From: Nitrosopumilus sp.
GTDB lineage: Archaea > Thermoproteota > Nitrososphaeria > Nitrososphaerales > Nitrosopumilaceae
DNA length: 64,000 nucleotides
Direction of reading: 5' to 3'
Assembly: GCA_965238275.1 (NCBI GenBank)
Contig: OZ250186.1
Location: 288,001-352,000 of the forward strand
Shown: positions 1 to 64,000 of the stretch, one piece after another
Layout: each line of letters opens with the position of its first letter
How positions within the stretch are numbered: the stretch's first letter is position 1
Made by a program: the position numbers and the translations under genes
Notes under the pieces: generated by a model
Databases searched by the model: none
Seen by the model: only the letters and a program-made list of their open reading frames with translations
Told to the model about the DNA's origin: nothing

Positions 1-564
1 CGGATGCTGTATACAAATTATGGGAATGACGGGTGTTTTTACATGAATGCTGGGGGGCCAGCCCCCCAGACCCCCCGAAGGAGGATTATGCACGTCACCC
101 CGCGGGGCAAAAAGCCATTTTTCTGCTGATCCGGCAGGATTCTACTCGCAGGTAATGCTTAAGAAGACAAAAAACATACCCAAAGTGACAAGTTGGACGC
201 AAAACCTGGATAAGTCCGGGGATGGGTTAACATAGATGTGGATCCCAACCAACATCCATCCAACCAATACGTGTCAGATCACCCGATTTGAACAGAGTCT
301 CCATGGCCAACACAAGATCATCAGATCCACATGCCTTTCGTTTTATTTGGAACGAATTTTGGCGTGTCGCTATACATCAGGTCCTATGTCAACGAGCATT
401 CGAAGTCACTTCACAGGTAGCCGATAGACCAGCGATGGGTCAAGCAGCAGAGTCCGGATGTTTCGTTCATGATACCCGGTGTTTCCGCTAACATCAGGCA
501 AAATTTTGCCTAAAGTTACACCGTTCCAGATATAACTCGGCAAAAAGACCACACGTAATCTCGG

Positions 565-1221
565 TTAGTCCATTTTTGCTGATTCCTTTTTTATGAGATC
601 TGCCAGATTCTTATAATCCTCCCTTTCCTTGTCCGTTGCATGTTCCTTGCCCGGCATTTCCCACATCAGCCACGTCAATACTACGCTTTCATGTTCCAAT
701 GCTTCCAGTCGTTCCTTGTTGTATTTTGAATCACTTTCCACAGCAGCGTGCCTTGCCGCGACCTTCGGATCCGGTTCTATCCGCAGCCTCTCGGTGTCTG
801 CTGCCATCATATTGTCATAACATTTCAGCAGATCGTCTTCTGCCTTGGCCTTATCCCTCTTTGCTCCCAGTTCATCACGCACCTTTCTAAATGCGTTATA
901 GTTGGCTCTTTCCTCATCTGTTCGTCTCCGAAATTCCGGTTTGGGTTTCCATGCCGGCTTGGATATGGTTTTGATGTTACTGGCTTTATCCGTGGTCTTT
1001 CTTTGTGGTTCGGATTCTTCCGATTTCATCTTCTTCAGTGCTTCCTCTACGGTTTCCTGTTTCCCGACAATGAATCCATCCGTGCGTTCAAATATTCGGA
1101 GTTGCATGCCCTTCTCGATTTCCAGTCTTCCTGCAAGTTGTTTTGGTATTGTGAGTACCAAGCTGGTGTTGTTTGTCGTTACGGTGCGTATCCAGTCTCT
1201 TGCGATCTTCTTTTTTGCCAT
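565..1221 (-). CDS. AbrB/MazE/SpoVT-domain protein with charged helical C-terminal extension
   Basis: N-terminal SLVLTIPKQLAGRLEIEKGMQLRIF matches the swapped-hairpin AbrB pattern; ATG at 1221 with an AT-rich TATA-like region upstream. Confidence 0.7.
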   Translation of the reverse strand: MAKKKIARDWIRTVTTNNTSLVLTIPKQLAGRLEIEKGMQLRIFERTDGFIVGKQETVEEALKKMKSEESEPQRKTTDKASNIKTISKPAWKPKPEFRRRTDEERANYNAFRKVRDELGAKRDKAKAEDDLLKCYDNMMAADTERLRIEPDPKVAARHAAVESDSKYNKERLEALEHESVVLTWLMWEMPGKEHATDKEREDYKNLADLIKKESAKMD

Positions 1222-2050
1222 ACGCACGTCTTGTTTTTGACCAATTATAAGGATTTCTCAATTACATGTGTTTTACATGTAAAAAATAAGATTTGCAATA
1301 TACTATTTTTCTTATTCCCCCAATATTCTGTCAAAAACAGGTGTTAAATTCTGTCAAAATAAGACCAGTGATTCAACACCGTCTCTTAAACTGAACCAGA
1401 CTGAGTAGATCCAGTCAACCATTTGCCCCCTTCGGTGGTTTGTCCGGAAGCAACACGACGTATTACATTTGTAATACGGTGTTACATTCAAGAACTGACT
1501 GCCTGGATTTCAAGATTGTGATCCGATAATCCCCAACTTAGCCATACATCTTGTTCTTTCCCTGTCACGTCATTGAGATCCATACGGTGTCACTTCTTCG
1601 TAAGCAATTTTGGCACGTCGTTTTCCTGTTCCATCCCTCTGGTCCTTTCAGCCTGTCTCTGGTAGACCGGGTACACGCCTGGTAGCTGTCAACATGGCAG
1701 CCCGGGTACAGTCATACTTCTTGACTATGTCCTGAAACCCTGTCATTGTCTCTAGCCCGGTTTGTATTGAGAACTCTGTCCTCATGTCCTGTCCCCTGTT
1801 CCGGCCTTATCGACATAGACGTGGTTGGCGGCCTGGTAGATGTGATCAGATTCATACCAGACAGGGTACCAGAGGACAAAAACACCCTAGAGAACTTTGT
1901 ACATTTCAGATCTGTTCAACACCAGATTCGAGTAATATTCCGCCTCGGCTGTAGTCTCGGATTTCGCTTCGCGTTGGAGGTCGGCCTCCGGCTCCGCCTC
2001 CGGCCTCTCCCGGAACCGTCACCAGTAACCACCCCCACGAACGCCGCTAG

Positions 2051-2102
2051 GTCCCACACACAGCTCCCAGACACCGTTGCCCCATACGAGTCCCACACAC
2101 GA
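2051..2102. repeat. Four tandem degenerate 13-nt units
   Basis: gtcccacacacag / ctcccagacaccg / ttgccccatacga / gtcccacacacga. Confidence 0.6.
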
Positions 2103-2174
2103 GTATGGAGCCATCCCCATGATGTATCATTCGCTCCTACGGAATATCATGGAATCATTCCACTATGGAGTAAT

Positions 2175-2471
2175 ATCAGGCTCCGTTTGACTAGTGTCTG
2201 ACTACGTCAGACTATGTGTCGGGCTCCGCCCGACTAAGGTCCAACAAGGTTGGACTATAGACGGCCTACGGCCGTCTGAGAGCACGCCCCCCCTTGTTCT
2301 AGTGTCCGGCAAAGCCGGACTATGGTACGGCCATAAGGCCGTACATGTACATGAGATTCTCTTAGAGAATCTCTGGGCTCGGCCCTTGGGGGCCGTAGAA
2401 CCGGCCTTGTGGCCGGATGGTATAGAATCCCATCACGGGATTCACGGTACAGTCAAGCCTTATGGCTTGAC
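2175..2471. repeat. Tandem array of short hairpins (6-9 bp stems, mostly 3-5 nt loops)
   Basis: Stems at 2175-2191, 2196-2212, 2218-2234, 2239-2255, 2259-2277, 2279-2300, 2304-2320, 2325-2344, 2353-2373, 2380-2395, 2401-2416, 2425-2443, 2452-2471; each has a different stem sequence. Confidence 0.9.
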
Positions 2472-2718
2472 ATGGATCCATTGGCAGTTCACGGTTGAGA
2501 TATGCTCTTTGTGTGCGCAGACAACCGACGCCGAAGCCGGAAGAGGCATCGCAGCCATAAGAGATGCCGTCAGTAAGAGCCAAAAACCCAAAAAACGAAT
2601 AAAGATTCCGGCAAAGACAGTTACGCTCCTAACTTTTCAAATCTCGGCGTACGGGATTGATTGTAATCCGGCAATGATTTTCGTGTTCCCCCGCATCCAT
2701 GACAGTACTCACATACAA

Positions 2719-5700
2719 TTAGAATGTGCGGTAATCCAATATGGATTTGCCTGACTGTGCGTCGTCAGGCGGCACCGTGCCCGGCGGGACGTCATTTGAT
2801 GATGAGTCGTGCGGTGGCGGATCACCGTCTACCGGCGTATCATCTGATGGTTCATCATCAGGCCGTATGTCAGAATCATCACTTGACGGCGGATCGTCAT
2901 TTGGTGGCGGATCGCCAGTGTCGAATTCATCCGCGTCGGAATCCTCGGGTTCCGTATCCTCAGGCTTGGCAGACGTAATGATTCGCGTCTCACCGCCCTC
3001 ATGATCCATTATGAACGCCGTGACTTTTTCCTTTATCGGACCTTCCCCTATCCTGTCGTATTCATCTTCAAGTTCCTTGTTGAACGACCACGCGTGGTAT
3101 TCACTGAATCCGGATTCGACCCATTTTTGCATGTTCTGCCCTGCGAGCTCGGGGTGGGAATCAACTTTTCCCTCTGGCTCTATCCTCACGGATATCGGGC
3201 TGTCGGTGTTGTAGTCGTACGCGACCATGTCTATGTGGTGCCAGTCGTTTCGTCCAAGCTGAACCGCCATCTCCAGAAAAAACCCTTTCCCTAAATAATA
3301 TTCGGAGACTATGGGGATTGCCTCCTTTATGTCCAGCGTCTTGCCCACCTCGTTGGAGCCGAAGGACAACTTGCCCATTGCAAAATCCGTGAGGCTGTAT
3401 TTGCCCTTGCGTCCCTCATCTTGGGTTACAAGTTTGGCACCTATCATCTCCTTCAATATGTCAGCTATCTCGTCCCGTGCGCGCGTGCCAGAGATAGGCT
3501 TGTTCTGCGGGTTGTACAGCTCTGTTATGGCTGTCAAGCTGAACTGCCTGTGTTGCAGTATCCTCATGATGTGCCAGTGGTCGTGCGACGGGATCCGTTT
3601 GTCTGCCACGCTCATCTTCCAGCGATTCTTTTCCATTTTCTTGGCATCGAGCATCGATATTTCCGGTTCCCGGTTCATGTAGAGTTTCTTTTGAGACTGT
3701 ATGAATTCTTTCCATTCCTCGTCGGATATGTTGGAACGGCAGACCTCGTCTGCGACCGGGTCAAAGTGCGTCCAGAACTGCACCGGCAGCGGCATCTCTT
3801 GCCCGGCTTCCGGCGCTATCCTGGCAATCCAGTGGTGTTTTGGCTGCGTCGCTATCTTTTCCTTGATCTCGTTGGCGTATTTTGGATCCCACGCCGACGC
3901 CAGCCTCTGGGCGTCGTTACCCTCGAGATGCCCCGCCATCTGCAGCCCGAAGTTCGTGGTTATGCTGCTGAGTTTGTTGTCATCCAATTGTTTGAGGTTT
4001 TGGTGCGCGAGTATCAGCCCGAGGCCCTTTGATCTTGCCTGCGATATCATCGTCTCCAGCACCCCTATGCTCTTTATCTTTTGGAACTCGTCGAGCGCGA
4101 GCACTACCTGCGTCCTGTCCTTTATTGATACCGTGGACGAACGGAACGAGACCTCGAACCACAGTTTCATGACGAAAGCCTGCATTGCAATGCCTATCTT
4201 GTCAAGCCCGATATCTGACTCGCTGAACCTTACCACGGTGTAGTGCCCAGGCCTGATCAAATCGCGGAAATTTATCGTCGACTTGCGCCTGCAGAACATC
4301 TGCCTCATCGTGTTGCTCACGACGAATTTCTCCAGTCTGTTCAGTACGGGCTCGAACGACTTTGCGTCCATGTCTGCAATCGACTGGAGCGCCATGTCCA
4401 GATCTCCGCTTGGCTCTCCTAGCGCGTCGTACATCACGCGCAGATAGTTCTTATCTGTCTGGATGTTCTGGATCATCTCGTACATGTCCTTGAAAGTCGG
4501 CTTGTCTTCCCCGACGTACAGGAAGAGCAGCAGGCTGTGCAGGATGCGGTTCATCCGGACGAACGCGTCCGAGTTGCCGTACCAGCCCTTGATCATGTCG
4601 AAAAAGTACCCCACGTACAGGTCCACGATTGCGTCCCTGTCCTCCTTATCGTACGGCGGCAACTCCAGCGGGTTGAGCGTAAAGTAGGTCTTTGACGGAT
4701 CCAGGTAATGTATCTTGTCGCCGTATATGGTGGAGCGTTCACACTGCCGGAGCAAGAACTCGGTGTCGTCGCCCTTTGGGTCGAAATAAATACAGGCGTT
4801 GGACCAGCCTATGCCGAGCTCCCTGAGGGTCTTGTTCTGGTCGAGATCGGCCAGGAGTTTCTTTGTTTCCATGTCGCACGGGATCATCCTCACAGGCACG
4901 TCCTGCCGAAGAGAAGCGTACAGGTTTGCCATCTCCAGATGTTTAAACATCACCTTGATTATGGAACTCTTGCCGCTGCCTGTTCCGCCTGACACGTATA
5001 CGTGGCATGCAAAATCATCTGGGGACATGGTGACTGCATCGATGGCGCTGGGGGCGTATTCTCGTCCAAACTGCCTGTAATATTCTTCCTGGTTGAAGGT
5101 GTTCTGTGGTTCAAATCTTCCTATGTTGAACCCCGGTTTGTTTATCTGCTGCGACGGCAGGACGGCGCCCCGCGTGGTGCTGATGTTGGGGGTGGACGGC
5201 TTCGGCAGGTGTATGTATGTCGGCATCTCGTTTGGAAGCGCTATTATGAACGGCGGCGAGCGGCGCGGCTTGTAAGAGCCCATCATTCCCTTGCGCATGT
5301 AATTGTCAAATATCTCGTAGCCGAACTTTCGCACGTCTGGGAGCAGGCGGAATGGGAACATGTCTATGCGCTGTCTCATCGTGTGCTGCTGCTCGACGTT
5401 GATGTAATCGGCCTTGTCGAGATTGCGGTTGAAGAAAGACGAGTGCCTGTACTTGAACGTCGTGAGGTAGTCGTAGGCGCACCTGATTGGTTCGAACGAT
5501 ATGGAGCCCATCACGTTGATGTCTGATATCGTCCCGGTATCCACGAGTCCGCGTATCGAGACCATCGTGTGCGGCCCCTGTCGTTTTTTGACGGCATCGG
5601 CATGGAGTGTAGGATAGTTGGTTTGAAAGTCGCCGTTTGCCTCCGGGTGCTCCTTCCTTGCTTCGGGTTTCGGCTTTCCGCTGAAGTTGATCTTCATGCC

Positions 5701-6282
5701 GTCAAGGATGCTGCCTCCTGTAATGTTCTTCTGTATCTTGCTGCGGTGGGCGCTGATAATATTCACGTGCCTGTTGAGGAAATACGTAAAGTCGTACTTG
5801 CAAAATACGACCTGCACCCACGCGGACTGGGCGCCCTGTATGGTGTTGGCGATGTTGGACAGCACCCACTGGGCCTCGTCTTCCTTGAACGCGGCAGTGT
5901 AGTGGCCGTGGTAATATCCGACGTCGAATATCTTGTATGGTATGGTCTTGTCATAGAAATCAGGATCAGGTTTTTCAAGCGGGATTATTTGGGCCCCGGG
6001 GTACATGTTGAGGAATGCCTGTTTGTATATTTGCGCGTCATCAGGCACCGTGACAATCACTATTTTGAGTTTCTTGGTCTCCCCGTCCCACCATATCTCG
6101 AACGATCTCACGGTGTCCGATGCCAGGCCGGCCGCGGCGTGCTTGATCATGTTCTCGTCGGAGTTGAGCGGTACCAATACTTCCATCGCCTTGCGCTCGG
6201 CGCCTTGGCCGATAAAGTCGGTTATCCCGTCCAGCCTGCCTTTCTGCTTGCGCGCGTTTGATATACTCCAAGTGTTACCCAT
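2719..6282 (-). CDS. VirD4/TraD/HerA-like (FtsK-HerA superfamily) ATPase, conjugative coupling-protein-like, with C-terminal wHTH, nuclease-like segment and acidic tail
   Basis: Walker A HVYVSGGTGSGKS, YFDPKGD, Walker B LALDEFQ, ARSKGLGLILAHQ; 1187 aa. Confidence 0.8.
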   Translation of the reverse strand: MGNTWSISNARKQKGRLDGITDFIGQGAERKAMEVLVPLNSDENMIKHAAAGLASDTVRSFEIWWDGETKKLKIVIVTVPDDAQIYKQAFLNMYPGAQIIPLEKPDPDFYDKTIPYKIFDVGYYHGHYTAAFKEDEAQWVLSNIANTIQGAQSAWVQVVFCKYDFTYFLNRHVNIISAHRSKIQKNITGGSILDGMKINFSGKPKPEARKEHPEANGDFQTNYPTLHADAVKKRQGPHTMVSIRGLVDTGTISDINVMGSISFEPIRCAYDYLTTFKYRHSSFFNRNLDKADYINVEQQHTMRQRIDMFPFRLLPDVRKFGYEIFDNYMRKGMMGSYKPRRSPPFIIALPNEMPTYIHLPKPSTPNISTTRGAVLPSQQINKPGFNIGRFEPQNTFNQEEYYRQFGREYAPSAIDAVTMSPDDFACHVYVSGGTGSGKSSIIKVMFKHLEMANLYASLRQDVPVRMIPCDMETKKLLADLDQNKTLRELGIGWSNACIYFDPKGDDTEFLLRQCERSTIYGDKIHYLDPSKTYFTLNPLELPPYDKEDRDAIVDLYVGYFFDMIKGWYGNSDAFVRMNRILHSLLLFLYVGEDKPTFKDMYEMIQNIQTDKNYLRVMYDALGEPSGDLDMALQSIADMDAKSFEPVLNRLEKFVVSNTMRQMFCRRKSTINFRDLIRPGHYTVVRFSESDIGLDKIGIAMQAFVMKLWFEVSFRSSTVSIKDRTQVVLALDEFQKIKSIGVLETMISQARSKGLGLILAHQNLKQLDDNKLSSITTNFGLQMAGHLEGNDAQRLASAWDPKYANEIKEKIATQPKHHWIARIAPEAGQEMPLPVQFWTHFDPVADEVCRSNISDEEWKEFIQSQKKLYMNREPEISMLDAKKMEKNRWKMSVADKRIPSHDHWHIMRILQHRQFSLTAITELYNPQNKPISGTRARDEIADILKEMIGAKLVTQDEGRKGKYSLTDFAMGKLSFGSNEVGKTLDIKEAIPIVSEYYLGKGFFLEMAVQLGRNDWHHIDMVAYDYNTDSPISVRIEPEGKVDSHPELAGQNMQKWVESGFSEYHAWSFNKELEDEYDRIGEGPIKEKVTAFIMDHEGGETRIITSAKPEDTEPEDSDADEFDTGDPPPNDDPPSSDDSDIRPDDEPSDDTPVDGDPPPHDSSSNDVPPGTVPPDDAQSGKSILDYRTF

Positions 6283-7295
6283 CAGGGATTACCCCCATGA
6301 AAAAGATGGTTCGCTGAATTACGGGGAATTGTACACAAAGGCTGCACAGCCTCCGGCTGCAGGCGCCTGCCTTTGTCCGATGCCCCGGCGGTTCCTCCCG
6401 TGTTTGGCACCTGCACGACCTTACTTGAGGCGTCGGAGCGGCCGAGTTCAAGTTGCATCCGGATCCTCGCGCATTTCGTCTGCCTTTCCTGCGACCGCCC
6501 GAGCGCAGGCCCATGGGTATTTTTTGCCGTATTGGCATCGGCGTGTCTGCATGAAACGCAAAGAGATCCCCCCTGTCCCGGGTTTTTCTATCAGCCCTTC
6601 TGCAGGCATCACACGCGTCGCCGGCGTTGTGCGGTGGGACATGGATTGTTTTTGCGGCAGCGCGTACGGCCCCGTGGACAACACCAAGCATGGCAGCGCA
6701 TTGCCGCCCGCCCGCCCGCATCAAATCATGCACGTGCCACACGGGAACCAGATTCCCGCATGGATCACGGCATGTCATCGGGTCTGCCAAGTTTTCCTTT
6801 ACGGTAAAATTGAAAAGGCGCCTGTGACAAACGACGATGCCGTAAATCTTCTTGAATATCTCCGGGAATTGCCTAGCGTCGGGGATGCTCATATGGGTAA
6901 TGGCACGTTGAGCACGATCATTCAGATATGTGGTACCGTTTTGTACCGTAGTTTTTTTCATTTATGTTGTATGTTACCACACCAGATATTTAAATCTGTA
7001 AAAATTCAAAAATTCATAAATTTGCTTGATTTGGCCCATGTTAACTGTCCCAAGATATGCGCACGGGGTTAGACAAATACGCAAGTAGTCCTGATGAGGC
7101 AATGGCCAGGGCCATAACACAGGTAGCCGATAGCGTCTTGCCTGATATGGTAGAATCTGTTCGTGTGACGACATAGAATCTATTTGTGCTTGTCGAGCCT
7201 GCACTGAAGATCAAAAATTCGTGCACGGCATCATGTATTTTCTGCCGGCAAGTTTGGGAAGAACGAGCATGAACCTGTCGGTTTGATGGCATAAT

Positions 7296-9076
7296 AGAGA
7301 ATATGCGTAATCCCCTATTCACATCGATAAATTTAGATCAGGCACGATCGCGTCTCACATCAAATGCCAGACTCGCCTGATCAGATCATATCCAAGTTAC
7401 AGCAGGAAAACAAAAGCCTAAAAAATATTCTAAATCAAAAAGACAAAAAGCTGGAGCAGAAAGACAAAAAGCTGGAGCAGAAAGACAAAAGCCTAAAAAA
7501 TATTCTAAAGCAGAAAGACAAAAAGCTGGAGCAGAAAGACAAAAAGTTGGAGCAGAAAGACAGGGAGCTGGGCCTTGAGCGCGGCCTGTGGAAGAGCAGG
7601 GACGATGGCTGGAACCCCGGCAAGGGACCCGCGCTGCACCTGCTAGAGGTGCTAGACGGCATAATACGCGACGGGGACAAGCTCCGTCAGGCCACGCTGG
7701 CAGACGGGGAACAGTTCCGGTACATGCTGGAGCGGGCCAAGGTATTCCTGGTGCATTCGGGCCAGATGCCGCTGTTCCGCGATAACGCATCCCGGGCATC
7801 CGATCCCGGAAACCGGTGCAAGCTGTACCTGAGGCACGCGCTGCTCATGGCACTTGTCCACAAAAAGGACAACCCCGCCCAGGGCGTGCTTGCCGCGTTC
7901 TTCGGGATAGACCAGACCACCGTGTCCCGGTACCTTCCGGTGATGGACGCGATGCTGGCAGGAATACTCCCGACGGCAGACAACATATCCGAGGAGGTAG
8001 CTGCCGCCCCGACCAAGGAGGATTTCAAGAAGATCGTGCCCGGGCCAGACGGGGGCGAGATATTCATAGACGGCACGCGCTGCTCATGGCACTTGTCCAC
8101 AAAAAGGACAACCCCGCCCAGGGCGTGCTTGCCGCGTTCTTCGGGATAGACCAGACCACCGTGTCCCGGTACCTTCCGGTGATGGACGCGATGCTGGCAG
8201 GAATACTCCCGACGGCAGACAACATATCCGAGGAGGTAGCTGCCGCCCCGACCAAGGAGGATTTCAAGAAGATCGTGCCCGGGCCAGACGGGGGCGAGAT
8301 ATTCATAGACGGCACGCACTGCCCCATACAGCGCCCGTCTGTAAAGTCAGTCCGGCGCATGAAATACTCCGGCAAGAAGAAAAAGTTCACCAATAACACC
8401 AACGTGTACACCAACCAGAACGGGGTGGTGATCGGCATGTCAAAAAGCACCGTCGGGTCAGTCGGCGACATCACGCTGCTCAAGGAACGCCCCATGCCGT
8501 TTGGAAAGTGGGAGAAGGCGATGCACGATCCGGACCTGCCAGAATCAGACAGGTGCCACCCCTTCGTCGACCGCGGCTACCAGGGAATCGCAGACCACCT
8601 GCCCGGCACCACGCCGGAGATCCCGTACAAGAAGACCAAAAAGACGCCGCTGACGCCGGAGCAAAAAAAGCACAACCACAGGATCAACTCCACCCGGGTG
8701 TTGGTGGAGCACACGATAGGCAGGCTCAAGCGCTACGCGCGTCTTGCCGACCCGTACGACGGCAACGCAGCCGGGTTCAACAGGGAGTTCAACGTGATCA
8801 CCGGGCTGGTAAACCTGAACCTTTTGTGGGACTGCATGGAAAAGGGTCCGCCGCCACCGGGGCAGTGGAAGACGTCAGTAGACTGGGACAGGGCCTGCTC
8901 CGAAGCTCCGGTCAAGTAGAATTCAGGGCACGATGAAGTGCTGCAAGGCTGCGCACGTCATTTTGGATTTTGGGGTGAACAGACTTGCCACATACACGAC
9001 ACGAGCAGTTTTAGGCCGTATTTTTCCGGTTTTTTATGGCCGGGTTGGCAAAATGGGTGGATTACGCATATCTTCT
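7296..9076 (+). mobile_element. IS5-family (ISL2/Harbinger-like) element, copy 1
   Basis: TIRs agagaatatgcgtaatcc / ggattacgcatatcttct; 3-bp TSD AAT (7293-7295, 9077-9079). Confidence 0.88.
7364..8919 (+). pseudogene. DDE_Tnp_4-type transposase, frameshifted by an internal 239-bp tandem duplication
   Basis: IFIDGTHCPIQRP, YSGKKK, VDRGYQG, VEHTIGRLK motifs; split into ORFs 7364-8149 and 7816-8919; intact paralog at 58836-60035. Confidence 0.88.
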
Positions 9077-9084
9077 AATGAGAT

Positions 9085-9748
9085 ATGAACGACACCAAAC
9101 GGGAAGAACTCGAAAAGGCGTGCAAAAAGGAAAAGGACCACAAGGTCCGGGCCAGGATGGTCGCGGTTCGCATGATTCGCGTGCTCAACATGTCCGTGGA
9201 GGAGACTGCCAGCATTCAGGCACGTTGTCCCACCTGGGTCCGTAACTGGCTGCGTCGCTACGACAACGGGGGCCTGGAAGGCCTCTGGGATCTTCCCAGA
9301 TGCGGACGGTCCAGAAGAATCCCGCAAAACGTCATGGAAAACATGATTGCAAACGTGGCCGGTCCCCGCATCACCCCGGTGGGGCTGCAGCAGTACATAC
9401 GGGCGCAGACTCACTAATCTTCACATCACGTACATTCGAAAGATCATGCATCAGTACGACCTGTCCCCAAAGGTAGCACAAAAGATACACATCAACAGGG
9501 CAGGCAGAAAAGCAGTCTGGAACTGGTGATACCGCCTCAAACGGCGGATTTCGTGTCTGGAAAGGGAGGGATTTGCCGTAATCATGCAAGACAAGGCGTT
9601 TTTCATACACGACACCGTGTCCAGCCAAAAGTATTGGTCTCCCAAGGGCAGACGGATAAACGTGCCATACACCGGAAGCCATAGGAAGGTCACCATATAC
9701 GGGTCACTTACCCTGGACGGCAGACAGTTCTTCGGATGTACGACCCAC
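9085..9748 (+). pseudogene. IS630-family transposase remnant
   Basis: HTH N-terminus (VRNWLRRYDNGGLEGLWDLPRCGR), then stops/frameshifts, then MQDKAFF...YTGSHRKVTIYG; truncated. Confidence 0.8.
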
Positions 9749-10360
9749 TGGTGTAGCCGCGTCTTCGCGGCCGTGCATCGGAGATTACTATGGACTCGTC
9801 CTGTATCGCTACGACTGTCCCTTCGCTGTTCTTTTTTTTATAAGCTCTGGCAGCTCTTTTTGGAATTTCCTGATCTCCTCGTCAGGTGCCCTTCTTGCAT
9901 GCTTTCCTACCGGGACCTTCTGGGAGTAGCCCCAGCTCCGCAGCATGTACCGCACGTGCGTGAGGTTGTACTTTACCCCCGTCTTCTGCCTGATGTATTC
10001 CCGCATCTCCCTGCCCGTCCAGATCAGCTTACTGCGCGCGTTTTTCCGAATCCGCCCCATGTCTGTCCTGCTTACCTTGGTCGGCCTGCCGGAGCGCGGA
10101 AGGTTTCCCAGCCTGTCAAAGCCGACTTCCCGATAGCGTTTGTGCCACTTGTAGCCCCACGCCGGCGACTTGCCAAGGGATTTTGCAGCATCGCTCATGG
10201 CTGCTCCATCGCGCTTGATCATGATTATCAGCATCATGCGATCCTTGACATTGCAGTCTTTCTCAGCGGCGTATCTTTTCAACATCGTCTTGATCTTCAT
10301 TGACTATGTGATTCGGGATGAGCATAACACTGCATGCGAAAAAAATCTTTTACAATCGTA
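9749..10360 (-). pseudogene. Truncated IS630-family element (N-terminal ORF 9809-10300 plus start of DDE domain)
   Basis: Close paralog of 57251-58230, including the A8 slippery tract; cut off shortly after the QDES motif. Confidence 0.82.
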
Positions 10361-10574
10361 TGTAAGAGGTCGCCTTTGCGAAGCGATTCCGTGCCTGATC
10401 TGTTCCGATTAATTACCAACTGAGCTACGTTTTTGACCATAAATGCCCGATTAATTGCACGTTATCAACACGGTCCTCAGGCAGGGTGGTTTTCGGATCA
10501 AGGCTCTTCCGGTTGGATCTTTTGCGCCGCATTTTCCGGCAGGCGCTGCGTGCCCAAAAGCTTTATGGATCATG

Positions 10575-11928
10575 AACTTTGTTTCCTAATTATCCCCAGC
10601 CACGCCCAACAGATCCAGAATCAGGTCGGACCAGCTGAATTTGAACACATTATCAAGCATCTTCAATAGAAAACCACATTGATCAGAGAGGTGTGCAGAC
10701 AGTCAGGTTATCGCCATGACTGAAAACACATCCTCTCCAGACAAAACGGGCACGCATGAGGCTAAAAAATCTTTCAAATCCAAAGAACGCCGGTTCCAGT
10801 ACGATGACCGCAGGTACATAGACCGCGGCCAGTTGTGGACGCTCCAGATAAGCCCGGAGATCCTGACTCAGGGGGTCGAGAAGCTAAACTGCGGGAAGGT
10901 AGGCCGCCCGTACGTATTTTCAAACGCGTGCTTTGCAGCAGCATCCCTGTTCAAAAACGCCACCGGCATAAGGTACAGGCAGCTCCAGGGTCTGGCAGAG
11001 ACGATAGTCGGCAAGGAAAACGCGCCCACGTACTCGGCGTTCCAGAAGAGGATGACCAAGCTTGGCTGCACTGTTGCAGACAATGATGATGGTAGCGGCA
11101 CGGCTTCTGCGTGGTTCTCAGACGGCGGCACCCGGGCCGAGATCAAGCTGTTTGCCTTCGACTCCACTGGACTCAAGCCCACAAACCGCGGCGACTGGAT
11201 GACAGAAAAGTGGGGGACCAGGCGGGGCTTCATAAAGCTGCACGTCGGGGTGGATGCCAAAACCAAAAAGATCTACGCCGTGGCCATAACCGACGACAAG
11301 TGCGGGGACTCTCCGCAGTTTGAGGAACTGGTGGGGCAGGCCCTTGCAAATGCAAAAAAATCACCAAACTCAGACACTTCTGCAGGCACCAAGGCGGCAG
11401 CCGACGGCGCGTACGACACCCAGAAGATCCGCAGGTACTGCGACGAGCAGGGAATCGAGCCGCTGATTCCCGTCCGCATCGACTTTGCCGGAAAGGCGAA
11501 CGGGTGCATGCCCCGCAAGGAGGCAGGATTCAGGCAGCTGGGGGACCTGGACTGCATGGACAAGACGGCAGAACGCAAGTTTGCAGGCCTCACGCGCGAA
11601 CAAAAGAGGGAATTCCAGAAGGCGTGGCGCAGGGAGTCAGGGTACAACGACCGGTGGTCAGTCGAGATTGTATTTTCCACGTTCAAGCGGGTGTTGGGCG
11701 AGTGCATAAGCGCGCGCAAGTGGGAGAACGTCAAGGCCGAGATATACGGAAAGGTGCAGCTGTACAACCAGATGATCGATACTGCAATCGACAACGGGTA
11801 CGGCACGCCAAGGATCGTGCAAGCCTACAAGCCCGGCCCAAGGACTGCAAGGGAAGGGGGCAAGACGACGACGTAGGCAGAATTGCACAGACGAGTATCT
11901 GTGTCGAGCGTAATTAGGAAACAGAGTT
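10575..11928 (+). mobile_element. IS5-family (IS903/ISH1-like) element, copy 1, 1354 bp
   Basis: TIR aact(t/c)tgtttcctaatta; 8-bp TSD GGATCATG (10567-10574, 11929-11936). Confidence 0.92.
10716..11876 (+). CDS. IS5-family DDE transposase
   Basis: FDSTGLK...KLHVGVD, ADGAYD, YNDRWSVEIVFSTFK motifs. Confidence 0.92.
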   Translation: MTENTSSPDKTGTHEAKKSFKSKERRFQYDDRRYIDRGQLWTLQISPEILTQGVEKLNCGKVGRPYVFSNACFAAASLFKNATGIRYRQLQGLAETIVGKENAPTYSAFQKRMTKLGCTVADNDDGSGTASAWFSDGGTRAEIKLFAFDSTGLKPTNRGDWMTEKWGTRRGFIKLHVGVDAKTKKIYAVAITDDKCGDSPQFEELVGQALANAKKSPNSDTSAGTKAAADGAYDTQKIRRYCDEQGIEPLIPVRIDFAGKANGCMPRKEAGFRQLGDLDCMDKTAERKFAGLTREQKREFQKAWRRESGYNDRWSVEIVFSTFKRVLGECISARKWENVKAEIYGKVQLYNQMIDTAIDNGYGTPRIVQAYKPGPRTAREGGKTTT

Positions 11929-13594
11929 GGATCATGCCTTCCCGTGTTATGGCGTGGTGCCTGTAATCGACTTGGAAAAGATTGACTGGGACTCCGTAAC
12001 CGACACCAAGTCCCTCTTCGAATCCGTCTTGGACATGCTCAAATCCAAGGACGAGGAGAGCATGGCACTGAGAAAAGACATCGAGCAGCTGAAGGAGGAG
12101 GCAGAGGCCTTCTCAGGGGAACATGCGATGCTGACGGAGATGGATGCCAGGATCAAACTGCTGGAAGAAGAGAATGTGCAAAAGGACTCCGAGATAGAGA
12201 AGCTGCGGGCAGAAAACGCCGCCCTCCTACAGGGATGCGACGTCTCGCAGGCAGTCATGGACAGGATAGCCCGCCTGGAACAGCAGGCATCAGAGCATGC
12301 CTCTCAGTTAAGGGAGGCGCGCGCGGCCAACTCGGCGCTGGCAGCCGAGAATCTGGGCATCAAAAGCCGCCGCTCCAAGAAGCGGCTCCGGGAATCACCC
12401 GGGCCTGCACCAGACCCGTTCAGAAAGGTCGTCTGCCTGCGCACCGGCCGTGATCCTCCCCCGATATCCGAAAAAAAGATAGTCGACATGTCCGCCTGCC
12501 CGCACGGCCACGCCCTATCGACAGAACCCACCGAGGTAACCTTCCGGGTAGTCGAGGAGATCATCGACGGGAAACTGACCGGCATCCAGTATACCATTAT
12601 TCGCAGGTACTGCAGGGAATGCGGCAGGCAGTTTGCCCCCGAGATCCCGGGAGTCGTCCCCGGTGGGCGGTTCGGCGCCAGCCTGACGTGCCTTGAGACG
12701 ACGATGAGGATGTACGGCATTCCCTACGAAATCATCCGCAAGCTGATCAACATAATCCACCACACAAACCTTGCAAAGTCGACTGTCATCGGCCACGTGG
12801 ATGCCGTGACAGGATCCCTCCACCCGCTCTACGAGGAGATGCTCGAGGATATGTTCTTCTCAGGGCATGTCTTTGGCGACGAGACCAGCTGGAGGGTAGC
12901 CGGTGTGCTGTACTGGCTGTGGATACTAGTCGGCTCCGACTCGGCTGTCTTTTACGTGGACAAGCGCCGGGGAGGAGACGTGCTGGAGGCCCTGCTTGGA
13001 GGGTACGCAGGCCACGTCACCTCTGATTCACACGCTGCGTGGAACCGCATCGGCAGGACCCACCAAAAGTGCCACTACCACTACCTCCGCGAGATCCTCC
13101 GCACCCTGACCATGAAAAACCCGGGGCCAGAATTCAAAAAGTTTGCCAAGGCCCTAAAGGGGATAATCATCGATTCCTGGCACGCAGAGAAGGGACTCAA
13201 CCCGCATGACGACAAGGCCGCGCGAAACCTCAAGGTGCGCAACCTCCTGGCCCGGGTAAGGCGCCTGATGTCTGGCAGCTACACCGAACCCCACTGCAAG
13301 CGGTTTGTCAAGCGGCTGCGGCGCGAGATCACCCACCTGTTCCCATTCATCCGCCTCAACACAAAGTGCCATAACAACGACGCCGAGCGCCCCCTGCGGC
13401 CCAGCGTCTCATCCCGGAATGTCTCAGGCGGCAGCAAGAGCCTTGCCGGCGCATACAACCACGCCGTCCTGGCCAGCATCCGCGAGACGTGCAGGATGCG
13501 CGGCGTCAACCCGCACGACTTTTTGGTAGACTACATGCGAGGTATCGTCGAAAGGATACCGGCAACAGCAGCAGCGGCAGCAACAACTGCATAA
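11927..13594 (+). CDS. IS66-family transposase (start uncertain, abuts IS5 end)
   Basis: Coiled coil, CPHGH...CREC zinc finger, GDETSW, SDSHAAW, HQKCHYH, NNDAERPLRP. Confidence 0.88.
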   Translation: MDHAFPCYGVVPVIDLEKIDWDSVTDTKSLFESVLDMLKSKDEESMALRKDIEQLKEEAEAFSGEHAMLTEMDARIKLLEEENVQKDSEIEKLRAENAALLQGCDVSQAVMDRIARLEQQASEHASQLREARAANSALAAENLGIKSRRSKKRLRESPGPAPDPFRKVVCLRTGRDPPPISEKKIVDMSACPHGHALSTEPTEVTFRVVEEIIDGKLTGIQYTIIRRYCRECGRQFAPEIPGVVPGGRFGASLTCLETTMRMYGIPYEIIRKLINIIHHTNLAKSTVIGHVDAVTGSLHPLYEEMLEDMFFSGHVFGDETSWRVAGVLYWLWILVGSDSAVFYVDKRRGGDVLEALLGGYAGHVTSDSHAAWNRIGRTHQKCHYHYLREILRTLTMKNPGPEFKKFAKALKGIIIDSWHAEKGLNPHDDKAARNLKVRNLLARVRRLMSGSYTEPHCKRFVKRLRREITHLFPFIRLNTKCHNNDAERPLRPSVSSRNVSGGSKSLAGAYNHAVLASIRETCRMRGVNPHDFLVDYMRGIVERIPATAAAAATTA

Positions 13595-14033
13595 ATCCTG
13601 CAAAATCCATCCATGGCTGCCCTGCATGTCCTGCGCGACTCCCGTCGCACCGGTTGCCTGACACGTATCAGGCCGCCGTACCGGCCCTCCACCAGATTCG
13701 GGCACAACGCACCGCCCCGGCAGCACCAAAAAAGATCCACTTCGCAAGTCCGATCACCGGATCGGCCAAAACGCAGCTCAGCCGAGCCTCACCCCGCCCG
13801 GAAAAAATCCTGAATAATGCCAATCAAATGGGCATTTACGGCCCAAAACGTAGCTCAGTTGGTAATTAATCGGGGCAGATCAGGCACGAAATCGCTTCGC
13901 AAAGGCGACCTCTTACAAATAAACCCGATTTGTAAAAGGTGGGATTACTTTACAGGCAAACTTGTGTGACTGTTGGATTTGTGATTCAGGTCGGTAGGGC
14001 TTCATAAGGAGGCAGTCGTGTAGGCATCTAAAC

Positions 14034-14789
14034 TCATCTTTCCCTTGCAGGGCTTCCCGTGCCAAATATTTTCAGCGCCGTCTCCCCCTGCTTTTGGATT
14101 GATACCTCGCTCCTCCTACCCCTTGACTTGACAGAGATCAGGCTCCAGTCCCTCTCCATCGGATCAAGCAGTACCCGCAACCTGCTATGCTTTGCAGAAC
14201 CACCGAGTTCTTTCCCATCCACATCCGAGAGACTGATCACACCCATCTCTTCAAGTTCTTTCATAAGCTGAGCCTTACGCATGACACCACCATGTCTACT
14301 CAGTAGATCCAAAATCAACATGAACTCCTGCTTTGGTTTGTTGATGCTGTACGTGGGGAGATCCTCCGGTTCGTCTACGTGCTCTGAGAGGTCTACAATT
14401 TTCTTCCTCCCGACGTACGAGACAGGGGCGTAATACGGATGTGCATTCCACATCATACACGATAGCATACCTGCTATGGACGTGATCTTGGTGCCGGTCG
14501 AGACATTGACGTAGACATGATTCTCCTTTGCATCCAAGATGATCTTGCGAAACCCCTCCACACACTTGTACAGATTCCACAGATCCAAAGAGATCTCCTC
14601 TACATGGATGTGCTTGTAATTCTGTTTCAGTTCGTTCTTTACTTTAGTGTAAAATACTAGTGCGTCGTCATCAATCTCGGTGTGTTTCACAAGGTATACT
14701 AGATCCGCACGCATCTGTATGAGCGGCTGGGTCACGCGCCGGAATTCGAATCCTACAGGAGATATGTGTATCCTAAGCTTGGTCTGCAA
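14034..14789 (-). CDS. HFX_2341/DUF6293-like CARF + winged-helix transcriptional regulator
   Basis: RIHISPVGFE N-terminus, CARF-type VYVNVSTGTKITSIA motif, C-terminal wHTH ending SRGRRSEVSIQKQG. Confidence 0.82.
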   Translation of the reverse strand: MQTKLRIHISPVGFEFRRVTQPLIQMRADLVYLVKHTEIDDDALVFYTKVKNELKQNYKHIHVEEISLDLWNLYKCVEGFRKIILDAKENHVYVNVSTGTKITSIAGMLSCMMWNAHPYYAPVSYVGRKKIVDLSEHVDEPEDLPTYSINKPKQEFMLILDLLSRHGGVMRKAQLMKELEEMGVISLSDVDGKELGGSAKHSRLRVLLDPMERDWSLISVKSRGRRSEVSIQKQGETALKIFGTGSPARER

Positions 14790-14828
14790 TGGGATCGTTA
14801 ACCATGTTTTCTTTATTTAGTTTTATCT

Positions 14829-14848
14829 CGTTATTAACTTTATTAACG
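14829..14848. promoter_or_regulatory. Imperfect palindrome in divergent promoter, candidate operator
   Basis: cgttattaactttattaacg (16/20 self-complementary) between the regulator and the Ubl operon. Confidence 0.45.
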
Positions 14849-14898
14849 TAATTACATCAAACAGATTAAAATAGTCGCAACCCCTTTAAAAAGTAGAG

Positions 14899-15135
14899 AT
14901 GAGCGAGATGGACAAGGAGAGCAAGATCATATTCGTCAATAACAAAAAGCTTTTCGTCAAAGAAGACGTGCTACTTGGAAAAGAGATATTGGAACTTGCG
15001 GGATTTGAGCCTAACAAGTACGATCTGTTTCTGGTGCGTGGCCAAAAAAGCGAAAGGATAGAAGAAAATCAACGGTGCGAGATCAAGAATGACATGCACT
15101 TTAATGCAATCCTAAAGGATGTGCCGTATGGGTGA
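14899..15135 (+). CDS. Ubiquitin-like beta-grasp protein (multiubiquitin-domain type)
   Basis: IIFVNNKKL...LLGKEILELAG...YDLFL...EIKNDMHF pattern; ends in C-terminal Gly (VPYG); 78 aa. Confidence 0.8.
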   Translation: MSEMDKESKIIFVNNKKLFVKEDVLLGKEILELAGFEPNKYDLFLVRGQKSERIEENQRCEIKNDMHFNAILKDVPYG

Positions 15136-15521
15136 TACCAGACAGGCTACTGCAAGACACCAACATGCTAAAGGCAAGAGGCTTTAACCTCAGCCTTATT
15201 GAGCGTGATGGGAAGGTGTATGTGGAATTCAAGGACTTTCCACTCCCAGAAGGCGTATACAGTATGGACACTACCAACTTGATTATCTTTACTAGTCCGC
15301 ATTACCCTTGCGCATCGTTTGATATGTTCTGGACGTTGCCTGAGTTGGTCATGAAAGACGGTCCCGTCCCCAAACAGGCAGAGGTCATAGAGACCCACTT
15401 GGGAAGAGAATGGAGGCGGTTCAGCTACCACCCATATCAAAATGTCACTTGGAATCCTTCTGACGATAATGTCGTAAAGTATGTAGGGTATGTACAGCAA
15501 AGGTTGCAAAACGGCGATTGA
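15132..15521 (+). CDS. Prokaryotic E2/UBC-fold protein (family E-like)
   Basis: DFPLPEGVY, YP..SFDMFW, WRRFSYH, WNPSDDN motifs; GTGA overlap with Ubl gene. Confidence 0.8.
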   Translation: MIPDRLLQDTNMLKARGFNLSLIERDGKVYVEFKDFPLPEGVYSMDTTNLIIFTSPHYPCASFDMFWTLPELVMKDGPVPKQAEVIETHLGREWRRFSYHPYQNVTWNPSDDNVVKYVGYVQQRLQNGD

Positions 15522-15522
15522 A

Positions 15523-16857
15523 ATGTGGACTATCACATTCCCTAAGCCCCTGTACAAGGAACTGGAAGAGTTTTTGTTCAGCACAGCACCATACGAGAAC
15601 GGGTGCTTTTTGCTAGCGCAGGCATATGATGCTGGCAAGAGATCCATGCTACTTGCCACGGACATCCTAAAACCTGCTGAGGGATCTTGGAACTCCCAAG
15701 GAAGGCACAGCCTTATGCCTAGCTCGTCGTTTATCAATGAATGCGTCGTAAGGTCGGAGGCGACCAAATCCAGCCTAATCTTTGTGCACACCCACCCAGA
15801 TACTGCACACCCTCCAACATTCAGCAAGATAGACAGGATAACCAACAGGAAGATGTTCACAAACCTCTCTGAGATCGTGCCTGGACGACCACTAGGTAGC
15901 CTGGTGTTCAGCAGGCATGGTGTTTCCGGAGTCGTGTTTGATAAGGCTAGAATCTCTAGCGTCAAACGTGTAAAGATAGTGGGCAACACTCTGACTGAGT
16001 GTAATACTATCGGGACCAACGCCAGATCGTCCAAGACAATGGCCATGTTTGAGAGGCAGACCAGAGCGTTTGGCACACATGTTCAACAACAGATCCAAAA
16101 CATGTCGGTGACTGTCATAGGAGTCGGTGGCACGGGTTCGTCTGTGTCAGTCCAGCTCGCAAGGATGGGTGTGAAACACATACGGTTGGTGGACATGGAC
16201 CACGTCGACGAGTCCAACCTTACAAGGATATATGGCTCAAGAAAGTCAGATGTGGGCAGGATGAAAGTAGACGTGCTGAGGCGTCACATTATGTCGTTTT
16301 CAAGATCCACAGTGACTGCGATATGTGCCAACGTGTTAGATGACTCTGTACTCAATGCGCTGATAGAGTCAGATGTCATGTTTGGATGTACTGACAACCA
16401 CATAAGCCGGCACAGACTCAACGAGATCTCGAACAGGTTCTACATCCCGTTAATTGACGTGGGGTGCAGGATAGATGTGGACGATGCCGGATCGATATCT
16501 CAGGCAGTAGCAAAGATTCAGGCCGTCACACCGGAAAGCGCGTGCCTGTGGTGCTCTGGTACCCTTGATGGCAGAACCATGTTGCAGGAATCGTTGCCGG
16601 AGGAAGAAAAAAAGAAGCTCGCAGAAGAAGGATACTACGAAGAGGTCGGCAAGCAGCCCAGCGTAATATCGTTGACCACGCTGGCTGCCAGCATGGCGGT
16701 CAACAAGTTCCTTGGCATCGTAGGCGCGATTGAAGATGAGTCAGGTACGAGGCTGCAAGTGGAACTGAGGGGCGGTTTCATGATCAGCGATGTGCCAGAG
16801 ATAAGGGCAGAATGTGTCTGCCGAAAGAATATGGGCGTGGTGTTCCGTAACGCCTAA
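15523..16857 (+). CDS. JAB/MPN+ metalloprotease fused to ThiF/E1 adenylation domain
   Basis: ENGCFL, HTHP...FSKID (JAMM); VIGVGGTGS, DMDHVDESNLTR, GCTDN, CLWC and CVC zinc ligands. Confidence 0.88.
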   Translation: MWTITFPKPLYKELEEFLFSTAPYENGCFLLAQAYDAGKRSMLLATDILKPAEGSWNSQGRHSLMPSSSFINECVVRSEATKSSLIFVHTHPDTAHPPTFSKIDRITNRKMFTNLSEIVPGRPLGSLVFSRHGVSGVVFDKARISSVKRVKIVGNTLTECNTIGTNARSSKTMAMFERQTRAFGTHVQQQIQNMSVTVIGVGGTGSSVSVQLARMGVKHIRLVDMDHVDESNLTRIYGSRKSDVGRMKVDVLRRHIMSFSRSTVTAICANVLDDSVLNALIESDVMFGCTDNHISRHRLNEISNRFYIPLIDVGCRIDVDDAGSISQAVAKIQAVTPESACLWCSGTLDGRTMLQESLPEEEKKKLAEEGYYEEVGKQPSVISLTTLAASMAVNKFLGIVGAIEDESGTRLQVELRGGFMISDVPEIRAECVCRKNMGVVFRNA

Positions 16858-17638
16858 AACGCGTCCTGAATTGGAACTGGTTGGGCTCTGGGTACTGCCA
16901 AGCCCGGACTCAGCATATCTTGATGAGCGCCTCGTCCACGTGGAATTTCGAAATGTTTCAAGCGAGACGATTCACGTAACGTCAGTCGCATGCTCGTTTC
17001 AAACGGAAGAAGATCTTGAAGATCATAGGATAGTGTGGACGCGTCCACTTTATTTGAAATCCAAACAGAGGAAGGCGATCACCATGAATCTAAAAATTGA
17101 TTTGGAACTAATTCCGTACACAAACATACCATTTACAGAGGTCTCATACACGATTGACAACTCAGAACGAGTTAAAAAATTTGAGTGTCCGCGTGGCTTT
17201 GCCAACATCAACAATATCCCGTCCCATGACAAATACTTCTTCATCTCGCACAAGATTCCCACAGACACACGACTGGCCAGACGACTCGATTATTACCTGC
17301 GGAAGATCGGATTTTGGGGGTATGTTGCGGAAGCCATCCCCCAGCCTGGTCAGTCGGTGTGGGAGGAAAAGCTCTTTCCAAAAATAGAAGAATGCACCGG
17401 CGTTATCGTACTATGGACCCGAGAGGCCAAAGGATCGCCCGAATCCATAGATCGAGAGGTGCGCCGTGCTAGGAAGTATGACAAGAGAGTAATGTCGCTT
17501 ATAGAAGGCGAATCAATACCGGATGTGGTTGCCAATCAACCAGAGGAATACATTATGACAAGTGGTCCCATAACGGAGTCTAGCCTCGTCAAACTTGTAC
17601 ACAGAATACGCATGATGTACGAAGACGGAACTTTTTGA
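16814..17638 (+). CDS. TIR-domain protein with N-terminal beta-rich domain (alternative start TTG 16871)
   Basis: FFISH, IEECTGVIVLWT, SIDREVRRA with the Glu at the catalytic position of TIR NADases. Confidence 0.78.
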   Translation: MSAERIWAWCSVTPKTRPELELVGLWVLPSPDSAYLDERLVHVEFRNVSSETIHVTSVACSFQTEEDLEDHRIVWTRPLYLKSKQRKAITMNLKIDLELIPYTNIPFTEVSYTIDNSERVKKFECPRGFANINNIPSHDKYFFISHKIPTDTRLARRLDYYLRKIGFWGYVAEAIPQPGQSVWEEKLFPKIEECTGVIVLWTREAKGSPESIDREVRRARKYDKRVMSLIEGESIPDVVANQPEEYIMTSGPITESSLVKLVHRIRMMYEDGTF

Positions 17639-17928
17639 TTGTATCACGACACCCAAACGTAATCATCATACTGACGAGTAGTGAAAAATTTGTATCACAC
17701 GCAACGGTACAGGATCTTTTAGGCCTGCAATCACGGCGGATCTGGATCCCTTGCAGTATCCCGACTTGGGAACTTCCCGTGAATTTACCCACTTGCTTGT
17801 GTTGCATTCCCCTGTAGCACCGCCAAAATCTAAAAATAGTATGTGATTCGCTTTTTGAAGTTCCCCGAGATTCCGTGCCTGTATGCGTAGTAATTTGATT
17901 AATGATTCGGACAATTAATTGAATTTTG

Positions 17929-19564
17929 GTATCTGTGTAGTTTTTTGATCAAATGTTGAACTCCATATCTACAATTAGAAAATCCGCGTCTGTCTAATTT
18001 TTTTAAAACTATTTTTGATCACTTGATCGAGTTTTTCTCTCCGTCCTAATTTTTAGATCATTGTTGCCCACGGTTTGCATATGTCTGATGATAATTCCGA
18101 GTCAAGGATTGCAGAACTGGAGGAAAAAGTGGGTGTGATGGCAGAGCAGATGGCCGAAAAAGACCGGCAGATGGCCGAAAAAGACCGGCATATGGCCAAA
18201 CTCGCTGATCTTTACGCTGCCGCCCTCAAACAGATCCAGGATCTCACGGCAGAGTTGCAGGAGGCAAAGGGCATCATATCGGCTGCCGTTGCAAGGAGCA
18301 TCGGCGCAAAACCGGACAAAAAGACCGGCAGTACCCGGCGCCGCGCAAAGGGCAAGGGCAAGGGCAAGCCAAGTGACCACAAACGCACGGGCCTTGCGCG
18401 TCCTGAAAGAATAGACGCAGAGGAAACAGCAGATCCGCACACGTGCGGCAACTGCGGCAGCTCCGACCTCTCAGAATGTGTGTCCACGTACACAAAGGTG
18501 GTAAGGGAGGCTGCCAAGGTGGAACTAGAGCACATCAAGGTGACAGTAAAGAGAAGGCGCTGCAGGAACTGCAAGAAGACCGTGTCTGGCATGACTCCGC
18601 TGGCACTGCCAAACTCCAGGTACGGGATCAACTTTATGATAATGATGGTCATCCTCAGGCTGCACGGCATGTCAGACCTCAGGATATGCCAGATTGTCCT
18701 GATAACGTACTCTGCAAGGATCACCGAATCTGCCATAAACCGCATGGTGTGCAGGATGGCACGGGAGCTTGGGCCGCTGTACGAGAAGATCAAGGAGGAG
18801 GTGAGGCGCTCGCCTGCGATAAACGGGGACGAGTCCGTCTGGCGCGTCAACGGCACCAACTACTGGCTGTGGGCGGTGGTAACAAAGTACGCCGTAATCT
18901 ACGAGGTACACCGCCGCAGGAACTCGAAGGTTCCAAAAAAGATGCTTGGCAGGGACTATTCGGGATGCGTGACGTCTGACTCGTGGGGAGCGTGGAACGT
19001 CATAGGAGCCATGCACCAAAAGTGCCACCTGCATTACGTCCGGGACGTCAAGGACACCCTGAAATACAAAAATCCCGGCCAGGACTACCGGCGGCACGCA
19101 AGGACGCTGCGCAGCATACTGTGGGACTCGCACGTCGACGGTGCCATTCTGGGAGGAGCAGACGCGCTTGCCACAAAGAAGAGGCTGGACCGTCGCATCG
19201 CGTCCCTGGTAGGCAGGCTCGAGAAGGACCGCGACTGCAAGCACTGCAACAGGATGCGCAAGAGGCTGGTGCGGGAAAGGGATCACCTGTTTGCGTTTCT
19301 GGAGACAGACGATGTCGAATACCACAACAACCGGGCAGAGCGGGCCATCAGGCCGTACGTCATCCTTCGCAAGAACAGCAACGGGAGCAGGTCAAAGAAG
19401 GGCGCAGACGCTATTGCCATACTGATGAGCATCAAGCAGACATGCAAGGCAAGGGGCGATGATCTTTGCACGGTCCTGCGCGAGGGTCTGGTTCTATGTC
19501 AAAAAAATACATAGTTTCTTGTAGACCTGGAATTCAACATTTGATCAAAAAACTACACAGTTAC
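17929..19564 (+). mobile_element. Single-ORF IS66-family element, copy A
   Basis: TIR gta(t/a)ctgtgtagttttttgatcaaatgttgaa; 8-bp TSD GAATTTTG. Confidence 0.92.
18075..19514 (+). CDS. IS66-family transposase
   Basis: CGNC/CRNC zinc finger, GDESVW, HQKCHLH, HNNRAERAIRP. Confidence 0.92.
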   Translation: MHMSDDNSESRIAELEEKVGVMAEQMAEKDRQMAEKDRHMAKLADLYAAALKQIQDLTAELQEAKGIISAAVARSIGAKPDKKTGSTRRRAKGKGKGKPSDHKRTGLARPERIDAEETADPHTCGNCGSSDLSECVSTYTKVVREAAKVELEHIKVTVKRRRCRNCKKTVSGMTPLALPNSRYGINFMIMMVILRLHGMSDLRICQIVLITYSARITESAINRMVCRMARELGPLYEKIKEEVRRSPAINGDESVWRVNGTNYWLWAVVTKYAVIYEVHRRRNSKVPKKMLGRDYSGCVTSDSWGAWNVIGAMHQKCHLHYVRDVKDTLKYKNPGQDYRRHARTLRSILWDSHVDGAILGGADALATKKRLDRRIASLVGRLEKDRDCKHCNRMRKRLVRERDHLFAFLETDDVEYHNNRAERAIRPYVILRKNSNGSRSKKGADAIAILMSIKQTCKARGDDLCTVLREGLVLCQKNT

Positions 19565-19743
19565 GAATTTTGCCGTATTTTTGCCATAGTCTACATCCAT
19601 GCGGTAAATTTCCCGGCTTTGGTACAAGGGGACTACATCATGGACGGGCGTGCCCGTCATTTGGACATGGCTTGAATCAAAGACGGCGTGTATTGGACAG
19701 TTTGCAGGTGGCTGGAGCGAATCCACGCCGTATTTGAGATGCA

Positions 19744-21184
19744 TAGTATTACGATTAAAGATCTGAAAAACCAAAGTCAGGTGAACCTGCCTTTTGGATG
19801 AACCTGTAGGCCAAACCCCGTTCTGGACGCATGGTGCGCCATGCAGGCGAACAAGACGGCGGGGGAAGCAGGCGTGGCTGCCGTCAGATCTGGAGTCTCC
19901 GATGGAATCATTCGGGCAAGGCCGTGATGCCTCAGGATGGGATGCCATAATGAACCGTCTGCTGCATCGAGCGTGTTATGTAGAAAGGGGGACTGTCAGG
20001 CCGTCAGGCGGGCGTTCCGGTGCGGAAACTGCATCCGGGCTCTCCCGAATCTTTATGGCATCCAGTATGTACTTGAACAGCTTTACTCTGGCCACCTCTC
20101 CGTCATTGAGCATCTTTCTGATTCTCTTCTCCAGCCTGTCAAACCCGCCAAAGAACGTGTCTGCAATCGCCCTCTTGATCTCCCTCCACTGTACCTCTAT
20201 GGGGTTGTGCTGCGGCGTGTGCGGGGGCAGGAACCACCTTACTACGGCACCATTTGCCTTCTCGATGAACTCGTCCATGTCCTTGCTCTTGTGTGTAGCC
20301 GCGTTGTCCATTATCACAAAGACCCTCCCGTACTTTTGCCTGATCTCCTCCAGGAGTGCGATTACGTTCTTTGTGCCCAGCTTTTCATGGAACTGCACGT
20401 CCAGAGTGTCCTCGCCAAGGGCACCGATGATCTTGATACTCTTCTTGGAATAGTTGATCTTGATTTCGTCGCATCCGCCCCTGCGCCGTATGCCGCGGCT
20501 GGATGCAGGCGAGTCGACCAGGGCTGCCGCATCCAGACACACCACCTTGTAGCGCTTCTGGACATACGTTTCTATCTCCCTCACGGTATTCTTTACGTAC
20601 TCTTCCTGCTCCTGCACGGTGGCCGAATTGTACGGCGCCGGTCTGGTCTTCCTGACTGAGAAGTTCAGTCTGGCCGTAAGCCTGAGGGCTCCGTCGGCAC
20701 TGTACCTGACGTTAAACGTATTCAGGATGTGGCAGGAGACGAGCTTGGCTGTCCAGTTGCCTCGTTGGAAGCCGCTCTCCTCGGGGCTCTTCTCCAAGGC
20801 CTCGTCCAGACTGCTCCTCTGCGGGTCGGACAGGCGGCACGGCCTGCCGGGGCTCTTGCGATCGTACCTCCTCCCCGTGTCGCCATCCAACCGCAGTAGC
20901 CAGCCGTGTATCGTACTCTGGCTTTCCGATGGCCTCGGATATCTCATTTAGAAACTTGCCCTTTTTCCTGTGACAAGCCGCCTGCAACATGATCTGGGCC
21001 TTGCAGTCCTTTTCCTTGGCCTGCATCGATTGGAGTTCCTCCTCACTGATGTCCTTGAGGAACTCCTCCCCACGTTTTACCACTTTTGCCGGCCTCACGG
21101 GGTTTCTTGTGGGATGATCGATCTGAACCTTTCGGTTTGCCGTGACTCATAATTGGGTTTTCCGGATCTTTAATCGTAATACTA
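19744..21184 (-). mobile_element. IS630-family element
   Basis: TIR tagtattacgattaaagatc at both ends, with TA. Confidence 0.88.
19976..21098 (-). pseudogene. IS630 transposase, frameshifted near 20920
   Basis: N-terminus in ORF 20712-21098, remainder in ORF 19976-20947 (DNAATH, LPPHTPQHNPIE). Confidence 0.82.
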
Positions 21185-21205
21185 TGCATGTGCAATGGTT
21201 GGTTT

Positions 21206-22384
21206 CTAGCAGGCAACGGCTGCACGATTTGGCGGTCCCGCGTGGTACTGCAAACGTGTTTTCACTTCCGGCGTGGCAACGGCTGCACAGTTCAGTGGAG
21301 GTTCCGGGGTCGGAAGGACTGCCGTCCTGGTCTCCCCAATGACGCCGCAGGCCTCTAGCATGTACCACAGCATCTTGATCCGGGGAATCTCTCCGCTCTC
21401 CACCAACAGCGTGATCCTTTCCTTCATCTCGTCGGATCTGCCAAAGAACGTGTTTGATATGGCCCTTTTAATCTCCCTCCACAGCATCTCGATGGGGTTG
21501 TGCTGCGGGGTACGCGGGGGAAGAAAGCACAGGGCCACCTTGCCTTTTTCGGACCGGACATAATCCCTCATGGCCCTGCCGGTGTGGGCGCCTGCGTTGT
21601 CAAGGATCACGAAGATCTTTTCGTGTTTTTCACGGAGCTTCTTGAAAAATGCAATTATGCCTTCCGCCTTCAGGTTTTCCGGATAGTCAAGCTCAACTGT
21701 GTCTTGGCTCATGGCTCCAATGACATGGACGCCCTTTTTGGAATAGTTGACACGGACTGTATCCCTCTCGCCCCTGAGCAGTATGCCGTATTTTGGGACC
21801 GGCGTGTTGATGATGCTGGCTGCATCAAAGCAAAACAGCTTGAAACCGTTCTTGTGGTGTGTTGTTATCTCCTTGACAGTATTTTTCACGTATTCCTCCA
21901 GATCTTCCTCCGTGGCCGTGTTGTACGGCACGGGCCTGCGCTTTCGGACTGAGAAGTTCATCCTGTCAGTCAGCCTGAGGACTCCGGAGATGCCGTACTT
22001 TATGCCAAACGCATTGCCGATGTGGGAGGCGACCATGCGGGCAGTCCACATGTCCGAGCAGAAGCCGCTCTTTTCAGGACTGTCACGAAGTATGCCCTCC
22101 AGGTGTATCCGGATGCGCTCTGACAGGCGGCACGGTCTGCCGGGACTCTTGCAGTCATGCCTGTACTCCAACCCTCCGACTGCCAGTCGCATCAGCCAGT
22201 CATATACCGTGCTCCTTGCATATCCGATGGCATCCAAGGACATTCCCCTCTTCCGGTGTATGGCTGCCTGTAGCCTCATCTTGGCCTTGTGGCAGGATTC
22301 CTTGCCTTGCATGACTTTAAGATCCTCCAGAGGGATATCTGGAAGGAATTCTGCTCCCCGCTTTATTCTTTTTTCACTAGGCAT
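21206..22384 (-). CDS. IS630-family transposase
   Basis: FCFDAA, LDNAGAH, LPPRTPQHNPIEMLW; 392 aa uninterrupted. Confidence 0.9.
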   Translation of the reverse strand: MPSEKRIKRGAEFLPDIPLEDLKVMQGKESCHKAKMRLQAAIHRKRGMSLDAIGYARSTVYDWLMRLAVGGLEYRHDCKSPGRPCRLSERIRIHLEGILRDSPEKSGFCSDMWTARMVASHIGNAFGIKYGISGVLRLTDRMNFSVRKRRPVPYNTATEEDLEEYVKNTVKEITTHHKNGFKLFCFDAASIINTPVPKYGILLRGERDTVRVNYSKKGVHVIGAMSQDTVELDYPENLKAEGIIAFFKKLREKHEKIFVILDNAGAHTGRAMRDYVRSEKGKVALCFLPPRTPQHNPIEMLWREIKRAISNTFFGRSDEMKERITLLVESGEIPRIKMLWYMLEACGVIGETRTAVLPTPEPPLNCAAVATPEVKTRLQYHAGPPNRAAVAC

Positions 22385-22479
22385 GGGGGTGGTGGATAGC
22401 TCATATGATCTTAATGTTTCGGTTTGCTCAAAAAATGATTAAAAATCCCGGGATTTTGTCCGAATCATTAATCAAAATA

Positions 22480-22788
22480 CTACGCGTCCATCTTCTCCAA
22501 GTTATTCGAGGTGTACAGCAGCACTGATGCCCCGTGCTTGCAGACCTTCCCGGCGTAAAGGCACGTGCAATCACAACTCGGGTGTTCCGGGTCATGGCGC
22601 ATTCCCACCTGATGGACGGTGCCGTCCAAAACGCGTCCCCTCAGGACGTTCTTGTCGAGTCTGGCCCGGATTACTCCGCCGTCGCGCAGCAATTTTTGTC
22701 CCGGCTTGAACGACTCGCCTGACACGTTTTTGATCCATTCGGTAGTTAGCACTTCCTTGACCTTTAGACCCGCATGATTCTTAATCAT
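22480..22788 (-). pseudogene. SWIM zinc-finger protein, C-terminally truncated at the IS630 end
   Basis: CTC...VCKHGASVLL; stop codon coincides with the IS terminal TA. Confidence 0.65.
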
Positions 22789-22818
22789 TCTGGAGTAATT
22801 CGGCCGTACCGAACGCGC

Positions 22819-24312
22819 TCAGGACGACACAGTGGCACCCTTACCGCTGCCAACAATCCGGCCCACCTCGTCTCCCAGACCCTCGATGCATGCGCTTATC
22901 CTGTTCTCCCTCTTTGTGAGATCCGTCCGGTACCGTTCTATTGCGGCAACGCGGTCTGATATCATCCTCTTCTGTTCGGCATACCCGGACGAGCCGTACG
23001 AGGTTCTGGCCTTCATGGAGGATGCGACAGTGGTGGAGGATGCTATTCTGGATACAACCTCTGCATCCACCCCTGTGCCCTCGACTGACCCCAGTATGTC
23101 TGCTGCATCAAGCCTCCGAATGGGCCTTTTGGACAGGTGCGCTGCCTGCACCAGGGAGCCTGCAATCTTGTGCGTGATGCGGAACGGGATCCCCTCCAGC
23201 ACCAGCCGCTCTGCTATGTCAAGGGCAATCAGGTTCCCGGATACGGCAGCCTTTCTCATCTGTTTTTCATTCACCCTCATGGTAAGTATCACGGACCGCA
23301 TTACCAGCAGCGCGCTGACTGACATCCTTGAGGCAGCCCAGACAGGCGCCTTTATCTGCTGCAGGTCGCGCCCGTAGCCGGAGGCCAGCCCCTTGAGGGC
23401 GGACAGGACGGCAGTCAGTCCCCCGATGGTGTGGGCAGTCTTGCCGCGGGTCAGCTCCAGTATGTCAGGGTTCTTCTTCTGCGGCATGACGCTTGAGGGG
23501 GACGTGAACTCGTCGGCAAGCTCGACGAATGAAAACTCTGATGTCGACCACACCACAAGGTCCTCTGCCATCCTGCTCAGGTTGGTCATCATAATGGATA
23601 TCATGGCGATGTATTCGGCCACAAAGTCGCGCGTTCCCGTGGCATCCAGGGAGTTCTCCACAAGCCCGTCAAAGCCCAGCATCCGAGCCGTGTCATGCCG
23701 GTCGATTGGAATGCTGGTCCCGCCTGCGGGTCCTGCGCCAAGCGGGCTTTGGTTGACCCTCTCAAACGTTCCGTAAAGCCTTTGAAAGTCCCTCAGCAGG
23801 GCGTCTGCGTGCGCCAGAAGATAGTGCGAGAAGAGTCCGGCCTGTGCCTGCTGGAGGTGCGTGTACAGCGGCATGACTGTCCTCTGGTGGATTCGGGCCA
23901 CCGATATCATGGCCTCTGCCGTATCCAAAAGACACCTGCAGACGGCATTGATATCATCGCGGATCTTCATCCGCATGTCCAGGGCCACCTGGTCGTTCCT
24001 GGAACGGGCAGTGTGCATCCTGCCGCCCGACTCCATCCCGGCCCTTTTAATCACCATGGACTCTATCATCTCGTGGACGTCCTCTGCTGCGCCTGATGTC
24101 GCAGCAGCCTCCCCCTCATTCCGGATATCCTCCAGTGCCGACAGTATCCTCTTCAGATCACGCATCTTCAGTATCCCTTTCCGGTAAAGCATCAGCACGT
24201 GCGCCTGGCTTCCAAGGATGTCATAGTGTATAATCTCAGAGTCGTCCTCAACAGACGAGACGTACCGTAGGGTAACGTCGTCCAGATCATTTCCAAGGCG
24301 GGAACGATACAT
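22819..24312 (-). CDS. argH: Argininosuccinate lyase
   Basis: HTARSRNDQ, YTHLQQAQ, SSVMPQKKNPD signature. Confidence 0.96.
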   Translation of the reverse strand: MYRSRLGNDLDDVTLRYVSSVEDDSEIIHYDILGSQAHVLMLYRKGILKMRDLKRILSALEDIRNEGEAAATSGAAEDVHEMIESMVIKRAGMESGGRMHTARSRNDQVALDMRMKIRDDINAVCRCLLDTAEAMISVARIHQRTVMPLYTHLQQAQAGLFSHYLLAHADALLRDFQRLYGTFERVNQSPLGAGPAGGTSIPIDRHDTARMLGFDGLVENSLDATGTRDFVAEYIAMISIMMTNLSRMAEDLVVWSTSEFSFVELADEFTSPSSVMPQKKNPDILELTRGKTAHTIGGLTAVLSALKGLASGYGRDLQQIKAPVWAASRMSVSALLVMRSVILTMRVNEKQMRKAAVSGNLIALDIAERLVLEGIPFRITHKIAGSLVQAAHLSKRPIRRLDAADILGSVEGTGVDAEVVSRIASSTTVASSMKARTSYGSSGYAEQKRMISDRVAAIERYRTDLTKRENRISACIEGLGDEVGRIVGSGKGATVSS

Positions 24313-24361
24313 CAACTATGGTTCTTGAATGGTTATATATAGCATCGACGCTTTTGCCGAC

Positions 24362-24676
24362 ATGAGCCAGGAGATCAAGCAGATGAGGGTAAGGATATTT
24401 GACGAGCTCTCCAAGATAGTGGACCCCGAGATAAACACGTCGATAGTGGATCTGGAACTGATAGACGAAGTCGACATCAAGGACAAGAACGTCAATGTCG
24501 ACTTGCACCTTACAAGCCCGTTCTGCCCTGCGGTGTTTGGTTTCAAGATATGCCAGGACATTCACGACAACCTCCTGAGGGTGGACGGCGTGGACGATGT
24601 CAAGGTAAACGTATCAAACCACTTCATGGCAGAGCAGATCAACAACCAGGTAAACAACAGTCCAAAGCCTGCGTAA
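24362..24676 (+). CDS. DUF59/FeS_assembly_P metal-sulfur cluster assembly factor
   Basis: IVDPEINTSIVDLELI...LTSPFCP. Confidence 0.9.
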   Translation: MSQEIKQMRVRIFDELSKIVDPEINTSIVDLELIDEVDIKDKNVNVDLHLTSPFCPAVFGFKICQDIHDNLLRVDGVDDVKVNVSNHFMAEQINNQVNNSPKPA

Positions 24677-24778
24677 CCATTGCATGCCCGCGTTGTGTGC
24701 AAGACAGCCAATACCGTCAAGTAAATGCAATCCCGTCTCCGGACACGCATTAATTCATGATTCATTCCAGGACGGAAT

Positions 24779-25546
<768 letters not shown>

Positions 25547-25547
25547 G

Positions 25548-25892
25548 CTATGCCATCCCCATGTTGGTCATAATAATTGTTCTAGAGCCGTACGCTATCA
25601 GGGCGAACATGGCTGCAAGGCACCCGTAGGATACTGCCTTCTCATAGACCCTCCCCTGCTTGAGTTCCAGCAGTATCACCCGCAGTCCGTTGAACCCGTG
25701 AACCGATAAAAGTATCAGGATCAGTTCAAGCAGTATCACGTACGGAACAAACCTGTAGTTGGCAAGGACCGTCTCATACTCGAGCGACTCTGCAAACCCC
25801 GTCGTAAGGCGCATCAGCACGTGGACTGCGACCAGGGCGACTGCGGCAAGGGCGGTCCCGTAGTGAATCTTCATTATGACGCTCTCTCTCAT
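25548..25892 (-). CDS. sdhD: Succinate dehydrogenase membrane anchor
   Basis: Three hydrophobic segments, HGFNGLRVIL; operon position. Confidence 0.85.
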   Translation of the reverse strand: MRESVIMKIHYGTALAAVALVAVHVLMRLTTGFAESLEYETVLANYRFVPYVILLELILILLSVHGFNGLRVILLELKQGRVYEKAVSYGCLAAMFALIAYGSRTIIMTNMGMA

Positions 25893-25898
25893 CTCATC

Positions 25899-26330
25899 TC
25901 ACTCACCAAACATTACTGCCAGCCCGTACATCATGGCTGCTGCGGCAAGGACTATTGCAGAGTATATCCCTATCTTGTGCCTGTAGTTCTGGGATGCAGG
26001 AGTGTACGGGTAGTCTGGGCGGGCCGGCTTGCCCACGCCTACGCCTCCGTGTCCGAGCATCACCCGGATTCCATTAACCGTATGAAACACGCACATCCCA
26101 ATCACGATTGCCAGCACTATGTGGCCCTCGGTGGTCTGGGTCATGGCAAGGACCTCGTCCCATCCCACCCTGCCGCGCAGTATGTTGCTTGTCTCGTAAA
26201 TGTGCGCAATAAAGTATACCAGGAGGCCCAGCCCGCTGAGCCGCATCAGCCAGTATGCCAGGCGCTCTATTCCGTAGCGGCCCGGATTGGCCATTCCCCC
26301 GATGCCCTCCTTGTGCTCATCCTGTGCCAT
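25899..26330 (-). CDS. sdhC: Succinate dehydrogenase cytochrome b subunit
   Basis: MRLSGLGLL...HI, FHTVNGIRV. Confidence 0.88.
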   Translation of the reverse strand: MAQDEHKEGIGGMANPGRYGIERLAYWLMRLSGLGLLVYFIAHIYETSNILRGRVGWDEVLAMTQTTEGHIVLAIVIGMCVFHTVNGIRVMLGHGGVGVGKPARPDYPYTPASQNYRHKIGIYSAIVLAAAAMMYGLAVMFGE

Positions 26331-28043
26331 CTAGTATCTTCTCTCCACGGGCTTGTATCTGGTGATTGTGACCGGGTACTTTTTCATTATGGGCGCCTCA
26401 GGATCATAGTAGGCAAGGGTATGGTGTAAAAAGCTTGCATCGTCACGCTGGGCATAGTCGATCCTTGCGTGCGCCCCGCGGGACTCCCTTCTGTTTATTG
26501 CGCCAATCAGCACGATCTCGGCCACCCTGAACATAGAGTCAAGCTCCATGACGTTTTCAAAGTTGGTGTTGTACTCCTTTGCCTTGTCATCCACATGTCT
26601 CCATGACTGCCCCCTCAGCTGGCGGATCCTTTTGAGCCCGTCTACAAGATCCCTCTCGTTCCTGTACACGTATGCCTTGTCATTCATGGTATCGGTCAGC
26701 TGCTGCCTTATCTCATACGGATTGTCATGGCCGCCGCCCCGGAATATTCCGTCGTAGATGCGCTTCTCCTCTGCTGCCACCAGGTGGTGCGGCCACGGGT
26801 CGGCGCCGGTCTGCTTCTGCGCATACTCTGCTGCCAGCTCCCCGGTAATCTTTCCCCACACTATACACTCGGATGTGGAGTTTGCCCCAAGCCGGTTTGA
26901 GCCGTGGACGCTGTTGCATGCAGCCTCGCCGGCGGCCCACACGCCCTGGATCTCCGTTGCCCCCTCGATGTCGGTGTGAATGCCGCCCATCATGTAATGG
27001 CAGACCGGCCGTACGTCAAGCAGATCCTGCGCCGGATCGATTCCGGAGAACTTGATGGAGATCTCCCGGATGCCGCCAAGCTTCTCCTTTATCTGCTCAT
27101 CCCCGATATGCCTAAGATCAAGCTTCATGCAGTCGACGCCGGTCTCGTGCTTGAACCCGCGTCCCTCCTGAATCTCAGTCATGATTGCACGCGAGACGAT
27201 GTCCCGCGGTGCCAGTTCCATCTTTTCTGCAGCGTACTTTTTCATGAACCGCTCGCCGCCTGAGTTGAGCAGGTGTCCGCCCTCCCCCCTTGCGCCCTCG
27301 GTAATCAGTATCCCGGAGGGCATTATCCCGGTGGGGTGAAACTGCACAAACTCCATGTCCTTGAGGGCCATTCCCGAGCGCAGTCCCATGTCCAGGCCGT
27401 CAGGCGTGGAGGAGAGGGCATAGGTCGAAAAACTGTACATCCTTCCGGCGCCGCCGGTTGCAATTATCATGGCCTTGGCCCTGATGGTATAGAATGTGCC
27501 AGACGCAAGCTCTATTGCAGTAATCCCCATAAACTTCCGCCCGTCGTGTATTATGGAGGTTGCAAACCATTCGTTAAGATACTCTATACTGTCAAACCTC
27601 TGGCACGTGTCATACAGCGTCTGCATCTCAAAAAAGCCCACCTTGTCTGATGCATATGTGGCCCGCGGAAAGCTGTACCCGCCAAAGTTTCGCTGGTCTA
27701 TCCTGCCGTCGTCCCTCCGAGACCACGGCATCCCCCAGTGGTCCATCTGGTAGATCTCCCCTGAGATCTCAGTGCAGAGCCTCTCTGCGACGTCCTGGTC
27801 TGCAAGAAAGTCGCTCCCCTTGACGGTGTCATATATGTGGGACTCGACAGTGTCCCCCTCGTCATCAAACAGGACGGCCGCGGTGCCTCCCTCTGCAGAG
27901 ACGGAGTGTGATCGCATAACCTGCAGCTTTGAGACTATTCCAATCCTGAGGTTTGGGGCCTTTTGAGCAGCCGCGATTGCCGCGCGCAGGCCGGCAAGTC
28001 CGGAGCCGCACACCAATAGATCAAAATCTATGGAATCCGCCAT
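26331..28043 (-). CDS. sdhA: Succinate dehydrogenase flavoprotein subunit
   Basis: GSGLAG, RSHSVSAEGG, QFHPT, HGSNRLGANS, ESRGAH. Confidence 0.97.
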   Translation of the reverse strand: MADSIDFDLLVCGSGLAGLRAAIAAAQKAPNLRIGIVSKLQVMRSHSVSAEGGTAAVLFDDEGDTVESHIYDTVKGSDFLADQDVAERLCTEISGEIYQMDHWGMPWSRRDDGRIDQRNFGGYSFPRATYASDKVGFFEMQTLYDTCQRFDSIEYLNEWFATSIIHDGRKFMGITAIELASGTFYTIRAKAMIIATGGAGRMYSFSTYALSSTPDGLDMGLRSGMALKDMEFVQFHPTGIMPSGILITEGARGEGGHLLNSGGERFMKKYAAEKMELAPRDIVSRAIMTEIQEGRGFKHETGVDCMKLDLRHIGDEQIKEKLGGIREISIKFSGIDPAQDLLDVRPVCHYMMGGIHTDIEGATEIQGVWAAGEAACNSVHGSNRLGANSTSECIVWGKITGELAAEYAQKQTGADPWPHHLVAAEEKRIYDGIFRGGGHDNPYEIRQQLTDTMNDKAYVYRNERDLVDGLKRIRQLRGQSWRHVDDKAKEYNTNFENVMELDSMFRVAEIVLIGAINRRESRGAHARIDYAQRDDASFLHHTLAYYDPEAPIMKKYPVTITRYKPVERRY

Positions 28044-28130
28044 TTTCTAAGACAGGCTTGTTTGGTACAGGATAAATATGTAATAACCTCCAGATGGGAA
28101 GATTAAAATATATCGCTACTGATATCGCTA

Positions 28131-28631
28131 GTGATGATTTCTGACTGGTTCCAGAGGGTGGGAAGTTCTGTTCCCAGGGGGTTCTCGCGATACTATGTCC
28201 TGGAACTGCTCAAGACAAAACCGCACACCGGAAAGGAGATAATCGACCATGCAGCAGAGCAGAGCAACGGGATGTGGAAGCCCTCGCCGGGGCTTGTCTA
28301 TCCGCTGCTAGGCAGGCTGCTTGAGGAGAAACTGATCGAGGAGACGCCCGACGGAAGATACCAGGTTACGGCAAGGGGCATGGAGACTGCAGGAGACATA
28401 GACAAGATAAACGAGACTGTCAGGAGGCAGCTGGACGTGCTGCTGAGGCTGGGAAACGTCGGAAGGTTTGTGGCAATGGATCTTCTCGAGAGGATATCAA
28501 TGATGGGTGCGGTTCTAAGCGCCAACATGGAAAGCATCACCGACGAGGAAAAGGAGAGGTACAGGGAATTCCTCAGGGACGAGCTTGACAAGATTGACGG
28601 CAAGGATGCAAAGGAGATCAAGGTAGAGTAG
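28131..28631 (+). CDS. PadR-family transcriptional regulator
   Basis: WKPSPGLVYPLLGRLLEE...YQVTARG. Confidence 0.9.
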   Translation: MMISDWFQRVGSSVPRGFSRYYVLELLKTKPHTGKEIIDHAAEQSNGMWKPSPGLVYPLLGRLLEEKLIEETPDGRYQVTARGMETAGDIDKINETVRRQLDVLLRLGNVGRFVAMDLLERISMMGAVLSANMESITDEEKERYREFLRDELDKIDGKDAKEIKVE

Positions 28632-28692
28632 ACGGTCCTTTTTTCATCAGACTGTCAACAATGTCATATACTGTGTTGCTCACCACATTCTG

Positions 28693-31057
28693 ATGGACAG
28701 GAAGATCCTATAGTGAAAAGCGAAAGTTCGTGCAATTTTTTGAGATCCTTTTTAAGAAAATAAATCTCAACTACAGGTATGATTGTCAGTAAAATCATCA
28801 AGATAACACAATCTCGGGAACTGTCACGCAAGATCGTGAAATGCTCCCGGGAAACAGACATCGTTTACGACATGACAATCATGATGAAACTTGCACATCC
28901 CGGGATCACACAGTTTGATGTCAACAACCTGATAACAGGATGGCGCAGGGAATTCAACCTGACCAGCAGCGTCTACATGCATGAGGCCGCCTCAAAACAG
29001 GCTTTCCAGGCGGCAGTCAAATTCCGCAAGGCAAACCGGCTCAAGCACAACAAGCGCATCTGGCGCAAGAAACAGATCAAGCTGGGGAAAAAGAAGACGT
29101 ACAAGCACAATCGGTGGACCGAGCCGTCCAGCCTGATGAGGCGCGGCAGGAAAACAACCAGGCTGCGCTCGCTGAATTCACGCGGAAAGCCAAAACTGCG
29201 GGACGACGGCACCGTATTTCTGCCCGGACTCGGGGAAGCAAGGCCACGCACGAAGGTTCCAGAAGGCAGGCTCGTGTCATTCCAGATGATTGACACCACA
29301 GGCAAGGTCACGCGTAAGACCAAGGATGGTGATCGCGAATTCAAACTGCATTTGCAGATAGAAGTCCCAGACCCCGAACCCGCGACAGGTGGTGGTGGCC
29401 GCGGATGCAAGGCAGGGCTGGATCTTGGAGTCAGGCACCTTGCGGCAGTCGCAGACGAGCATGGGAATGAAAAACTGCACAATGTCCCCGGAGGCTGCAA
29501 GAGGCATGACGGCGACAGGATTGATCAGCTGAAATCGCTTAGATCAAGATGCCAGGCAGGCTCCAGAAGATGGAAAGAGATCGGCCGCAAGGTAACGCAT
29601 GAATTGAAAAAGATATCAAACAGGCAAAAACACAACGAGGCCGACATTGCCAGGCGGATAACAAAAGGACTGTCCGTATTGTTCTTGGAAGACCTGGATT
29701 TGACCAGGATGAGGAGATCCAACGGGGCGGCTTCAAAGACGGGGTTGAACCGCGAGATGGCCTATTCCAGAATGGGCGAGTTCAGGATCCAGCTTGAATG
29801 GCAGATGAAAAAGAAAGGCGGAATTTCAAGACGCGTGGAATCCGCACATACAAGCCAGAGATGCGCTGCCTGCGGGGTAGTGGACAAAAAGTCCAGGAAC
29901 GGTGAATCATTTGTCTGCGTCTCATGCGGATGGTGCCACCATGCCGACAAGAACGCGGCAAAAAACATTTTGGATAATGACTGTCTCCATACGGAGGAGA
30001 CTGGCGGCCAAGCCCACGGGAATCGTGGAGGCACCATTGCAGGTGTCGAGGTCGTCACAAGGCGCGAGGATCACGGATCGGATGGTTCTGGAATGAACAA
30101 TTCGACAGGTCGGCTTGGACCCGACAACGACGACAATATTGGAAGGTCTGACAGAGCGCCGGAAAGAGCATCAGGACATGCTACAGAGAGATCTGTTTGC
30201 ACGAATTTTCGCTCGCCGCTATAGTAGCCGTAATAATTGCAATTCTTGCAGTATTGGTGATAGATGTGATGACCTCGATGCTTCAGTCTGAAGAGGCAGG
30301 AACCGGCATGCAGACAGGACAGGAGACGGCCGGACTCCAATGGACAAACGTCCATCCCAACGTACAGACGACCTTCAACGAGGATGCGGCAATGCCTGCC
30401 ATTGAATCCGGCGCATTCATTCATCCGTTTGCAGTGGTTATCGGGAACTGCCATATTGGAGAGATGGTCTTTGTCGCACCCACTGCAGTATGCAGGGGGG
30501 ACGAGGGGACGCCGATTCGCGTGGGGGACGGATCCAACATGCAGGACGGGGTGGTGATCCACGCACTAGGGACAGTCGAGGACGGACGCAACATCGATGA
30601 CCGCCGGTTCTCGTCTGAGGGTACCAGGCTGAAAGGGGACGATCCGGCGTTTGCAGACGGCTACGCCGTCTTTGTCGGGGACAACACGAGCCTTGCGCAT
30701 GGCGCCATGATTCACGGACCGGCATGGATTGGAGACAACACGTTTGTCGGGATGGAGGCGCTCGTGTTTAATGCAAGGATCGGAGACGGGGTTGCAGTGG
30801 GGGTGTCTGCCACCGTTACAGGCGGCGTCGAGATAGCCGACGGCAGGTTCGTGCCGCCGGGCGCGGTGATCACCACGCAGGAACAGGCAGATTCGCTGCC
30901 CGAGCGTGTCGGGAGCGCGTACGAGGCCACAAACAGCGCGATAATTCACGTCAACCGGCAGCTTGCAGAGGGGTACGGCCTTTTGGACATTGAGAGGTTG
31001 ATAGAGCAGCGCGAAAAGGCCATGGAAGAGGGAATGTTGGAGACATCCCTACCGTAA
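28693..31057 (+). CDS. Gamma-class carbonic anhydrase with N-terminal hydrophobic segment, interrupted after codon 6 by the TnpB element (main ORF 30197-31057)
   Basis: Hexapeptide repeats, RGDEG, NMQDGVVIHAL, SLAHGAMIHGP; removing the element restores MDRKILVAVIIAIL in frame. Confidence 0.85.
28711..30221 (+). mobile_element. Non-autonomous TnpB-only element with IS630-like TIRs and TA duplication
   Basis: 25-bp imperfect TIRs (20/25 identical) at 28711-28735 and 30197-30221; TA at 28709-28710 and 30222-30223. Confidence 0.85.
28779..30224 (+). CDS. tnpB: RNA-guided endonuclease TnpB
   Basis: RuvC-I GLDLGVRHL, RuvC-II FLEDL, TSQRCAAC...FVCVSCG zinc ribbon, RuvC-III HADKNAAKNI. Confidence 0.93.
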   Translation: MIVSKIIKITQSRELSRKIVKCSRETDIVYDMTIMMKLAHPGITQFDVNNLITGWRREFNLTSSVYMHEAASKQAFQAAVKFRKANRLKHNKRIWRKKQIKLGKKKTYKHNRWTEPSSLMRRGRKTTRLRSLNSRGKPKLRDDGTVFLPGLGEARPRTKVPEGRLVSFQMIDTTGKVTRKTKDGDREFKLHLQIEVPDPEPATGGGGRGCKAGLDLGVRHLAAVADEHGNEKLHNVPGGCKRHDGDRIDQLKSLRSRCQAGSRRWKEIGRKVTHELKKISNRQKHNEADIARRITKGLSVLFLEDLDLTRMRRSNGAASKTGLNREMAYSRMGEFRIQLEWQMKKKGGISRRVESAHTSQRCAACGVVDKKSRNGESFVCVSCGWCHHADKNAAKNILDNDCLHTEETGGQAHGNRGGTIAGVEVVTRREDHGSDGSGMNNSTGRLGPDNDDNIGRSDRAPERASGHATERSVCTNFRSPL

Positions 31058-31129
31058 GCCTTTGCCTAAAAGTCACACAGCCAGGATACGCCCTTAAAGT
31101 CATAAATAACTCCATGGCAAACCCAATCT

Positions 31130-31990
31130 GTGAAAACGCTGCGCAGGATGCTCAAGGATGACGGACCGCTGGTCATTCCAGGCGTCTATGACGCAATGGG
31201 TGCAAAGATTGCAGAGAAGGTCGGGTTTGGGGCGATGTTCCAGACCGGGTACGGCACGTCTGCAACCCTGTTTGGAATGCCAGACTACGGGTTCATCGGG
31301 GCAGCAGAGACTGCAGACAATGCCAGGAGGATATGCAGCGCGGTATCGGTTCCGGTAATCGTGGATTCTGACACCGGTTACGGCAACGCGCTGAGTGTGT
31401 GGAAGCTTGTAAGGGAGCTGGAGTCGGCCGGGGCATCGGGGATCTTTTTGGAGGATCAGAGATGGCCCAAGAGGTGCGGGCACATGCAGGGAAAGGAGGT
31501 CATACCGCAGGAGGAGTACACGGAGAAGCTCGGAGCCGCCATTGACGCAAGGCAGAGCAGGGACTTTGTCATAGTGGCAAGGACCGACGCGCGTGCCACC
31601 GACGGGCTTGATGCTGCAATCCAGCGCGGACTGGAAAACAAGAAGACGGGCGCCGATGCCATCTTCATCGAGGCACCAAGGTCGTATGACGAGATGAAGA
31701 GGATTGGAAGGGAGATCAAGGCGCCGCTTGTTGCAAACATGATCGAGGGAGGGGCGACGCCGCTGCGGCAGGCCCAGGAACTCTCCGAGATTGGATTCAA
31801 GATAGTTCTGTATCCGCTGTCCGTGCTGTTTGCAAGCACGTTTGCTGCCATGGGCGTCCTAAAGGAGCTCATGGAGACGGGGACCACCGGGAAGTTCAGG
31901 AGAAAGATGGTGGGCTTTGACCAGTTCAACGACATGGTGGATCTTTCAAAATTCAAGGACATGGAACAGAGATACGGATTTAAAGAATAA
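31130..31990 (+). CDS. prpB: Methylisocitrate lyase / ICL-PEP mutase family
   Basis: DSDTGYG, LEDQRWPKRCGH, VARTDA, ANMIEGGATP. Confidence 0.85.
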   Translation: MKTLRRMLKDDGPLVIPGVYDAMGAKIAEKVGFGAMFQTGYGTSATLFGMPDYGFIGAAETADNARRICSAVSVPVIVDSDTGYGNALSVWKLVRELESAGASGIFLEDQRWPKRCGHMQGKEVIPQEEYTEKLGAAIDARQSRDFVIVARTDARATDGLDAAIQRGLENKKTGADAIFIEAPRSYDEMKRIGREIKAPLVANMIEGGATPLRQAQELSEIGFKIVLYPLSVLFASTFAAMGVLKELMETGTTGKFRRKMVGFDQFNDMVDLSKFKDMEQRYGFKE

Positions 31991-32016
31991 AAGAAAAAGT
32001 TTCAAGAAACGCTTAC

Positions 32017-32307
32017 TTATGCATTTGGGTTTCTCTTCACTTCGATCTCGATTGTTGAAACATTTCTGTTTTTGCCGTCTTGTGACTCGAGGGACTCTGA
32101 GCCGATCTTGATATAACCGATGGTGTATCCTGCGTTCTCTGTCTTTCTTGCAATGATTTGGGCTACATCTACAGCTCTACCAATGCTGAGTCCCCTAGCC
32201 TTGATGTTCACGGCAGGTAAGCTTGCCAGTTGGATCAACGTGGATGTCACGTATGCCATCAATGGTTTCTTACCGATGAATATGGTGTCTCTTGCTTCGG
32301 TTGACAT
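32017..32307 (-). CDS. albA: Alba chromatin protein
   Basis: IFIGKKPLMAYV, IKARGLSIGRAVDVA, NVSTIEI. Confidence 0.95.
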   Translation of the reverse strand: MSTEARDTIFIGKKPLMAYVTSTLIQLASLPAVNIKARGLSIGRAVDVAQIIARKTENAGYTIGYIKIGSESLESQDGKNRNVSTIEIEVKRNPNA

Positions 32308-32430
32308 GCAAAATTTGATATTAAACGATAATTTAAAGCTAAAAGTATTGCCACAGAATAACGGGTGCGTGCAGGCCAGGGCATGTATCTTCGAGTCAGA
32401 CAGCCCGGAGAAGAGGTGCCTAGCGAGGGT

Positions 32431-32964
32431 TTGAGCGTCTCAAAAATTCTCAGGTCAGGCAGGAGCGCAGAGAAGATCAGGGTTCTGCAGACGATCAGTT
32501 CCATCGACGACATGGAGGTCCTGGGGGAGATAGTCTCAAGGCTTGACGATGAGGACATCCAGGTGAGGGGCGAGGCCTTTGGCCTTCTGGTGCTCAACGA
32601 CGGGGACATAACAGACTTTCTGGTGAGGGGCATGGAATCGCCTAGCAAAAACATCAGGGGTTTTCTGGCACTCGTGCTTGCAAACAGGAACGAGCAGTCT
32701 GCAATACCGGAGATAACCAGGCTTGCCTGCGACGAGTCGTCCATGGTAAGATCCTGCGCGATCGGGGCCCTAGGCCACCTGAAGGCCAGAGATGCAGCAG
32801 ACGTCTTTGTCAGGGCGCTTGAAGACGCCAGCCAGGAGGTGAGAAATAGCGCGCTGTTTGCAGTGATTGGCATGAACATTCCAGTATCCGAAGACAGGAT
32901 GCAGGCTGTTCTCAGGGACGGCGATGTGGAGACTGCCAGAATGATCTCGCGCCTGAGGGGATAG
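32431..32964 (+). CDS. HEAT-repeat protein
   Basis: Repeated LxDxxxxVR units (LDDEDIQVR, LACDESSMVR, LEDASQEVR); TTG start inferred. Confidence 0.85.
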   Translation: MSVSKILRSGRSAEKIRVLQTISSIDDMEVLGEIVSRLDDEDIQVRGEAFGLLVLNDGDITDFLVRGMESPSKNIRGFLALVLANRNEQSAIPEITRLACDESSMVRSCAIGALGHLKARDAADVFVRALEDASQEVRNSALFAVIGMNIPVSEDRMQAVLRDGDVETARMISRLRG

Positions 32965-33098
32965 CGGATTGGAACGGTGCGTGGCGTTTTTAGGTTTGGC
33001 CGTGCCCGCTAGAATGGAGTAATTCCGGTCAGCCCGGATCATGAATCCCGGCCGGGTTGCACAAAGAACCGAAAGTACGCCTGCAAGCCACCTTGTGT

Positions 33099-34079
33099 CT
33101 ACATGGGTGCCCGACTGTGCGTGTGCCCCTTTTGGGTGCCTGTCTTGCCTGATGGAGACGGCGATGCTGTGCGGGGCGGACGGCCCCGCGTGCGCCGCCT
33201 TTGGACGTGGACCGTATTGCGCGGCTCTTCCCACGACTCCTGCTGCCCGCCCAGAAATGCATCCATCCCCGCAGGCGAGGCGCACTCGTATATCTCCTCC
33301 ATGGCAGGCATGAACTTCTCCTTTCCCCTCCAAAACGGAAAGCTGCCCAGCTGCTTGGGCAGGGCTGCATGCATCTCCGGCACGTGCGCAGACATCTCCG
33401 GTTCGCCCGTCACCCTCTCCCGGCCCCAGAACTTGCCCGGATCCGTCGAAAGCGGCTCTGCAGGCAGCAGACCGGCAGGGGCAGCCACCTCCACCGGCCT
33501 GAGATTGGCTGCCTTGAGAAGATCCTCCACGTCGGCTCCGCGCATCTTGAATATGAGGAACGGATCGCGGTCAAACTCCTCTGCCAGGATGTAGTATACT
33601 GCCGCCACGTGCTTGCACGGGTTTGACCAGTCAAAGCAGTCGCAGTCTGTCTTGAGATCCTTGCCCTTGGACGGCAGCAGTGAGTATCCGACTTTGGCAA
33701 AGATCTCCTCCACATCCTCAGGCATCCGGCCGGCCAGCAGGCTTGCGGCAATGTCCGGCCGCGCAAAAAGCTCCGGCACCGCCATCTTCCAGGCCCGCGC
33801 AGGCAGGACCTTGACCTTGATTCCCACCTCGTAGGGCTTCCGCTCAGAGCCCTGCACGCGTCCGGTTACCATGCCATTTTCCACACGCACAGACACCACC
33901 TGGCCCCGGCGGGCATACGTCCTGCCGCGTGCAAGCCGCTCATCTATGTTAAAGTCGTCAAGTATGTTGATCCACCTCTTGGCCCACCAGCTCTGGCCAA
34001 ACGCGCCGCGTTTGGTCTGCGCCTTGATGCCGCCCTTGACCTCCCGGGGCCCTGTGGACCTGTAGTACCAAAACGACAC
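33099..34079 (-). CDS. SWIM zinc-finger protein (SNF2-associated)
   Basis: RLARGRTYARRGQV, CDCFDWSNPCKHVAA, FDRDPFLIF; GTG start overlaps the SNF2 stop. Confidence 0.88.
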   Translation of the reverse strand: MSFWYYRSTGPREVKGGIKAQTKRGAFGQSWWAKRWINILDDFNIDERLARGRTYARRGQVVSVRVENGMVTGRVQGSERKPYEVGIKVKVLPARAWKMAVPELFARPDIAASLLAGRMPEDVEEIFAKVGYSLLPSKGKDLKTDCDCFDWSNPCKHVAAVYYILAEEFDRDPFLIFKMRGADVEDLLKAANLRPVEVAAPAGLLPAEPLSTDPGKFWGRERVTGEPEMSAHVPEMHAALPKQLGSFPFWRGKEKFMPAMEEIYECASPAGMDAFLGGQQESWEEPRNTVHVQRRRTRGRPPRTASPSPSGKTGTQKGHTHSRAPM

Positions 34080-37000
34080 TACTGTCCTTCCTCCTCTCCC
34101 CCGCCAAGCGACAGCATGTCCCTCAGGTCGTCGTCGGACATCTCCGTCAGCCACTTCTCGCCGGTCCCGACCACCATGCGGGCCACCCTTACCTTGCGCT
34201 CGATCATGCCGTCTATCTTCTCCTCGAGTGTTCCTGCACAGATAAACTTGTGGACTTGGACGTTGCGCTTCTGGCCGATGCGGAAGATCCTGTCTGTAGC
34301 CTGGTCCTCCACGGCCGGGTTCCACCAGCGGTCAAAGTGGAAGACGTGGCTTGCCGCCGTGAGGTTCAGCCCCGTGCCGCCTGCCTTCAATGAGAGGATG
34401 AATATCTGCGGCCCGTCCCGGCAGTTCTGGAAACGCTCGACCATCCGGGTGCGCTGTCCCCGGGGGACGCCGCCATGAAGGAACAGTACCTCCAGCCCGA
34501 ACGTCTCTTGCAGGTGGCGTTTGAGCATGTGGCCCATCTCGGCAAACTGGCTGAATACCAGCGCCCGGTCGCCGGATTCCACCACCTCCTCTAGCATCTC
34601 TGTCAGCCTAGCCAGCTTGCCGGACCGGCCGGGTATGCCGGAGCCGTCGGAGAGGAACTGTGCCGGGTGGTTGCAGACCTGCTTGAGTTTGGATATGGTG
34701 GAGAGTATTATCCCTTTCCTCTGGATGCCCTCGGACTCGTTCAGATCCCTCATGCACTCATCCAGAACGGAGGCGTACAGGGATGCCTGCTCCTCTGTCA
34801 GCGGGCAGAACATCTTTGCCTCCATCTTTTCTGGCAGGTCGGAGATTATGGACTTGTCAGTCTTTAGTCTCCGGAGTATGAACGGCCCGGTGGCACGTTT
34901 GAGCTGCTCTGCTGCCTTGGCGTCCTGTTTTGCCTGGATCGGCACGAAGAACTTGCGCCGAAACTCCTCCCGCGTTCCCAAAAACCCGGGATTCAGAAAC
35001 TCCATGATCGACCACAGGTCGCCTACGTTGTTCTCCACCGGCGTTCCTGTCAGGGCAAGGCGGTATTCGGCCCCCAGCGACCTGACGGCCCGTGCCTGCT
35101 TGGTCTCCGGGTTCTTGATGTTCTGCGCCTCGTCCAACACCACCCCGTCCCAGCTGACCATGCCGAACATGTCGGCATCCCGCTGCATCAGCCCGTAGCT
35201 GGAGACGACGATGGCGTGCTTTTCTGCCGCCTTTCTAAACGCCGCCCCGCGCATCCTGCCTGTGCCGTGGTGGATCATCACAGGCAGCCCGGGGGCAAAG
35301 CGTGCAGCCTCCCGGTACCAGTTGTCCACCACCGACGTAGGGCAGACCAGCAGGACGGGCCGGCTGCCTACCTGCCAGTCGCGCTGCACGAGTGCCAGTG
35401 TCTGGACGGTCTTGCCAAGGCCCATGTCATCTGCCAGGCATCCTCCAAGACCCCACCGGCGGAGAAACGAAAGCCAAGAGTAGCCGCGGACCTGGTACGG
35501 CCGGAGCGTGCCTGAGAACCCTTCGGGTTGCTCAAGATCCCCTATTCCCTCCGTCCCGTCAAGCTGCCCGAGCACCTCGGCAAGCCTGCCGGTGGATTTG
35601 ACGCCGTCGATCTCAAGCCCCCCGGGCGTCTCTTCTGCCCCCAGTGCCATCCGGATCACGTCCTTGAATTGCGCCCTTCCCTTGCCCTTCTTGAGAAACT
35701 TGATGGCAGACTGGATCTCAGAGGCGCTGACCTCCATCCACTGTCCGCGAACCCTGACCAGCGACGACTTCATCTCGGCGATCTCCTCGAGCTCTTCAAG
35801 CGTGACCTTCTGGCCGCCCAGCGCAACCTCCCATTCGAACCTCATTATCGCATCAAGCGACAGCCCCCCATATCCTTTCATTTTGGGTGCCTGCACGCTG
35901 ACCCGCGCTGCAAGCTTGGCCCTTGCGCCCTTGCTAGTCCACCAGGACGGGAGCATGATCCCATATCCTGCCTGCTCGAGTGCTGCGGCCTCGGCTGCAA
36001 GGAACTCGTATGCTCCCGGGGTGTCGACTGCGTGACCTTCCAGCCGGGCGTCCTTCAGGCCTGCGGCAACGCCTCTGCATATGCCCGAGGCCTGTCCGAG
36101 CGAGAGGAGCAAAAATTCCTTGGCATTGGAGCCGCTCCTGTCCAGCACGGCAGCCCCGCCGCCCCATACCTCGGCTGCCGACACTATCAGGCTGGGATCG
36201 TCCCGGGCTTGGAGCAGGTAGCGGACAAACCACGCGCCGCCGGCATCTGCGCCGCCGGCAGGCTCCTCCAGGCGGAAGCAGAGACGAAAGGGGGAGGCAG
36301 TTGATACCGTTATGGATCGTTGCCATCCGTCTATCTGGACGGCAAGTCCGGCCAGGCCAGAAGAATCCCCGTGGGTTATCCCGTCTTCAGACTTTAGGGC
36401 GTAAAGCCAGGAATCGTGCATGCTGTCGAACTTGGCACGGTGTTGCCCGGACGACACGTACGGTGCGGCCCTGCGTACCATGTGGTCAGTCAGCGAGGCG
36501 ACTATCTCTTTGAGCACCACGGCTGCAGGCATCTCGGGGGCCTTCCGTGCGCCAGGCTTTGAAAGCGCCCTTGCCACAGCCGGCATGCGCCGGGCCAGCA
36601 TGCCGAACCTCTCGGCGTCCCTGCCCACAAAGACGGGATTCCACTTTGCCGTGTACCGTCCCCTGTCTTCCTCCAGACCGGGAAGGAACTGCTGCCGCGC
36701 GACCAGAAAGCCTGCAAGGCGCAGCACATCTGCCCAGTACGCCATGTCGGCACCGACTAGCACGCCGGGTGTGACAGTCCGCCTGCCTGCAGACGCGCCC
36801 AATAGGCCCACTGCCTCTCCCGGAGACAGCCTGCGTGCGGCGACTTGCCACGCCGCCATCCTTGTCCCTGCTCGGGACGGGGGAGGCTCTGCGATTATGT
36901 CGCTTGACGGGACAGGGTAGGAACCCCGGGTGGGCAGCCAGACAGTTGCCGTGCACTCCCCGGTCGTCTTTGAATCCGAAGGCAACACGGTCTCCAAGGC

Positions 37001-37159
37001 CCGGGCCAGAGCCTCAGAGTTGGCACCCAGCGGATGCTTCCTTGCCCGGAAGAGCCTTACGCCCTTCCACCAGGGTACAGCGCCTGTACGGTAGTTGCGC
37101 GCCTCCTCCCCCCAGAGAACTATGCTTCTCTCGTGGGCACCGGCGTGAAGAATTATCAT
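34079..37159 (-). CDS. SNF2-family helicase/ATPase
   Basis: LRPYQ, LADDMGLGKT, DEAQNIKN, LTGTPVEN, DRWWNPAVEDQATDR; ATG at 37159. Confidence 0.94.
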   Translation of the reverse strand: MIILHAGAHERSIVLWGEEARNYRTGAVPWWKGVRLFRARKHPLGANSEALARALETVLPSDSKTTGECTATVWLPTRGSYPVPSSDIIAEPPPSRAGTRMAAWQVAARRLSPGEAVGLLGASAGRRTVTPGVLVGADMAYWADVLRLAGFLVARQQFLPGLEEDRGRYTAKWNPVFVGRDAERFGMLARRMPAVARALSKPGARKAPEMPAAVVLKEIVASLTDHMVRRAAPYVSSGQHRAKFDSMHDSWLYALKSEDGITHGDSSGLAGLAVQIDGWQRSITVSTASPFRLCFRLEEPAGGADAGGAWFVRYLLQARDDPSLIVSAAEVWGGGAAVLDRSGSNAKEFLLLSLGQASGICRGVAAGLKDARLEGHAVDTPGAYEFLAAEAAALEQAGYGIMLPSWWTSKGARAKLAARVSVQAPKMKGYGGLSLDAIMRFEWEVALGGQKVTLEELEEIAEMKSSLVRVRGQWMEVSASEIQSAIKFLKKGKGRAQFKDVIRMALGAEETPGGLEIDGVKSTGRLAEVLGQLDGTEGIGDLEQPEGFSGTLRPYQVRGYSWLSFLRRWGLGGCLADDMGLGKTVQTLALVQRDWQVGSRPVLLVCPTSVVDNWYREAARFAPGLPVMIHHGTGRMRGAAFRKAAEKHAIVVSSYGLMQRDADMFGMVSWDGVVLDEAQNIKNPETKQARAVRSLGAEYRLALTGTPVENNVGDLWSIMEFLNPGFLGTREEFRRKFFVPIQAKQDAKAAEQLKRATGPFILRRLKTDKSIISDLPEKMEAKMFCPLTEEQASLYASVLDECMRDLNESEGIQRKGIILSTISKLKQVCNHPAQFLSDGSGIPGRSGKLARLTEMLEEVVESGDRALVFSQFAEMGHMLKRHLQETFGLEVLFLHGGVPRGQRTRMVERFQNCRDGPQIFILSLKAGGTGLNLTAASHVFHFDRWWNPAVEDQATDRIFRIGQKRNVQVHKFICAGTLEEKIDGMIERKVRVARMVVGTGEKWLTEMSDDDLRDMLSLGGGEEEGQ

Positions 37160-37487
37160 TATACACGCTTGAGATACAGGCAAATAAAACATGCGTGGTT
37201 TTGGGTGGCATGGTTTTGGCTCGCATCCGTTGCCGCACCATGCCGATCCAACATGCCAACGGACCCTTCGGAGGGCGATGCGCCGCACCGGCTTCACGTA
37301 TGAAAAACCCCGAAACGTCTCGCACGGATCCACCCCAAGGGAGGCACAGGGCCGCCAGAACGAGCGAAGCGGGCGGAGGCGGCTGGCGGGTAAGCGGTAT
37401 GCAGACGGGCATCGTGCCAATTGGCATTAAATTAGATTCAAAATATCGTCCAGTTGCTTTTGTGGCCTAAATCATTCTGGAAGATCA

Positions 37488-37995
37488 TCAGGCCGCATAA
37501 TGGCGGATTGCCTGCTCTATTCGAGAGTATTCCGTATCGGACTTGGCAAGGTACCTGATTTCACCCCACCTGATTTTTGGCCCACAGCGGACTGCCAGTC
37601 TTTGCAGGTCTTCAATGTCCTGGTCACGCCCTGCCCTGAACTTTGCAACAATCAGTCCTTCCAAAGAGATGGCATTGACGGTGGTTCCTTTCCTGTCTGC
37701 CGGAATTGCCTCCGCCGTCTTTAGGATGTGCTCCAGCGGAATGTCATTCAAGTCCCGCTTGTGATATACGTCAATTTTGTATCCCCTTGGCGTGAATTTG
37801 TTATCTCTTGGCTGGTTGATTTTGTATCCCCTAGCCAAAAACTCATCGTTTGTTATCTGTTCGGCAACGACAAAATCCAGATCCAGGGATTGTCGTTGCT
37901 CGCCGGTATGCAGCATGACTGCAACTGCCCCCGACAAACGTGGCGGTCCTAAAATCCCGAGAAATGTCCATGGCTTCCCTAATGAGCGGTATCAT
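37488..37995 (-). pseudogene. AbiEii-like nucleotidyltransferase, +1 frameshift in a G5 run
   Basis: Removing one G at 37928-37932 gives FVGAVAVMLHTG...SLDLDF...LIVAKFRAGRDQDIEDL. Confidence 0.72.
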
Positions 37996-38668
37996 TTGGC
38001 AGCAAGTCCTCCTGAACCTTCCATATGGTGTCTCCTGCAAACCTGACCCTGATTTTTACCACGTCCTTGTGGGTCAGCATGATTGCCGCGGCATCCAAAA
38101 AACTCCGTCCGCCGTTTGCCACGCAGTCAAGAAAGACCCTCTCAATCAAATTTTCAAAGGAGCCGATCTTTGGAAGAAGCACGACGCTTCCCCTTTTTCC
38201 TTCCCGAAACCCGTGGCTTTTCAAAAGCTTGGAGACATCTTCAACATTGTCAACGTAGACATGCAGGTCAAGCGGGGTCTGAAACCTTGTCAATTCATGG
38301 GCCCGGTGGTCAAGCGTTATGATTGAACCATTTGGGAGATGTTTTTTCATAAAGTTAACGTCAGTCGGCTTGTAATGCCTTCCAAACCTCCTGGCTTTTT
38401 TGAGTGACATTAATGAAGAGACGATGCTTTGCAAAACAAGGTACGGTTGGGATACGACCTCCCTTTTTATCGTGAATGTGCCACGGTTGCAGTCTGCCAG
38501 CCCCAACTCCTCCAAACGGATCAGTCTCCTTCTGATGGTTCTAGCCGACAGGCCAGAGGCGTCTTTCAGGCTCTTTAGGTCATAGACTGGACTGGGGGGC
38601 AGCTCCTGTGCAAATCCGATTGCATCCTTTGCCTTTTCAAGCATTGATGCACATTCATCCATATTCAT
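37979..38668 (-). CDS. wHTH protein, AbiEi-like antitoxin
   Basis: SGLSARTIRRRLIRLEELGL HTH; ERVFLDC; overlaps the NTase gene. Confidence 0.68.
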   Translation of the reverse strand: MNMDECASMLEKAKDAIGFAQELPPSPVYDLKSLKDASGLSARTIRRRLIRLEELGLADCNRGTFTIKREVVSQPYLVLQSIVSSLMSLKKARRFGRHYKPTDVNFMKKHLPNGSIITLDHRAHELTRFQTPLDLHVYVDNVEDVSKLLKSHGFREGKRGSVVLLPKIGSFENLIERVFLDCVANGGRSFLDAAAIMLTHKDVVKIRVRFAGDTIWKVQEDLLPNDTAH

Positions 38669-38821
38669 ACAATAATGGTAATATGTGCAGTATATTTATA
38701 CTTTGGACAAATTTGTCTCTTCATATATATGATAGCACATAAAAATGGCTACCAAACCAGACAATCAAGGCACAATCTACGACACGGCATGCCAAGCCAA
38801 ACCATCCCGCCCGTCGTGAAC

Positions 38822-39292
38822 CTACCGCGGGTAAAACGACGGGCATTGGAGGATCATCCAGCTCACCGAAGGGGTATTCGCGCCGCAAGTGGAGCGGAGC
38901 CGGAGGCGCGGATGCAGCAGACGATCCCGGAGATTCTTGGACAGGTTCAGCAGCAAGTCGCGCTTACACTCCGACTCCCCCCTGCCGTGCCGCACCAGCT
39001 GCACCACGAGCTCCTCGAACGTTACCTCCAGTATGTCCTCGAGGAACTCGCACGTTATCTTGCGCAGCGTCCGGGTGTACTTGTCTAGGGTCTCCTTGGA
39101 CTTTATTCCCTGCGCGAACAGGTCCATTGGGGACGCGTCCTTTGCCCTTTCGATCTCGTCTTTTGCCAACTTCACGTATTCATATGCATATGGAACCCGG
39201 AAAAGCCCTGTAAATAGTGGACCGGAAGGGGTCTGCAGCGATAACAAGGCATTTTTAGGTTCCGCTGTGCCTGTAAAATCATCCAGTGTCAT
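38822..39292 (-). pseudogene. Tyrosine integrase N-terminal fragment
   Basis: LFAQGIKSKETLDKYTRTLRKI...RDLLLNLS, similar to the 41.4-42.1 kb remnant; no catalytic domain. Confidence 0.6.
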
Positions 39293-39566
39293 TCCAGCAG
39301 CAACCCGTCACCAGTTTGGATCACCTGCCAGATAACAAACCAAGCGATTTTGTGATGTGATGGAGACAGTACTTACGACGGTTGTCCCACTACCATGAAA
39401 ATTATTCACATATAGGACATGGGGTTTGAGGCATACGTACCGGGAATGCAAGTCAACATGGCTTACGGCTGTTAACTGCCGCGCCACGGCAGAACGCGTC
39501 GTTTGTCCCTTTTTACCACAACCGCCGCTACATGATGGCAGTCTTTTTTGTACTGAATTTGTAGAG

Positions 39567-39842
39567 TTAGTCTCTGCCATATACTGACTTGTGATCTCCC
39601 ACGACCACCAGCAGAATGATCTTTTGTTGGCTGATGACCTTGTAGATTAGCCGATACGAGCGTCCAAGCTCATATGCAAGGTATCCTTTGAACTTGCCTT
39701 TTTTTGGAATGCCTGCATCTTCAGGGTTTTCAGATTTTGCAAGGTGTAATATGGCATCATCCACGCGATTTTGCAGTTGTGATGAAAGTTTTTTGTAGCT
39801 GCTGACAAACAGATTTGTTCTCTCTATCCGCCACAAAATCAT
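39567..39842 (-). CDS. RelE/ParE-family toxin
   Basis: FVSSYKKL, YRLIYKV, VGDHKSVY; 91 aa. Confidence 0.85.
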   Translation of the reverse strand: MILWRIERTNLFVSSYKKLSSQLQNRVDDAILHLAKSENPEDAGIPKKGKFKGYLAYELGRSYRLIYKVISQQKIILLVVVGDHKSVYGRD

Positions 39843-39982
39843 TCAGACCTGCGAAGATCTTCTATTAGCGCTTCGGGTGTTTCAAATGATTTTGGTTTGT
39901 CCTTTCCAGATTCGTATTGTTCTATTGCATACTCTTCGTTTGGCCACAGGCTGTCTGTCGCAGCCTGTTTTGTTTCTGACAT
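39839..39982 (-). CDS. Putative antitoxin, 47 aa (not in ORF track)
   Basis: MSETKQAATDSLWPNEEYAIEQYESGKDKPKSFETPEALIEDLRRSE; ATGA overlap with the toxin. Confidence 0.75.
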   Translation of the reverse strand: MSETKQAATDSLWPNEEYAIEQYESGKDKPKSFETPEALIEDLRRSE

Positions 39983-40025
39983 GCATTACAATGCCTCTCG
40001 TTGTTTTTAAGATTGTCCATCTTTC

Positions 40026-41379
40026 AACTCTGTTTCCTAATTACGCTCGACACAGATACTCGTCTGTGCAATTCTGCCTACGTCGTCGTCTTGCCCCCTT
40101 CCCTTGCAGTCCTTGGGCCGGGCTTGTAGGCTTGCACGATCCTTGGCGTGCCGTACCCGTTGTCGATTGCAGTATCGATCATCTGGTTGTACAGCTGCAC
40201 CTTTCCGTATATCTCGGCCTTGACGTTCTCCCACTTGCGCGCGCTTATGCACTCGCCCAACACCCGCTTGAACGTGGAAAATACAATCTCGACTGACCAC
40301 CGGTCGTTGTACCCTGACTCCCTGCGCCACGCCTTCTGGAATTCCCTCTTTTGTTCGCGCGTGAGGCCTGCAAACTTGCGTTCTGCCGTCTTGTCCATGC
40401 AGTCCAGGTCCCCCAGCTGCCTGAATCCTGCCTCCTTGCGGGGCATGCACCCGTTCGCCTTTCCGGCAAAGTCGATGCGGACGGGAATCAGCGGCTCGAT
40501 TCCCTGCTCGTCGCAGTACCTGCGGATCTTCTGGGTGTCGTACGCGCCGTCGGCTGCCGCCTTGGTGCCTGCAGAAGTGTCTGAGTTTGGTGATTTTTTT
40601 GCATTTGCAAGGGCCTGCCCCACCAGTTCCTCAAACTGCGGAGAGTCCCCGCACTTGTCGTCGGTTATGGCCACGGCGTAGATCTTTTTGGTTTTGGCAT
40701 CCACCCCGACGTGCAGCTTTATGAAGCCCCGCCTGGTCCCCCACTTTTCTGTCATCCAGTCGCCGCGGTTTGTGGGCTTGAGTCCAGTGGAGTCGAAGGC
40801 AAACAGCTTGATCTCGGCCCGGGTGCCGCCGTCTGAGAACCACGCAGAAGCCGTGCCGCTACCATCATCATTGTCTGCAACAGTGCAGCCAAGCTTGGCC
40901 ATCCTCTTCTGGAACGCCGAGTACGTGGGCGCGTTTTCCTTGCCGACTATCGTCTCTGCCAGACCCTGGAGCTGCCTGTACCTTATGCCGGTGGCGTTTT
41001 TGAACAGGGATGCTGCTGCAAAGCACGCGTTTGAAAATACGTACGGGCGGCCTACCTTCCCGCAGTTTAGCTTCTCGACTCCCTGAGTCAGGATCTCCGG
41101 GCTTATCTGGAGCGTCCACAACTGGCCGCGGTCTATGTACCTGCGGTCATCGTACTGGAACCGGCGTTCTTTGGATTTGAAAGATTTTTTAGCCTCATGC
41201 GTGCCCGTTTTGTCTGGAGAGGATGTGTTTTCAGTCATGGCGGTAACCTGACTGTCTGCACACCTCTCTGATCAATACGGTTTTCTATTGAAGATGTTTG
41301 ATATTATGTTCAAATTCAACTGATCTGGCCTAATTCTGAACCTGTTGGGTGTGACTGGCGATAATTAGGAAACAGAGTT
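40026..41379 (-). mobile_element. IS5-family element, copy 2, 1354 bp
   Basis: Same TIRs as copy 1; 8-bp TSD CATCTTTC (40018-40025, 41380-41387). Confidence 0.93.
40078..41238 (-). CDS. IS5-family DDE transposase
   Basis: One amino acid different from 10716-11876. Confidence 0.93.
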   Translation of the reverse strand: MTENTSSPDKTGTHEAKKSFKSKERRFQYDDRRYIDRGQLWTLQISPEILTQGVEKLNCGKVGRPYVFSNACFAAASLFKNATGIRYRQLQGLAETIVGKENAPTYSAFQKRMAKLGCTVADNDDGSGTASAWFSDGGTRAEIKLFAFDSTGLKPTNRGDWMTEKWGTRRGFIKLHVGVDAKTKKIYAVAITDDKCGDSPQFEELVGQALANAKKSPNSDTSAGTKAAADGAYDTQKIRRYCDEQGIEPLIPVRIDFAGKANGCMPRKEAGFRQLGDLDCMDKTAERKFAGLTREQKREFQKAWRRESGYNDRWSVEIVFSTFKRVLGECISARKWENVKAEIYGKVQLYNQMIDTAIDNGYGTPRIVQAYKPGPRTAREGGKTTT

Positions 41380-41387
41380 CATCTTTC

Positions 41388-42139
41388 AGGCAGAACCATC
41401 GCCTCAAGGCGGCACCGGGTCCAAAATAGGCAGCAGGCGGTAACGGGCGCCCCATGCGCTCGGCCCACGCGTGGTCGTACAGTTGCAACGCGTCGTACGC
41501 CTCCAGCGTTATGAATGTCATTACAGGTAGGCCGAACCGCAGTACACGTACAGTGCAGCGCACGCTACCAGGTAGCTTTCAGTCTCTGGATCCAGCAAGA
41601 GGTCTTCTCCTACCCGGTACACCGGCACCAGATCTTTCCAGTTCATGTCCAGTGCGCCGCACCGCACGCCCGAGCTTGCCAGCACCAACACCAGCACTTT
41701 TTCCACCTGGGGGCGCGCGTACTTGAGCATCATCATTACGTCCTACCGGGTTCAGTCCACCAAATCGGACATGTTGTCTGATTCCGGGTACGTCGCGTAG
41801 AGTCTCTTTCACAGGATCGCCACGTAGTTCATGTCAAAGTGGTTCTTGATCGTTTTGAAGTAGTTGCCAAACGATGCCGGGTTCAGGCAGTCGGAATCAC
41901 CCCTGGGAAGCAGCGTTGTCCTCCTGCAATTTTCGGGACACGTTGAGTATCAGGTCGCGCGTCCATTCCGGATCCTTCTTGGTGTGCGTGACCAGCTACG
42001 CGTTCTTTGAACTCGTCTTCCAGCATCTCCTCAAGGAAGCTGCACGGGACTTGGCGCAGCGTCCTAGTGTACTTTTCCAGCGGCGGCGGCGGGATATTGC
42101 GTCCTTCCTTCTAACGATCTTGTCTTTTGTCGACTTCAT
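41388..42139 (-). pseudogene. Decayed tyrosine recombinase/integrase
   Basis: EKYTRTLRQ, NYFKTIKNHFDMN, VLASSGVRCGAL (catalytic Arg box) spread across frames with several stops. Confidence 0.72.
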
Positions 42140-42590
42140 ATATTCAGATACTAGGAAACCCAGAAAAATTATGTTAATAGAATGGACAGGAAGGAATTTG
42201 GTATGAAATTGTAACTTTTTTAGGTTCCGCCGTGCCTGCAAAATCATCTCACCCATCACATTCTTTGAACCGACTGTACAGAACCGGTTGAAATGGTACG
42301 GTCTGGAGGCAGATTCGTTCCAATATAGATCCGTGCCCTGACTGAGTCGTTCTCGGACAACACAGTACTTCGTAGTAGCATACCATGACACATTATCAGG
42401 CATCAATCCACCATAGTTATATCAGGAACCGTTCTGACACAGGTTATCCCATAGTTTGTGGTTTGATTGGTTCGATTTTGCCTGAACTTGTTTGTGTCAC
42501 TATAGTTACATTCGAATACCGCGTGTGAGAAACTTTCATATCGATATATTTGAGAATCAATTCTAGATATAGGTGCACAGGGCATACGTA

Positions 42591-42650
42591 TTTTATAACA
42601 TGCTTCCAAGTTTTCATAACAGCCGTATAATTTTTATAACATGCTTCCAA
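42591..42650 (+). promoter_or_regulatory. Direct repeats upstream of dndB, candidate operator
   Basis: ttttataacatgcttccaa at 42591 and 42632, with a degenerate unit between them. Confidence 0.55.
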
Positions 42651-42660
42651 AAAACATAAT

Positions 42661-43740
42661 GTGATTAGGCAAACACTACATGAAGATGAGGCTGCAAGTG
42701 CCATGACATTTCCTGCAACCCGGGGAATGCAGGCGGGGCGTGTGTTTTACGTATTCATGTGTGATTTTGCCACCATTGGTAATTACTTCAAGTTTGGTAA
42801 TGATTCTGGCATACCACCGAACATGAGGGCCCAACGTAGGATCCAGAATACGCGCGTGCCAAGAATCACATCATACATCCTGGATAATCCAGACAGCTAT
42901 GTCTTTTCTGCCATCACAGTCTCCGTAGATAAAAAGATACTTTTTGAACCAACACCGCAGAATGACTCCGAAAGTAAGGTAGGCATAATAAGAATCCCCA
43001 GCAATGCCAAGATCCTGGTAAATGACGGGCAACACAGATGCGCGGCAATCCGATCCGCATGTGAGGATGATGCACGTGTCGGAACAGAGAGGATTGCCGT
43101 GGTGGCCTTTGAGGATCGCGGACTCAAGAGAAGCCAGCAGATGTTTGCCGATCTCAATAAACATGCGGTAAAGCCTACAAGATCACTCGGACTACTATAT
43201 GATCACAGGGACACGTTTGCAAGATTCATAGTGACGCTGGTCAACGACGTTGACATATTCTATGGCCGGACTGAGATGGAACGTACCAACATCTCGAACC
43301 GCTCCACGACATTCGTGACCCTGAACGGAGTGGCCGATGCGACAAGATACCTACTAAAGCTGAAAACAAAATCCATCTCCGCCGAGAAGCAAAAGCTTGC
43401 GGTGGAATATTGGAGTAGGGTATCTGCAAATATACCTGAATGGAACCTGCTGCTACAGGGAAAGATAAAGCCATACGATCTCAGAAAAACATATGTTCAT
43501 GCACACACGAACATCCTGAACGCGCTCGGACTAGTTGGGCATGTCCTGACGCAGCGAAATGATTGGAGGGAGAGGTTAAAGGGCCTTCAGAAGATTGACT
43601 GGAGAAAGAGCAGCCCGATATGGCAGAACAATGTGGTAATGGACGGCAAGATGCTCAAGAATAGGCTCGGGATAAAGAGGGCGGCAAACATGATACTTGA
43701 GAATCTTGGTGTTTACGAAACCGTGGACACGGGTTTCTGA
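42661..43740 (+). CDS. dndB: DNA sulfur modification protein DndB (DGQHR domain)
   Basis: RAQR, YVFSAIT, NDGQHR, SQQMFADLN, LYDHRD. Confidence 0.92.
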   Translation: MIRQTLHEDEAASAMTFPATRGMQAGRVFYVFMCDFATIGNYFKFGNDSGIPPNMRAQRRIQNTRVPRITSYILDNPDSYVFSAITVSVDKKILFEPTPQNDSESKVGIIRIPSNAKILVNDGQHRCAAIRSACEDDARVGTERIAVVAFEDRGLKRSQQMFADLNKHAVKPTRSLGLLYDHRDTFARFIVTLVNDVDIFYGRTEMERTNISNRSTTFVTLNGVADATRYLLKLKTKSISAEKQKLAVEYWSRVSANIPEWNLLLQGKIKPYDLRKTYVHAHTNILNALGLVGHVLTQRNDWRERLKGLQKIDWRKSSPIWQNNVVMDGKMLKNRLGIKRAANMILENLGVYETVDTGF

Positions 43741-43742
43741 TC

Positions 43743-45251
43743 ATGCCTTCTGAATCATTCTTCAAGTCGCACACGCTTGAGAACATCTACAGTGAGATAA
43801 GGCAGGTGTATCTCGGAGACAACAGGCCGTGGATCCTTGGATTTAGCGGCGGCAAGGACTCCACATGCATGGTTCAACTCATCTGGAACGCATTATCCGA
43901 TCTTCCCGCCGAGAAGATTCACAAGAGATTGTTCATAATCTCCTCGGACACGCTAGTCGAGTCACCGAAGGTCGTTGAGCAGATAACCGGAGCACTTGAC
44001 ATGATGGAAAAGGCATCAAAAAAATCACACCTTCCCATATCCACCAATCTGGTACGGCCCGTAATCGAGGACACGTTCTGGGTGTGCCTTCTGGGCAAGG
44101 GATTCCCCGCTCCAAGCAACCTGTTCAGATGGTGCACGGAGCGATTAAAGATAAGGAATGCAGACAGGTTCATCCAAGACAGGGTATCTGAGTACGGCGA
44201 GGCAATTGTGGTGCTCGGTACAAGAAAGGATGAGAGCGGTTCCAGGCAACAACTGATGAACCTGTACGAGATAGACGGAAGCCTGCTATCGCGCCATTCC
44301 AAGTTTGCCCAGACTTACGTCTATACCCCACTACGTGACTTTACGGCAGAGGATGTGTGGAATTACTTGCTACAGAAGAAAAACCCGTGGGGTGCAAACA
44401 ACCGGGATCTGTTGGCACTGTACCAGAACGCAAACGCCTCGGAATGCCCACTTGTGGTAGATGCCAGCACACCGTCGTGCGGCAACAGCCGGTTCGGATG
44501 CTGGACGTGCACTGTGGTTACAGATGATTCCTCACTTCGGAACACCATCGAGAACGGCGAGGAATGGATGGAACCGTTGCTTGAGCTTCGCGAGGAGCTA
44601 AAGGAAACGCAAGATCCAGTTAAGAGAGCAGAGGTTCGATCCCTCAAGCGTAGGATTGGACACATGAAACTCATTGATGACGCACGCAGAAAGGGCTTTG
44701 ACAAGAAAATTCAAGAATCCAAAATGGAACAGAAGGCAGGCGGGGACCACAACCAGGATGATCCGTACTCCAAACTGGTCCCGGGGCCATACACCCTGGA
44801 ATTCTGCCAAGAGTTTCTAGAAAAACTCCTCAGGGCACAGAAAAAGGTAAGGCAGAACGGGCCAGATCCACACATGATGCTCATATTGGATGAGGAGATT
44901 CACGAGATTCAGAGGATATGGAGGATAGAGCGCGGCGACTGGAAGAACACTGCATACCAGATATACGAAAGGATATTAGGCGAGAGGCTCATCCCGCCGC
45001 ATGAGGATCTGGGGGGATTCGGGGCCATCGAACAAAGCGTGCTGGAGGAGATCTGCCAGAAGAACAACGTTCCGACACTGCTAGTCTCCAAACTGCTAAA
45101 CGCCGAACATGAATCCCAAGGCATGGCACAGCATTCCAAAATATATCCAAAGATAAACAAGATACTCGCCGAAGAGTGGAGAGAAGACATGGATGAGATA
45201 ATCCATGACCTTGAGCGCCAAAAGAACACGAAAAAGGAGTTCGGCGGGTAG
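43743..45251 (+). CDS. dndC: Phosphorothioation sulfurtransferase DndC
   Basis: PWILGFSGGKDST, RWCTERLKI, ECPLVVD, SCGNSRFGCWTCTVV. Confidence 0.95.
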   Translation: MPSESFFKSHTLENIYSEIRQVYLGDNRPWILGFSGGKDSTCMVQLIWNALSDLPAEKIHKRLFIISSDTLVESPKVVEQITGALDMMEKASKKSHLPISTNLVRPVIEDTFWVCLLGKGFPAPSNLFRWCTERLKIRNADRFIQDRVSEYGEAIVVLGTRKDESGSRQQLMNLYEIDGSLLSRHSKFAQTYVYTPLRDFTAEDVWNYLLQKKNPWGANNRDLLALYQNANASECPLVVDASTPSCGNSRFGCWTCTVVTDDSSLRNTIENGEEWMEPLLELREELKETQDPVKRAEVRSLKRRIGHMKLIDDARRKGFDKKIQESKMEQKAGGDHNQDDPYSKLVPGPYTLEFCQEFLEKLLRAQKKVRQNGPDPHMMLILDEEIHEIQRIWRIERGDWKNTAYQIYERILGERLIPPHEDLGGFGAIEQSVLEEICQKNNVPTLLVSKLLNAEHESQGMAQHSKIYPKINKILAEEWREDMDEIIHDLERQKNTKKEFGG

Positions 45252-45254
45252 TAA

Positions 45255-47300
45255 TTGATCGTAACTAAGGTGATATTGCAAGATTACGGCGTGTATCGTG
45301 GCAGAAACGAGTTTGACTTTACGTGCACGGAAAAGAAGCCGATTGTACTGATTGGTGGGACGAACGGTGCTGGAAAGACCACACTCTTCGAATCCATAAT
45401 GCTCTGTCTTTACGGTATATCCACAATGGGAAAGAGAAGCACGAAAAAGGCGTACAACAAGTTCCTTACGCGAAAAATTCACCGGTATCTAAAGAGTGCA
45501 ACACCTGCGGATCACGCATCCATCACGGTACAGTTCAAGTTCTTTCACAACGGCCAGGAGACAGAGTACTGCGTGGAGCGCTCGTGGAGAAAGGAGGACG
45601 GCGTGGTGGACGAGCAGCTTACAGTCAAGAAGCGCAGCCCGGATCAGAACGACTTTGGTTCTCTGGAGGCGATAGAAAAATCATACTGGCAGTCGTTCAT
45701 AGAGGATCTCATCCCGAAGGGGATAGTAAAGCTGTTCTTCTTTGACGGAGAAAAAATAGTCGGGATCGCAAGGGAGGGCACAGAAGATATCACCATCAAA
45801 GAGTCCTTCAAGTCACTTCTCGGCTTGGAAATCGTAGAGCAACTGCGTGCAGACCTGCAAGTCAACCTGACCAGAAACCTCACCGGTGGCAGCAAGTCGC
45901 TACAGCAGGACTTTGAAAAATACAAGGCAGAGAAGGATGAAAGCATGCACAACACGGAAAGACTGAGGGATAAGCTTGCCCAGAAACAATCTGAGATGGA
46001 CTCGCTGCGCATGGAGATTGATAGTATGGAGGCTAGGATCTCAAAGATAGGCGGCAAGTTTGCCACCGGGCGCGAGGCAGCCAAGGAAAAGCTTGCAGCA
46101 ATAAAGATTATCCACGACAGCATACAGCATAGAATCACGGAGCTGTGCTCCGGCGTACTGCCGTTTGCAATCATACCTACTGTTCTTGAAAGACTATCAG
46201 AGCAGATCCGGACTGATGAGTCAATCCAGCAACAGAGAATTGGACAGAAACTACTCGATTCCAAATTCAAAAAGATCACAGCCAGAATCAGGACGCAGAA
46301 ATTCTGGAATGATGCGGATCTCGATGCAGACAGCAGGGACAAGACAGTTTCCATGATATACGATCTGTTGGAAGAGGAGAGGGTATTGTCAGAGCCGCGC
46401 AGCAAGCCGGTATTTGGATTCTCGACCTTGCAGGTATCTAGGGTTACCAGCATAATCCAGCAGGCAAATACTACTGCACTGCAGAGTCTCAAAAAAGACA
46501 CCGAGAAGATAATAGACGTAGAGGAGACAATATCCCAGCTGGAGACCTCGATTGCAAACGCGCCAAGCGATGATGAGATCGGATCCCTAGTGTCCGAGAT
46601 CGGCAAGATGCACACACGAGCGGGCGCACTTCAGACAGAGATGGACCACATAGAGGAAAGGATATCCAGCAACATTTCCCTAAGGCAGCACCTTGACGCG
46701 AAGCTGCGGGATATTGTATCCCAGATTTACAAGAATGAAAAGTCAAAACAGCACGTGAAACTGACGCAGGATGTCCAGAACGTACTAGAGGAGTTTGTCG
46801 AGAAACTGAAGGCCAGAAAGATACATCTTTTAGAAAAATACTTGCTAGAGTCGACTAGGACACTCATGCACAAGAAAAGCCTCATCGGAAGGGTCAGGGT
46901 CGATCCGGACACATTCGAGGTCATGCTGTTCAGAAAAAACGATGATCTCCTCCCCAAGAATCTCCTATCAGAAGGAGAGAAACAGATGTTTGCAATGGCC
47001 ATCCTGTGGGCTCTGGCCAAGACATCGGGCAGGCCGCTACCGTTCGTGATTGACACGCCGCTTGCAAGACTTGACGAGGGTCACAGGACAAGCATAGTTG
47101 AAAAGTTCCTCCCTGTCGCGTCGCACCAAGTCCTGATATTCTCAACTGACAAGGAGATAGAGTATGAGGATTCTAGAAAGCTGGAGCCGTACGTGGCCAG
47201 ATCATACGCGATGGAGTACGTTGAGGATGAGGGAACCACGAAAAAGCACGACAGCTACTTTTGGAACAAGGAGGGAAAGAGGATTGTTGCGGTTCAGTAG
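45255..47300 (+). CDS. dndD: SMC-like ATPase DndD
   Basis: GGTNGAGKTT, FFFDGEKI, LSEGEKQ, IDTPLARLD, FSTDKEI. Confidence 0.95.
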   Translation: MIVTKVILQDYGVYRGRNEFDFTCTEKKPIVLIGGTNGAGKTTLFESIMLCLYGISTMGKRSTKKAYNKFLTRKIHRYLKSATPADHASITVQFKFFHNGQETEYCVERSWRKEDGVVDEQLTVKKRSPDQNDFGSLEAIEKSYWQSFIEDLIPKGIVKLFFFDGEKIVGIAREGTEDITIKESFKSLLGLEIVEQLRADLQVNLTRNLTGGSKSLQQDFEKYKAEKDESMHNTERLRDKLAQKQSEMDSLRMEIDSMEARISKIGGKFATGREAAKEKLAAIKIIHDSIQHRITELCSGVLPFAIIPTVLERLSEQIRTDESIQQQRIGQKLLDSKFKKITARIRTQKFWNDADLDADSRDKTVSMIYDLLEEERVLSEPRSKPVFGFSTLQVSRVTSIIQQANTTALQSLKKDTEKIIDVEETISQLETSIANAPSDDEIGSLVSEIGKMHTRAGALQTEMDHIEERISSNISLRQHLDAKLRDIVSQIYKNEKSKQHVKLTQDVQNVLEEFVEKLKARKIHLLEKYLLESTRTLMHKKSLIGRVRVDPDTFEVMLFRKNDDLLPKNLLSEGEKQMFAMAILWALAKTSGRPLPFVIDTPLARLDEGHRTSIVEKFLPVASHQVLIFSTDKEIEYEDSRKLEPYVARSYAMEYVEDEGTTKKHDSYFWNKEGKRIVAVQ

Positions 47301-47670
47301 GCTGAGGATGAGCTACCGCTCGCAGAACCTGCTTGCGCAGCTGAAGGCCAGGACGGGCCTTACGCCGAACATCACGGGAAGGTTTGCCATCTGCATGTCG
47401 CTCAATGATCCATCTCCGCCAAATCCCGAAGAGTTTGATGAGAACGGCTCTGAGATACACCCGTCGGTACTGTTTGGTGAGTACGAGGACATCTTCATGG
47501 CAGTCATGGTCATGCGGCTGAGAAAAGACGGACTTGATCCGCAGCTGTACCTTAACAGGATGGTCAGGGCGCACTTTAACCGCGGCACGATCGCATTGTT
47601 TGCCAGGGTGCATGACTTGGTTGACTTTGACCGGATCGTGCGGCAAGAGAGAGAGGCGCAATCTGGATGA
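47287..47670 (+). CDS. dndE: DndE
   Basis: LKARTGLTPNITGRFAICMSL, LFGEY, AHFNRG; TTG start inferred. Confidence 0.9.
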   Translation: MRFSRLRMSYRSQNLLAQLKARTGLTPNITGRFAICMSLNDPSPPNPEEFDENGSEIHPSVLFGEYEDIFMAVMVMRLRKDGLDPQLYLNRMVRAHFNRGTIALFARVHDLVDFDRIVRQEREAQSG

Positions 47671-48827
47671 ATCTTCCCGTATACCTCGATCACCATGCTA
47701 CTACACCATTGGATCCGCTAGTGTTGGATGCCATGATGCCATATCTGACCGAGCGATTCGGCAACGCATCCAGTCTGGATCATCAGTACGGGTATGAAGC
47801 ATCAGTAGCAGTAGATGATGCCCGGGCAAAAGTGGCGAAGCTTGTAGGTGCGAGGCACGACGAGATTATCTTCACCAGCGGTGCCACGGAATCGGATAAC
47901 TTGGCACTAGTTGGCGCAATGGAAAGATTCCGGGGCAATAGGAACCACCTGATTACGTGTGTAACCGAACACAAAGCGGTGCTGGACACGGCACGTCACT
48001 TGGAAAGTATTGGGAAAAATGTAACATACATGTCAGTCGACGAGTTTGGGGACGTCAACCTTGGAGATCTCGAGGAAACGATCACGGACGAAACAGTTAT
48101 GATATCTGTAATGGTAGCCAACAACGAAGTCGGAACCATAGCCGACGTCAAGAAAATAGGCAAGATAGCCCACAAGCATGGTGTGCTGTTTCACACAGAC
48201 GCAGCTCAGGCGGCAGGACACATTCCGCTGAACGTGAAGGAAATGAGCATAGACCTGATGTCTTTCTCCGCACACAAAATGTACGGTCCCAAGGGAATTG
48301 GCGCTCTGTACGTGCGCGGAATACGCCCTAGGGTGGGACTCGACCCAATTCTGCACGGCGGCGGACAGGAACGAAACATGCGCCCTGGCACATACAACGT
48401 TCCATCCATAGTGGGGTTTGGTAGAGCAGCGGAGATTGCAAACAACGAGATGGACAAAGAGCAGACCAGATTCGCAGATTGGTCAACCAAGATCGTCAAC
48501 GAGCTCGGCAAGGTGGGTGCTTTGCTTAACGGGCACCCAGAACATCGCCTGAAACACAACATCAACGTCTGCTTCCCAGGTATTGAGGGAAAAGCCATAA
48601 TCAACTCGGTGTCCAAGTATCTGGCCATATCGGCCGGCTCCGCGTGTACGACGCAGACAGTGGAACCGTCTCACGTGCTAATGGCAATGGGTCTGGGAGA
48701 AGAACGTGCCCACTCGTCTATTCGGCTCGGGCTGGGTAGATTCAACACAGACGAAGAGATAGACTATGCCATAAACAAGATCGTGTCGCAAACAGCCATG
48801 ATCTCCAGCATAGGGGTGAGTGGGTAA
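47667..48827 (+). CDS. dndA: Cysteine desulfurase DndA/IscS
   Basis: YLDHHATTP, FTSGATES, SAHKMYGPKG, SAGSAC; located in the dnd operon. Confidence 0.9.
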   Translation: MNLPVYLDHHATTPLDPLVLDAMMPYLTERFGNASSLDHQYGYEASVAVDDARAKVAKLVGARHDEIIFTSGATESDNLALVGAMERFRGNRNHLITCVTEHKAVLDTARHLESIGKNVTYMSVDEFGDVNLGDLEETITDETVMISVMVANNEVGTIADVKKIGKIAHKHGVLFHTDAAQAAGHIPLNVKEMSIDLMSFSAHKMYGPKGIGALYVRGIRPRVGLDPILHGGGQERNMRPGTYNVPSIVGFGRAAEIANNEMDKEQTRFADWSTKIVNELGKVGALLNGHPEHRLKHNINVCFPGIEGKAIINSVSKYLAISAGSACTTQTVEPSHVLMAMGLGEERAHSSIRLGLGRFNTDEEIDYAINKIVSQTAMISSIGVSG

Positions 48828-49801
48828 TGGATTCTGTTACAGATCACAAACCCCTAGGGGATCCTGACGGATGCTTGGAATGCGCTGGATCTGATGCAAG
48901 CGACTTTGTGGTTGTAGTGGGTAAAAAGGATGAGGAGAGATTCAGAAAATTTGCTATCGGTGAAGACAAGGCCATAATAGAGAACATAGAAGCATTACCT
49001 GAGGTGAATCGCGTCTGGGCACTACGGAGTAAGCGCACATCCGATGTCATATGGTCGAAGATCCATAGTGGAAATCGTGTATTCTTCGCACGCTACGGGA
49101 TGCCCTTCTCGCACCTAGGCATAGTTTTGGGAACGTTGGTTGATGAGTCAGTGGCAACCCGCTTGTGGGGAGACACGCCACAGGTGCGCCAGCTTGACAG
49201 GTTGGTGCTGTTCTCCTCAGTCCAGAAAATCTCAAAGCAGTTTGGCAAGACATGCAATCTGGCCGGCATAAGACCAACCCCGTTCACATCAATCTACGTA
49301 GCCAAGAATCTGATACTCACTTTTGTGAAACCGGATTCCCGACATCTCGACATGGGGCCTGCTGGCGTCATGATGTTGGACGGTGGCACAAATGGTACCG
49401 TGATGTTAGAATCTGGCGTAGCCGGACCGCCTAAGAGAGTGACAGAAGCGGTAACTAGATTCTTGCGTGATACGGAGAAGGTAAAGCAGCTAAAGTCCAA
49501 ATATCAAGGCAAGTGTCAGATCTGCGGGTACGTGCTGCGACGGCTGGAAGGTGGCATGTACAGTGAGGTACATCACTTACGCCCTCTCAAGGACGACGGT
49601 GACGATGACTTTGGAAACATGCTGAATCTGTGCGCCAACCACCACGTGGAGTTTGACTATCTCTTGATCGGGGTATTAGAGGATTGCCAGACAGTTGTAG
49701 ACATACATGGAAACAGAATGGGAACCCTCACATTTAACAGGGGACATGAATTGACTCGTAAGAATATCCTGTTCCACCTGAAGAGGATGGGAATGAAATG
49801 A
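48827..49801 (+). CDS. HNH endonuclease with uncharacterised N-terminal domain
   Basis: CQICG...EVHHLRPL...NMLNLCANHHVEFD. Confidence 0.85.
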   Translation: MDSVTDHKPLGDPDGCLECAGSDASDFVVVVGKKDEERFRKFAIGEDKAIIENIEALPEVNRVWALRSKRTSDVIWSKIHSGNRVFFARYGMPFSHLGIVLGTLVDESVATRLWGDTPQVRQLDRLVLFSSVQKISKQFGKTCNLAGIRPTPFTSIYVAKNLILTFVKPDSRHLDMGPAGVMMLDGGTNGTVMLESGVAGPPKRVTEAVTRFLRDTEKVKQLKSKYQGKCQICGYVLRRLEGGMYSEVHHLRPLKDDGDDDFGNMLNLCANHHVEFDYLLIGVLEDCQTVVDIHGNRMGTLTFNRGHELTRKNILFHLKRMGMK

Positions 49802-51876
49802 GTCTACGGGATCTGGATCTGAAGCCCCAGTATGACTCCATAACAGACGACGTGTACGGGGATTTTTTCAACAAGGTGCTCAAACGCTCTCTGATGTGTG
49901 CTCGAGTGGGAGGAAAGTTCACATCCAGAAACTTTGCTGCATGCGCTGAGGGGATGCAAGAGTTCATCACTCTTGACGGGACAATGAGACTAGTTCTGCT
50001 GCCCGAGTTTACTGAGGAAGACATCGACGCGATTAACATGGGTGTTAGCAGGGCACAAGACGTGCTCTCTGAGAGATGGATACACGATCTGTCTGAAGTG
50101 AAGGACAAATTCGTGGAGAGTCACACTAAGGCGCTGGCGTGGATGCTTGTCAACGGGCATCTAGAGATCAAGATAGTTGTGCCCGTGAGGAGCGATGGGT
50201 CGGTAGTGTCGTACATGGAGCTGCATGATAGTCAGGTATTTCGCAACAAGATAGGCATATTCTGGGACGGGAACAATGATGCCGTGTCATTTTCAGGCAA
50301 TATCGAGTTTGATGACAGAATGATGGGAGAATATTACCAGTTCAGAGTGTATCGAGGATGGGATGAAAGCGAGAGGCGATACGTGGAACAGGATCTAAAT
50401 GAATTCTACAGATACTGGGATGGCCAAGGGATAAACTCCGAAATCGTGCTGAAGACACTGGCACTACCCGATGCGGTGAGGGACAGTTTATTCAGAATAG
50501 CCCCAAAGTCAAAACCAGAGATAATTCTACAGAACACACCTAGACTCCGTCCGTACCAGAAGGAAGCTGTGCGCATGTGGAACGAAAACGGAGGTAAGGG
50601 CGTGTTCGAGATGGCCACTGGCACTGGCAAAACATTTACCGCTATAGGGTGCATCGAAAAAACCAAGGAAAAAGAGGACAGGTTACTCGTTGTGGTGGCA
50701 TGCCCATTTGATAACCTAAAGAGACAATGGAAATGCGAGCTGGAGAGATGGGACATCAAGTCTATCGTGATTTCTGACACTCGGAATTGGCTCCAGACCT
50801 TAAAGGATCAAATCGCGTCACTGGAGGTATCTGGGAATGGTAGGATTGTAGTAGTGATCACCACGTACAAGACACTCAGCTCCGACAAGTTCGTCCAAGC
50901 CATAAAGAGATGCCGCATTCCGACCATGTTGGTGGCAGACGAGGTTCACAACGCGGGGTCTTCCGGGCAGGCGGCCGGGCTTACGGAATCTTACAGGTAC
51001 CGGTTGGGTCTGTCGGCTACGTTGGAGAGGTACTTTGACCCGGTGGGAACGGAACTAGTGCGCCGGTTCTTTGAGAAAACCGTATATGAAATGAACCTGA
51101 AGATGGCCATAGAGAACGAGTTTCTTGTGGGTTATCACTACTACCCAATCTTCACGGACTTGAACGGTGAAGAGTACAAAGAATATCGGAAATACACGAA
51201 GAACATAGCGAGGTTGTGGAATGCAAAAAAACCAGAGCATCGTAGGCGTCTTGAGAATGCCATACTTGCACGGTCACGTATAGTGCGTGATGCGGCAAGC
51301 AAGCTTGACAGGTTTGGGGAGTGGGTAGAGAAGCACAAGGACAACATGGGGTACACACTCGTATATTGTTCCGAGAGGCAGACGACTGAGGCCAAACAAA
51401 CCCTTACTCACTCCGATATAGTTAACCGTGAGATCACGGCCAAAAATCCGTCTGATCCTAGTCAGAGGCCAATCATCCTGAAAAACTTTAGTGCTGGACG
51501 CTATGATGTGATAGTGGCCAACAAGGTGCTTGATGAGGGTGCCGACGTACCGGCAGCAAAGCGATGTATGCTTCTATCCAGCACAGGAAATCCCAAGCAA
51601 TTCATCCAGCGGCGAGGCAGAGTGCTTAGAAAATTCAAGGGCAAGTATGGTGATGGGAGTCGCAAAGAACACGCAGATATCTATGACGTACTAGTCATTC
51701 CGGATCTGTCCTCAGACTACACTTCAGAAGAGATCAGTACGGAGCGCCAGATCGTTGATTCACAGATTCGCCGTCTGGAGGAGATGGCAGAGGCAGCCAT
51801 TAATAGGGACGAATGTATGAAGATCATAGTAACACTCAAGGCCAAGTTCTCTCTAGAAAAGACCCACAGGGTGTAA
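49798..51876 (+). CDS. pbeA: PLD-like + SF2 helicase (PbeA-like)
   Basis: LRPYQ, MATGTGKT, DEVH, LGLSAT, LDEGADVP, FIQRRGRVLR; N-terminal PLD-like region. Confidence 0.75.
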   Translation: MSLRDLDLKPQYDSITDDVYGDFFNKVLKRSLMCARVGGKFTSRNFAACAEGMQEFITLDGTMRLVLLPEFTEEDIDAINMGVSRAQDVLSERWIHDLSEVKDKFVESHTKALAWMLVNGHLEIKIVVPVRSDGSVVSYMELHDSQVFRNKIGIFWDGNNDAVSFSGNIEFDDRMMGEYYQFRVYRGWDESERRYVEQDLNEFYRYWDGQGINSEIVLKTLALPDAVRDSLFRIAPKSKPEIILQNTPRLRPYQKEAVRMWNENGGKGVFEMATGTGKTFTAIGCIEKTKEKEDRLLVVVACPFDNLKRQWKCELERWDIKSIVISDTRNWLQTLKDQIASLEVSGNGRIVVVITTYKTLSSDKFVQAIKRCRIPTMLVADEVHNAGSSGQAAGLTESYRYRLGLSATLERYFDPVGTELVRRFFEKTVYEMNLKMAIENEFLVGYHYYPIFTDLNGEEYKEYRKYTKNIARLWNAKKPEHRRRLENAILARSRIVRDAASKLDRFGEWVEKHKDNMGYTLVYCSERQTTEAKQTLTHSDIVNREITAKNPSDPSQRPIILKNFSAGRYDVIVANKVLDEGADVPAAKRCMLLSSTGNPKQFIQRRGRVLRKFKGKYGDGSRKEHADIYDVLVIPDLSSDYTSEEISTERQIVDSQIRRLEEMAEAAINRDECMKIIVTLKAKFSLEKTHRV

Positions 51877-51974
51877 GAAAGTACGTCCAAGCGTAAATTA
51901 TTGGATTACTAGGAACAACCCATTATTTTGCCCACTAAATCTAAAAACTTTTAAGATATTTTGCAACGACAGAT

Positions 51975-52175
51975 ATGTTGACTATAAACCCGCTCATACT
52001 GGATAAGATTGACAGTCTTGATGTGCCAGACAAGATAAAGATGATCCTCAAAGAGATTCTTGAGATGGAGGATCGTCTAGAGATACACGACGAAAAGAGG
52101 GGTGCTGTGTCATCGATAAGCAAGATTCTTGAGAAATATGCCGACGAGGGGGACGTAAAGGAGTTCTGTTCCTGA
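51975..52175 (+). CDS. Small helical protein (PbeB-like by position)
   Basis: 66 aa, between the helicase and SMC ATPase genes, 1 bp from the next start. Confidence 0.65.
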   Translation: MLTINPLILDKIDSLDVPDKIKMILKEILEMEDRLEIHDEKRGAVSSISKILEKYADEGDVKEFCS

Positions 52176-52176
52176 C

Positions 52177-54264
52177 ATGGCAGATACAAATAGCCTTCAG
52201 CTGGGTAAGGTTTCAATGAGGAATTACAAGGCGTACCGTGGGGATGTATCAGTAGAGATGTCCCTAGAACAGGATAAGACCATCACAATCATCCACGGTG
52301 AGATGGGTAAGGGGAAGACCACGTTATTGGAGGCAATCTACTGGTGCCTGTATGGAGAGGAGCGGTCTGCGACGGACAGTGACGATGGTATACTGAACAG
52401 CGACGTTCTGAATCAGTTGGAAGTGGGTGGTGGAGATGAGACATCTGTTGAGATATCTCTGCATGTGCAGGGCGAGTTGAGATACAAGATAAAACGCGCA
52501 GTACAATTTGACAAGAAGAACGAGTCGGCCGAGAGCAGAAGGCACAAGTTGGTTGGAGGGAGTCTGCCAAGCGGAATTGAAATAACCGAGAATGTGGAAT
52601 ACAGCGAGTTGCCCCCACGATCAGATGACTGGATGGTGCTACACAACTCTTCGAGGATATCAGACAAGATAGAGAACCTGTTTCCCAGATCGCTGTCGTC
52701 GTATTTTCTGTTCGATGCGGAACTTCTTGACAAATTCTTCAAGACCGATGACGAGATCCTTGTAAGGAATGGCATTGAGAAGATATCTGGCATACCAGTA
52801 ATTGACAATGCCACAAAACACCTAAAGCAATCTAGCAGTACAATTAGGAAAGACATAAAGGAAATTAATCTGGATCCGATCACAAACCAAATGTCGCACT
52901 GGGAGCAGGCAAGAAAAGAAAGCAAGGCGACGATTGACGAGACAGATTCACGCTTGAATAAGATTAATGCTAAAATAGAACACATCGAATATTATCTGAG
53001 AAACCACAGTGAGGAGCTCATAAATTCTACCCAGGGAAAGTTGGATGCCATTAACTATAGCATAAAGAAGATTAACGATAATAGAAAGAAAAATCAGCAC
53101 CACATGAATGACTGGATCTTGTCATCTAACGTAATGTTGCAGCTGAAGGGTGTCATAGAGTGCAGCATTGAACTGTGTGACGCATGGGAGAAAGAGGGTA
53201 AGATCCCGATCGCAGTAAGCAAACATACTCTTAACGGCATATTACACAACAAGCCACCTACGTGTATATGCGGTGCGTCACTGGATGATGGAAGCACGGG
53301 CAGACGCCATATTGAGGATCTGTTGGGGGAGAGTCTGGCCGAGTCGCCGGTAATCCAAAACATATCAACCGGAAGGGGACATTGGGCAGACATGGTAGAA
53401 AAGACAGAACATATCCGTGATGAGCTTGCAGAGTTGAGAGCAGAACGTAGTAGTGCCAATTCTGAGTACGATACCCAGAACGCCAAGAGAAAGGAATGCG
53501 GACATATACTTGAAGCGCACAACGTGGACGAAGTCAAGCAACAATCTCAGAGTCTACGAGATCTCATTAAGGAAAAGAGAGATCTAGACGGTAAAAAGGC
53601 CATGGCGCAAGATAAAATGGCACGTGCGGAAAGGGAATATGCACAACTTGAACAAAAATACGACGAAACACTAAAGCGTACCCGCAAGTACGAGTCGCAG
53701 AGAAATCGGATAGCTTTGGCACAGACTCTTTCCACCATGCTTTCCAAGTGTTGCACCGATCTGATCGAGGAGATGCGTAACATCGTGGCAAAAAGAACTG
53801 AAAAGTACTTCTTTAGGCTGGTGTCGAATGACAATTTTGCAAATATAGAGATCTGTCCGGATTACAAGACGGTGGCAGTAGGCCATGATGGGAAGAGCAA
53901 GTCTCTTTCGGCGGGACAGAGCTGTTGCCTTGCGCTGTCGTACATAGCTTCCATACGCGACATCGCAGAGAAAAACTACTTTATGGTAATAGACTCACCA
54001 TTCCACAACATATCCCAAGATGAGAGAGTGGGCATAGCTCAGAACCTCCCAAAATTCATCCCCGGAACACAGTTAACTTTTCTAGTGCAGGATCAAGAGT
54101 ACACGGGCCATGCTCAGAAAGGCATCATCGGGGAAGAAATTCAGTCGGTTAGGAAGACATTCATGGACAACAAGAGTCTGTGGCGGGAGTATCTCTTGGA
54201 GAAAAACAAAGAACTTGGTGACATGTCACCTCGTACGACCATCAAGGTGGTAGAAGAACAATGA
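52177..54264 (+). CDS. pbeC: SMC/Rad50-like ATPase with CxC motif (PbeC-like)
   Basis: GEMGKGKTT, YFLFDAE, CICG, LSAGQ, IDSPF. Confidence 0.72.
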   Translation: MADTNSLQLGKVSMRNYKAYRGDVSVEMSLEQDKTITIIHGEMGKGKTTLLEAIYWCLYGEERSATDSDDGILNSDVLNQLEVGGGDETSVEISLHVQGELRYKIKRAVQFDKKNESAESRRHKLVGGSLPSGIEITENVEYSELPPRSDDWMVLHNSSRISDKIENLFPRSLSSYFLFDAELLDKFFKTDDEILVRNGIEKISGIPVIDNATKHLKQSSSTIRKDIKEINLDPITNQMSHWEQARKESKATIDETDSRLNKINAKIEHIEYYLRNHSEELINSTQGKLDAINYSIKKINDNRKKNQHHMNDWILSSNVMLQLKGVIECSIELCDAWEKEGKIPIAVSKHTLNGILHNKPPTCICGASLDDGSTGRRHIEDLLGESLAESPVIQNISTGRGHWADMVEKTEHIRDELAELRAERSSANSEYDTQNAKRKECGHILEAHNVDEVKQQSQSLRDLIKEKRDLDGKKAMAQDKMARAEREYAQLEQKYDETLKRTRKYESQRNRIALAQTLSTMLSKCCTDLIEEMRNIVAKRTEKYFFRLVSNDNFANIEICPDYKTVAVGHDGKSKSLSAGQSCCLALSYIASIRDIAEKNYFMVIDSPFHNISQDERVGIAQNLPKFIPGTQLTFLVQDQEYTGHAQKGIIGEEIQSVRKTFMDNKSLWREYLLEKNKELGDMSPRTTIKVVEEQ

Positions 54265-54725
54265 GCAACAGGATATCAAGACTGTTGCAGGCAGACTGGC
54301 CGGCACACATGTCGTACGACAAGGATGAACCGGATGTAGAGGGTTTTTATTCTACGATCAGTGGGACGGTTAGGGAAAAGACCTCAATATTCAACAACAA
54401 GAGACAGATAGACATATTCCTTTTGGCAATGGCGATGGGAATTGAGATGGGTGAGAGAAAGAAGCTGAAAAGACCATCGCAGACGCTCCGCCGCGATGCA
54501 TTGACCGAGATAGAGGTGTGGATGATGTGCAGTGTAGCCCTTGCCGAGGAACGCACCTTGGACGTACTGGCCAACCCATCAAGGGTAATCAAGATTTGTG
54601 AAGAATACTCCAACGGGGGCATAAATACACTGATGAGCCTCAACATGCTCAGCGGCAGCAATATATCGGAACCATATGAGGAGTCACTTGAGAATTTTCT
54701 AGACAAGCACATGTCCAAAGACTGA
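54261..54725 (+). CDS. Small protein (PbeD-like by position)
   Basis: DIFLLAMAMG...ICEEYSNGGI; overlaps the ATPase stop. Confidence 0.62.
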   Translation: MSNRISRLLQADWPAHMSYDKDEPDVEGFYSTISGTVREKTSIFNNKRQIDIFLLAMAMGIEMGERKKLKRPSQTLRRDALTEIEVWMMCSVALAEERTLDVLANPSRVIKICEEYSNGGINTLMSLNMLSGSNISEPYEESLENFLDKHMSKD

Positions 54726-54740
54726 TGAGCAAAGAACCAC

Positions 54741-57146
54741 ATGTCCTGTACCTCTGATTTTAAATCTAAATGCGATCCAACTATAACCAACCTAGATTCA
54801 GATGGGATCATTCGAGCAAATATGTTAGTCTCAGTTGCCATAAAGGCAAACCGAAAACATCCGCTCTTGTTTCTTCCAGATTTTGTGGAGGACTTGTTCA
54901 ATGGCATGTATAGCCGCAAGATGATGAATAAACATCACATACACACATACAACGACTTTAACACGATGACATCATCAACCCTCGGATTTAACGGGCAGAG
55001 AACCAAGAGTCATAACGAGGACTGTCTAGAGAAAAACTTGGCGATACGTGACTGGCGACAGCAGTACGATATCTTCATGTCCCAATTTAGATTGTTTCGT
55101 TCACAGTTAGTAGATATGTTTAACTGTAGTCTACTCAGAACACTTGTAGCACATACTGTATTGAGGCTACAGTACATCCCATACAATAACACAGAAAAGT
55201 CGGTGATTGAGTCTTACAACGCTCTAAAGGCAGACATTCATATTCCGCGGGACGCGGTATTTGAAGACTATATTGCAGATGGATTTGTACATAAAATCGA
55301 TTCTGCCACAGCACACATGGCGCACGAGTCCCTCCTGACACGCATAGAAGGAGATATCTCATTACCAGCCAAGTACACACATGTGAGAGTTGCGATGCAG
55401 AATATGATAAAAAACAACAAGGGTGGTATACAGTACCAGAGTCTAATGACAAAGGTTCTAGGAGAGTTTCCGCTATTTCGGATGCTGCCTGGCAGAGGTG
55501 AGATCGACTACATGCTAGATAACCTAGAGCACGATGGAGATATAATCTGCAAACAGGCGTTTTGGAAATTTGCGCCATTTTCTAACCATCTTTTCTCCTC
55601 TGATTCTTACAGGGCTAGTATAGAGGCGATGAAGGCACAGGCGGTGTCAATGGGGCGTATCAAGTTCTTTGGACGGCGTATGACGCCGGATCGATTCGTA
55701 TCGGAACTGCATGCTCTCGAAGCCGGTGACTTAGACGACAGAGACGACCAAGTTACACGGATTGCCGGATTGGTGCTGAGCGACGCGGTATTGCTTCAGA
55801 GCCCGGCGGAGCATGTACCAGGATTCGACTTTGTGATGGATTTTACGAACTACAACTTTAGGCCCGAACAGGAGGACATGATGAAAAAACTCAACTTTGT
55901 GGTGCGATCAAAAACCATTCACTGTAAGGTAATGATAAAAGACACGATCACATCACATGAAATTGATGAGCTACACAAGATCGTTCCGGACGACGAACAG
56001 GGGGTAGTGTTTACGTGCAGTCCGGTATCTCAGGTCGTCAAGCGACAGACGCTGAACAACAGGACGATCCAGATAATCGACGAGGGCGGCATACGCGCTT
56101 GGTGCGCTATCACATCCACCATGCCATGTAGGCTCAACTCCGTTGCCCGAGTCAGGTATGGAGATGACAGGGGAAAGGCAGTCATGGTAGAGTCTGTCAA
56201 CTATGAATCTGGCATGGCTGTTGTGAAGGCGGTGCCTGATCGCAAGGAAATGACACTTCCAATTGGATGTCTTGAGGAGATCGGTCCTGACGTGGATATT
56301 TTGATAGATACTGAATCTGAAAACCTCGTACGTGCACAAAGGAAAATGACACGTCTGGAAAATGACTTTTCAACTGATCCGGTGGACAAGATTCTCAATC
56401 AGGTAGTGAATAACGAATCAGTACATGTAGATGACGATTTTATCACCGCCTCAGAGGAGTACTTCGGGTTCTTATGCAATTTGGCTAGCTTGGCAGGGAA
56501 TACGTTTGAGACAGGACTGAGTTTGAACGTGCATGCAATCCACAGAACACGTATGGGATTGATGAAAAGCATCAAGCCTGAAACGTTTGATGGACCTCAT
56601 CCAGATATTGACATTTCCGAAGAATCTCGACATGTTAGGTATGTGGAGTTCAAGAACGGTATACACTCTACAATCAACATGTTTTCACTTGCAAGTGGCA
56701 GTTCATTCGCGTGCGAGTGTTTTCACAGACTTAACGAGACGTACCGTTTTACCCTGTGCAGCCACATGGTAGCAGCCATTATCCGACTAGGGTTTGAGGA
56801 GCATAGAAATTGGAAGTTTGCGAGGCATCGAATATCCACGTTTCAAGAGGGGTTGAATGCACTCAGAATGAAGAATGTTATGAGAGGGATACTTGCATTA
56901 CGTGACGTGATTGGGGACAATTCGAAACAATTGATCAAAGAATACATTTGGTCTTATATGGCGAACAATGACGAAGATCAAGAAGCCACGAATACTACAG
57001 GTTTCTGTAATGCTGAAAAAAACATTCGCGATTTGCTGGAGAATAATTCCGAACTGTTGAAACTCTTAGAAATTTTGGGGGCGGACATATCTAAGCTGGA
57101 CGAGAATTCACTGAAGCGTGTAGTCAACGCACTGTATGATCATTAG
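54741..57146 (+). CDS. Large hypothetical protein with possible degenerate restriction-endonuclease fold and SWIM finger
   Basis: 801-aa ORF; FDFVMD...IHCKV...GVVFT...IQIIDE; CECFH...LCSHMVAA; start uncertain. Confidence 0.65.
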   Translation: MSCTSDFKSKCDPTITNLDSDGIIRANMLVSVAIKANRKHPLLFLPDFVEDLFNGMYSRKMMNKHHIHTYNDFNTMTSSTLGFNGQRTKSHNEDCLEKNLAIRDWRQQYDIFMSQFRLFRSQLVDMFNCSLLRTLVAHTVLRLQYIPYNNTEKSVIESYNALKADIHIPRDAVFEDYIADGFVHKIDSATAHMAHESLLTRIEGDISLPAKYTHVRVAMQNMIKNNKGGIQYQSLMTKVLGEFPLFRMLPGRGEIDYMLDNLEHDGDIICKQAFWKFAPFSNHLFSSDSYRASIEAMKAQAVSMGRIKFFGRRMTPDRFVSELHALEAGDLDDRDDQVTRIAGLVLSDAVLLQSPAEHVPGFDFVMDFTNYNFRPEQEDMMKKLNFVVRSKTIHCKVMIKDTITSHEIDELHKIVPDDEQGVVFTCSPVSQVVKRQTLNNRTIQIIDEGGIRAWCAITSTMPCRLNSVARVRYGDDRGKAVMVESVNYESGMAVVKAVPDRKEMTLPIGCLEEIGPDVDILIDTESENLVRAQRKMTRLENDFSTDPVDKILNQVVNNESVHVDDDFITASEEYFGFLCNLASLAGNTFETGLSLNVHAIHRTRMGLMKSIKPETFDGPHPDIDISEESRHVRYVEFKNGIHSTINMFSLASGSSFACECFHRLNETYRFTLCSHMVAAIIRLGFEEHRNWKFARHRISTFQEGLNALRMKNVMRGILALRDVIGDNSKQLIKEYIWSYMANNDEDQEATNTTGFCNAEKNIRDLLENNSELLKLLEILGADISKLDENSLKRVVNALYDH

Positions 57147-57171
57147 TATCAGTTCCATGTACCTGCGTATA

Positions 57172-58422
57172 TACCAAAAGTGAAAAGTTGATGCGATTGT
57201 CACATATTTTACCGCATCTAAAGTTATACCAATTTCACGTCCCACAGTCAATGAAGATCAAGACGATGTTGAAAAGATACGCCGCTGAGACAGACTGCGA
57301 TACCAAGGACCGCATGATGCTGATCATCAGAGTCAAACGTGACGGGATAACCATGAGGGATTCTGCAAAATCCCTGGGAAAGTCAGCCTCGTGGGGCTAC
57401 AAGTGGCACGAGCGCTACCTGGAAGTCGGATTTGACAGGCTGGGAAACATGCCGCGTTCCGGCAGGCCGACCAAGGCGAGCAAGGCAGACATGAAGAAGA
57501 TCAGAAAGGCCGCATGCAGAAAACCTGTCTGGACGGGCATGGAGATGCAGCAATACATCCAACAGAAGACCGGAGTAAGGTACGAACTCGGATATGTGCG
57601 CCAGATACTGCGCGGGTGGGGCTATTCCCAGAAGGTTCCCGTAGGAAAACATGCAAGGGCACCTGACGAGGAGATCAGGAAATTCCAAAAAGAGATGCCA
57701 GAGCTTATAAAAAAAAGAACAGCGAAGGAACAGTCGTAGCGATACAGGACGAGTCCATAGTAATCTCCGATGCGCGGCCGCGAAGACGCGGCTACACCAG
57801 GAAGGGAATACGGGCGTTTTTCACGTACACCGGCTCACACTCCAAGACGATAATCCACGGACTGATCACCACGGACGGCAGGGGCATGTTCCGGCAGTAC
57901 GACGCGTTTACCAAGGACACCTTTGAGGACTTTCTAAGGCAGGCGATGTACAGGTTCAAGAAGATCTGCCTGATCATGGACAAGGCCTCCCAGCACAGGG
58001 CATCAAACATACGCAAACTGCTTGATGGCACAGACGGCCTGGAGATAGTCTTCCTGCCAACTGCAACCCCGGACCTGAGCGCCATAGAGACGTACTGGAG
58101 GGATCTCAAACGGGCAGTGCTTGACGTGCCGTACACCAGCCTGAGCATGCTCCGCGAGGCGATCACCAGGTACACGAGGTACAAAAAACCGAATCTGGTC
58201 GTTGAAAACTTTCTGTACAGGGCCATCTAGAACGACATCAAACCGCACCGGACCCACGCCGCCTAGCGTGTGCCATGCACGGCGCACCAGAGCATGCAAT
58301 GTCTAATGTTCGGGGCGTCTTTTCTCGTCATTTGGGAATTCAACGCACCTCGTAATTTCCAGAGACGGCTGTTGCATCAAAAATTTATGAGCGATTTTGA
58401 TATGAATTTTTCATTGCTGGTA
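57172..58422 (+). mobile_element. IS630-family element
   Basis: TA-taccaaaagtgaaaagttgat / atgaatttttcattgctggta-TA imperfect TIRs. Confidence 0.8.
57251..58230 (+). CDS. IS630 transposase with probable programmed -1 frameshift at A8 (57709-57716)
   Basis: ORF1 HTH domains; -1 frame gives IQDES...MDKASQH...LPTATPDLSAIE; same A8 tract in the 9.8 kb paralog. Confidence 0.85.
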
Positions 58423-58766
58423 TACATCAGCATTCACAAAGATAATTCTAAGAGTTCTAGGAAAAACAAGGAAAAAAAATTGATATGGGATTACCACCCA
58501 ATATGCAACTCCCAACACAACTAGGATTCATTCCACCTTATCCTTCTTTCCCGATCAGCTACTATGTCCATAACACGTTTGTAGCCTCCCACAGAACGCC
58601 AATCAATCTCCGGGTAGTCACCACATTTGCAATTTTTCCTAGTCAGGTTGTCGTTAATTATCACGGTTTTGCCGTAGCGGTGTTTCCTTCTCAAAAAACA
58701 GATCATCTTGTGGATCTGCCGTAAAGGAGTGCCCATGCCGCCGCCAGCCTCGTTGCTTTCTTCATT

Positions 58767-60192
58767 AGAGAATATGCGTAATCCCCCTGTTCACACCGAT
58801 AAATTTAGATCAGGCACGATCGCGTCTCACATCAAATGCCAGACTCGCCTGATCAGATCATACACAGATTGGAACAGGAAAACAAAAATCTGAAAAAAAT
58901 TTTAAATCAGAAAGACAGGGAGTTGGGCCTTGAGCGCGGCCTGTGGAGGAGCAGGGATGATGGCTGGAACCCCGGCAAGGGACCTGTGCTGCACCGGCTA
59001 GAAGTGCTAGACGACATAATACGCGATGGGGACAAGCTCCGTCAGGCCACGCTGGCAGACGGGGAACAGTTCCGGTACATGCTGGAACGGGCCAAGGTGT
59101 TTCTGACGCATTCGGGCCAGATGCCGCTGTTCCGCGATAACGCATCCCGGGTCTCCGATCCCGGAAACCGGTGCAAGCTGTACCTGAGACACGCGCTGCT
59201 CATGACACTTGTCCACAAAAAGGACAACCCCACCCAGGGCGTGCTTGCCGCGTTCTTCGGGATAGACCAGACCACCGTATCCCGGTACATTCCAGTGATG
59301 GATGCGATGCTGGCAGGAATACTTCCGACGGCAGACAACATATCCGAGGAGGTTGCTGCTGCCCCGGCCAAGGAGGATTTCAAGAAGATCGTGCCCGGGC
59401 TCGACGGGGGCAAGATCTTCATAGACGGCACGCACTGCCCCATACAGCGCCTGTCTGTAAAGTCAGTCCGGCGCATGAAATACTCCGGCAAGAAGAAAAA
59501 ATTCACCAACAATACCAACGTGTACACCAACCAGAACGGGGTGGTGATTGGCATATCAAAAAGCACCGTCGGGTCAGTCGGCGACATCACGCTTCTCAAG
59601 GAACGCCCCATGCCGTTTGGAAAATGGGAGAAGGCGATGCACGATCCGGACCTGCCAGAATCAGACGGGTGCCACCCATTCGTCGACCGCGGCTATCAGG
59701 GAGTCGCAGACCACTTGCCCGGCACCACGCCGGAGATCCCGTACAAGAAGACCAGGGACACGCCGCTGACGCAGGAGCAAAAAAAGCACAACCACAGGAT
59801 CAACTCCACCCGGGTGTTGGTGGAGCACACGATAGGCAGGCTCAAGCGCTACGCGCGCCTCACCGACCCGTACGACGGGACGGCGGCTCAGTTCAACAGG
59901 GAGTTTAACGTGATCACCGGACTGGTAAACCTGAACCTTTTGTGGGACTTTATAGAAAAGGATCCGCCGCCACCCGGGCAGTGGAAGACGTCAGTAGACT
60001 GGGACAGGGCCTGCTCCAAAGCTCCGGTTCAGTAGAATTCAGGGCACGATGAAGTGCTGCAAGGCTGCGCATGTTATTTTGGATTTTGAGGCGAGCGGAC
60101 TTGCCACATGCCCGACACGAGTAGTTTTGGGCCGTATTTTTCCGGTTTTTTATGGCCGGACTGGCAAAATGGATGGATTACGCATATTTTCT
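58767..60192 (+). mobile_element. IS5-family (ISL2-like) element, copy 2
   Basis: TIR agagaatatgcgtaatcc; 3-bp TSD ATT. Confidence 0.9.
58836..60035 (+). CDS. DDE_Tnp_4-type transposase
   Basis: IDGTH, DRGYQG, VEHTIGRLK; 399 aa intact. Confidence 0.92.
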   Translation: MPDSPDQIIHRLEQENKNLKKILNQKDRELGLERGLWRSRDDGWNPGKGPVLHRLEVLDDIIRDGDKLRQATLADGEQFRYMLERAKVFLTHSGQMPLFRDNASRVSDPGNRCKLYLRHALLMTLVHKKDNPTQGVLAAFFGIDQTTVSRYIPVMDAMLAGILPTADNISEEVAAAPAKEDFKKIVPGLDGGKIFIDGTHCPIQRLSVKSVRRMKYSGKKKKFTNNTNVYTNQNGVVIGISKSTVGSVGDITLLKERPMPFGKWEKAMHDPDLPESDGCHPFVDRGYQGVADHLPGTTPEIPYKKTRDTPLTQEQKKHNHRINSTRVLVEHTIGRLKRYARLTDPYDGTAAQFNREFNVITGLVNLNLLWDFIEKDPPPPGQWKTSVDWDRACSKAPVQ

Positions 60193-60226
60193 ATTCATTC
60201 TATCACCCCCTGTTTCAAAGAAAAAC

Positions 60227-61909
60227 GTAACTGTATAGTTTTTTGATCAAATGTTGAACTCCATGCCTACGTGCGTCTATGCAGTTTTTTGACGTGGAGT
60301 CAGGCCCTCGCGTAAGACCGTGCCAAGATCATCTCCCCTTGCCTTGCATGTCTGCTTGATGCTCATCAGCGTGGCAATGGCATCTGCGCCCTTTTTTGAC
60401 CTGCTCCCGTTGCTGTTCTTGCGCAGGATGACGCACGGCCTGATGGCCCGCTCTGCCCGGTTGTTGTGGTATTCGACGCCGTCTGTCTCCAGAAACGCAA
60501 ACAGGTGATCCCCCTCCCGCACCAGCCTCTTGCGCATCCTGTTGCAGTGCTTGCAGTCGCGGTCCTTTTCGAGCCTGCCGATAAGTGACGCGATGCGACG
60601 ATCCAGCCTCTTCTTTGTTGCCAGTGCTTTGGCACCTCCAGAAACGATGCCGTCGATGTGCGAGTCCCACAGTATCGCGCGCAGCGTCCTTGCGTGTCGC
60701 TTGTAGTCATCGCCGGGATTCTTGTATTTCAGGGTGTCCTTGATGTCCCGGGCGTAATGAAGGTGGCACTTTTGGTGCATGCTCCCGATGACGTTCCACG
60801 CGGCCCACGAGTCAGACGTGACGCATCCCGGGTAGTCCTTGCCGAGCATCTTTTTTGGAACCTTCGAGTTCCTGTGGCGGTGCACCTCGTAGATTACGGC
60901 GTACCTGGCTACAGCCACCCACAGCCAATAGTTTGTGCCGTCGACGCGCCAGATTGTCTCGTCCCCGTTTATCGCAGGCGAGTTTCTTACCTCCTCCCTG
61001 ATCTTCTCGTACAGTGGCCCGAGCTCCCGGGCCATCCTGCACACCATGCGGTTTATCGCAGATTCCGTGATTCTTGCCGAGTACATCATCATGACAATAT
61101 TGCATATTCTGAGGTCTGACATGCCGTGCAGCCGGAGGATGACCATCATTATCATAAAGTTGATCCCGTACCTGGAGTTTGGCAGTGCCAGCGGAGTCCT
61201 GCCGGACACGGTCCTCTTGCAGTTCCTGCAACGCCTTCTCTTTACTGTCACCTTGATGTGCTTTAGTTCCGTCTTGGCAGCCTCCCTTACCACCTTTGTG
61301 TACGTGGACACGCATTCTGAGAGGTCGGAGCTGCCGCAGTTGCCGCACGTGTGCGGATCTGCTGTCTCCTCTGCGTCTATTCTTTCAGGACGCGCAAGGC
61401 CCGTGCGTTTGTGGTCACTTGGCTTGCCCTTGCCCTTGCCCTTGCCCTTTGCGCGGCGCCGGGTACTGCCGGTCTTTTTGTCCGGTTTTGCGCCGATGCT
61501 CCTTGCAACGGCAGCCGATATGATGCCCTTTGCCTCCTGCAACTCTGCCGTGAGATCCTGGATCTGTTTGAGGGCGGCAGCGTAAAGATCAGCGAGTTTG
61601 GCCATCTGCCGGTCTTTTTCGGCCATCTGCCGGTCTTTTTCGGCCATCTGCCGGTCTTTTTCGGCCATCTGCCGGTCTTTTTCGGCCATCTGCTCTGCCA
61701 TCACACCCACTTTTTCCTCCAGTTTTGCAATCCTTGACTCGGAATTATCATCAGACATATGCAAACCGTGGGCAACAATGATCTAAAAATTAGGACGGAG
61801 AGAAAAACTCGATCAAGTGATCAAAAATAGTTTTAAAAAATTAGACAGACGCGGATTTTCTGATTGTAGATATGGAGTTCAACATTTGATCAAAAAACTA
61901 CACAGATAC
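60227..61909 (-). mobile_element. IS66-family element, copy B
   Basis: Same TIRs as copy A; 8-bp TSD AGAAAAAC. Confidence 0.92.
60277..61764 (-). CDS. IS66-family transposase
   Basis: Paralog of 18075-19514. Confidence 0.92.
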   Translation of the reverse strand: MHMSDDNSESRIAKLEEKVGVMAEQMAEKDRQMAEKDRQMAEKDRQMAEKDRQMAKLADLYAAALKQIQDLTAELQEAKGIISAAVARSIGAKPDKKTGSTRRRAKGKGKGKGKPSDHKRTGLARPERIDAEETADPHTCGNCGSSDLSECVSTYTKVVREAAKTELKHIKVTVKRRRCRNCKRTVSGRTPLALPNSRYGINFMIMMVILRLHGMSDLRICNIVMMMYSARITESAINRMVCRMARELGPLYEKIREEVRNSPAINGDETIWRVDGTNYWLWVAVARYAVIYEVHRHRNSKVPKKMLGKDYPGCVTSDSWAAWNVIGSMHQKCHLHYARDIKDTLKYKNPGDDYKRHARTLRAILWDSHIDGIVSGGAKALATKKRLDRRIASLIGRLEKDRDCKHCNRMRKRLVREGDHLFAFLETDGVEYHNNRAERAIRPCVILRKNSNGSRSKKGADAIATLMSIKQTCKARGDDLGTVLREGLTPRQKTA

Positions 61910-62039
61910 AGAAAAACTTGTATCTCGGGTCACTGACTTTACACCCCTTGCGGGCCACCGCGTCCAGCTCCCGATAACGTTACAGAACTGTTTTAAGATA
62001 AGTTGTAACTGTGTAGTTTTTTGATCAAATGGTAAATTC

Positions 62040-63785
62040 GTAAGTGATTCGCTTTTTGAAGTTCCGCTGGCTTTGCGCGCCTATACTCGCGCAGTCTCCC
62101 CATCCGAGAGCGCGGATCGTGCCGGATAAATGGTGACGCAGGCTCCGTTGTCAGCCGTCGCCGGACGCGGAACGCACCAGGTGGTCGAAGAACTTTTCCC
62201 CCCGGACGCGGTCAGTGGCCAGCAAGGTGAACAGCACGGAATTTGCGTCCATGCCCTTCCGGGACCGGTTGCCCCCGCCGTCATTCCTCACCGAGACAAA
62301 CCTTCGGTTGGCCCTCTCCACCGCGTTGTTGTCCGGACTGATGCCCGGGATCCGCAGGCAGGTTGTCATGTAGTACCCCTCGCGGTAGCGCCGCTTGCGG
62401 TATTTGGCGATGGTGCCGTACTTGTCGTCTTTGTACGGGGCGGCAAACAGCCCCGCTAGTTCCGAGTCTATGCAGTCAGCTGCCACTTCCCTGGAATGCG
62501 GGTCCTTGACGCGCCAGGCGCGGTAGATCTTTTTGTGCACGGCAGACAGCCCGGCTAGGAATTCGGCCACGTCCCCGCCTGGGTTCCACTCCAGATCCTT
62601 CTGCACCAGGCGCTCCTGGTGGACCACGCACATCTGGCGGGCCGACCCGACATGGAGCCACGCCGGGTACGAGTCCTGCGTGAGGGTTCCCCCGTAGCCG
62701 GGCAGCACGCCCTTGATGGTCTTTATCTTGCGGGAGTCCACGATCTCCACCAGGCACGATCTCTTGCCGAGTGCGACCACGCCGTAACCACGCCTGCCAC
62801 CTTCCAGTGGCCAGTGGAACTCGTCGGCCCCCAGGTGCGGCTCCTTTAGAATCTCTTCCCTCACGGCGTCGCGTTCCGGGGCCATCTGTCTGGCCCTGCT
62901 TATCTTGTTCCTGTATGCAGACGAGCAGGACACGGGCGTGCCAAGCGCGTCGCCTGCGAATTCGGCGGATCTTGCGTGGGACAGCCCGGACATGTTCAAA
63001 AAGTTGAGCACGGCGCCGATGTTGGCGCCGTAGCGGGCGTGCGGCGAGGTTTCGGGCGGCTTGGCAGAGACCTGTTTCTTGCAGTCCCTGCACCAGCGCC
63101 TGACTGTCACGTACTTTATGGTCTTTACAATCAGGTCCAGCCTCTTGACGATCCGGTCGTATTTGTCCGTGGGGTTCTCTGAAATGTTCTTCCCGCCGCA
63201 CCCGGGGCACCTGTCAAAGTCTACGATCTCCGTGCAGTCTGCCTTATCGGGCCTCTTGTTGATCGTGGCCTTTTGCCCCTTGGGCCTGCCTGCCTTGCCG
63301 GGATTGGCCTTCTTTTTGGAGGAAGGCATGCTTATCCCGTTTGCCCGGGCGCTGAGCCTGCGGTTTGCGTCAACGTGCCTCTTGTTGTCTCCTTCAAGTG
63401 ACTCCACCCTGGCCCGCAGGTTCTCTGTCTCCTTGCCGTCTGCCGTACCGGCAATCTTGCGCGCCATTTTCAGGATCCCGCCGGCGGCATCCACGACATC
63501 GCGCACCACGCCTGACCAGTACTGGCAGCACCCGCATCCGGACTCCATGCAGGTGCCGCAGTCCGGCGCGGAACGTCCCGGGATTGCCTTAAATCCCTCC
63601 GCTTCCAAGCATGTTTGGTGTGTCGGTTCCTTCATTTGTGATGATCTGAAGGGACTGGCACCCGCTAGTACTTGGATCTCTACAGACAATTATTTTTGAC
63701 AAGGCGTGAAAAATCTTCTGGTTCCGTCCCGACACGGTGACTACCGGCAGAGGAGTCAGGGTACTTCAAAAAGCGAATCACTTAC
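62040..63785 (-). mobile_element. Different IS66-family element, nested
   Basis: TIR gtaagtgattcgctttttgaagt; 8-bp TSD GTAAATTC. Confidence 0.92.
62151..63689 (-). CDS. IS66-family transposase
   Basis: CPGC/CRDC zinc finger, GADEFHW, QDSY, NNAVERANR. Confidence 0.88.
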   Translation of the reverse strand: MSVEIQVLAGASPFRSSQMKEPTHQTCLEAEGFKAIPGRSAPDCGTCMESGCGCCQYWSGVVRDVVDAAGGILKMARKIAGTADGKETENLRARVESLEGDNKRHVDANRRLSARANGISMPSSKKKANPGKAGRPKGQKATINKRPDKADCTEIVDFDRCPGCGGKNISENPTDKYDRIVKRLDLIVKTIKYVTVRRWCRDCKKQVSAKPPETSPHARYGANIGAVLNFLNMSGLSHARSAEFAGDALGTPVSCSSAYRNKISRARQMAPERDAVREEILKEPHLGADEFHWPLEGGRRGYGVVALGKRSCLVEIVDSRKIKTIKGVLPGYGGTLTQDSYPAWLHVGSARQMCVVHQERLVQKDLEWNPGGDVAEFLAGLSAVHKKIYRAWRVKDPHSREVAADCIDSELAGLFAAPYKDDKYGTIAKYRKRRYREGYYMTTCLRIPGISPDNNAVERANRRFVSVRNDGGGNRSRKGMDANSVLFTLLATDRVRGEKFFDHLVRSASGDG

Positions 63786-64000
63786 GTAAATTCCATGTCT
63801 ACAAGAAACTATGTATTTTTTTGACATAGAACCAGACCCTCGCGCAGGACCGTGCAAAGATCATCGCCCCTTGCCTTGCATGTCTGTTTGATGCTCATCA
63901 GTATGGCAATAGCGTCTGCGCCATTCTTTGACCTGCTCCCGTTGCTGTTCTTGCGAAGGATGACGTACGGCCTGATGGCCCGCTCTGCCCGGTTGTTGTG

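Follow-up and report, generated by a model that had tools for sequence, protein, structure and literature searches.

What might a run of small hairpins, alike in shape and different in sequence, be doing between two genes of a conjugative-type element? The question is raised by a stretch of 64,000 nucleotides from a Nitrosopumilus species, an ammonia-oxidising archaeon (contig OZ250186.1, positions 288,001 to 352,000; here called the window), in which such an array sits in an IS-bounded remnant of an element of this kind, between a gene for a TraG/VirD4-like ATPase and an AbrB-like gene. Whether the units exist beyond chance, whether their pairing is maintained, and whether the array acts as DNA, as RNA or not at all are considered in turn below.

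Units, geometry and base pairing of the array

Eleven perfect Watson–Crick hairpins, with stems of 6–9 bp and loops of 3–5 nt, were located by a repeat finder and by a separate scan in positions 2196–2471 (276 bases). The first three (2196–2212, 2218–2234 and 2239–2255) each have a 7-bp stem and a 3-nt loop; the fourth (2259–2277) has 8 bp and 3 nt. They are followed by units at 2304–2320 (7 bp, 3 nt), 2325–2344 (8 bp, 4 nt), 2353–2373 (9 bp, 3 nt), 2380–2395 and 2401–2416 (both 6 bp, 4 nt), 2425–2443 (7 bp, 5 nt) and 2452–2471 (8 bp, 4 nt). Units are 16–21 nt long, most are separated by only 2–8 nt, and perfect stem makes up 58% of the 276 bases. The centre-to-centre spacings are 22, 21, 21, 44, 22.5, 28.5, 24.5, 21, 25.5 and 27.5 nt. 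The 44-nt gap holds a decayed unit on the + strand (2279–2300; six pairs, one of them G·T, and a 10-nt loop containing a C7 run at 2287–2293), and a further imperfect unit lies in the register of the array at 2175–2191 (+ strand; six pairs, including two G·T).

A preliminary description, made from the sequence alone, had named both imperfect units, which are indeed present with their G·T pairs, and had placed 12–14 hairpins in 2107–2471. Eleven perfect units plus two decayed ones are found, and 2107–2170 contains only weaker inverted repeats. Those at 2117–2162 (no strand assigned) are of another kind than the array units, namely 7-bp arms 22 nt apart (2117–2123 and 2146–2152) and a 6-bp near-palindrome (2150–2162).

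The comparison with shuffled sequence proposed in that description places the array far from chance. In 2000 dinucleotide-preserving shuffles of 2196–2471, the mean number of hairpins of at least 6 bp was 0.26 (maximum 4), against 11 observed; for hairpins of at least 7 bp it was 0.07 (maximum 3), against 9. In the genome, a single 2.2-Mb contig that is 99.9% complete, a total of 2492 such hairpins was counted over 2,216,668 bases, or 1.12 per kb. Its top 300-bp cluster is the array, with 11; the runner-up has 6 and lies inside a GCT/GCA trinucleotide repeat. Folding z-scores of the array are −8.5 (+ strand) and −9.1 (− strand) as RNA, and −12.5 (+) and −11.3 (−) as DNA. The array is real, and it is also unique by sequence; a DNA similarity search of 150 other genomes of the genus found no relative, and blastn against 72,556 plasmid and 50,697 phage records gave no match.

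The array keeps its pairing while its sequence varies. All 80 stem pairs of the eleven units are perfect, although at least eight distinct arm sequences occur among them; the arms have diverged at most positions, with each pair still complementary. A GTC-NNNC-nnn-GNNN-GAC frame with covarying inner pairs, noted at the outset, is found in four units, where five of seven pairs are changed on both sides. None of 500 shuffles reached the covariation score of these four units, a count that is partly given by construction, the framed units having been chosen as hairpins. The inner positions of the frame are unconserved, yet complementary in 12 of 12 cases. The loop-closing pair is 5′C–G3′ in all eleven hairpins, as against 630 of 2418 (26%) of the other hairpins in the genome, which points to selection for hairpin stability and not for a protein's half-site. 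The early suggestion of selection on structure is thus upheld, in the form of selection on, or a process maintaining, intrastrand pairing rather than sequence.

The same cannot be said of the argument that G·T pairs mark the + strand as the folded one. It fails because the stems are almost purely Watson–Crick and both strands fold equally well: a census of this array and 12 related stretches gave 370 Watson–Crick, one G·T, five A·C and five other pairs (381 counted). Hairpins that act as DNA would be expected to look like this, and so would stems that have to fold on either strand. With regard to the loops, the form G(N)NA, read on the strand co-oriented with the AbrB-like gene, accounts for three of six triloops here and several tetraloops in relatives, in a post hoc tally that one relative contradicts.

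The host island and related loci

The unique island that harbours the array is bounded on the left by the end of an IS110-family copy (1–238) and on the right by the end of a multi-copy IS (from 7285), neither assigned to a strand here. The AbrB-like gene (565–1227, − strand; 220 aa) encodes an N-terminal SpoVT/AbrB (MazE-type) DNA-binding fold, recognised by a weak match below the Pfam cut-off. Upstream of it, operator-like palindromes and short direct repeats (no strand assigned) occupy 1262–1478, notably 1262–1282 and 1459–1478. A small-gene remnant follows (1812–1907, + strand), which matches the first rightward gene of the nearest relative at 47% over 32 aa; no promoter motif for it was seen in the window. 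The array lies 3′ of this remnant on the same strand, matching the placement of a mini-array in that relative, and the overall order (AbrB-like gene, palindromes, small-gene remnant, array, ATPase gene) is also the same in both. Set against the ATPase gene, the AbrB-to-hairpin block runs the other way round from that of relatives, and the array is flanked by converging reading frames.

On the far side is the gene for a TraG/VirD4-type coupling ATPase of 1187 aa (2719–6282, − strand). Its stop lies 248 nt from the array, in agreement with the initial placement just 3′ of a VirD4-type gene. Two ORFs of unknown function, of 228 and 93 aa (6275–7322, − strand), lie upstream of and overlap the ATPase gene and are unique to the island. 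A PF03135 search of the genome found no VirB4-type gene. A link to a tRNA or att site was rejected: the window and the 20 kb on its left contain no tRNA gene, nor is there one beside the hairpins in 26 loci. The array was also considered as coding sequence and this was rejected: a 186-aa ORF (2194–2754, + strand) has no Pfam match, and tblastn against the fetched loci and its own genome returned only the ORF itself.

In the ATPase, a family-specific N-terminal domain with an invariant H-G-H is combined with a MarR-like winged helix towards the C-terminus (C-terminal region at residues ~880–1095). Adjoining the winged helix is another conserved domain, of unknown fold, in which D, S, E, E, N, K and W residues are invariant. 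Pfam gave no match for the C-terminal 308 residues. A PDB sequence search with a single C-terminal sequence returned none, and a profile search returned the winged helix only; no shorter homologues of the C-terminal domain were found. TraG-like proteins of Sulfolobus conjugative plasmids match over residues ~353–1080, at 21–24% identity. Among contigs beyond the genomes compared, a scan of genome contigs recovered the nearest relative only, and scans of metagenome and viral contigs with the ATPase alignment gave three and six loci, respectively, all weak or short. A second ATPase paralogue in this genome (455,035–456,471) is followed after 630–810 nt by three hairpins, which were dropped because they lie in coding-looking DNA.

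Smaller clusters, of one to seven perfect hairpins and of differing sequence, adjoin the same ATPase/AbrB-like gene pair in related Nitrosopumilaceae loci. Over 46 loci, which are kin and not independent, perfect hairpins of at least 7 bp peak at +250 to +750 nt past the ATPase stop, with 1.65 and 2.61 per kb in the two bins (the +250 to +500 bin consisting partly of operator-type repeats, not post-motif hairpins), against 0.09–0.96 per kb in the 20 bins that precede the stop. With this window left out, the peak bins still contain 12 and 29 hairpins. A TCGCA(A)T(T)ATAC-like motif is conserved in 18 loci; in 13 of them a perfect hairpin, of varying sequence, starts 53–76 nt later, and one to three more often follow. 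TTCGC-TCC-TAC at 2131, 65 nt before the first perfect unit of the array, resembles this motif; it fails the pattern, scores −2.4 bits and is a lead only.

Compensatory changes affect 11 of 16 predicted pairs across nine GC-rich loci. The nearest relative examined, whose ATPase is 73% identical, carries a mini-array of three to four units about 220 nt 3′ of the small gene; another relative has six perfect hairpins of at least 7 bp inside 300 bp. Iteron-like tandem repeats adjoin the hairpins in several elements, and hairpin copy number ranges from 1 to 12 between elements. GATTCTC-nnn-GAGAATC-like palindromes also occur elsewhere in three related elements.

These clusters were gathered in a working class, the AbrB-like/TraG-like module hairpin cluster, defined by context: tandem perfect hairpins in non-coding sequence, on the AbrB promoter side, 3′ of the first rightward gene and beside a TraG/VirD4-like gene. 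The array belongs to it by context. Its homology to the GC-rich clusters is unsupported by the covariance test, which gave weak partial matches only. A covariance model of nine GC-rich leader-plus-hairpin loci (conserved leader motif and two hairpins), searched against 47 sources at E ≤ 1, recovered only its own nine training sequences, the array not being among the matches; within 1200–2800 of the window the best score was 6.1 bits (E 0.095), on the hairpins only, with the leader at −2.4 bits. Two other approaches were abandoned: a single-sequence tri-hairpin model was too sequence-specific as a generic array detector, and MAFFT aligned overlapping hairpin windows by identity and so yielded no generic tandem-hairpin model. 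The idea of the array as a catalogue of other elements' palindromes was likewise set aside; the unit arms had 6-mers in common with 15 of 200 hairpins near the ATPase genes of relatives and with 26 of 940 elsewhere, a signal that is unconvincing because it is driven by GGCCGG-type words and kin loci.

Possible functions of the array

The reading that we put forward, tentatively and at a little under even probability, is that the array is a locally amplified cluster of hairpins that acts in cis, as DNA, and belongs to the origin-type region of the element. It would be a 12–13-unit form of a small-hairpin cluster, and the parent cluster would belong to an ORF-free, repeat-rich control region beside the TraG/VirD4-like ATPase and AbrB-like genes of archaeal conjugative-type elements. 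If this region is unwound or single-stranded at the initiation of replication or transfer, each unit could then fold back, on whichever strand, into a short hairpin of high stability, and the cluster might present a structure-defined landmark to the DNA-processing proteins of the element. Candidate readers are the winged-helix and unknown C-terminal domains of the ATPase, and the AbrB-like protein. Action as DNA seems to us the likeliest; this, the marking of an origin (of replication or of transfer) and the identity of the reading protein are all inferences.

Extrusion of a cruciform from double-stranded DNA would normally call for stems longer than 6–9 bp, which counts against this explanation. 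So does the prospect, raised in the cited part of PMC6563490, that archaeal conjugation may move double-stranded DNA, with no relaxase known. The fixed distance from motif to hairpin also weighs on this side, since a transcribed leader or an operator would account for it no less well than an origin. In this genome the array may no longer be in use, since the element is decayed and IS-bounded and its AbrB-to-hairpin block is inverted.

A more far-reaching proposal, to which we give a low probability, is that mini-hairpin clusters are the cis site of a relaxase-free archaeal conjugation. The ATPase would read the folded hairpins through its C-terminal winged helix and the adjoining domain, with help from the AbrB-like protein, and DNA processing would start there. 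Such a system would be shared from Sulfolobales plasmids to integrated elements of the Nitrosopumilaceae, its copy number being free to reach a dozen.

The main rival to a DNA landmark, rather unlikely in our estimate, is that the array acts as RNA. It would govern how stable transcripts are, or how far they read through between converging transcription units, whether as a leader, a 3′-end element, an insulator or a small structured RNA. The transcript could arise from a promoter diverging from the AbrB-like gene; on the other strand, the ATPase mRNA would end in the array as its 3′ tail. In favour of this, the TCGCA(A)T(T)ATAC-like motif resembles an archaeal BRE/TATA promoter, it begins 40–41 nt before the small-gene ATG in the nearest relative, and its 53–76-nt distance to the first hairpin in 13 of 18 loci suits a leader. 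In AT-rich elements a hairpin lies between the motif and the start codon of the first gene, and several GC-rich loci have no co-oriented ORF after the hairpins, as for a small RNA gene. Here, reading frames converge on the array from both sides, and a perfect palindrome can fold whichever strand is transcribed, so that stems with Watson–Crick pairs only would be accounted for as well; compensatory changes are present, too. Against this, functional RNA stems usually tolerate G·U, but G·U is nearly absent (1 of 381 pairs) and A·C is commoner; three-base loops predominate; and the small-gene remnant is without a visible promoter motif in the window. There is no T-run after any array unit on either strand, which sets the units apart from the usual intrinsic terminators of archaea and bacteria. 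Nor does Rfam offer a match: none reached gathering scores over the whole window, and at E ≤ 10 over 1900–2750 there were five chance-level matches, of 13–18 bits as against gathering scores of 40–111. Hairpins are not otherwise used at gene ends in this genome (24% of them are intergenic, compared with about 19.5% of sequence that is non-coding).

Alternatively, the units could be functionless, the product of tandem amplification of a 21–22-nt palindromic unit in a decaying element and kept perfect, without selection, by template-switch ‘palindrome correction’ in the course of replication. Much of the setting would suit this account, which we hold to be improbable: the island is an IS-bounded remnant with a broken small gene, no VirB4-type gene by PF03135 and an inverted AbrB-to-hairpin block; the 21–22-nt period of units 0–6 and their related arm sequences fit tandem duplication; and the array is sequence-unique, with two units decayed and a copy number that varies from 1 to 12 between elements. 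It sits poorly with eleven units that keep every one of their 80 pairs, and a C–G closure in every loop, next to a broken gene, with arms that have diverged at most positions while their pairs are still complementary, and with clusters at the same place in otherwise unalignable lineages, including another archaeal phylum.

Less probable again is a set of double-stranded palindromic operators at which dimeric regulators, either the AbrB-like protein or the ATPase through its winged helix, would bind; the units would lie two helical turns apart and be held in a cooperative complex as at plasmid centromeres or iteron arrays. Perfect dyad symmetry with 7-3-7 geometry, a spacing of 21–22 bp in units 0–6, the DNA-binding genes that adjoin the array and the GATTCTC-nnn-GAGAATC-like palindromes elsewhere in three related elements are all consistent with it, and operator-type palindromes are certainly present nearer the AbrB-like genes. 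However, the eleven units have at least eight arm sequences, and the inner frame positions are unconserved yet complementary in 12 of 12 cases. Such variable but complementary pairs count against operators, since a reader of half-sites needs no complementarity. The universal C–G loop closure is a folding feature, and later units are spaced 24.5–28.5 nt apart. Finally, palindrome-rich DNA can be error-prone, but an assembly or sequencing artefact is very improbable in a single 2.2-Mb contig of 99.9% completeness, with similar clusters in independent assemblies and with units that all differ and hence are not a collapsed or chimeric repeat.

The cited sections of PMC6563490 and PMC4390865 describe archaeal conjugative plasmids and integrated elements as having no identified relaxase or oriT. 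A hairpin cluster kept beside the coupling ATPase would be a concrete, testable candidate for a cis-acting site, and would also point to the domains that may read it. Its place is kept in two archaeal phyla while its sequence turns over by compensatory change. This window provides the most extreme example seen, and eleven perfect units in 276 bases make a convenient substrate for assays of binding, nicking or structure probing. Should the array be an RNA element or a neutral amplification instead, it is an ordinary, though striking, lineage-specific repeat.

Comparison with known systems

The array is not CRISPR, as had been recognised early: the units differ, and there are no spacers and no constant repeat. 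REP/BIME and NTS/SRM repeats are likewise tandem short DNA hairpins in which shape matters, some with conserved feet and a variable, compensated middle (in the cited part of PMC11893778). They differ in being dispersed multi-copy bacterial families of conserved sequence with a cognate enzyme gene, whereas the array is a single archaeal locus. It forms a single cluster, and the 53 GTC...GAC-framed hairpins found genome-wide show no array-like family. A search of the 99.9%-complete genome for a Y1 (IS200/RAYT) transposase with PF01797 gave 0 matches; the control search matched 6 of 14 control genomes. In NTS/SRM with Ssn, the palindrome lies within an oriented motif that is conserved (defined in the same part of PMC11893778), and the repeats stand on both sides of an ssnA-type GIY-YIG gene. 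The array units share no such motif, and the sole GIY-YIG match in the genome (position 1,426,930, in a 529-aa frame) is about 1.1 Mb from the array. Integron attC sites are imperfect, 57–141 nt long and found one after each cassette ORF, and they go with an IntI integrase; the units here are 16–21 nt, with no ORFs between them.

Bacterial oriT regions such as those of R388 and RP4 have an inverted repeat by the nic site, near the genes for a small accessory DNA-binding protein and the coupling protein. Non-coding inverted repeats, divergent promoter(s), and adjacent genes for a small DNA-binding protein and a VirD4-type ATPase are common to both; the inverted repeats of bacterial oriT, however, are longer than these mini-hairpins and number one or two instead of a dozen. 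Pfam identified no relaxase family among the neighbouring ORFs of the array, and we know of no relaxase gene and no nic consensus for these archaeal elements. According to the portions of PMC6563490 and PMC4390865 cited here, neither thaumarchaeal ICEs nor Sulfolobus plasmids have a relaxase.

Rep-Arvir, an archaeal family that acts at rolling-circle origins of viruses and plasmids, has a winged helix fused to a nuclease, and the hairpin origin that this winged helix reads lies downstream of the gene encoding it; stem mutations that preserve structure are tolerated (PMC13107129, in the part cited). A structure-dependent hairpin downstream of a gene encoding a MarR-like winged helix is thus common to both, and reading of the hairpins by the winged helix of the ATPase may be likened to Rep-Arvir by analogy only. 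Rep-Arvir differs in having a single conserved hairpin plus a binding repeat, and a Rep_trans-like nuclease (same part of PMC13107129).

Section B of the Sulfolobus conjugative plasmids (pNOB8, pING1, pKEF9, pTC1 and others), ORF-free, rich in repeats and next to the TraG-like gene, is their putative replication origin, predicted only, on Z-curve, GC-skew and repeat arguments, according to the cited sections of PMC4390865. The plasmids have in common with the elements described here an order of TraG-like gene, small convergent ORF and ORF-free region with direct repeats and perfect hairpins, and their ATPases are homologous to the one here over ~700 residues, including the C-terminal part. Perfect hairpins lie 1128–1679 nt past the TraG stop in four of five plasmids examined (five in pNOB8, four in pTC1, one each in pING1 and pHVE14, none in pAH1), and many have a 3-nt loop closed by C–G, for example the 8-bp stem with a TCC loop in pTC1. 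There are differences, too. The plasmids have one to five hairpins over about 550 nt, as against eleven back to back here; the hairpin TAAGGG(G)C-loop-G(C)CCCTTA is sequence-conserved in four of the five, whereas the thaumarchaeal hairpins vary; the small ORF of pTC1 and pNOB8 has no AbrB match; and the hairpin block in this window is turned round with respect to the ATPase gene. Section B also has conserved TCTATACCCCC / TAAGGGGC-type elements, which are absent here, and what is shared is synteny and perfect hairpins, with ATPases 21–24% identical. The suggestion of an undescribed system holds in that the array is unique by sequence, but it has to be qualified: the array appears to be an enlarged case of a cluster that recurs beside the same gene pair in related elements, and perfect hairpins are also present in the syntenic section B.

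The hairpin array

Positions 2196–2471 of the window contain eleven perfect inverted repeats with arms of 6–9 bp and 3–5 nt between the arms; 58% of the 276 bases are perfect stem. From centre to centre, the units are spaced by 22, 21, 21, 44, 22.5, 28.5, 24.5, 21, 25.5 and 27.5 nt. The 44-nt gap harbours a decayed unit (2279–2300; six pairs, one of them G·T, around a C7 run), and an imperfect unit (2175–2191) lies in register to the left of the array. Both had been listed in the preliminary description, which let the array begin at 2107; its extent holds for 2196–2471, while 2107–2170 contains weaker inverted repeats only.

Comparison with shuffled sequence, proposed there as a check, used 2000 dinucleotide-preserving shuffles. 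Hairpins of at least 6 bp number 11, against a shuffle mean of 0.26 (maximum 4), and those of at least 7 bp number 9, against 0.07 (maximum 3). The genome has 2492 hairpins of this type in 2,216,668 bases (1.12 per kb), and the array is its densest 300-bp cluster (11); the runner-up, with 6, is a trinucleotide repeat. Folding of the array relative to shuffles gives z = −8.5 and −9.1 on the two strands as RNA, and −12.5 and −11.3 as DNA. The hairpin array is confirmed as real.

Four units have the frame GTC-NNNC-nnn-GNNN-GAC in common, and three more are close variants. The inner pairs of this frame had been described as covarying, and an ungapped alignment of seven 17-nt units agrees: both sides change in 5/7 pairs, 98% of cells pair, and none of 500 shuffles reached the covariation score, a count that describes the array rather than tests it, as the seven units were picked as hairpins. 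A 5′C–G3′ pair closes all eleven loops, and does so on both strands because the units are perfect palindromes; among the genome's other hairpins 630 of 2418 (26%) are closed in this way, and this result is independent of the criterion by which the units were picked. The stems of the array and 12 related stretches comprise 370 Watson–Crick pairs, 1 G·T, 5 A·C and 5 others, a count that excludes the two decayed units cited previously (three G·T there). With stems almost purely Watson–Crick, there is no general excess of G·T on one strand, and the earlier argument that G·T pairs mark the + strand as the folded one fails.

The island, its ATPase and related loci

The array's region is rich in insertion sequences (IS), with transposases of at least five families. 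The array itself lies in a unique island (about 300–7285), with an IS110-family copy at the left and a multi-copy IS end at the right. Genes on the − strand are two ORFs with no assigned function (7041–7322 and 6275–6961), the 1187-aa ATPase (2719–6282), which scores above the Pfam cut-offs for TraG-D_C and TrwB_AAD_bind, and a 220-aa AbrB-like protein (565–1227), whose N-terminus is a weak match to the SpoVT/AbrB type. The stretch from the AbrB-like gene to the array contains operator-like palindromes (1262–1282 and 1459–1478) and a small-gene remnant on the + strand (1812–1907), which matches the nearest relative's small gene at 47% over 32 aa. A PF03135 search of the genome found no VirB4-type gene. 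The island looks like the remnant of a conjugative-type element.

The wider surroundings (window −10000 to 14000, including the adjoining left-hand stretch L014) form an unusually dense IS graveyard, with transposases of DDE_Tnp_1, DDE_Tnp_4 (several copies), IS110, IS3-type rve and IS66. The ~100-bp IS end at 7285–7398 recurs in at least 14 other copies; for the frame at 7386–7799 that number is at least 15. A CARF/Csa3-like regulator (HFX_2341_N plus DUF6293 winged helix; 14034–14789, −) adjoins a ThiF/E1-like protein (15490–16857, +); together they may serve in defence or signalling. A 1176-aa Eco57I/MmeI-type fused restriction-modification enzyme is encoded ~17 kb to the left of the window (L014 92–3622, −; genome 268,092–271,622).

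Of 401 Nitrosopumilaceae genomes sampled, 51 encode homologues of the ATPase. When 401 genomes were sampled across the class, the complete three-domain protein turned up in this family only; matches outside it were to the ATPase core alone. In the family-specific N-terminal domain (~400 aa), H-G-H and several Tyr residues are invariant. The C-terminal part holds a MarR-like winged helix (profile E about 1e-3) and, beyond it, a conserved domain in which D, S, E, E, N, K and W are invariant; this domain has no match among Pfam or PDB sequences. In the nearest relative (genome G017), the gene is in two frames (737 + 641 aa, split near residue 647; L013 10001–13718), probably through a frameshift.

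At 45 further ATPase loci compared with the window, the usual order runs from the ATPase gene through a small convergent gene and repeats of iteron-like or palindromic type to a conserved TCGCA(A)T(T)ATAC-like motif and then one to four perfect hairpins. Seven of ten small convergent genes tested match MazE/SpoVT-AbrB at E ≤ 0.01, two of these seven above the family's cut-off, and one more matched separately. Perfect hairpins of at least 7 bp have a density of 1.65 per kb between +250 and +500 from the ATPase stop and of 2.61 between +500 and +750, against 0.09–0.96 in 20 bins upstream of the stop; these counts, like the others for these loci, overstate independence, as the loci are kin, and the first bin includes some operator-type repeat palindromes. 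With the window left out, the two bins keep 12 and 29 hairpins. The motif starts 40–41 nt upstream of the small gene's start codon in the nearest relative and looks like a promoter. Among 18 motif-bearing loci, 13 have a perfect hairpin, differing in sequence, that starts 53–76 nt past the motif; five do not. Compensatory changes are found in 11 of 16 predicted pairs across nine GC-rich loci. The nearest relative (ATPase 73% identical) carries a mini-array of 3–4 units ~220 nt past the small gene, twice in the element, and an AT-rich relative has six perfect hairpins of at least 7 bp within 300 bp, around a G+C-rich iteron island.

In the latter (L015), a 0.9-kb segment that includes the hairpins lies between the two members of a ~28-nt inverted repeat pair (8500–8541 and 9403–9447), and two copies of an IS6-family transposase gene are separated by 6.66 kb; together these suggest inversion or insertion. 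Iteron-like arrays near the hairpins differ in every lineage: ~14 tandem copies of a 21-bp unit right after the hairpins in one relative (L067 about 5880–6180; the same repeat in L068), and in others, near the same place, six copies of a 42-bp repeat, six of a 9-bp repeat, or long repeats of 15 bp. A 16.8-kb contig of genome G005 (L017) that encodes an MCM helicase fragment, a Dam methylase, a prepilin peptidase, TraG-like and AbrB-like genes and a collagen-repeat protein may represent a small element, whole or almost whole.

By context, the array is homologous to its relatives' clusters, because the order of AbrB-like gene, palindromes, small gene and hairpin array is that of the nearest relative; in the window this block has the opposite orientation with respect to the ATPase gene. 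A covariance model from the nine GC-rich loci recovers its training set only and gives weak, hairpin-level matches in the window; this model does not support the homology. Several array units seem to resemble the relatives' second hairpin, GTCRGGC...GCCYGAC.

Possible roles of the cluster

These data show that very stable small hairpins, on both strands, are selected for or maintained, and that their position next to a coupling ATPase gene, within the non-coding control region, is fixed. Tentatively, we favour a role at the DNA level: the cluster would be a landmark defined by its structure, within the origin-type region of the element, and used in replication or transfer. Unwinding of the DNA would let the hairpins fold, and DNA-binding domains that the element itself encodes would read the folded cluster.

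The main rival, a transcribed hairpin array, is somewhat unlikely; the motif-to-hairpin distance and the 5′-leader position in AT-rich elements both fit it well, and folding on two converging transcripts would explain the Watson–Crick-only stems. Neutral amplification, in which template switching keeps the repeats perfect, is improbable. There is even less to be said for units that act, in phase, as double-stranded operators, and an artefact is very improbable.

The array is striking and offers a candidate, open to testing, for one step of archaeal conjugation; its function is putative, and this copy sits in a decayed element.

Comparison with known systems

No Rfam family reaches its gathering score anywhere in the window; at E ≤ 10, positions 1900–2750 give just five matches, all at chance level. 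Nor did blastn find the array in plasmid and phage collections. Window 1228–2718 has no counterpart in 150 other genomes of the genus, with only two matches of 31–45 nt, near the AbrB-like gene. A CRISPR array, already dismissed on first description, is rejected since the units have no constant repeat. A REP/BIME family is rejected, as the array is the only such locus and the genome has no Y1 transposase gene, and an NTS/SRM-Ssn array because the units have no NTS/SRM motif as given in the available text of PMC11893778; the genome's sole GIY-YIG domain is ~1.1 Mb from the array. Hairpin-plus-T-run terminators are rejected for the array units, as is coding, the 186-aa frame that spans the array having neither family nor relative.

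In tblastn, the ATPase matched 36 plasmid records in all, among them Sulfolobus conjugative plasmids, whose TraG-like proteins align with it at 21–24% identity over residues ~353–1080. All five Sulfolobus plasmids examined have a TraG-like gene, a small convergent ORF and then a stretch where annotated ORFs are few or absent. Four carry perfect hairpins 1128–1679 nt past the TraG stop (pNOB8 5, pTC1 4, pING1 1 and pHVE14 1; pAH1 none), many with 3-nt loops and C–G closed. In the available part of PMC4390865 this region is 'section B', ORF-free with multiple repeats and a putative replication origin, which is predicted; one hairpin arm includes a conserved word quoted there for other plasmids. 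Within the 3′ end of the TraG-like gene, ~230–240 nt before the stop, pNOB8, pAH1 and pING1 have the hairpin GTAAACT-GGGG-AGTTTAC; related TTTACT-GGGG/CCCC-AGTAAA palindromes recur in pTC1.

Thaumarchaeal ICEs reportedly carry VirD4/VirB4 homologues and lack a relaxase, and it has been suggested that archaeal conjugation might move double-stranded DNA (PMC6563490, in the text available); a term search of that text found neither hairpins nor oriT. An analogy, and no more, to the winged helix of the ATPase comes from an unrelated archaeal family, in which a protein that joins a winged helix to a nuclease recognises a hairpin origin located downstream of the gene encoding it (PMC13107129, as far as its available text describes it).

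Bacteria are known to carry clusters of hairpins in tandem, and it is common to find inverted repeats next to conjugation genes. In the literature searched, no description of such a hairpin cluster in archaeal elements was found, and by sequence the array has no relative.

Follow-up and report, generated by a model that had tools for sequence, protein, structure and literature searches.

Between insertion sequences in the genome of a Nitrosopumilus sp. lie five genes that we interpret, with moderate confidence, as a horizontally acquired system made of a Bub-type protein-conjugation core, a swappable effector and a divergent CARF-wHTH regulator, in which conjugation of a ubiquitin-like protein (Ubl) would license or localize a toxic effector. 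The genes occupy part of a 64,000-nucleotide stretch of DNA (GCA_965238275.1 OZ250186.1:288001-352000; the window), and an archaeal amoA in the same genome (2.8e-116) marks the host as an ammonia oxidizer. Counted from the first letter of the window, the features are:

10361 to 13917, no strand: left flank, an IS66-type element with a nested DDE_Tnp_1 insertion sequence (10575-11928), from inverted arms and Pfam transposases
14034 to 14789, minus strand: CARF-wHTH regulator (HFX_2341_N + DUF6293_C), 251 aa, divergent from the operon
14834 to 14847, no strand: putative operator, the conserved intergenic motif TTAACTTTATTAAC, from the intergenic alignment
14865 to 14873, plus strand: TATA-like element ATTAAAATA, 26-34 nt 5' of the Ubl start codon
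14899 to 15135, plus strand: Ubl, a single beta-grasp domain (Multi_ubiq), 78 aa, ending VPYG with Gly78 last
15132 to 15521, plus strand: E2 of the Prok-E2_E family, BubB-like, 129 aa, with Asp64 and Ser98-x-His100
15490 to 16857, plus strand: JAB peptidase-E1 fusion, BubCD-like, 455 aa; the start is possibly ATG 15523
16814 to 17638, plus strand: effector with N-terminal beta-sandwich and C-terminal TIR domain, 274 aa; GTG 16814 or TTG 16871 start
17880 to 22490, no strand: right flank, an IS630-type element with nested IS66 (17926-19567) and IS630-type (19732-21196) elements, from inverted arms and Pfam

A preliminary description had placed five genes with named domains here, in a tightly coupled operon bounded by insertion sequences, and all three points hold: the positions and Pfam matches are as described, the frames overlap or nearly adjoin, and terminal inverted repeats were located on both sides, at distances of 117 and 242 bases. 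The Ubl and E2 genes share 4 nt (GTGA); with the longest starts, E2 and E1 overlap by 32 nt and E1 and TIR by 44 nt, while the internal starts (ATG 15523, TTG 16871) leave gaps of 1 nt and 13 nt, respectively. To the left, the IS66-type element has 97-nt inverted arms (10361-10457 and 13821-13917, 91% complementarity), and a second pair of arms measures 18 nt; to the right, arms of 35 nt (17880-17914 and 22456-22490), 49 nt and 44 nt belong to the outer IS630-type element and two nested insertion sequences, with transposase matches to DDE_3 and IS66 in Pfam. Base composition is foreign: GC is 47.5% in the island versus 56% in neighboring housekeeping genes, and GC3 is 0.50-0.60 versus 0.71. 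A Dnd island lies within the same window. We read the cassette as a mobile, horizontally acquired accessory module.

By sequence, the Ubl, E2 and JAB-E1 genes are a conjugation module of the bacterial Bub or "6E" type. The Ubl matches Multi_ubiq (4.7e-6; 27.1 bits versus a Pfam cut-off of 24.5), the E2 matches Prok-E2_E (4.1e-23, Pfam), and the fusion protein matches ThiF (8.6e-35, Pfam) and, weakly and below the Pfam cut-off, Prok-JAB (0.0053). The closest solved relatives are Citrobacter BubB for the E2 (1.8e-5, with D..MF and S-x-H aligned) and Citrobacter BubCD for JAB-E1 (1.1e-31 over residues 19-409). Gly78 is invariant in all 13 aligned Ubls, six of which stop at this reactive glycine, so that processing is not needed, while seven carry tails of 1-13 residues. 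The E2 residues D64, S98 and H100 are kept in 14 of 14 sequences; Cys60 is found in the window copy alone and is absent from the other aligned E2s. Both the JAB residues (E36, H100, H102, S112 and D115) and the E1 residues (Arg246 and crossover-loop Tyr382) are kept in 15 of 15 fusion proteins. Conserved residues of JAB-E1 align with E28/H91/H93/D104, R227 and Y370 of BubCD, and those of the E2 with D299/S333/H335 of BubB, for which roles are given in the Bub study (PMC11601596). The preliminary description had named Bub for comparison only; its domain calls stand, but the core is itself of the Bub/6E type and would use no catalytic cysteines. The E1 also keeps C352xxC355 and C442xC444 in 14 of 15 sequences. 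Structural zinc sites of this four-cysteine kind are known in MoeB/ThiF-type enzymes, and the two motifs probably form such a site, though the E1 may instead use a thioester route.

The same gene order is found in many other loci, and the arrangement is therefore more than chance. For the Ubl-E2-JAB/E1-TIR cassette, we found 21 other loci with a TIR-family homologue in related archaea and environmental DNA. In 19 of these, JAB-E1 is directly 5' of the TIR gene and in the same orientation; the contigs of the other two hold at most 301 bases 5' of the TIR gene and are too short to tell. Among TIR-type loci with enough DNA, an E2 is present in 15 of 15 and a Ubl in 14 of those 15. The TIR family has six full-length and two partial matches among 400 other Nitrosopumilaceae genomes, and all five full-length matches that were inspected, together with one of the two partial ones, are inside the cassette. 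The proposed association of TIR genes with homologous operons thus applies nearly without exception, and the full set of CARF, Ubl, E2, JAB-E1 and effector recurs as a unit in five Nitrosopumilaceae genomes from five genera. Distribution is sporadic: Prok-E2_E exceeds its cut-off in 3 of 401 genomes across the phylum, and the count for the family is 14 of 400. No existing model in PADLOC or NCBIfam spans the gene set: PADLOC has none for the Ubl, E2 or TIR protein, and its E1-E2 models align to the adenylation core alone (residues about 200-356). Neighbors in other loci include restriction-modification, AbiEii, Shedu SduA, HerA-like, caspase-TPR and SLOG genes, and no fifth gene is kept downstream of the cassette across loci.

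The fourth gene is a swappable effector slot, filled by a TIR protein, by a deaminase or, in classical Bub, by DUF6527. The deaminase occurs in one genome (G452) that falls within the window's E1 clade with 100/100 support, where a 541-aa dCMP_cyt_deam_1 protein (3.2e-15) replaces the TIR protein and overlaps the 3' end of E1. In plasmid Bub loci, DUF6527 takes the effector position in four of the seven inspected. Another genome (G116) and two of the seven plasmid loci have cores with no recognizable effector gene, which suggests that the core can stand alone and that the effector might act independently.

In the window, the effector combines a beta-sandwich (residues ~20-130) with a TIR domain (~140-274) that is likely of the NAD-cleaving kind. 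Its TIR_2 match (1.8e-5) scores 25.7 bits, below the 28-bit Pfam cut-off, while its homologues score 28-52 bits. All 63 TIR-family sequences carry both N47 and E215; the C-terminal Y-x-x-G motif shows no conservation across the wider TIR family. Against solved structures, the family profile is closest to the TIR-APAZ protein of SPARTA (3.8e-8) and to SARM1 (8.5e-5), and Glu215 aligns with Glu77 of TIR-APAZ, which we take to be catalytic. These relatives share the aligned Glu with the cassette protein but differ in partner domains, which are APAZ/Argonaute or ARM-SAM in SPARTA and SARM1 and an N-terminal ApaG/Ig-like beta-sandwich here, and only the cassette TIR gene adjoins genes of a Ubl conjugation core. 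One might argue that the window copy is a decaying, non-working remnant stranded between insertion sequences, since the region is dense with such elements, the TIR_2 score is subthreshold, and the TIR protein is just 33-37% identical to the others of its clade compared with 50-54% for E1. Among runs recorded as RNA, none contains this stretch, a blank that counts neither for nor against decay. We consider a decayed copy highly improbable: all five open frames are intact, every family-invariant and catalytic residue is present, and neither the conserved promoter motif nor the operator motif is damaged.

A fold search with the predicted structure of the TIR protein (pLDDT 73) raises a different question about its substrate. 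The N-terminal domain matches Ig-like and ApaG sandwiches (Z 10.8 and 10.3), while for the C-terminal domain, nucleoside 2-deoxyribosyltransferases and TIR domains are tied at the top (Z 13.6-12.5), so the substrate could be other than NAD+. 2-Deoxyribosyltransferases score highest (Z 13.6, with an rmsd of 2.5 across 122 residues), followed by MilB (Z 12.8) and TIR domains (Z 12.8-11.3). Alternatively, then, the C-terminal domain may be a nucleoside or nucleotide N-glycosidase or deoxyribosyltransferase-like enzyme rather than an NADase, one that depletes or alters nucleotides. The G452 deaminase would likewise act on nucleotides, and a cytidine/dCMP-deaminase-type effector in the same clade fits an attack on the nucleotide pool. 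Sequence profiles, however, choose TIR_2 and solved TIR NADases over deoxyribosyltransferases, and we regard this alternative as unlikely.

The divergent regulator matches HFX_2341_N (PF19810; 1.6e-29), the DUF6293_C winged helix (PF22665; 2.4e-12) and, over residues 1-242, PADLOC CARF3 (PDLC01847; 5e-52), with a score below NCBIfam cut-offs. Divergent CARF genes adjoin the cassette in four other genomes (G435, G629, G662 and G452) and share 55-59% identity with the window regulator, the G452 copy 59%; five of the six genomes of the window's clade have such a gene. Across five of five aligned CARF-Ubl intergenic regions, the 11-nt block ACTTTATTAAC is invariant, while the flanking proteins are about 50-59% identical, and an (A/G)TTAAATA-like block is also kept in all five. 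Its position and archaeal promoter architecture make ATTAAAATA a putative promoter element, and the CARF-wHTH protein most likely binds TTAACTTTATTAAC, beside this TATA box. The preliminary description had counted CARF as part of the system, which is borne out within the window's clade but not across all TIR-type loci, where the regulator is swappable (TrmB, LexA-like, XRE-SocA or none recognized). HFX_2341-type regulators are common and mostly solitary in the family (51 of 100 other genomes, a count that takes in G483 and G495, both flagged unpublished); the window regulator shares 27% identity with the common solitary copy, of which it is a paralogue. Like Csa3 and HFX_2341-type CARF-wHTH proteins, it joins a Rossmann-like CARF domain to a winged helix and is divergent from the regulated operon, but unlike them it is not beside CRISPR-cas. 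Neither Cas10 (Csm1 or Cmr2 models) nor Cas1 was found in the genome; the CARF ligand is thus not a CRISPR type III product here and must come from elsewhere.

One potential source is the effector itself. Some TIR domains produce signaling molecules, and nucleotides are ligands of CARF domains. The preliminary description had suggested feedback on the regulator by a TIR-made nucleotide, which would amount to a Thoeris-like loop acting on operon transcription. The lack of Cas10 and Cas1 is consistent with this, as is the presence of CARF-wHTH proteins of two PADLOC subfamilies beside TIR-type cassettes (PDLC01847 here, PDLC01861 at another locus, L011). Yet G452 retains both the CARF gene and the operator motif with a deaminase in place of TIR, which leaves the suggestion unsupported, and in most TIR-type loci the regulator is of another type or none is recognized. 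Furthermore, in Thoeris a signal-activated effector, ThsA-type or other, accompanies the TIR protein, and the cassette has no such gene, while the TIR profile is nearest in sequence to the terminal NADases SPARTA and SARM1 rather than ThsB. Such a loop therefore seems very unlikely.

Among described systems, the cassette is closest to Type I Bub (formerly 6E.1; Ye, Gong, Chambers, Corbett; PMC11601596), which shares the Multi_ubiq Ubl, the Prok-E2_E E2, the N-terminal JAB-E1 fusion, the E1 Tyr and E2 Asp/Ser-x-His of an oxyester route demonstrated for Citrobacter Bub, and a sporadic, mobile distribution with varied upstream regulators. In contrast, Type I Bub has a gene for the serine peptidase BubE/DUF6527, and PF20137 has no match in the cassette or in the whole 99.9%-complete genome; nor did Pfam scans of the cassette's neighbors in TIR-type loci show DUF6527. 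The fourth cassette gene instead encodes a beta-sandwich-TIR or deaminase protein. Type I Bub fuses Ubl to E2 (the BubAB pre-protein), whereas the genes are separate here, as they also are in the inspected plasmid Bub loci, including those with DUF6527. The Ubls ending at the reactive glycine are a further difference, as are the E1 CxxC and CxC, a four-cysteine motif missing from Citrobacter BubCD, and the regulators, which are CapW, CapH+CapP or CapK+CapS in Bub and CARF-wHTH here. The preliminary description knew of no such combination in an ammonia oxidizer; Bub itself has a precedent there, since Table S1 of the Bub study records Type II Bub in Ca. Nitrosopumilus adriaticus (PMC11601596).

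Other systems share fewer features. Cap2/Cap3-containing Type II CBASS and Thoeris operons also unite E1/E2-type machinery, a JAB peptidase and an immune nucleotide enzyme in one operon; that enzyme is sometimes a TIR protein, and conjugation is considered to prime it (bioRxiv 10.64898/2025.12.03.692087). In the same account, Cap2 is a fused E2-E1 that conjugates the signaling enzyme via its own C-terminal Gly without a separate Ubl, whereas in the cassette the Ubl is a dedicated protein, the cysteine-less E2 has a gene of its own, and JAB is fused to E1 instead of standing separately. Bil operons likewise combine Ubl, E2, E1 and JAB and have antiphage activity through protein tagging, but PMC11601596 describes them as lacking an effector gene, with JAB in a gene of its own and an E1 built of tandem adenylation domains plus a cysteine domain; the cassette shows none of this. 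The distinction from SAMP/UbaA drawn in the preliminary description is sound: that system has an E1 and a ThiS/MoaD-type Ubl with no E2, JAB-E1 reaches just 52.5 bits against the SAMP E1 model (cut-off 450), and the E1-like gene found across the genus, which fuses ThiS to ThiF, is beside a PLP enzyme at a separate locus.

Taken as a Bub-type core with an exchangeable toxic effector, the cassette suggests the following sequence of events. The E1 half of JAB-E1 would adenylate Ubl Gly78, and the Ubl would pass from crossover-loop Tyr382 of E1 to Ser98 of E2, assisted by Asp64 and His100, and then to lysines of target proteins. The JAB half would cut Ubl tails where present and probably remove conjugates, a function that would matter because the dedicated BubE peptidase is absent. 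The CARF-wHTH protein may set operon expression in response to a small ligand, and Ubl conjugation may license or localize the effector in the fourth position, which would cleave NAD in the case of the beta-sandwich and TIR protein. Control of the TIR protein by conjugation had also been proposed in the preliminary description.

The most likely role of this system is antiviral or anti-mobile-element defense, or a stress response. Counting against our interpretation, the Bub authors state in their Discussion that phage protection of E. coli has so far not been achieved with any Bub operon (PMC11601596). The cassette could instead serve regulated protein modification or a stress response outside defense, its TIR domain a scaffold or adaptor, as TIR domains can be. 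Consistent with this, the role of Bub is still open and its authors consider a stress response. On balance, we find this reading rather unlikely: the Glu at the catalytic position is invariant in all 63 TIR-family sequences, the cassette is sporadic, mobile and of foreign composition, its neighbors are defense genes, and the TIR domain is exchanged for another toxin-type domain. The combination of a Bub-type tagging core with a TIR protein and a sensor-regulator, found again in related archaea and environmental DNA, suggests an antiviral or stress system not described before.

The cassette lies on a 3.96-kb island (13918-17879) with an insertion sequence on either side, in a 2.2-Mb, single-contig genome that is 99.9% complete and also encodes an archaeal AmoA (2.8e-116). 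Frame calls confirmed the five open frames at the positions assigned to them in a preliminary description of this DNA.

Features of the cassette island and its flanks (window positions)
10361-13917, left flank: IS66-type element ending at 13917, with 97-nt terminal inverted repeats and a nested insertion sequence inside
14034-14789, reverse strand: CARF-wHTH regulator, 251 aa (Pfam HFX_2341_N, 1.6e-29, plus a DUF6293_C winged helix; PADLOC CARF3, 5e-52)
14899-15135, forward strand: Ubl, 78 aa, with a C-terminal Gly (Pfam Multi_ubiq, above cut-off)
15132-15521, forward strand: E2, 129 aa (Pfam Prok-E2_E, 4.1e-23)
15490-16857, forward strand: JAB-E1, 455 aa (Pfam ThiF, 8.6e-35; weak N-terminal Prok-JAB match)
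16814-17638, forward strand: TIR protein, 274 aa (Pfam TIR_2 at residues 142-229, 25.7 bits, just below the 28-bit cut-off)
17880-22490, right flank: IS630-type element with 35-nt arms at 17880 and 22490 and two nested insertion sequences inside

PADLOC has no model for the Ubl, E2 and TIR proteins, and no NCBIfam model reached its cut-off on the cassette proteins. The end of the Ubl gene and the start of the E2 gene share a GTGA, and an alternative E1 start (ATG 15523), one base past the E2 stop, may be the one used. For the TIR gene, the start codon is either GTG 16814 or TTG 16871. The genome annotation apparently gives it as a 184-aa product (P0001), which spans 67% of the 16814-17638 frame and therefore begins at an internal Met, without most of the beta-sandwich; homologues span 91-93% of the long frame, a coverage that argues for it over the 184-aa form.

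The lower GC of the island (47.5% versus 56% in a nearby housekeeping block) and the lower GC3 of its genes (0.50-0.60 versus 0.71) point to horizontal acquisition. None of the sequencing runs on record as RNA contains this DNA, a blank that counts neither for nor against expression. The rest of the window has a TraG-like coupling protein, many further insertion sequences and a Dnd phosphorothioation island, and is accessory in character and rich in defence genes. A protein of 1187 aa with coupling-protein domains of the TraG/TrwB type (2719-6282, reverse strand) hints at an integrated conjugative element close to the island. The Dnd-type island (42661-57146) encodes DndB (2e-113), a PAPS-reductase-like DndC, an SMC/AAA_23 DndD-like protein, a cysteine desulfurase, an HNH protein and a ResIII helicase, and these are followed by another AAA_23 protein and an 801-aa protein with no Pfam match. 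A DDE_Tnp_1 transposase at 10716-11876 has a second copy with identical Pfam scores at 40078-41238 (reverse strand), and the IS66 transposase gene of the right flank contains a perfect 21-nt tandem duplication (18146-18187).

The closest solved relatives of the conjugation proteins are those of the Citrobacter Bub operon: BubCD for the JAB-E1 (1.1e-31, residues 19-409) and BubB for the E2 (1.8e-5). According to Ye et al. (PMC11601596), Bub operons (formerly 6E) function without catalytic cysteines: the E1 uses the crossover-loop Tyr370, with R227 for adenylation, the E2 uses Ser333, His335 and Asp299, and the JAB site consists of E28, H91, H93 and D104. The numbering of the deposited chain is offset by two residues; with this corrected, E36, H100, H102, D115, R246 and Y382 of the window JAB-E1 align to the functional JAB and E1 residues, and D64, S98 and H100 of the window E2 to those of BubB. 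These residues are kept in all 15 E1 and all 14 E2 sequences from homologous cassettes, and the only cysteine near the E2 site, C60, is found in the window sequence alone. By these alignments, the conjugation core is of Bub type. Unlike the Citrobacter E1, the window-type E1 carries a CxxC + CxC set (14/15 sequences), which is probably a structural zinc site; alternatively, the set may be catalytic. All 13 aligned Ubl sequences keep the Gly, and six of them end exactly there while seven have tails of 1-13 residues, consistent with trimming of Ubl by the JAB domain where needed.

The fourth gene sets this cassette apart from Bub operons as described. BubE, a DUF6527 peptidase, is stated to be present in all Bub operons (PMC11601596); Pfam found DUF6527 neither in the cassette nor anywhere else in the window genome. 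The TIR protein has two domains in an AlphaFold model (pLDDT 73), for which fold searches matched the N-terminal beta-sandwich to Ig-like domains (Z 10.8) and ApaG (Z 10.3), and the C-terminal flavodoxin-like domain to nucleoside deoxyribosyltransferases and TIR domains (Z 13.6-11.3). Against the PDB, Foldseek matched the two-domain model to generic Ig-like and glycosidase sandwiches only, at low TM, and the best ESM Atlas score for the N-terminal domain was 0.82, under the useful range, so that its nearest named cluster (CARDB/DUF11) is only a lead. Relatives number 1402 at E<=1e-3, 173 at <=1e-10 and 51 at <=1e-30, and most have 240-290 residues and match over their full length; these counts come from an exhaustive profile search, since a word-index protein search recovers just three homologues.

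N47 and E215 are the sole invariant residues in a 63-sequence alignment of the TIR family. The solved sequences closest to the family profile are SPARTA TIR-APAZ (3.8e-8) and SARM1 (8.5e-5), and E215 aligns with Glu77 of TIR-APAZ, which we take to be its catalytic residue. A complex prediction for Ubl, E2 and the TIR protein with alignment inputs scored 0.20 against a mark of 0.32, which weighs neither for nor against binding. The TIR protein is unlikely to be an E1 substrate through its C-terminal Y-x-x-G, a motif found only in close members of a family whose tail lengths vary.

The TIR gene is, on the evidence of synteny, part of the operon. Scans with the TIR family yielded 21 loci, in one species-representative genome and on 20 metagenome contigs (two pairs of near-identical contigs included); a 19-sequence subset served for locus scanning, the 63-sequence alignment being too diverse. 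In 19 of the 21, the gene immediately upstream on the same strand is JAB-E1, and the other two contigs end <=301 bases before the TIR gene. Where there was enough upstream DNA, E2 was present in 15/15 loci and a Multi_ubiq Ubl in 14/15, the fifteenth contig beginning within E2. A recurrent association of TIR with Ubl-E2-JAB-E1, which the preliminary description had raised, is thus borne out in other loci, and we have high confidence both in what the parts are and in the fact that the cassette recurs.

The distribution of the cassette is sporadic and mobile. Of 401 genomes sampled across the phylum, just 3 had Prok-E2_E above cut-off, and a TIR search of 400 further Nitrosopumilaceae genomes found a match at E<=1e-8 in 14, six full-length and two partial. 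Viral contigs scanned with the TIR alignment gave 44 pattern matches, none confirmed. JAB-E1 homologues occur in 40 records of a plasmid collection, where the TIR protein found no match, and seven plasmid loci inspected were varied (DUF6527 in four, the three core genes alone in two, and a longer E1 in one haloarchaeal locus); hence the TIR type is a minority variant of a modular system. A haloarchaeal plasmid, Natribaculum luteum NZ_CP095398.1 (L036), has a related but longer ThiF-family E1 of 598 aa next to small unannotated genes and a vWA-MoxR pair. Cassette neighbours in other loci include DNA methylases with ResIII or XcyI nucleases, AbiEii, a caspase-TPR protein, SLOG proteins, a Shedu SduA-type protein, a HerA-like ATPase and a second TIR protein. 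The last, at locus L068 of genome G629 (8076-9002, forward strand), is a different protein of 308 aa with an N-terminal TIR_2 domain (8.9e-16), directly 3' of the beta-sandwich-TIR gene and close to HerA-like, DUF6036 and AAA_23 genes. On a 5.9-kb contig of genome G435 (L067), two TIR-type cassettes converge. One is a full window-type unit, CARF included; of the other there is an E1 3' end followed by a TIR-family gene (TIR_2, 1.6e-13).

In the E1 tree, the window sequence forms one clade (support 100/100) with genomes G435, G629, G662, G452 and G492, separate from a 13-member TIR clade (100/99); the branching between the two is not settled by the tree, and the placement of the window depends on these close relatives, without which it is a long unresolved branch. 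G435, G629 and G662 have the exact window order, divergent CARF and then Ubl-E2-JAB/E1-TIR (in G662 the contig ends within the TIR gene), G452 has the same arrangement with a different last gene, and G492 has a four-gene cassette with no recognised CARF. Identity to the window across these loci is 50-54% for E1, 48-55% for E2, 54-59% for Ubl (only 27% in G492) and 55-59% for CARF. The G492 locus (L071) has 70% GC, and its genome is nonetheless listed in the same family.

CARF therefore stands beside the cassette in 5/6 members of the window's E1 clade, from five genera. The five CARF-Ubl intergenic regions share an invariant ACTTTATTAAC within TTAACTTTATTAAC (window 14834-14847), followed by a conserved (A/G)TTAAATA-like box (14865-14873). 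Such an invariant non-coding block between proteins that are only half identical is good evidence that 14834-14847 is a cis-regulatory site, a putative operator to which we infer that the wHTH of the CARF protein binds. Neither Cas10 (two models) nor Cas1 was found in the window genome, which means that its CARF ligand is not a type III CRISPR product. HFX_2341-type regulators occur in 51 of 100 other genomes of the family (a count that includes two unpublished genomes), where they are mostly solitary, and the window genome has a second copy, 27% identical. The metagenome loci vary in their regulator: L011 has a divergent CARF-wHTH that belongs to a different PADLOC subfamily, L010 has TrmB, L019 a LexA-like protein and L022 XRE-SocA, and other loci have none that is recognisable.

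G452 came from the HFX_2341_N search and not the TIR search. Here (L074 2990-4615, reverse strand) the place of the TIR protein is taken by one of 541 aa, with a MafB19-like cytidine/dCMP-deaminase domain (3.2e-15) at residues 282-453 and no assignment for its first 280 residues; its gene overlaps the 3' end of E1, which is intact and falls within the window's clade. This exchange of TIR for a toxin-type enzyme, with core, CARF and operator retained, supports the reading of the fourth gene as an effector in a swappable slot. It also argues against the feedback of a TIR-made product on the CARF regulator that had been suggested as the logic of the system. A single common adaptor domain bearing different effectors is not supported, as profile-profile comparison of the TIR family with the deaminase protein found no shared N-terminal domain (probability 0.3), the N-terminal part of the latter being unlike the beta-sandwich. 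G116 (L034 4210-6878, reverse strand) represents, from its gene content, a third cassette type in the family: its Ubl ends in KRGSQ, its E2 has SYH and a JAB-E1 is present, but TIR is absent, and the effector position holds two small proteins, of 76 aa and 135 aa, that match nothing in Pfam or PADLOC.

The system resembles Bub in the predicted workings of its core and differs from it in lacking BubE, in its added effector and, in the window's clade, in its CARF regulator. In Iyer et al. 2006 (PMC1779556; Table 1, row 6e), 6e operons consist of a polyUbl, an inactive E2, a JAB-E1 and a metal-binding protein but no TIR, and are recorded from proteobacteria, actinobacteria and cyanobacteria. The word 'TIR' is absent from the main text of that paper, of the Bub preprints (PMC11601596, PMC11601603) and of the Bil preprint (PMC10557695), and from a supplement of PMC11601596, which has an entry for a Type II Bub from Ca. 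Nitrosopumilus adriaticus. Thoeris operons that contain Cap2/Cap3 are described in a 2025 preprint (bioRxiv 10.64898/2025.12.03.692087); there, the conjugation tail is on the TIR protein, an architecture that differs from the window cassette. Open full texts and preprints described no Bub/6E-type operon with a TIR or deaminase gene; an earlier mention is possible because subscription journals, the published Bub versions and bioRxiv supplements lay outside this search. An E1-like match occurs in 16 of 24 same-genus genomes. In the one checked with Pfam (G005, L004), it is a ThiS-ThiF fusion beside a PLP-dependent enzyme gene, which identifies it as a sulfur-carrier type; we therefore rejected it as a Bub E1.

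The analysis shows which parts are present, their conserved residues, their synteny, the operator-like motif and the sporadic, mobile distribution. From these we infer a mechanism in which conjugation is coupled to the effector, and consider it, taken whole, somewhat better than an even bet. E1 would adenylate Gly78 of Ubl, which would pass via E1 Tyr382 and then E2 Ser98 onto target lysines, with the JAB domain trimming Ubl and deconjugating it. On conjugation, the TIR protein would cleave NAD+ or another nucleotide, triggered either by being tagged itself or by recognition of tagged proteins or machinery through its beta-sandwich. The CARF-wHTH protein would set transcription in response to a ligand. 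To date, the authors of the Bub work have reported no protection against phage; they leave the biological role open and consider a stress response (PMC11601596), which weighs against a confident defence call.

We put forward more tentatively, at somewhat less than even odds, that effector-type Bub is a distinct immune class of ammonia-oxidising archaea and probably bacteria, in which Ubl conjugation by the cysteine-free oxyester route is the switch that arms an exchangeable suicide effector, either a TIR NADase like those of SPARTA and SARM1 or a deaminase. In the archaeal clade, expression would be set via a conserved operator by a CARF sensor that is independent of CRISPR. If so, the Bub family would gain its missing biological output, and ubiquitin-like tagging would directly gate NAD+ or nucleotide destruction outside eukaryotes. 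To our knowledge, the antiviral systems of ammonia-oxidising archaea have been little studied, and the cassette adds to them a conserved, mobile defence candidate that ties a CARF regulator, with its conserved putative operator, to a non-CRISPR system. It also bears on what Bub operons do, their conjugation chemistry having been worked out but their biological role left open by the authors of PMC11601596. A natural variant in which an immune effector (TIR or deaminase) replaces the deconjugating peptidase supports an immune or abortive role for Bub, and opens the direct question of whether Ubl conjugation switches on an NADase.

Follow-up and report, generated by a model that had tools for sequence, protein, structure and literature searches.

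TnpB, from which Cas12 evolved, is a compact nuclease for genome editing, and to our knowledge its biology is known almost entirely from elements of the IS605 and IS607 types, which excise scarlessly. The window (the whole stretch of 64,000 nt analysed here), from a Nitrosopumilus sp., an ammonia-oxidising archaeon, contains a tnpB gene between inverted repeats and TA dinucleotides. This locus raises the question of which type of element carries the gene and which transposase moves it. Judged from the sequence, tnpB and a guide-RNA scaffold are the only contents of a 1.5-kb mobile element with IS630-type ends. The element is quite probably a non-autonomous cut-and-paste transposon of the IS630/Tc1-mariner type, in which the transposase gene was replaced by tnpB and an omegaRNA scaffold.

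The element extends from 28709 to 30223 including both copies of the duplicated TA target (left, 28709–28710; right, 30222–30223) and from 28711 to 30221 between them. It is bounded by terminal inverted repeats of 25 nt (left, 28711–28735, plus strand; right, 30197–30221, minus strand), which by our own count match at 20/25 positions, with the mismatches mostly at positions 4–9. An inverted-repeat scan returned the pair, including the flanking C/G and the TA, as 28 nt with 82% complementarity. Because another 28-nt pair (79%) is present in the same 1.75 kb, the inverted repeat by itself is not above chance. That the ends are real follows from boundaries recurring in 22 copies, from contig break points and from paralogous empty sites of 2 nt.

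The 22 copies are distributed over the 2.2-Mb genome and have the same two boundaries (17 contiguous, 5 interrupted by other insertions). Among them are copies with 96–97% identity to the one in the window; each copy has 25-nt inverted ends, and every complete one is flanked by TA left and right. Two further 3′ fragments lie at genome positions 193617 and 35487, with no left end adjoining either, and a search of the genome for short internal-deletion derivatives with both ends found none. Contigs of three DNA runs part from the window sequence precisely at its two boundaries (28708 and 30223/30224), and the depth over the element in these runs is ~30–70 times that of the flanks. No empty allele or excision footprint of the window locus was found in these contigs, which drop rare variants. 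At the paralogous empty sites of the copies at genome positions 710217 and 883619, however, the flanks are separated by exactly 2 nt in 4/4 paralogue sequences. A preliminary description of this DNA had given the 25-bp repeats and the duplicated TA with the right coordinates, and the further genomic copies that it suggested looking for share these boundaries throughout. It had also considered an IS605 element nested in a MITE, with boundaries differing between copies, and an empty site without TA duplication. The identical boundaries in all copies exclude such nesting, and the empty sites of the two other copies show a 2-bp duplication.

The insertion interrupts a gamma-carbonic-anhydrase gene, with the first six codons at 28693–28710 and the remainder, encoding a hexapeptide-repeat protein, at 30224–31057 (both plus strand). 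Deleting 28711–30223 puts the six codons from ATG 28693 in frame with 30224 onwards, which agrees with the earlier claim that removal of the element and one TA restores this gene. The rejoined N-terminus is short and charged, followed by a hydrophobic helix, and a similar start was seen in 6/7 recovered ORFs of orthologous genes from other genera, a comparison at the protein level only. These orthologues are too diverged for a nucleotide comparison of the junction. The sole orthologue within the genus (in G057) is broken by a contig end, and a related genome, G017, has no carbonic-anhydrase gene between the corresponding neighbors. These relatives thus yielded no orthologous empty site of the window locus.

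The tnpB ORF (28779–30224, plus strand; 481 aa) is the only family-matched ORF of the element, which has no DDE transposase gene of its own. It matched the Pfam families OrfB_IS605 (E 8e-12, 45.8 bits, cut-off 30.5) and Cas12f1-like_TNB (E 3e-16, 60 bits, cut-off 26.3). Its best solved-structure matches were ISDra2-type TnpBs (E 1e-8 to 1e-15); a TnpB-like protein of a giant virus also matched (E 3e-8), and none named Fanzor was among the matches listed. In the alignment to the solved ISDra2 TnpB the RuvC catalytic residues D215 (29421–29423), E304 (29688–29690) and D390 (29946–29948) are in place, consistent with the single gene with a complete D-E-D triad noted before, and a C4 zinc finger (CxxC..CxxC; C362, C365, C380, C383) can be recognized. 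The catalytic residues are invariant over the TnpB subfamilies, down to 31% identity. An open frame of at least 447 codons is retained in 16/22 copies (447–562 aa, with the stop set by the flank). In the window the stop codon (30222–30224) consists of the right TA and the flanking G. The earlier statement that the target TAG supplies the stop is therefore right for this copy, but it describes an incidental feature, because the last ~80 codons overlie the omegaRNA-like RNA and the position of the stop varies among copies with the flank.

This putative omegaRNA, a conserved structured RNA (29983–30214, plus strand), starts just after the nuclease core, which ends near residue 400 (about 29980). 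It overlaps the last ~80 tnpB codons and enters the right inverted repeat, into which helix 11 of the scaffold pairs. In the alignment, 98.6% of the cells are paired, compared with 34–48% for slid partners, and compensatory changes on both sides occur in 21/50 pairs, compared with 3–6 in slid controls; 0/500 shuffles attained the observed value. An Rfam search with this RNA matched no family. Contigs from one RNA run cover the element (e.g., X16 over 28708–30022, with 34 differences and 6 gaps) and are uninformative on transcription, strand and ends. From the position of the scaffold, and by analogy with TnpB and Fanzor as outlined in parts of a review (PMC13565253), we infer that the right flank (30224–30243, plus strand) would be the template of the guide part.

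The left flank contains a second conserved feature. Position −1 before the left TA is a C in 34/34 insertions (22/22 in this genome, 11/11 in G017 and 1/1 in G403), and this C is already present in the paralogous empty sites. Position −3 is a T in 18/22 left flanks here and an A in 9/11 in G017. The three bases in the window (T, C, C; 28706–28708, plus strand) together with the TA are a candidate TAM. The C is found on the left in 22/22 and on the right in 10/24 cases in this genome (Fisher p 9.5e-6), in 11/11 versus 2/11 cases in G017 (p 2e-4), and in 33/33 left flanks versus 12/29 ends of transposase-bearing IS630 elements from several subgroups spread over four genomes (p 7e-8), although these p values overstate independence because copies within a genome are related, even if all 34 left flanks differ in sequence. 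Among the transposase-bearing relatives of the same end type, the C is invariant at neither end (8/15 and 4/14). We consider the chances evenly balanced that the left-flank motif, the duplicated TA preceded by an invariant C at −1 and T/A at −3, is the TAM of TnpB and the footprint of a TnpB-dependent retention. The base at −3 differs by genome, across subfamilies whose divergence from one another equals that from the present one, and a cause linked to the host or to the transposase would explain this as well as a TAM would. The invariant C could also stem from a transpososome that chooses its targets asymmetrically.

In the mechanism that we propose, the transposase of a 1.1-kb IS630 group resident in the genome (see below) would bind the ends that both have in common and insert the tnpB element in trans at TA sites, a mobilization suggested by these shared ends and by the copies of 96–97% identity. 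Transcripts that continue past the right end would carry nucleotides of the flank behind the omegaRNA, which would serve as its guide. Where the element has been lost, or where a homologous chromosome copy is unoccupied, TnpB would recognize T/A-N-C plus TA as the TAM and cut, and the element would then be regained by recombination with an occupied copy. Any insertion that lacks the motif 5′ of tnpB would be unprotected and lost, from which a C that is invariant on the left side only would follow. What the element gains from TnpB is less evident here because DDE excision itself already leaves a double-strand break, as argued in a section of the review cited above (PMC13565253).

Alternatively, tnpB and its omegaRNA could be passive cargo, derived from IS605 or IS607, captured between IS630 MITE ends and without a role in upkeep, and the left C would then be an asymmetric preference of the transpososome. 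Such a complex need not be symmetric, as the ends differ at 5/25 positions; some excess of C exists at transposase-bearing IS630 ends too (the 12/29 above), and the −3 base follows the genome and not the TnpB subfamily. However, the open frames in 16/22 copies, the invariant catalytic residues and the RNA pairing kept via compensatory changes point to selection on the module. Furthermore, there is no sign of inner ends like those of IS605, the pairing of the scaffold extends into the inverted repeat, and the transposase-bearing relatives with the same type of ends lack the invariant C. We therefore regard passive cargo as unlikely.

Returning to the non-autonomous transposon, we asked which transposase could move it. 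In the 99.9% complete, single-contig genome, neither Y1_Tnp nor the Resolvase family (serine TnpA) had a match, while controls were detected; 34 IS630-type DDE_3 matches were found. With inverted ends and a target duplication present and without a Y1 or a serine TnpA, the element differs from IS200/IS605 as well as from IS607 elements. None of the 93 tnpB loci examined had a transposase within 1.5 kb, which, together with the lack of a transposase gene of its own, indicates that the element is non-autonomous. The surroundings of eight other tnpB matches in the genome were crudely screened for inverted ends, with none seen for seven and an unconvincing pair for one. Transposase-bearing IS630 elements of 1.1 kb (genome 1873253–1874348 and relatives) have ends up to 24–25/28 identical to those of the tnpB element, comparable to the identity between its own two ends (20–23/28). 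These 1.1-kb elements are without tnpB and encode intact transposases of 337 aa (genome 2123921–2124931) and 354 aa (1873267–1874277), in which an HTH is fused to the DDE_3 domain. No clear left/right correspondence between the ends of the tnpB element and the IS630 ends was found.

The preliminary description had proposed movement in trans by a resident IS630-type DDE transposase, which is supported by the boundaries, the 2-bp duplication, the absence of a TnpA and the 34 DDE_3 matches; the search that it suggested for these ends around IS630 transposases led to the 1.1-kb group. The resemblance that it noted to the ends of the IS630 at 57172 is weak. This element (57170–58424, plus strand; 1255 bp) is TA-flanked and forms, with roughly 10 sister copies, the most abundant IS630 group of the genome, and its ends share just 14–18/28 positions with those of the tnpB element. 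IS630-type transposases generally require their own ends, and the other group reaches 24–25/28, equal to the left–right similarity of the element itself. Hence, the helper is likely the 1.1-kb group, and a helper function of the IS630 at 57170–58424 and its sisters appears very improbable.

An insertion of an IS200/IS605-type element 3′ of C-T-A-T-A without duplication and with coincidental inverted ends would account for the identical five bases before the left end and closing the right end and for a flank conserved on the left only, as in IS605, but is scarcely credible given empty sites with 2 and not 4 nt between the flanks, the in-frame stop that it would leave in the carbonic-anhydrase gene, the lack of a Y1 transposase in the genome and ends that match DDE_3 elements.

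The IS630-type transposon with tnpB is not a new kind of system, since the association was already published by Altae-Tran et al. 2023 (PMC10691335), but one that is rare in prokaryotes. That study describes TnpBs with IS630 transposases and symmetrical ends (“DDE-6 large branch”) as well as solo TnpBs whose ends resemble those of elements with a transposase and for which movement in trans was proposed; the association is repeated in a portion of the review (PMC13565253). In view of that study, the background given in the preliminary description, that prokaryotic TnpB usually sits in IS200/IS605 or IS607 elements and that a link to inverted repeats is typical of Fanzors, is out of date. The element shares with these IS630-linked and solo TnpBs the prokaryotic TnpB inside an IS630-family element, the symmetrical inverted ends, the solo copies and a tnpB 3′ end <250 bp from the transposon end (PMC10691335). 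In the DDE-6 branch, as described there, tnpB has an IS630 transposase gene and that of a separately encoded HTH protein as neighbors, whereas here no transposase is found within 1.5 kb, the matching transposase-bearing elements have no tnpB and a fused HTH, and the host is a Nitrosopumilaceae archaeon. In our literature search we found no description of this archaeal family. The invariant, TAM-like C before the left TA in the 34 insertions looks like a new detail.

Fanzor1, which in eukaryotes is carried by Tc1/mariner and other DDE transposons, is likewise an RNA-guided TnpB-type nuclease in a TA-duplicating carrier with inverted ends, and non-autonomous Fanzor carriers are known (excerpts of PMC3627910, PMC10530073 and PMC13565253). 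For Fanzor, too, the TAM is proposed to include the 5′ copy of the duplicated target, with the 3′ copy within the scaffold in the account of PMC13565253. Unlike Fanzor1, the protein studied here is of prokaryotic TnpB size and type. Elements of the IS200/IS605 group with tnpB only (IS1341-type, PATE-like) are also non-autonomous and multi-copy, with a 3′ omegaRNA and a motif on the 5′ flank only, but these lack both inverted ends and a target duplication and need a Y1 TnpA, whereas inverted ends and TA duplication occur here without a Y1 TnpA. IS630-derived MITEs share the ends resembling those of resident IS630s, the TA duplication, the lack of a transposase and the many copies, but they are short and non-coding, unlike this element of 1.5 kb with a conserved gene and a structured RNA.

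The many young copies, the matching tnpB-free element that the genome also carries as the likely helper, and the diverged sister subfamilies of a related genome permit a clean comparison of tnpB-bearing and tnpB-free elements with the same ends, and thereby bear on whether TnpB biases the retention of DDE transposons in prokaryotes. The motif also predicts a directly testable TAM. If the TAM reading is true, the flanks would be natural, genome-scale evidence for restorative homing by TnpB working with a TA-only DDE transposon in a prokaryote. TnpB would then shape the insertion landscape of a DDE transposon, a situation thought typical of eukaryotic Fanzors.

Searching for relatives, we obtained 28 TnpB homolog clusters (E ≤ 1e-10), and none of the tnpB family in viral or JGI metagenome scans. 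The family is present in 3/121 genus genomes searched. The same architecture was found in G017, in diverged subfamilies with 57, 50 and 47% amino acid identity, and in G403 with one copy.

The host genome, a single contig of 2.217 Mb with a G+C content of 52.7%, carries a 1.5-kb insertion between a PadR-type regulator gene (28131–28631 of the window) and a hexapeptide-repeat gamma-carbonic-anhydrase gene. The window covers positions 288001–352000 of this contig. Reading the window sequence from left to right, a C (28708) precedes a TA (28709–28710) and the left 25-nt end (28711–28735); the inverted 25-nt right end (30197–30221) is followed by a second TA (30222–30223) and a G (30224). The tnpB reading frame of 481 amino acids spans 28779–30224. 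By our own count on the window sequence, the two ends match at 20 of 25 positions, and an inverted-repeat search paired them at 82% over 28 nt, flanking bases included. Because the same search also returned, at 79% in this region, a 28-nt inverted pair unrelated to these ends, the inverted repeat alone is not beyond chance.

The limits of the element recur genome-wide. A whole-genome search yielded 22 copies, 80–100% identical to the window copy, 17 of them contiguous and five interrupted by other insertions, besides two 3′ fragments. All complete ends terminate at the identical two positions. Contigs from three public DNA runs continue into several distinct flanks, the points of divergence being exactly 28708 and 30223/30224, and the summed depth of the element there is ~30–70 times that of its flanks. 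Since copies and contigs break at the same positions, we found none of the differing boundaries that the preliminary description had named as evidence against itself, and its observation of a tnpB element bounded by 25-bp inverted repeats and TA is confirmed.

Which transposase moves this element was approached through the ends and the transposase complement. The genome, which is 99.9% complete, lacks matches to both the Y1 transposase and the serine-recombinase family, with control genomes positive. DDE_3, the catalytic domain of IS630-type transposases, is matched 34 times. These matches form several groups with different ends, and the 93 tnpB loci examined have no such match within 1.5 kb. 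Over the outermost 28 nt, the ends of the tnpB element are identical at up to 24–25 positions to those of a 1.1-kb IS630 group elsewhere in the genome, compared with 20–23 between its own left and right ends. The IS630 at 57170–58424 of the window, to which the ends had first been likened, shares only 14–18 of 28. In this 1.1-kb group, two elements have an intact transposase gene, with products of 337 and 354 amino acids that contain HTH and DDE_3 domains. Because of the shared ends and these intact enzymes, mobilization in trans by the 1.1-kb group appears to be the best-supported reading. The proposal of a non-autonomous element activated by resident IS630 transposases is thus supported, with a helper other than the one first named. 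At ~20100–21900 of the window, two further DDE_3 elements of ~1.44–1.48 kb (genome 308132–308545 and 309425–309838), which belong to a different IS630-like group, are next to each other.

The flanks are compatible with either a TA duplication or a duplication-free insertion behind a five-base target ending in T-A-T-A. IS605 elements insert behind their target without duplication. Two other insertions, at genome positions 710217 and 883619, lie in sequence with paralogues elsewhere in the genome, which we used as empty sites (75–100% identical to the insertion flanks). In all four paralogue sequences, exactly 2 nt separate the homology to the left and right flanks, and the duplication is therefore 2 bp, as previously proposed. 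The empty sites carry TG and AA where the insertions have TA. The C preceding these two bases is present in them and is hence part of the target.

At the window locus, deleting 28711–30223 fuses six codons from an ATG at 28693 in frame to 30224, giving a product whose N-terminus is short and charged and leads into a hydrophobic helix. In other genera of the family, orthologues have the same kind of start in six of seven ORFs (recovered from nine loci), in line with the claim that excision restores the carbonic-anhydrase gene. The duplication-free reading would place an in-frame stop in this gene. No empty allele was found at the corresponding place in the nearest relative, which lacks the carbonic-anhydrase gene there, or among contigs of the three DNA runs, none of which bridges the element; the only orthologue within the genus is broken by a contig end. 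Within the right inverted repeat, a TTG starts an open frame of 286 aa continuing into the carbonic-anhydrase gene (30197–31057). If read-through transcripts leave the element, the interrupted gene might be translated with an altered N-terminus.

Altae-Tran et al. (2023) linked TnpBs with symmetrical ends to DDE transposases of the IS630 family and a separate HTH protein, and the sections of that paper considered here describe inverted terminal repeats in all six DDE-associated TnpB branches, as well as solo TnpBs whose ends almost match those of systems with a transposase, which was taken to mean mobilization in trans (PMC10691335). A 2026 review, in the part considered, repeats these associations and calls them rare in prokaryotes (PMC13565253). 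Because such IS630-family TnpBs with inverted repeats have already been reported, the contrast initially drawn between prokaryotic TnpBs and eukaryotic Fanzors was too sharp, and the novelty of the association is modest. Compared with the systems in those sections of PMC10691335, the present family is archaeal (Nitrosopumilaceae) and has a matching transposase-bearing partner without tnpB; its high copy number and one-sided flank motif are additions. A search combining TnpB with Thaumarchaeota names returned nothing relevant in the literature collection covered.

The 481-aa protein exceeds the Pfam cut-offs for OrfB_IS605 and the Cas12f1-like TNB domain, and residues 172–399 align to the solved ISDra2 TnpB. 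This alignment and relatives down to 31% identity place a complete RuvC triad at D215, E304 and D390, invariant or nearly so together with four zinc-finger cysteines. A frame of at least 447 codons is kept in 16 of the 22 copies. The right TA and flanking G do supply the stop codon, as first noted, but this is incidental: the base after the right TA differs from copy to copy, and the open frames are anywhere from 447 to 562 codons long.

The nuclease core extends to about residue 400, and the ~80 further codons overlie a region whose nucleotide sequence the subfamilies have in common. For the last 330 nt, an alignment of 21 copies drawn from two genomes gave a consensus fold of 60 pairs, 21 with compensatory changes. 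Among the 50 pairs located 3′ of the coding core, 98.6% of cells were paired versus 34–48% with partners slid, 21 pairs were changed on both sides versus 3–6 in the slid controls, and none of 500 shuffles reached the observed value. The predicted RNA (29983–30214), whose final helix extends into the right inverted repeat, had no match among Rfam families and is placed, and behaves, as an omegaRNA scaffold would be expected to.

The family is small, with 28 homologue clusters at E ≤ 1e-10, occurs in three of 121 genomes searched in the genus, and had no relatives in viral and JGI metagenome scans. G017, a second genome of the genus, holds several subfamilies (57, 50 and 47% identical in protein sequence), each ~1.49 kb long, TA-flanked and with ends of the same type, along with transposase-bearing 1.1-kb IS630s with matching ends; the third, G403, has one decayed copy. 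Fifteen loci of the same archaeal family (L127–L141) encode distant TnpB relatives (27–32% amino acid identity) in elements of ~1.85–1.95 kb. The inverted ends of these elements form another pair, perfect or nearly so, flanked in L128, L129, L133 and L135 by 8-bp direct duplications, and the elements therefore represent a second kind of DDE-type carrier of tnpB. The host genome, which has no Y1 or serine TnpA, also contains at least seven tnpB-type matches outside the present family (e.g., at 171837, 577394, 1130379, 787096, 1933306 and 501442); a crude screen around these matches gave no convincing inverted ends.

It is the asymmetry of the flanks that merits an experiment. A C adjoins the left TA in all copies of the host genome (22/22), G017 (11/11) and G403 (1/1), and its complement adjoins the right TA in 10 of 24 and 2 of 11 cases in the first two (Fisher p = 9.5e-6 and 2e-4, respectively, values that overstate independence as the copies are related). 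In transposase-bearing IS630s with this type of end, counted by eye in 15 elements from four genomes, C occurs at 12 of 29 ends (8/15 left, 4/14 right; p = 7e-8 against the left C, likewise overstated by relatedness). Three bases before the left TA, T is found in 18 of the 22 host copies and in G403, and A in 9 of 11 in G017. A one-sided constraint that follows the orientation of tnpB is not expected from a symmetric transposase acting on TA, whereas a target motif (TAM) of TnpB would produce it. For Fanzors, the part of the review considered reads the 5′ duplicated target as part of the TAM and the 3′ one as lying within the RNA scaffold (PMC13565253). From the one-sided C and this precedent, we propose T/A-N-C plus TA as a candidate TAM; insertions lacking it on the 5′ side of tnpB would then not be retained. 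Alternatively, the left C may reflect an asymmetric target preference of a complex assembled on two unlike ends, which the genome-specific base at −3 fits at least as well as it does a TAM.

Three copies of the tnpB element are interrupted by an ~88-bp MITE (genome 1821627–1821716, 615467–615557 and 643115–643205), which has inverted ends of ~16 nt and duplicates 3 bp (CAG or CTG). Just beyond the right end of an 82% variant copy at genome 951041–952545, the flank consists of 29 nt from the 3′ region of the element itself (951012–951040; query 1434–1462), suggesting that this copy inserted into another one or rearranged with it. A lone terminus of the end type shared by the tnpB and 1.1-kb IS630 elements lies at ~374 of the window (genome 288374, minus strand), with no partner end in the nearby sequence. 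A repeat of at least 46 nt, noticed for its weak similarity to the end motif, occurs with identical sequence at 14 places in the genome, including ~11807 and 40147 of the window.
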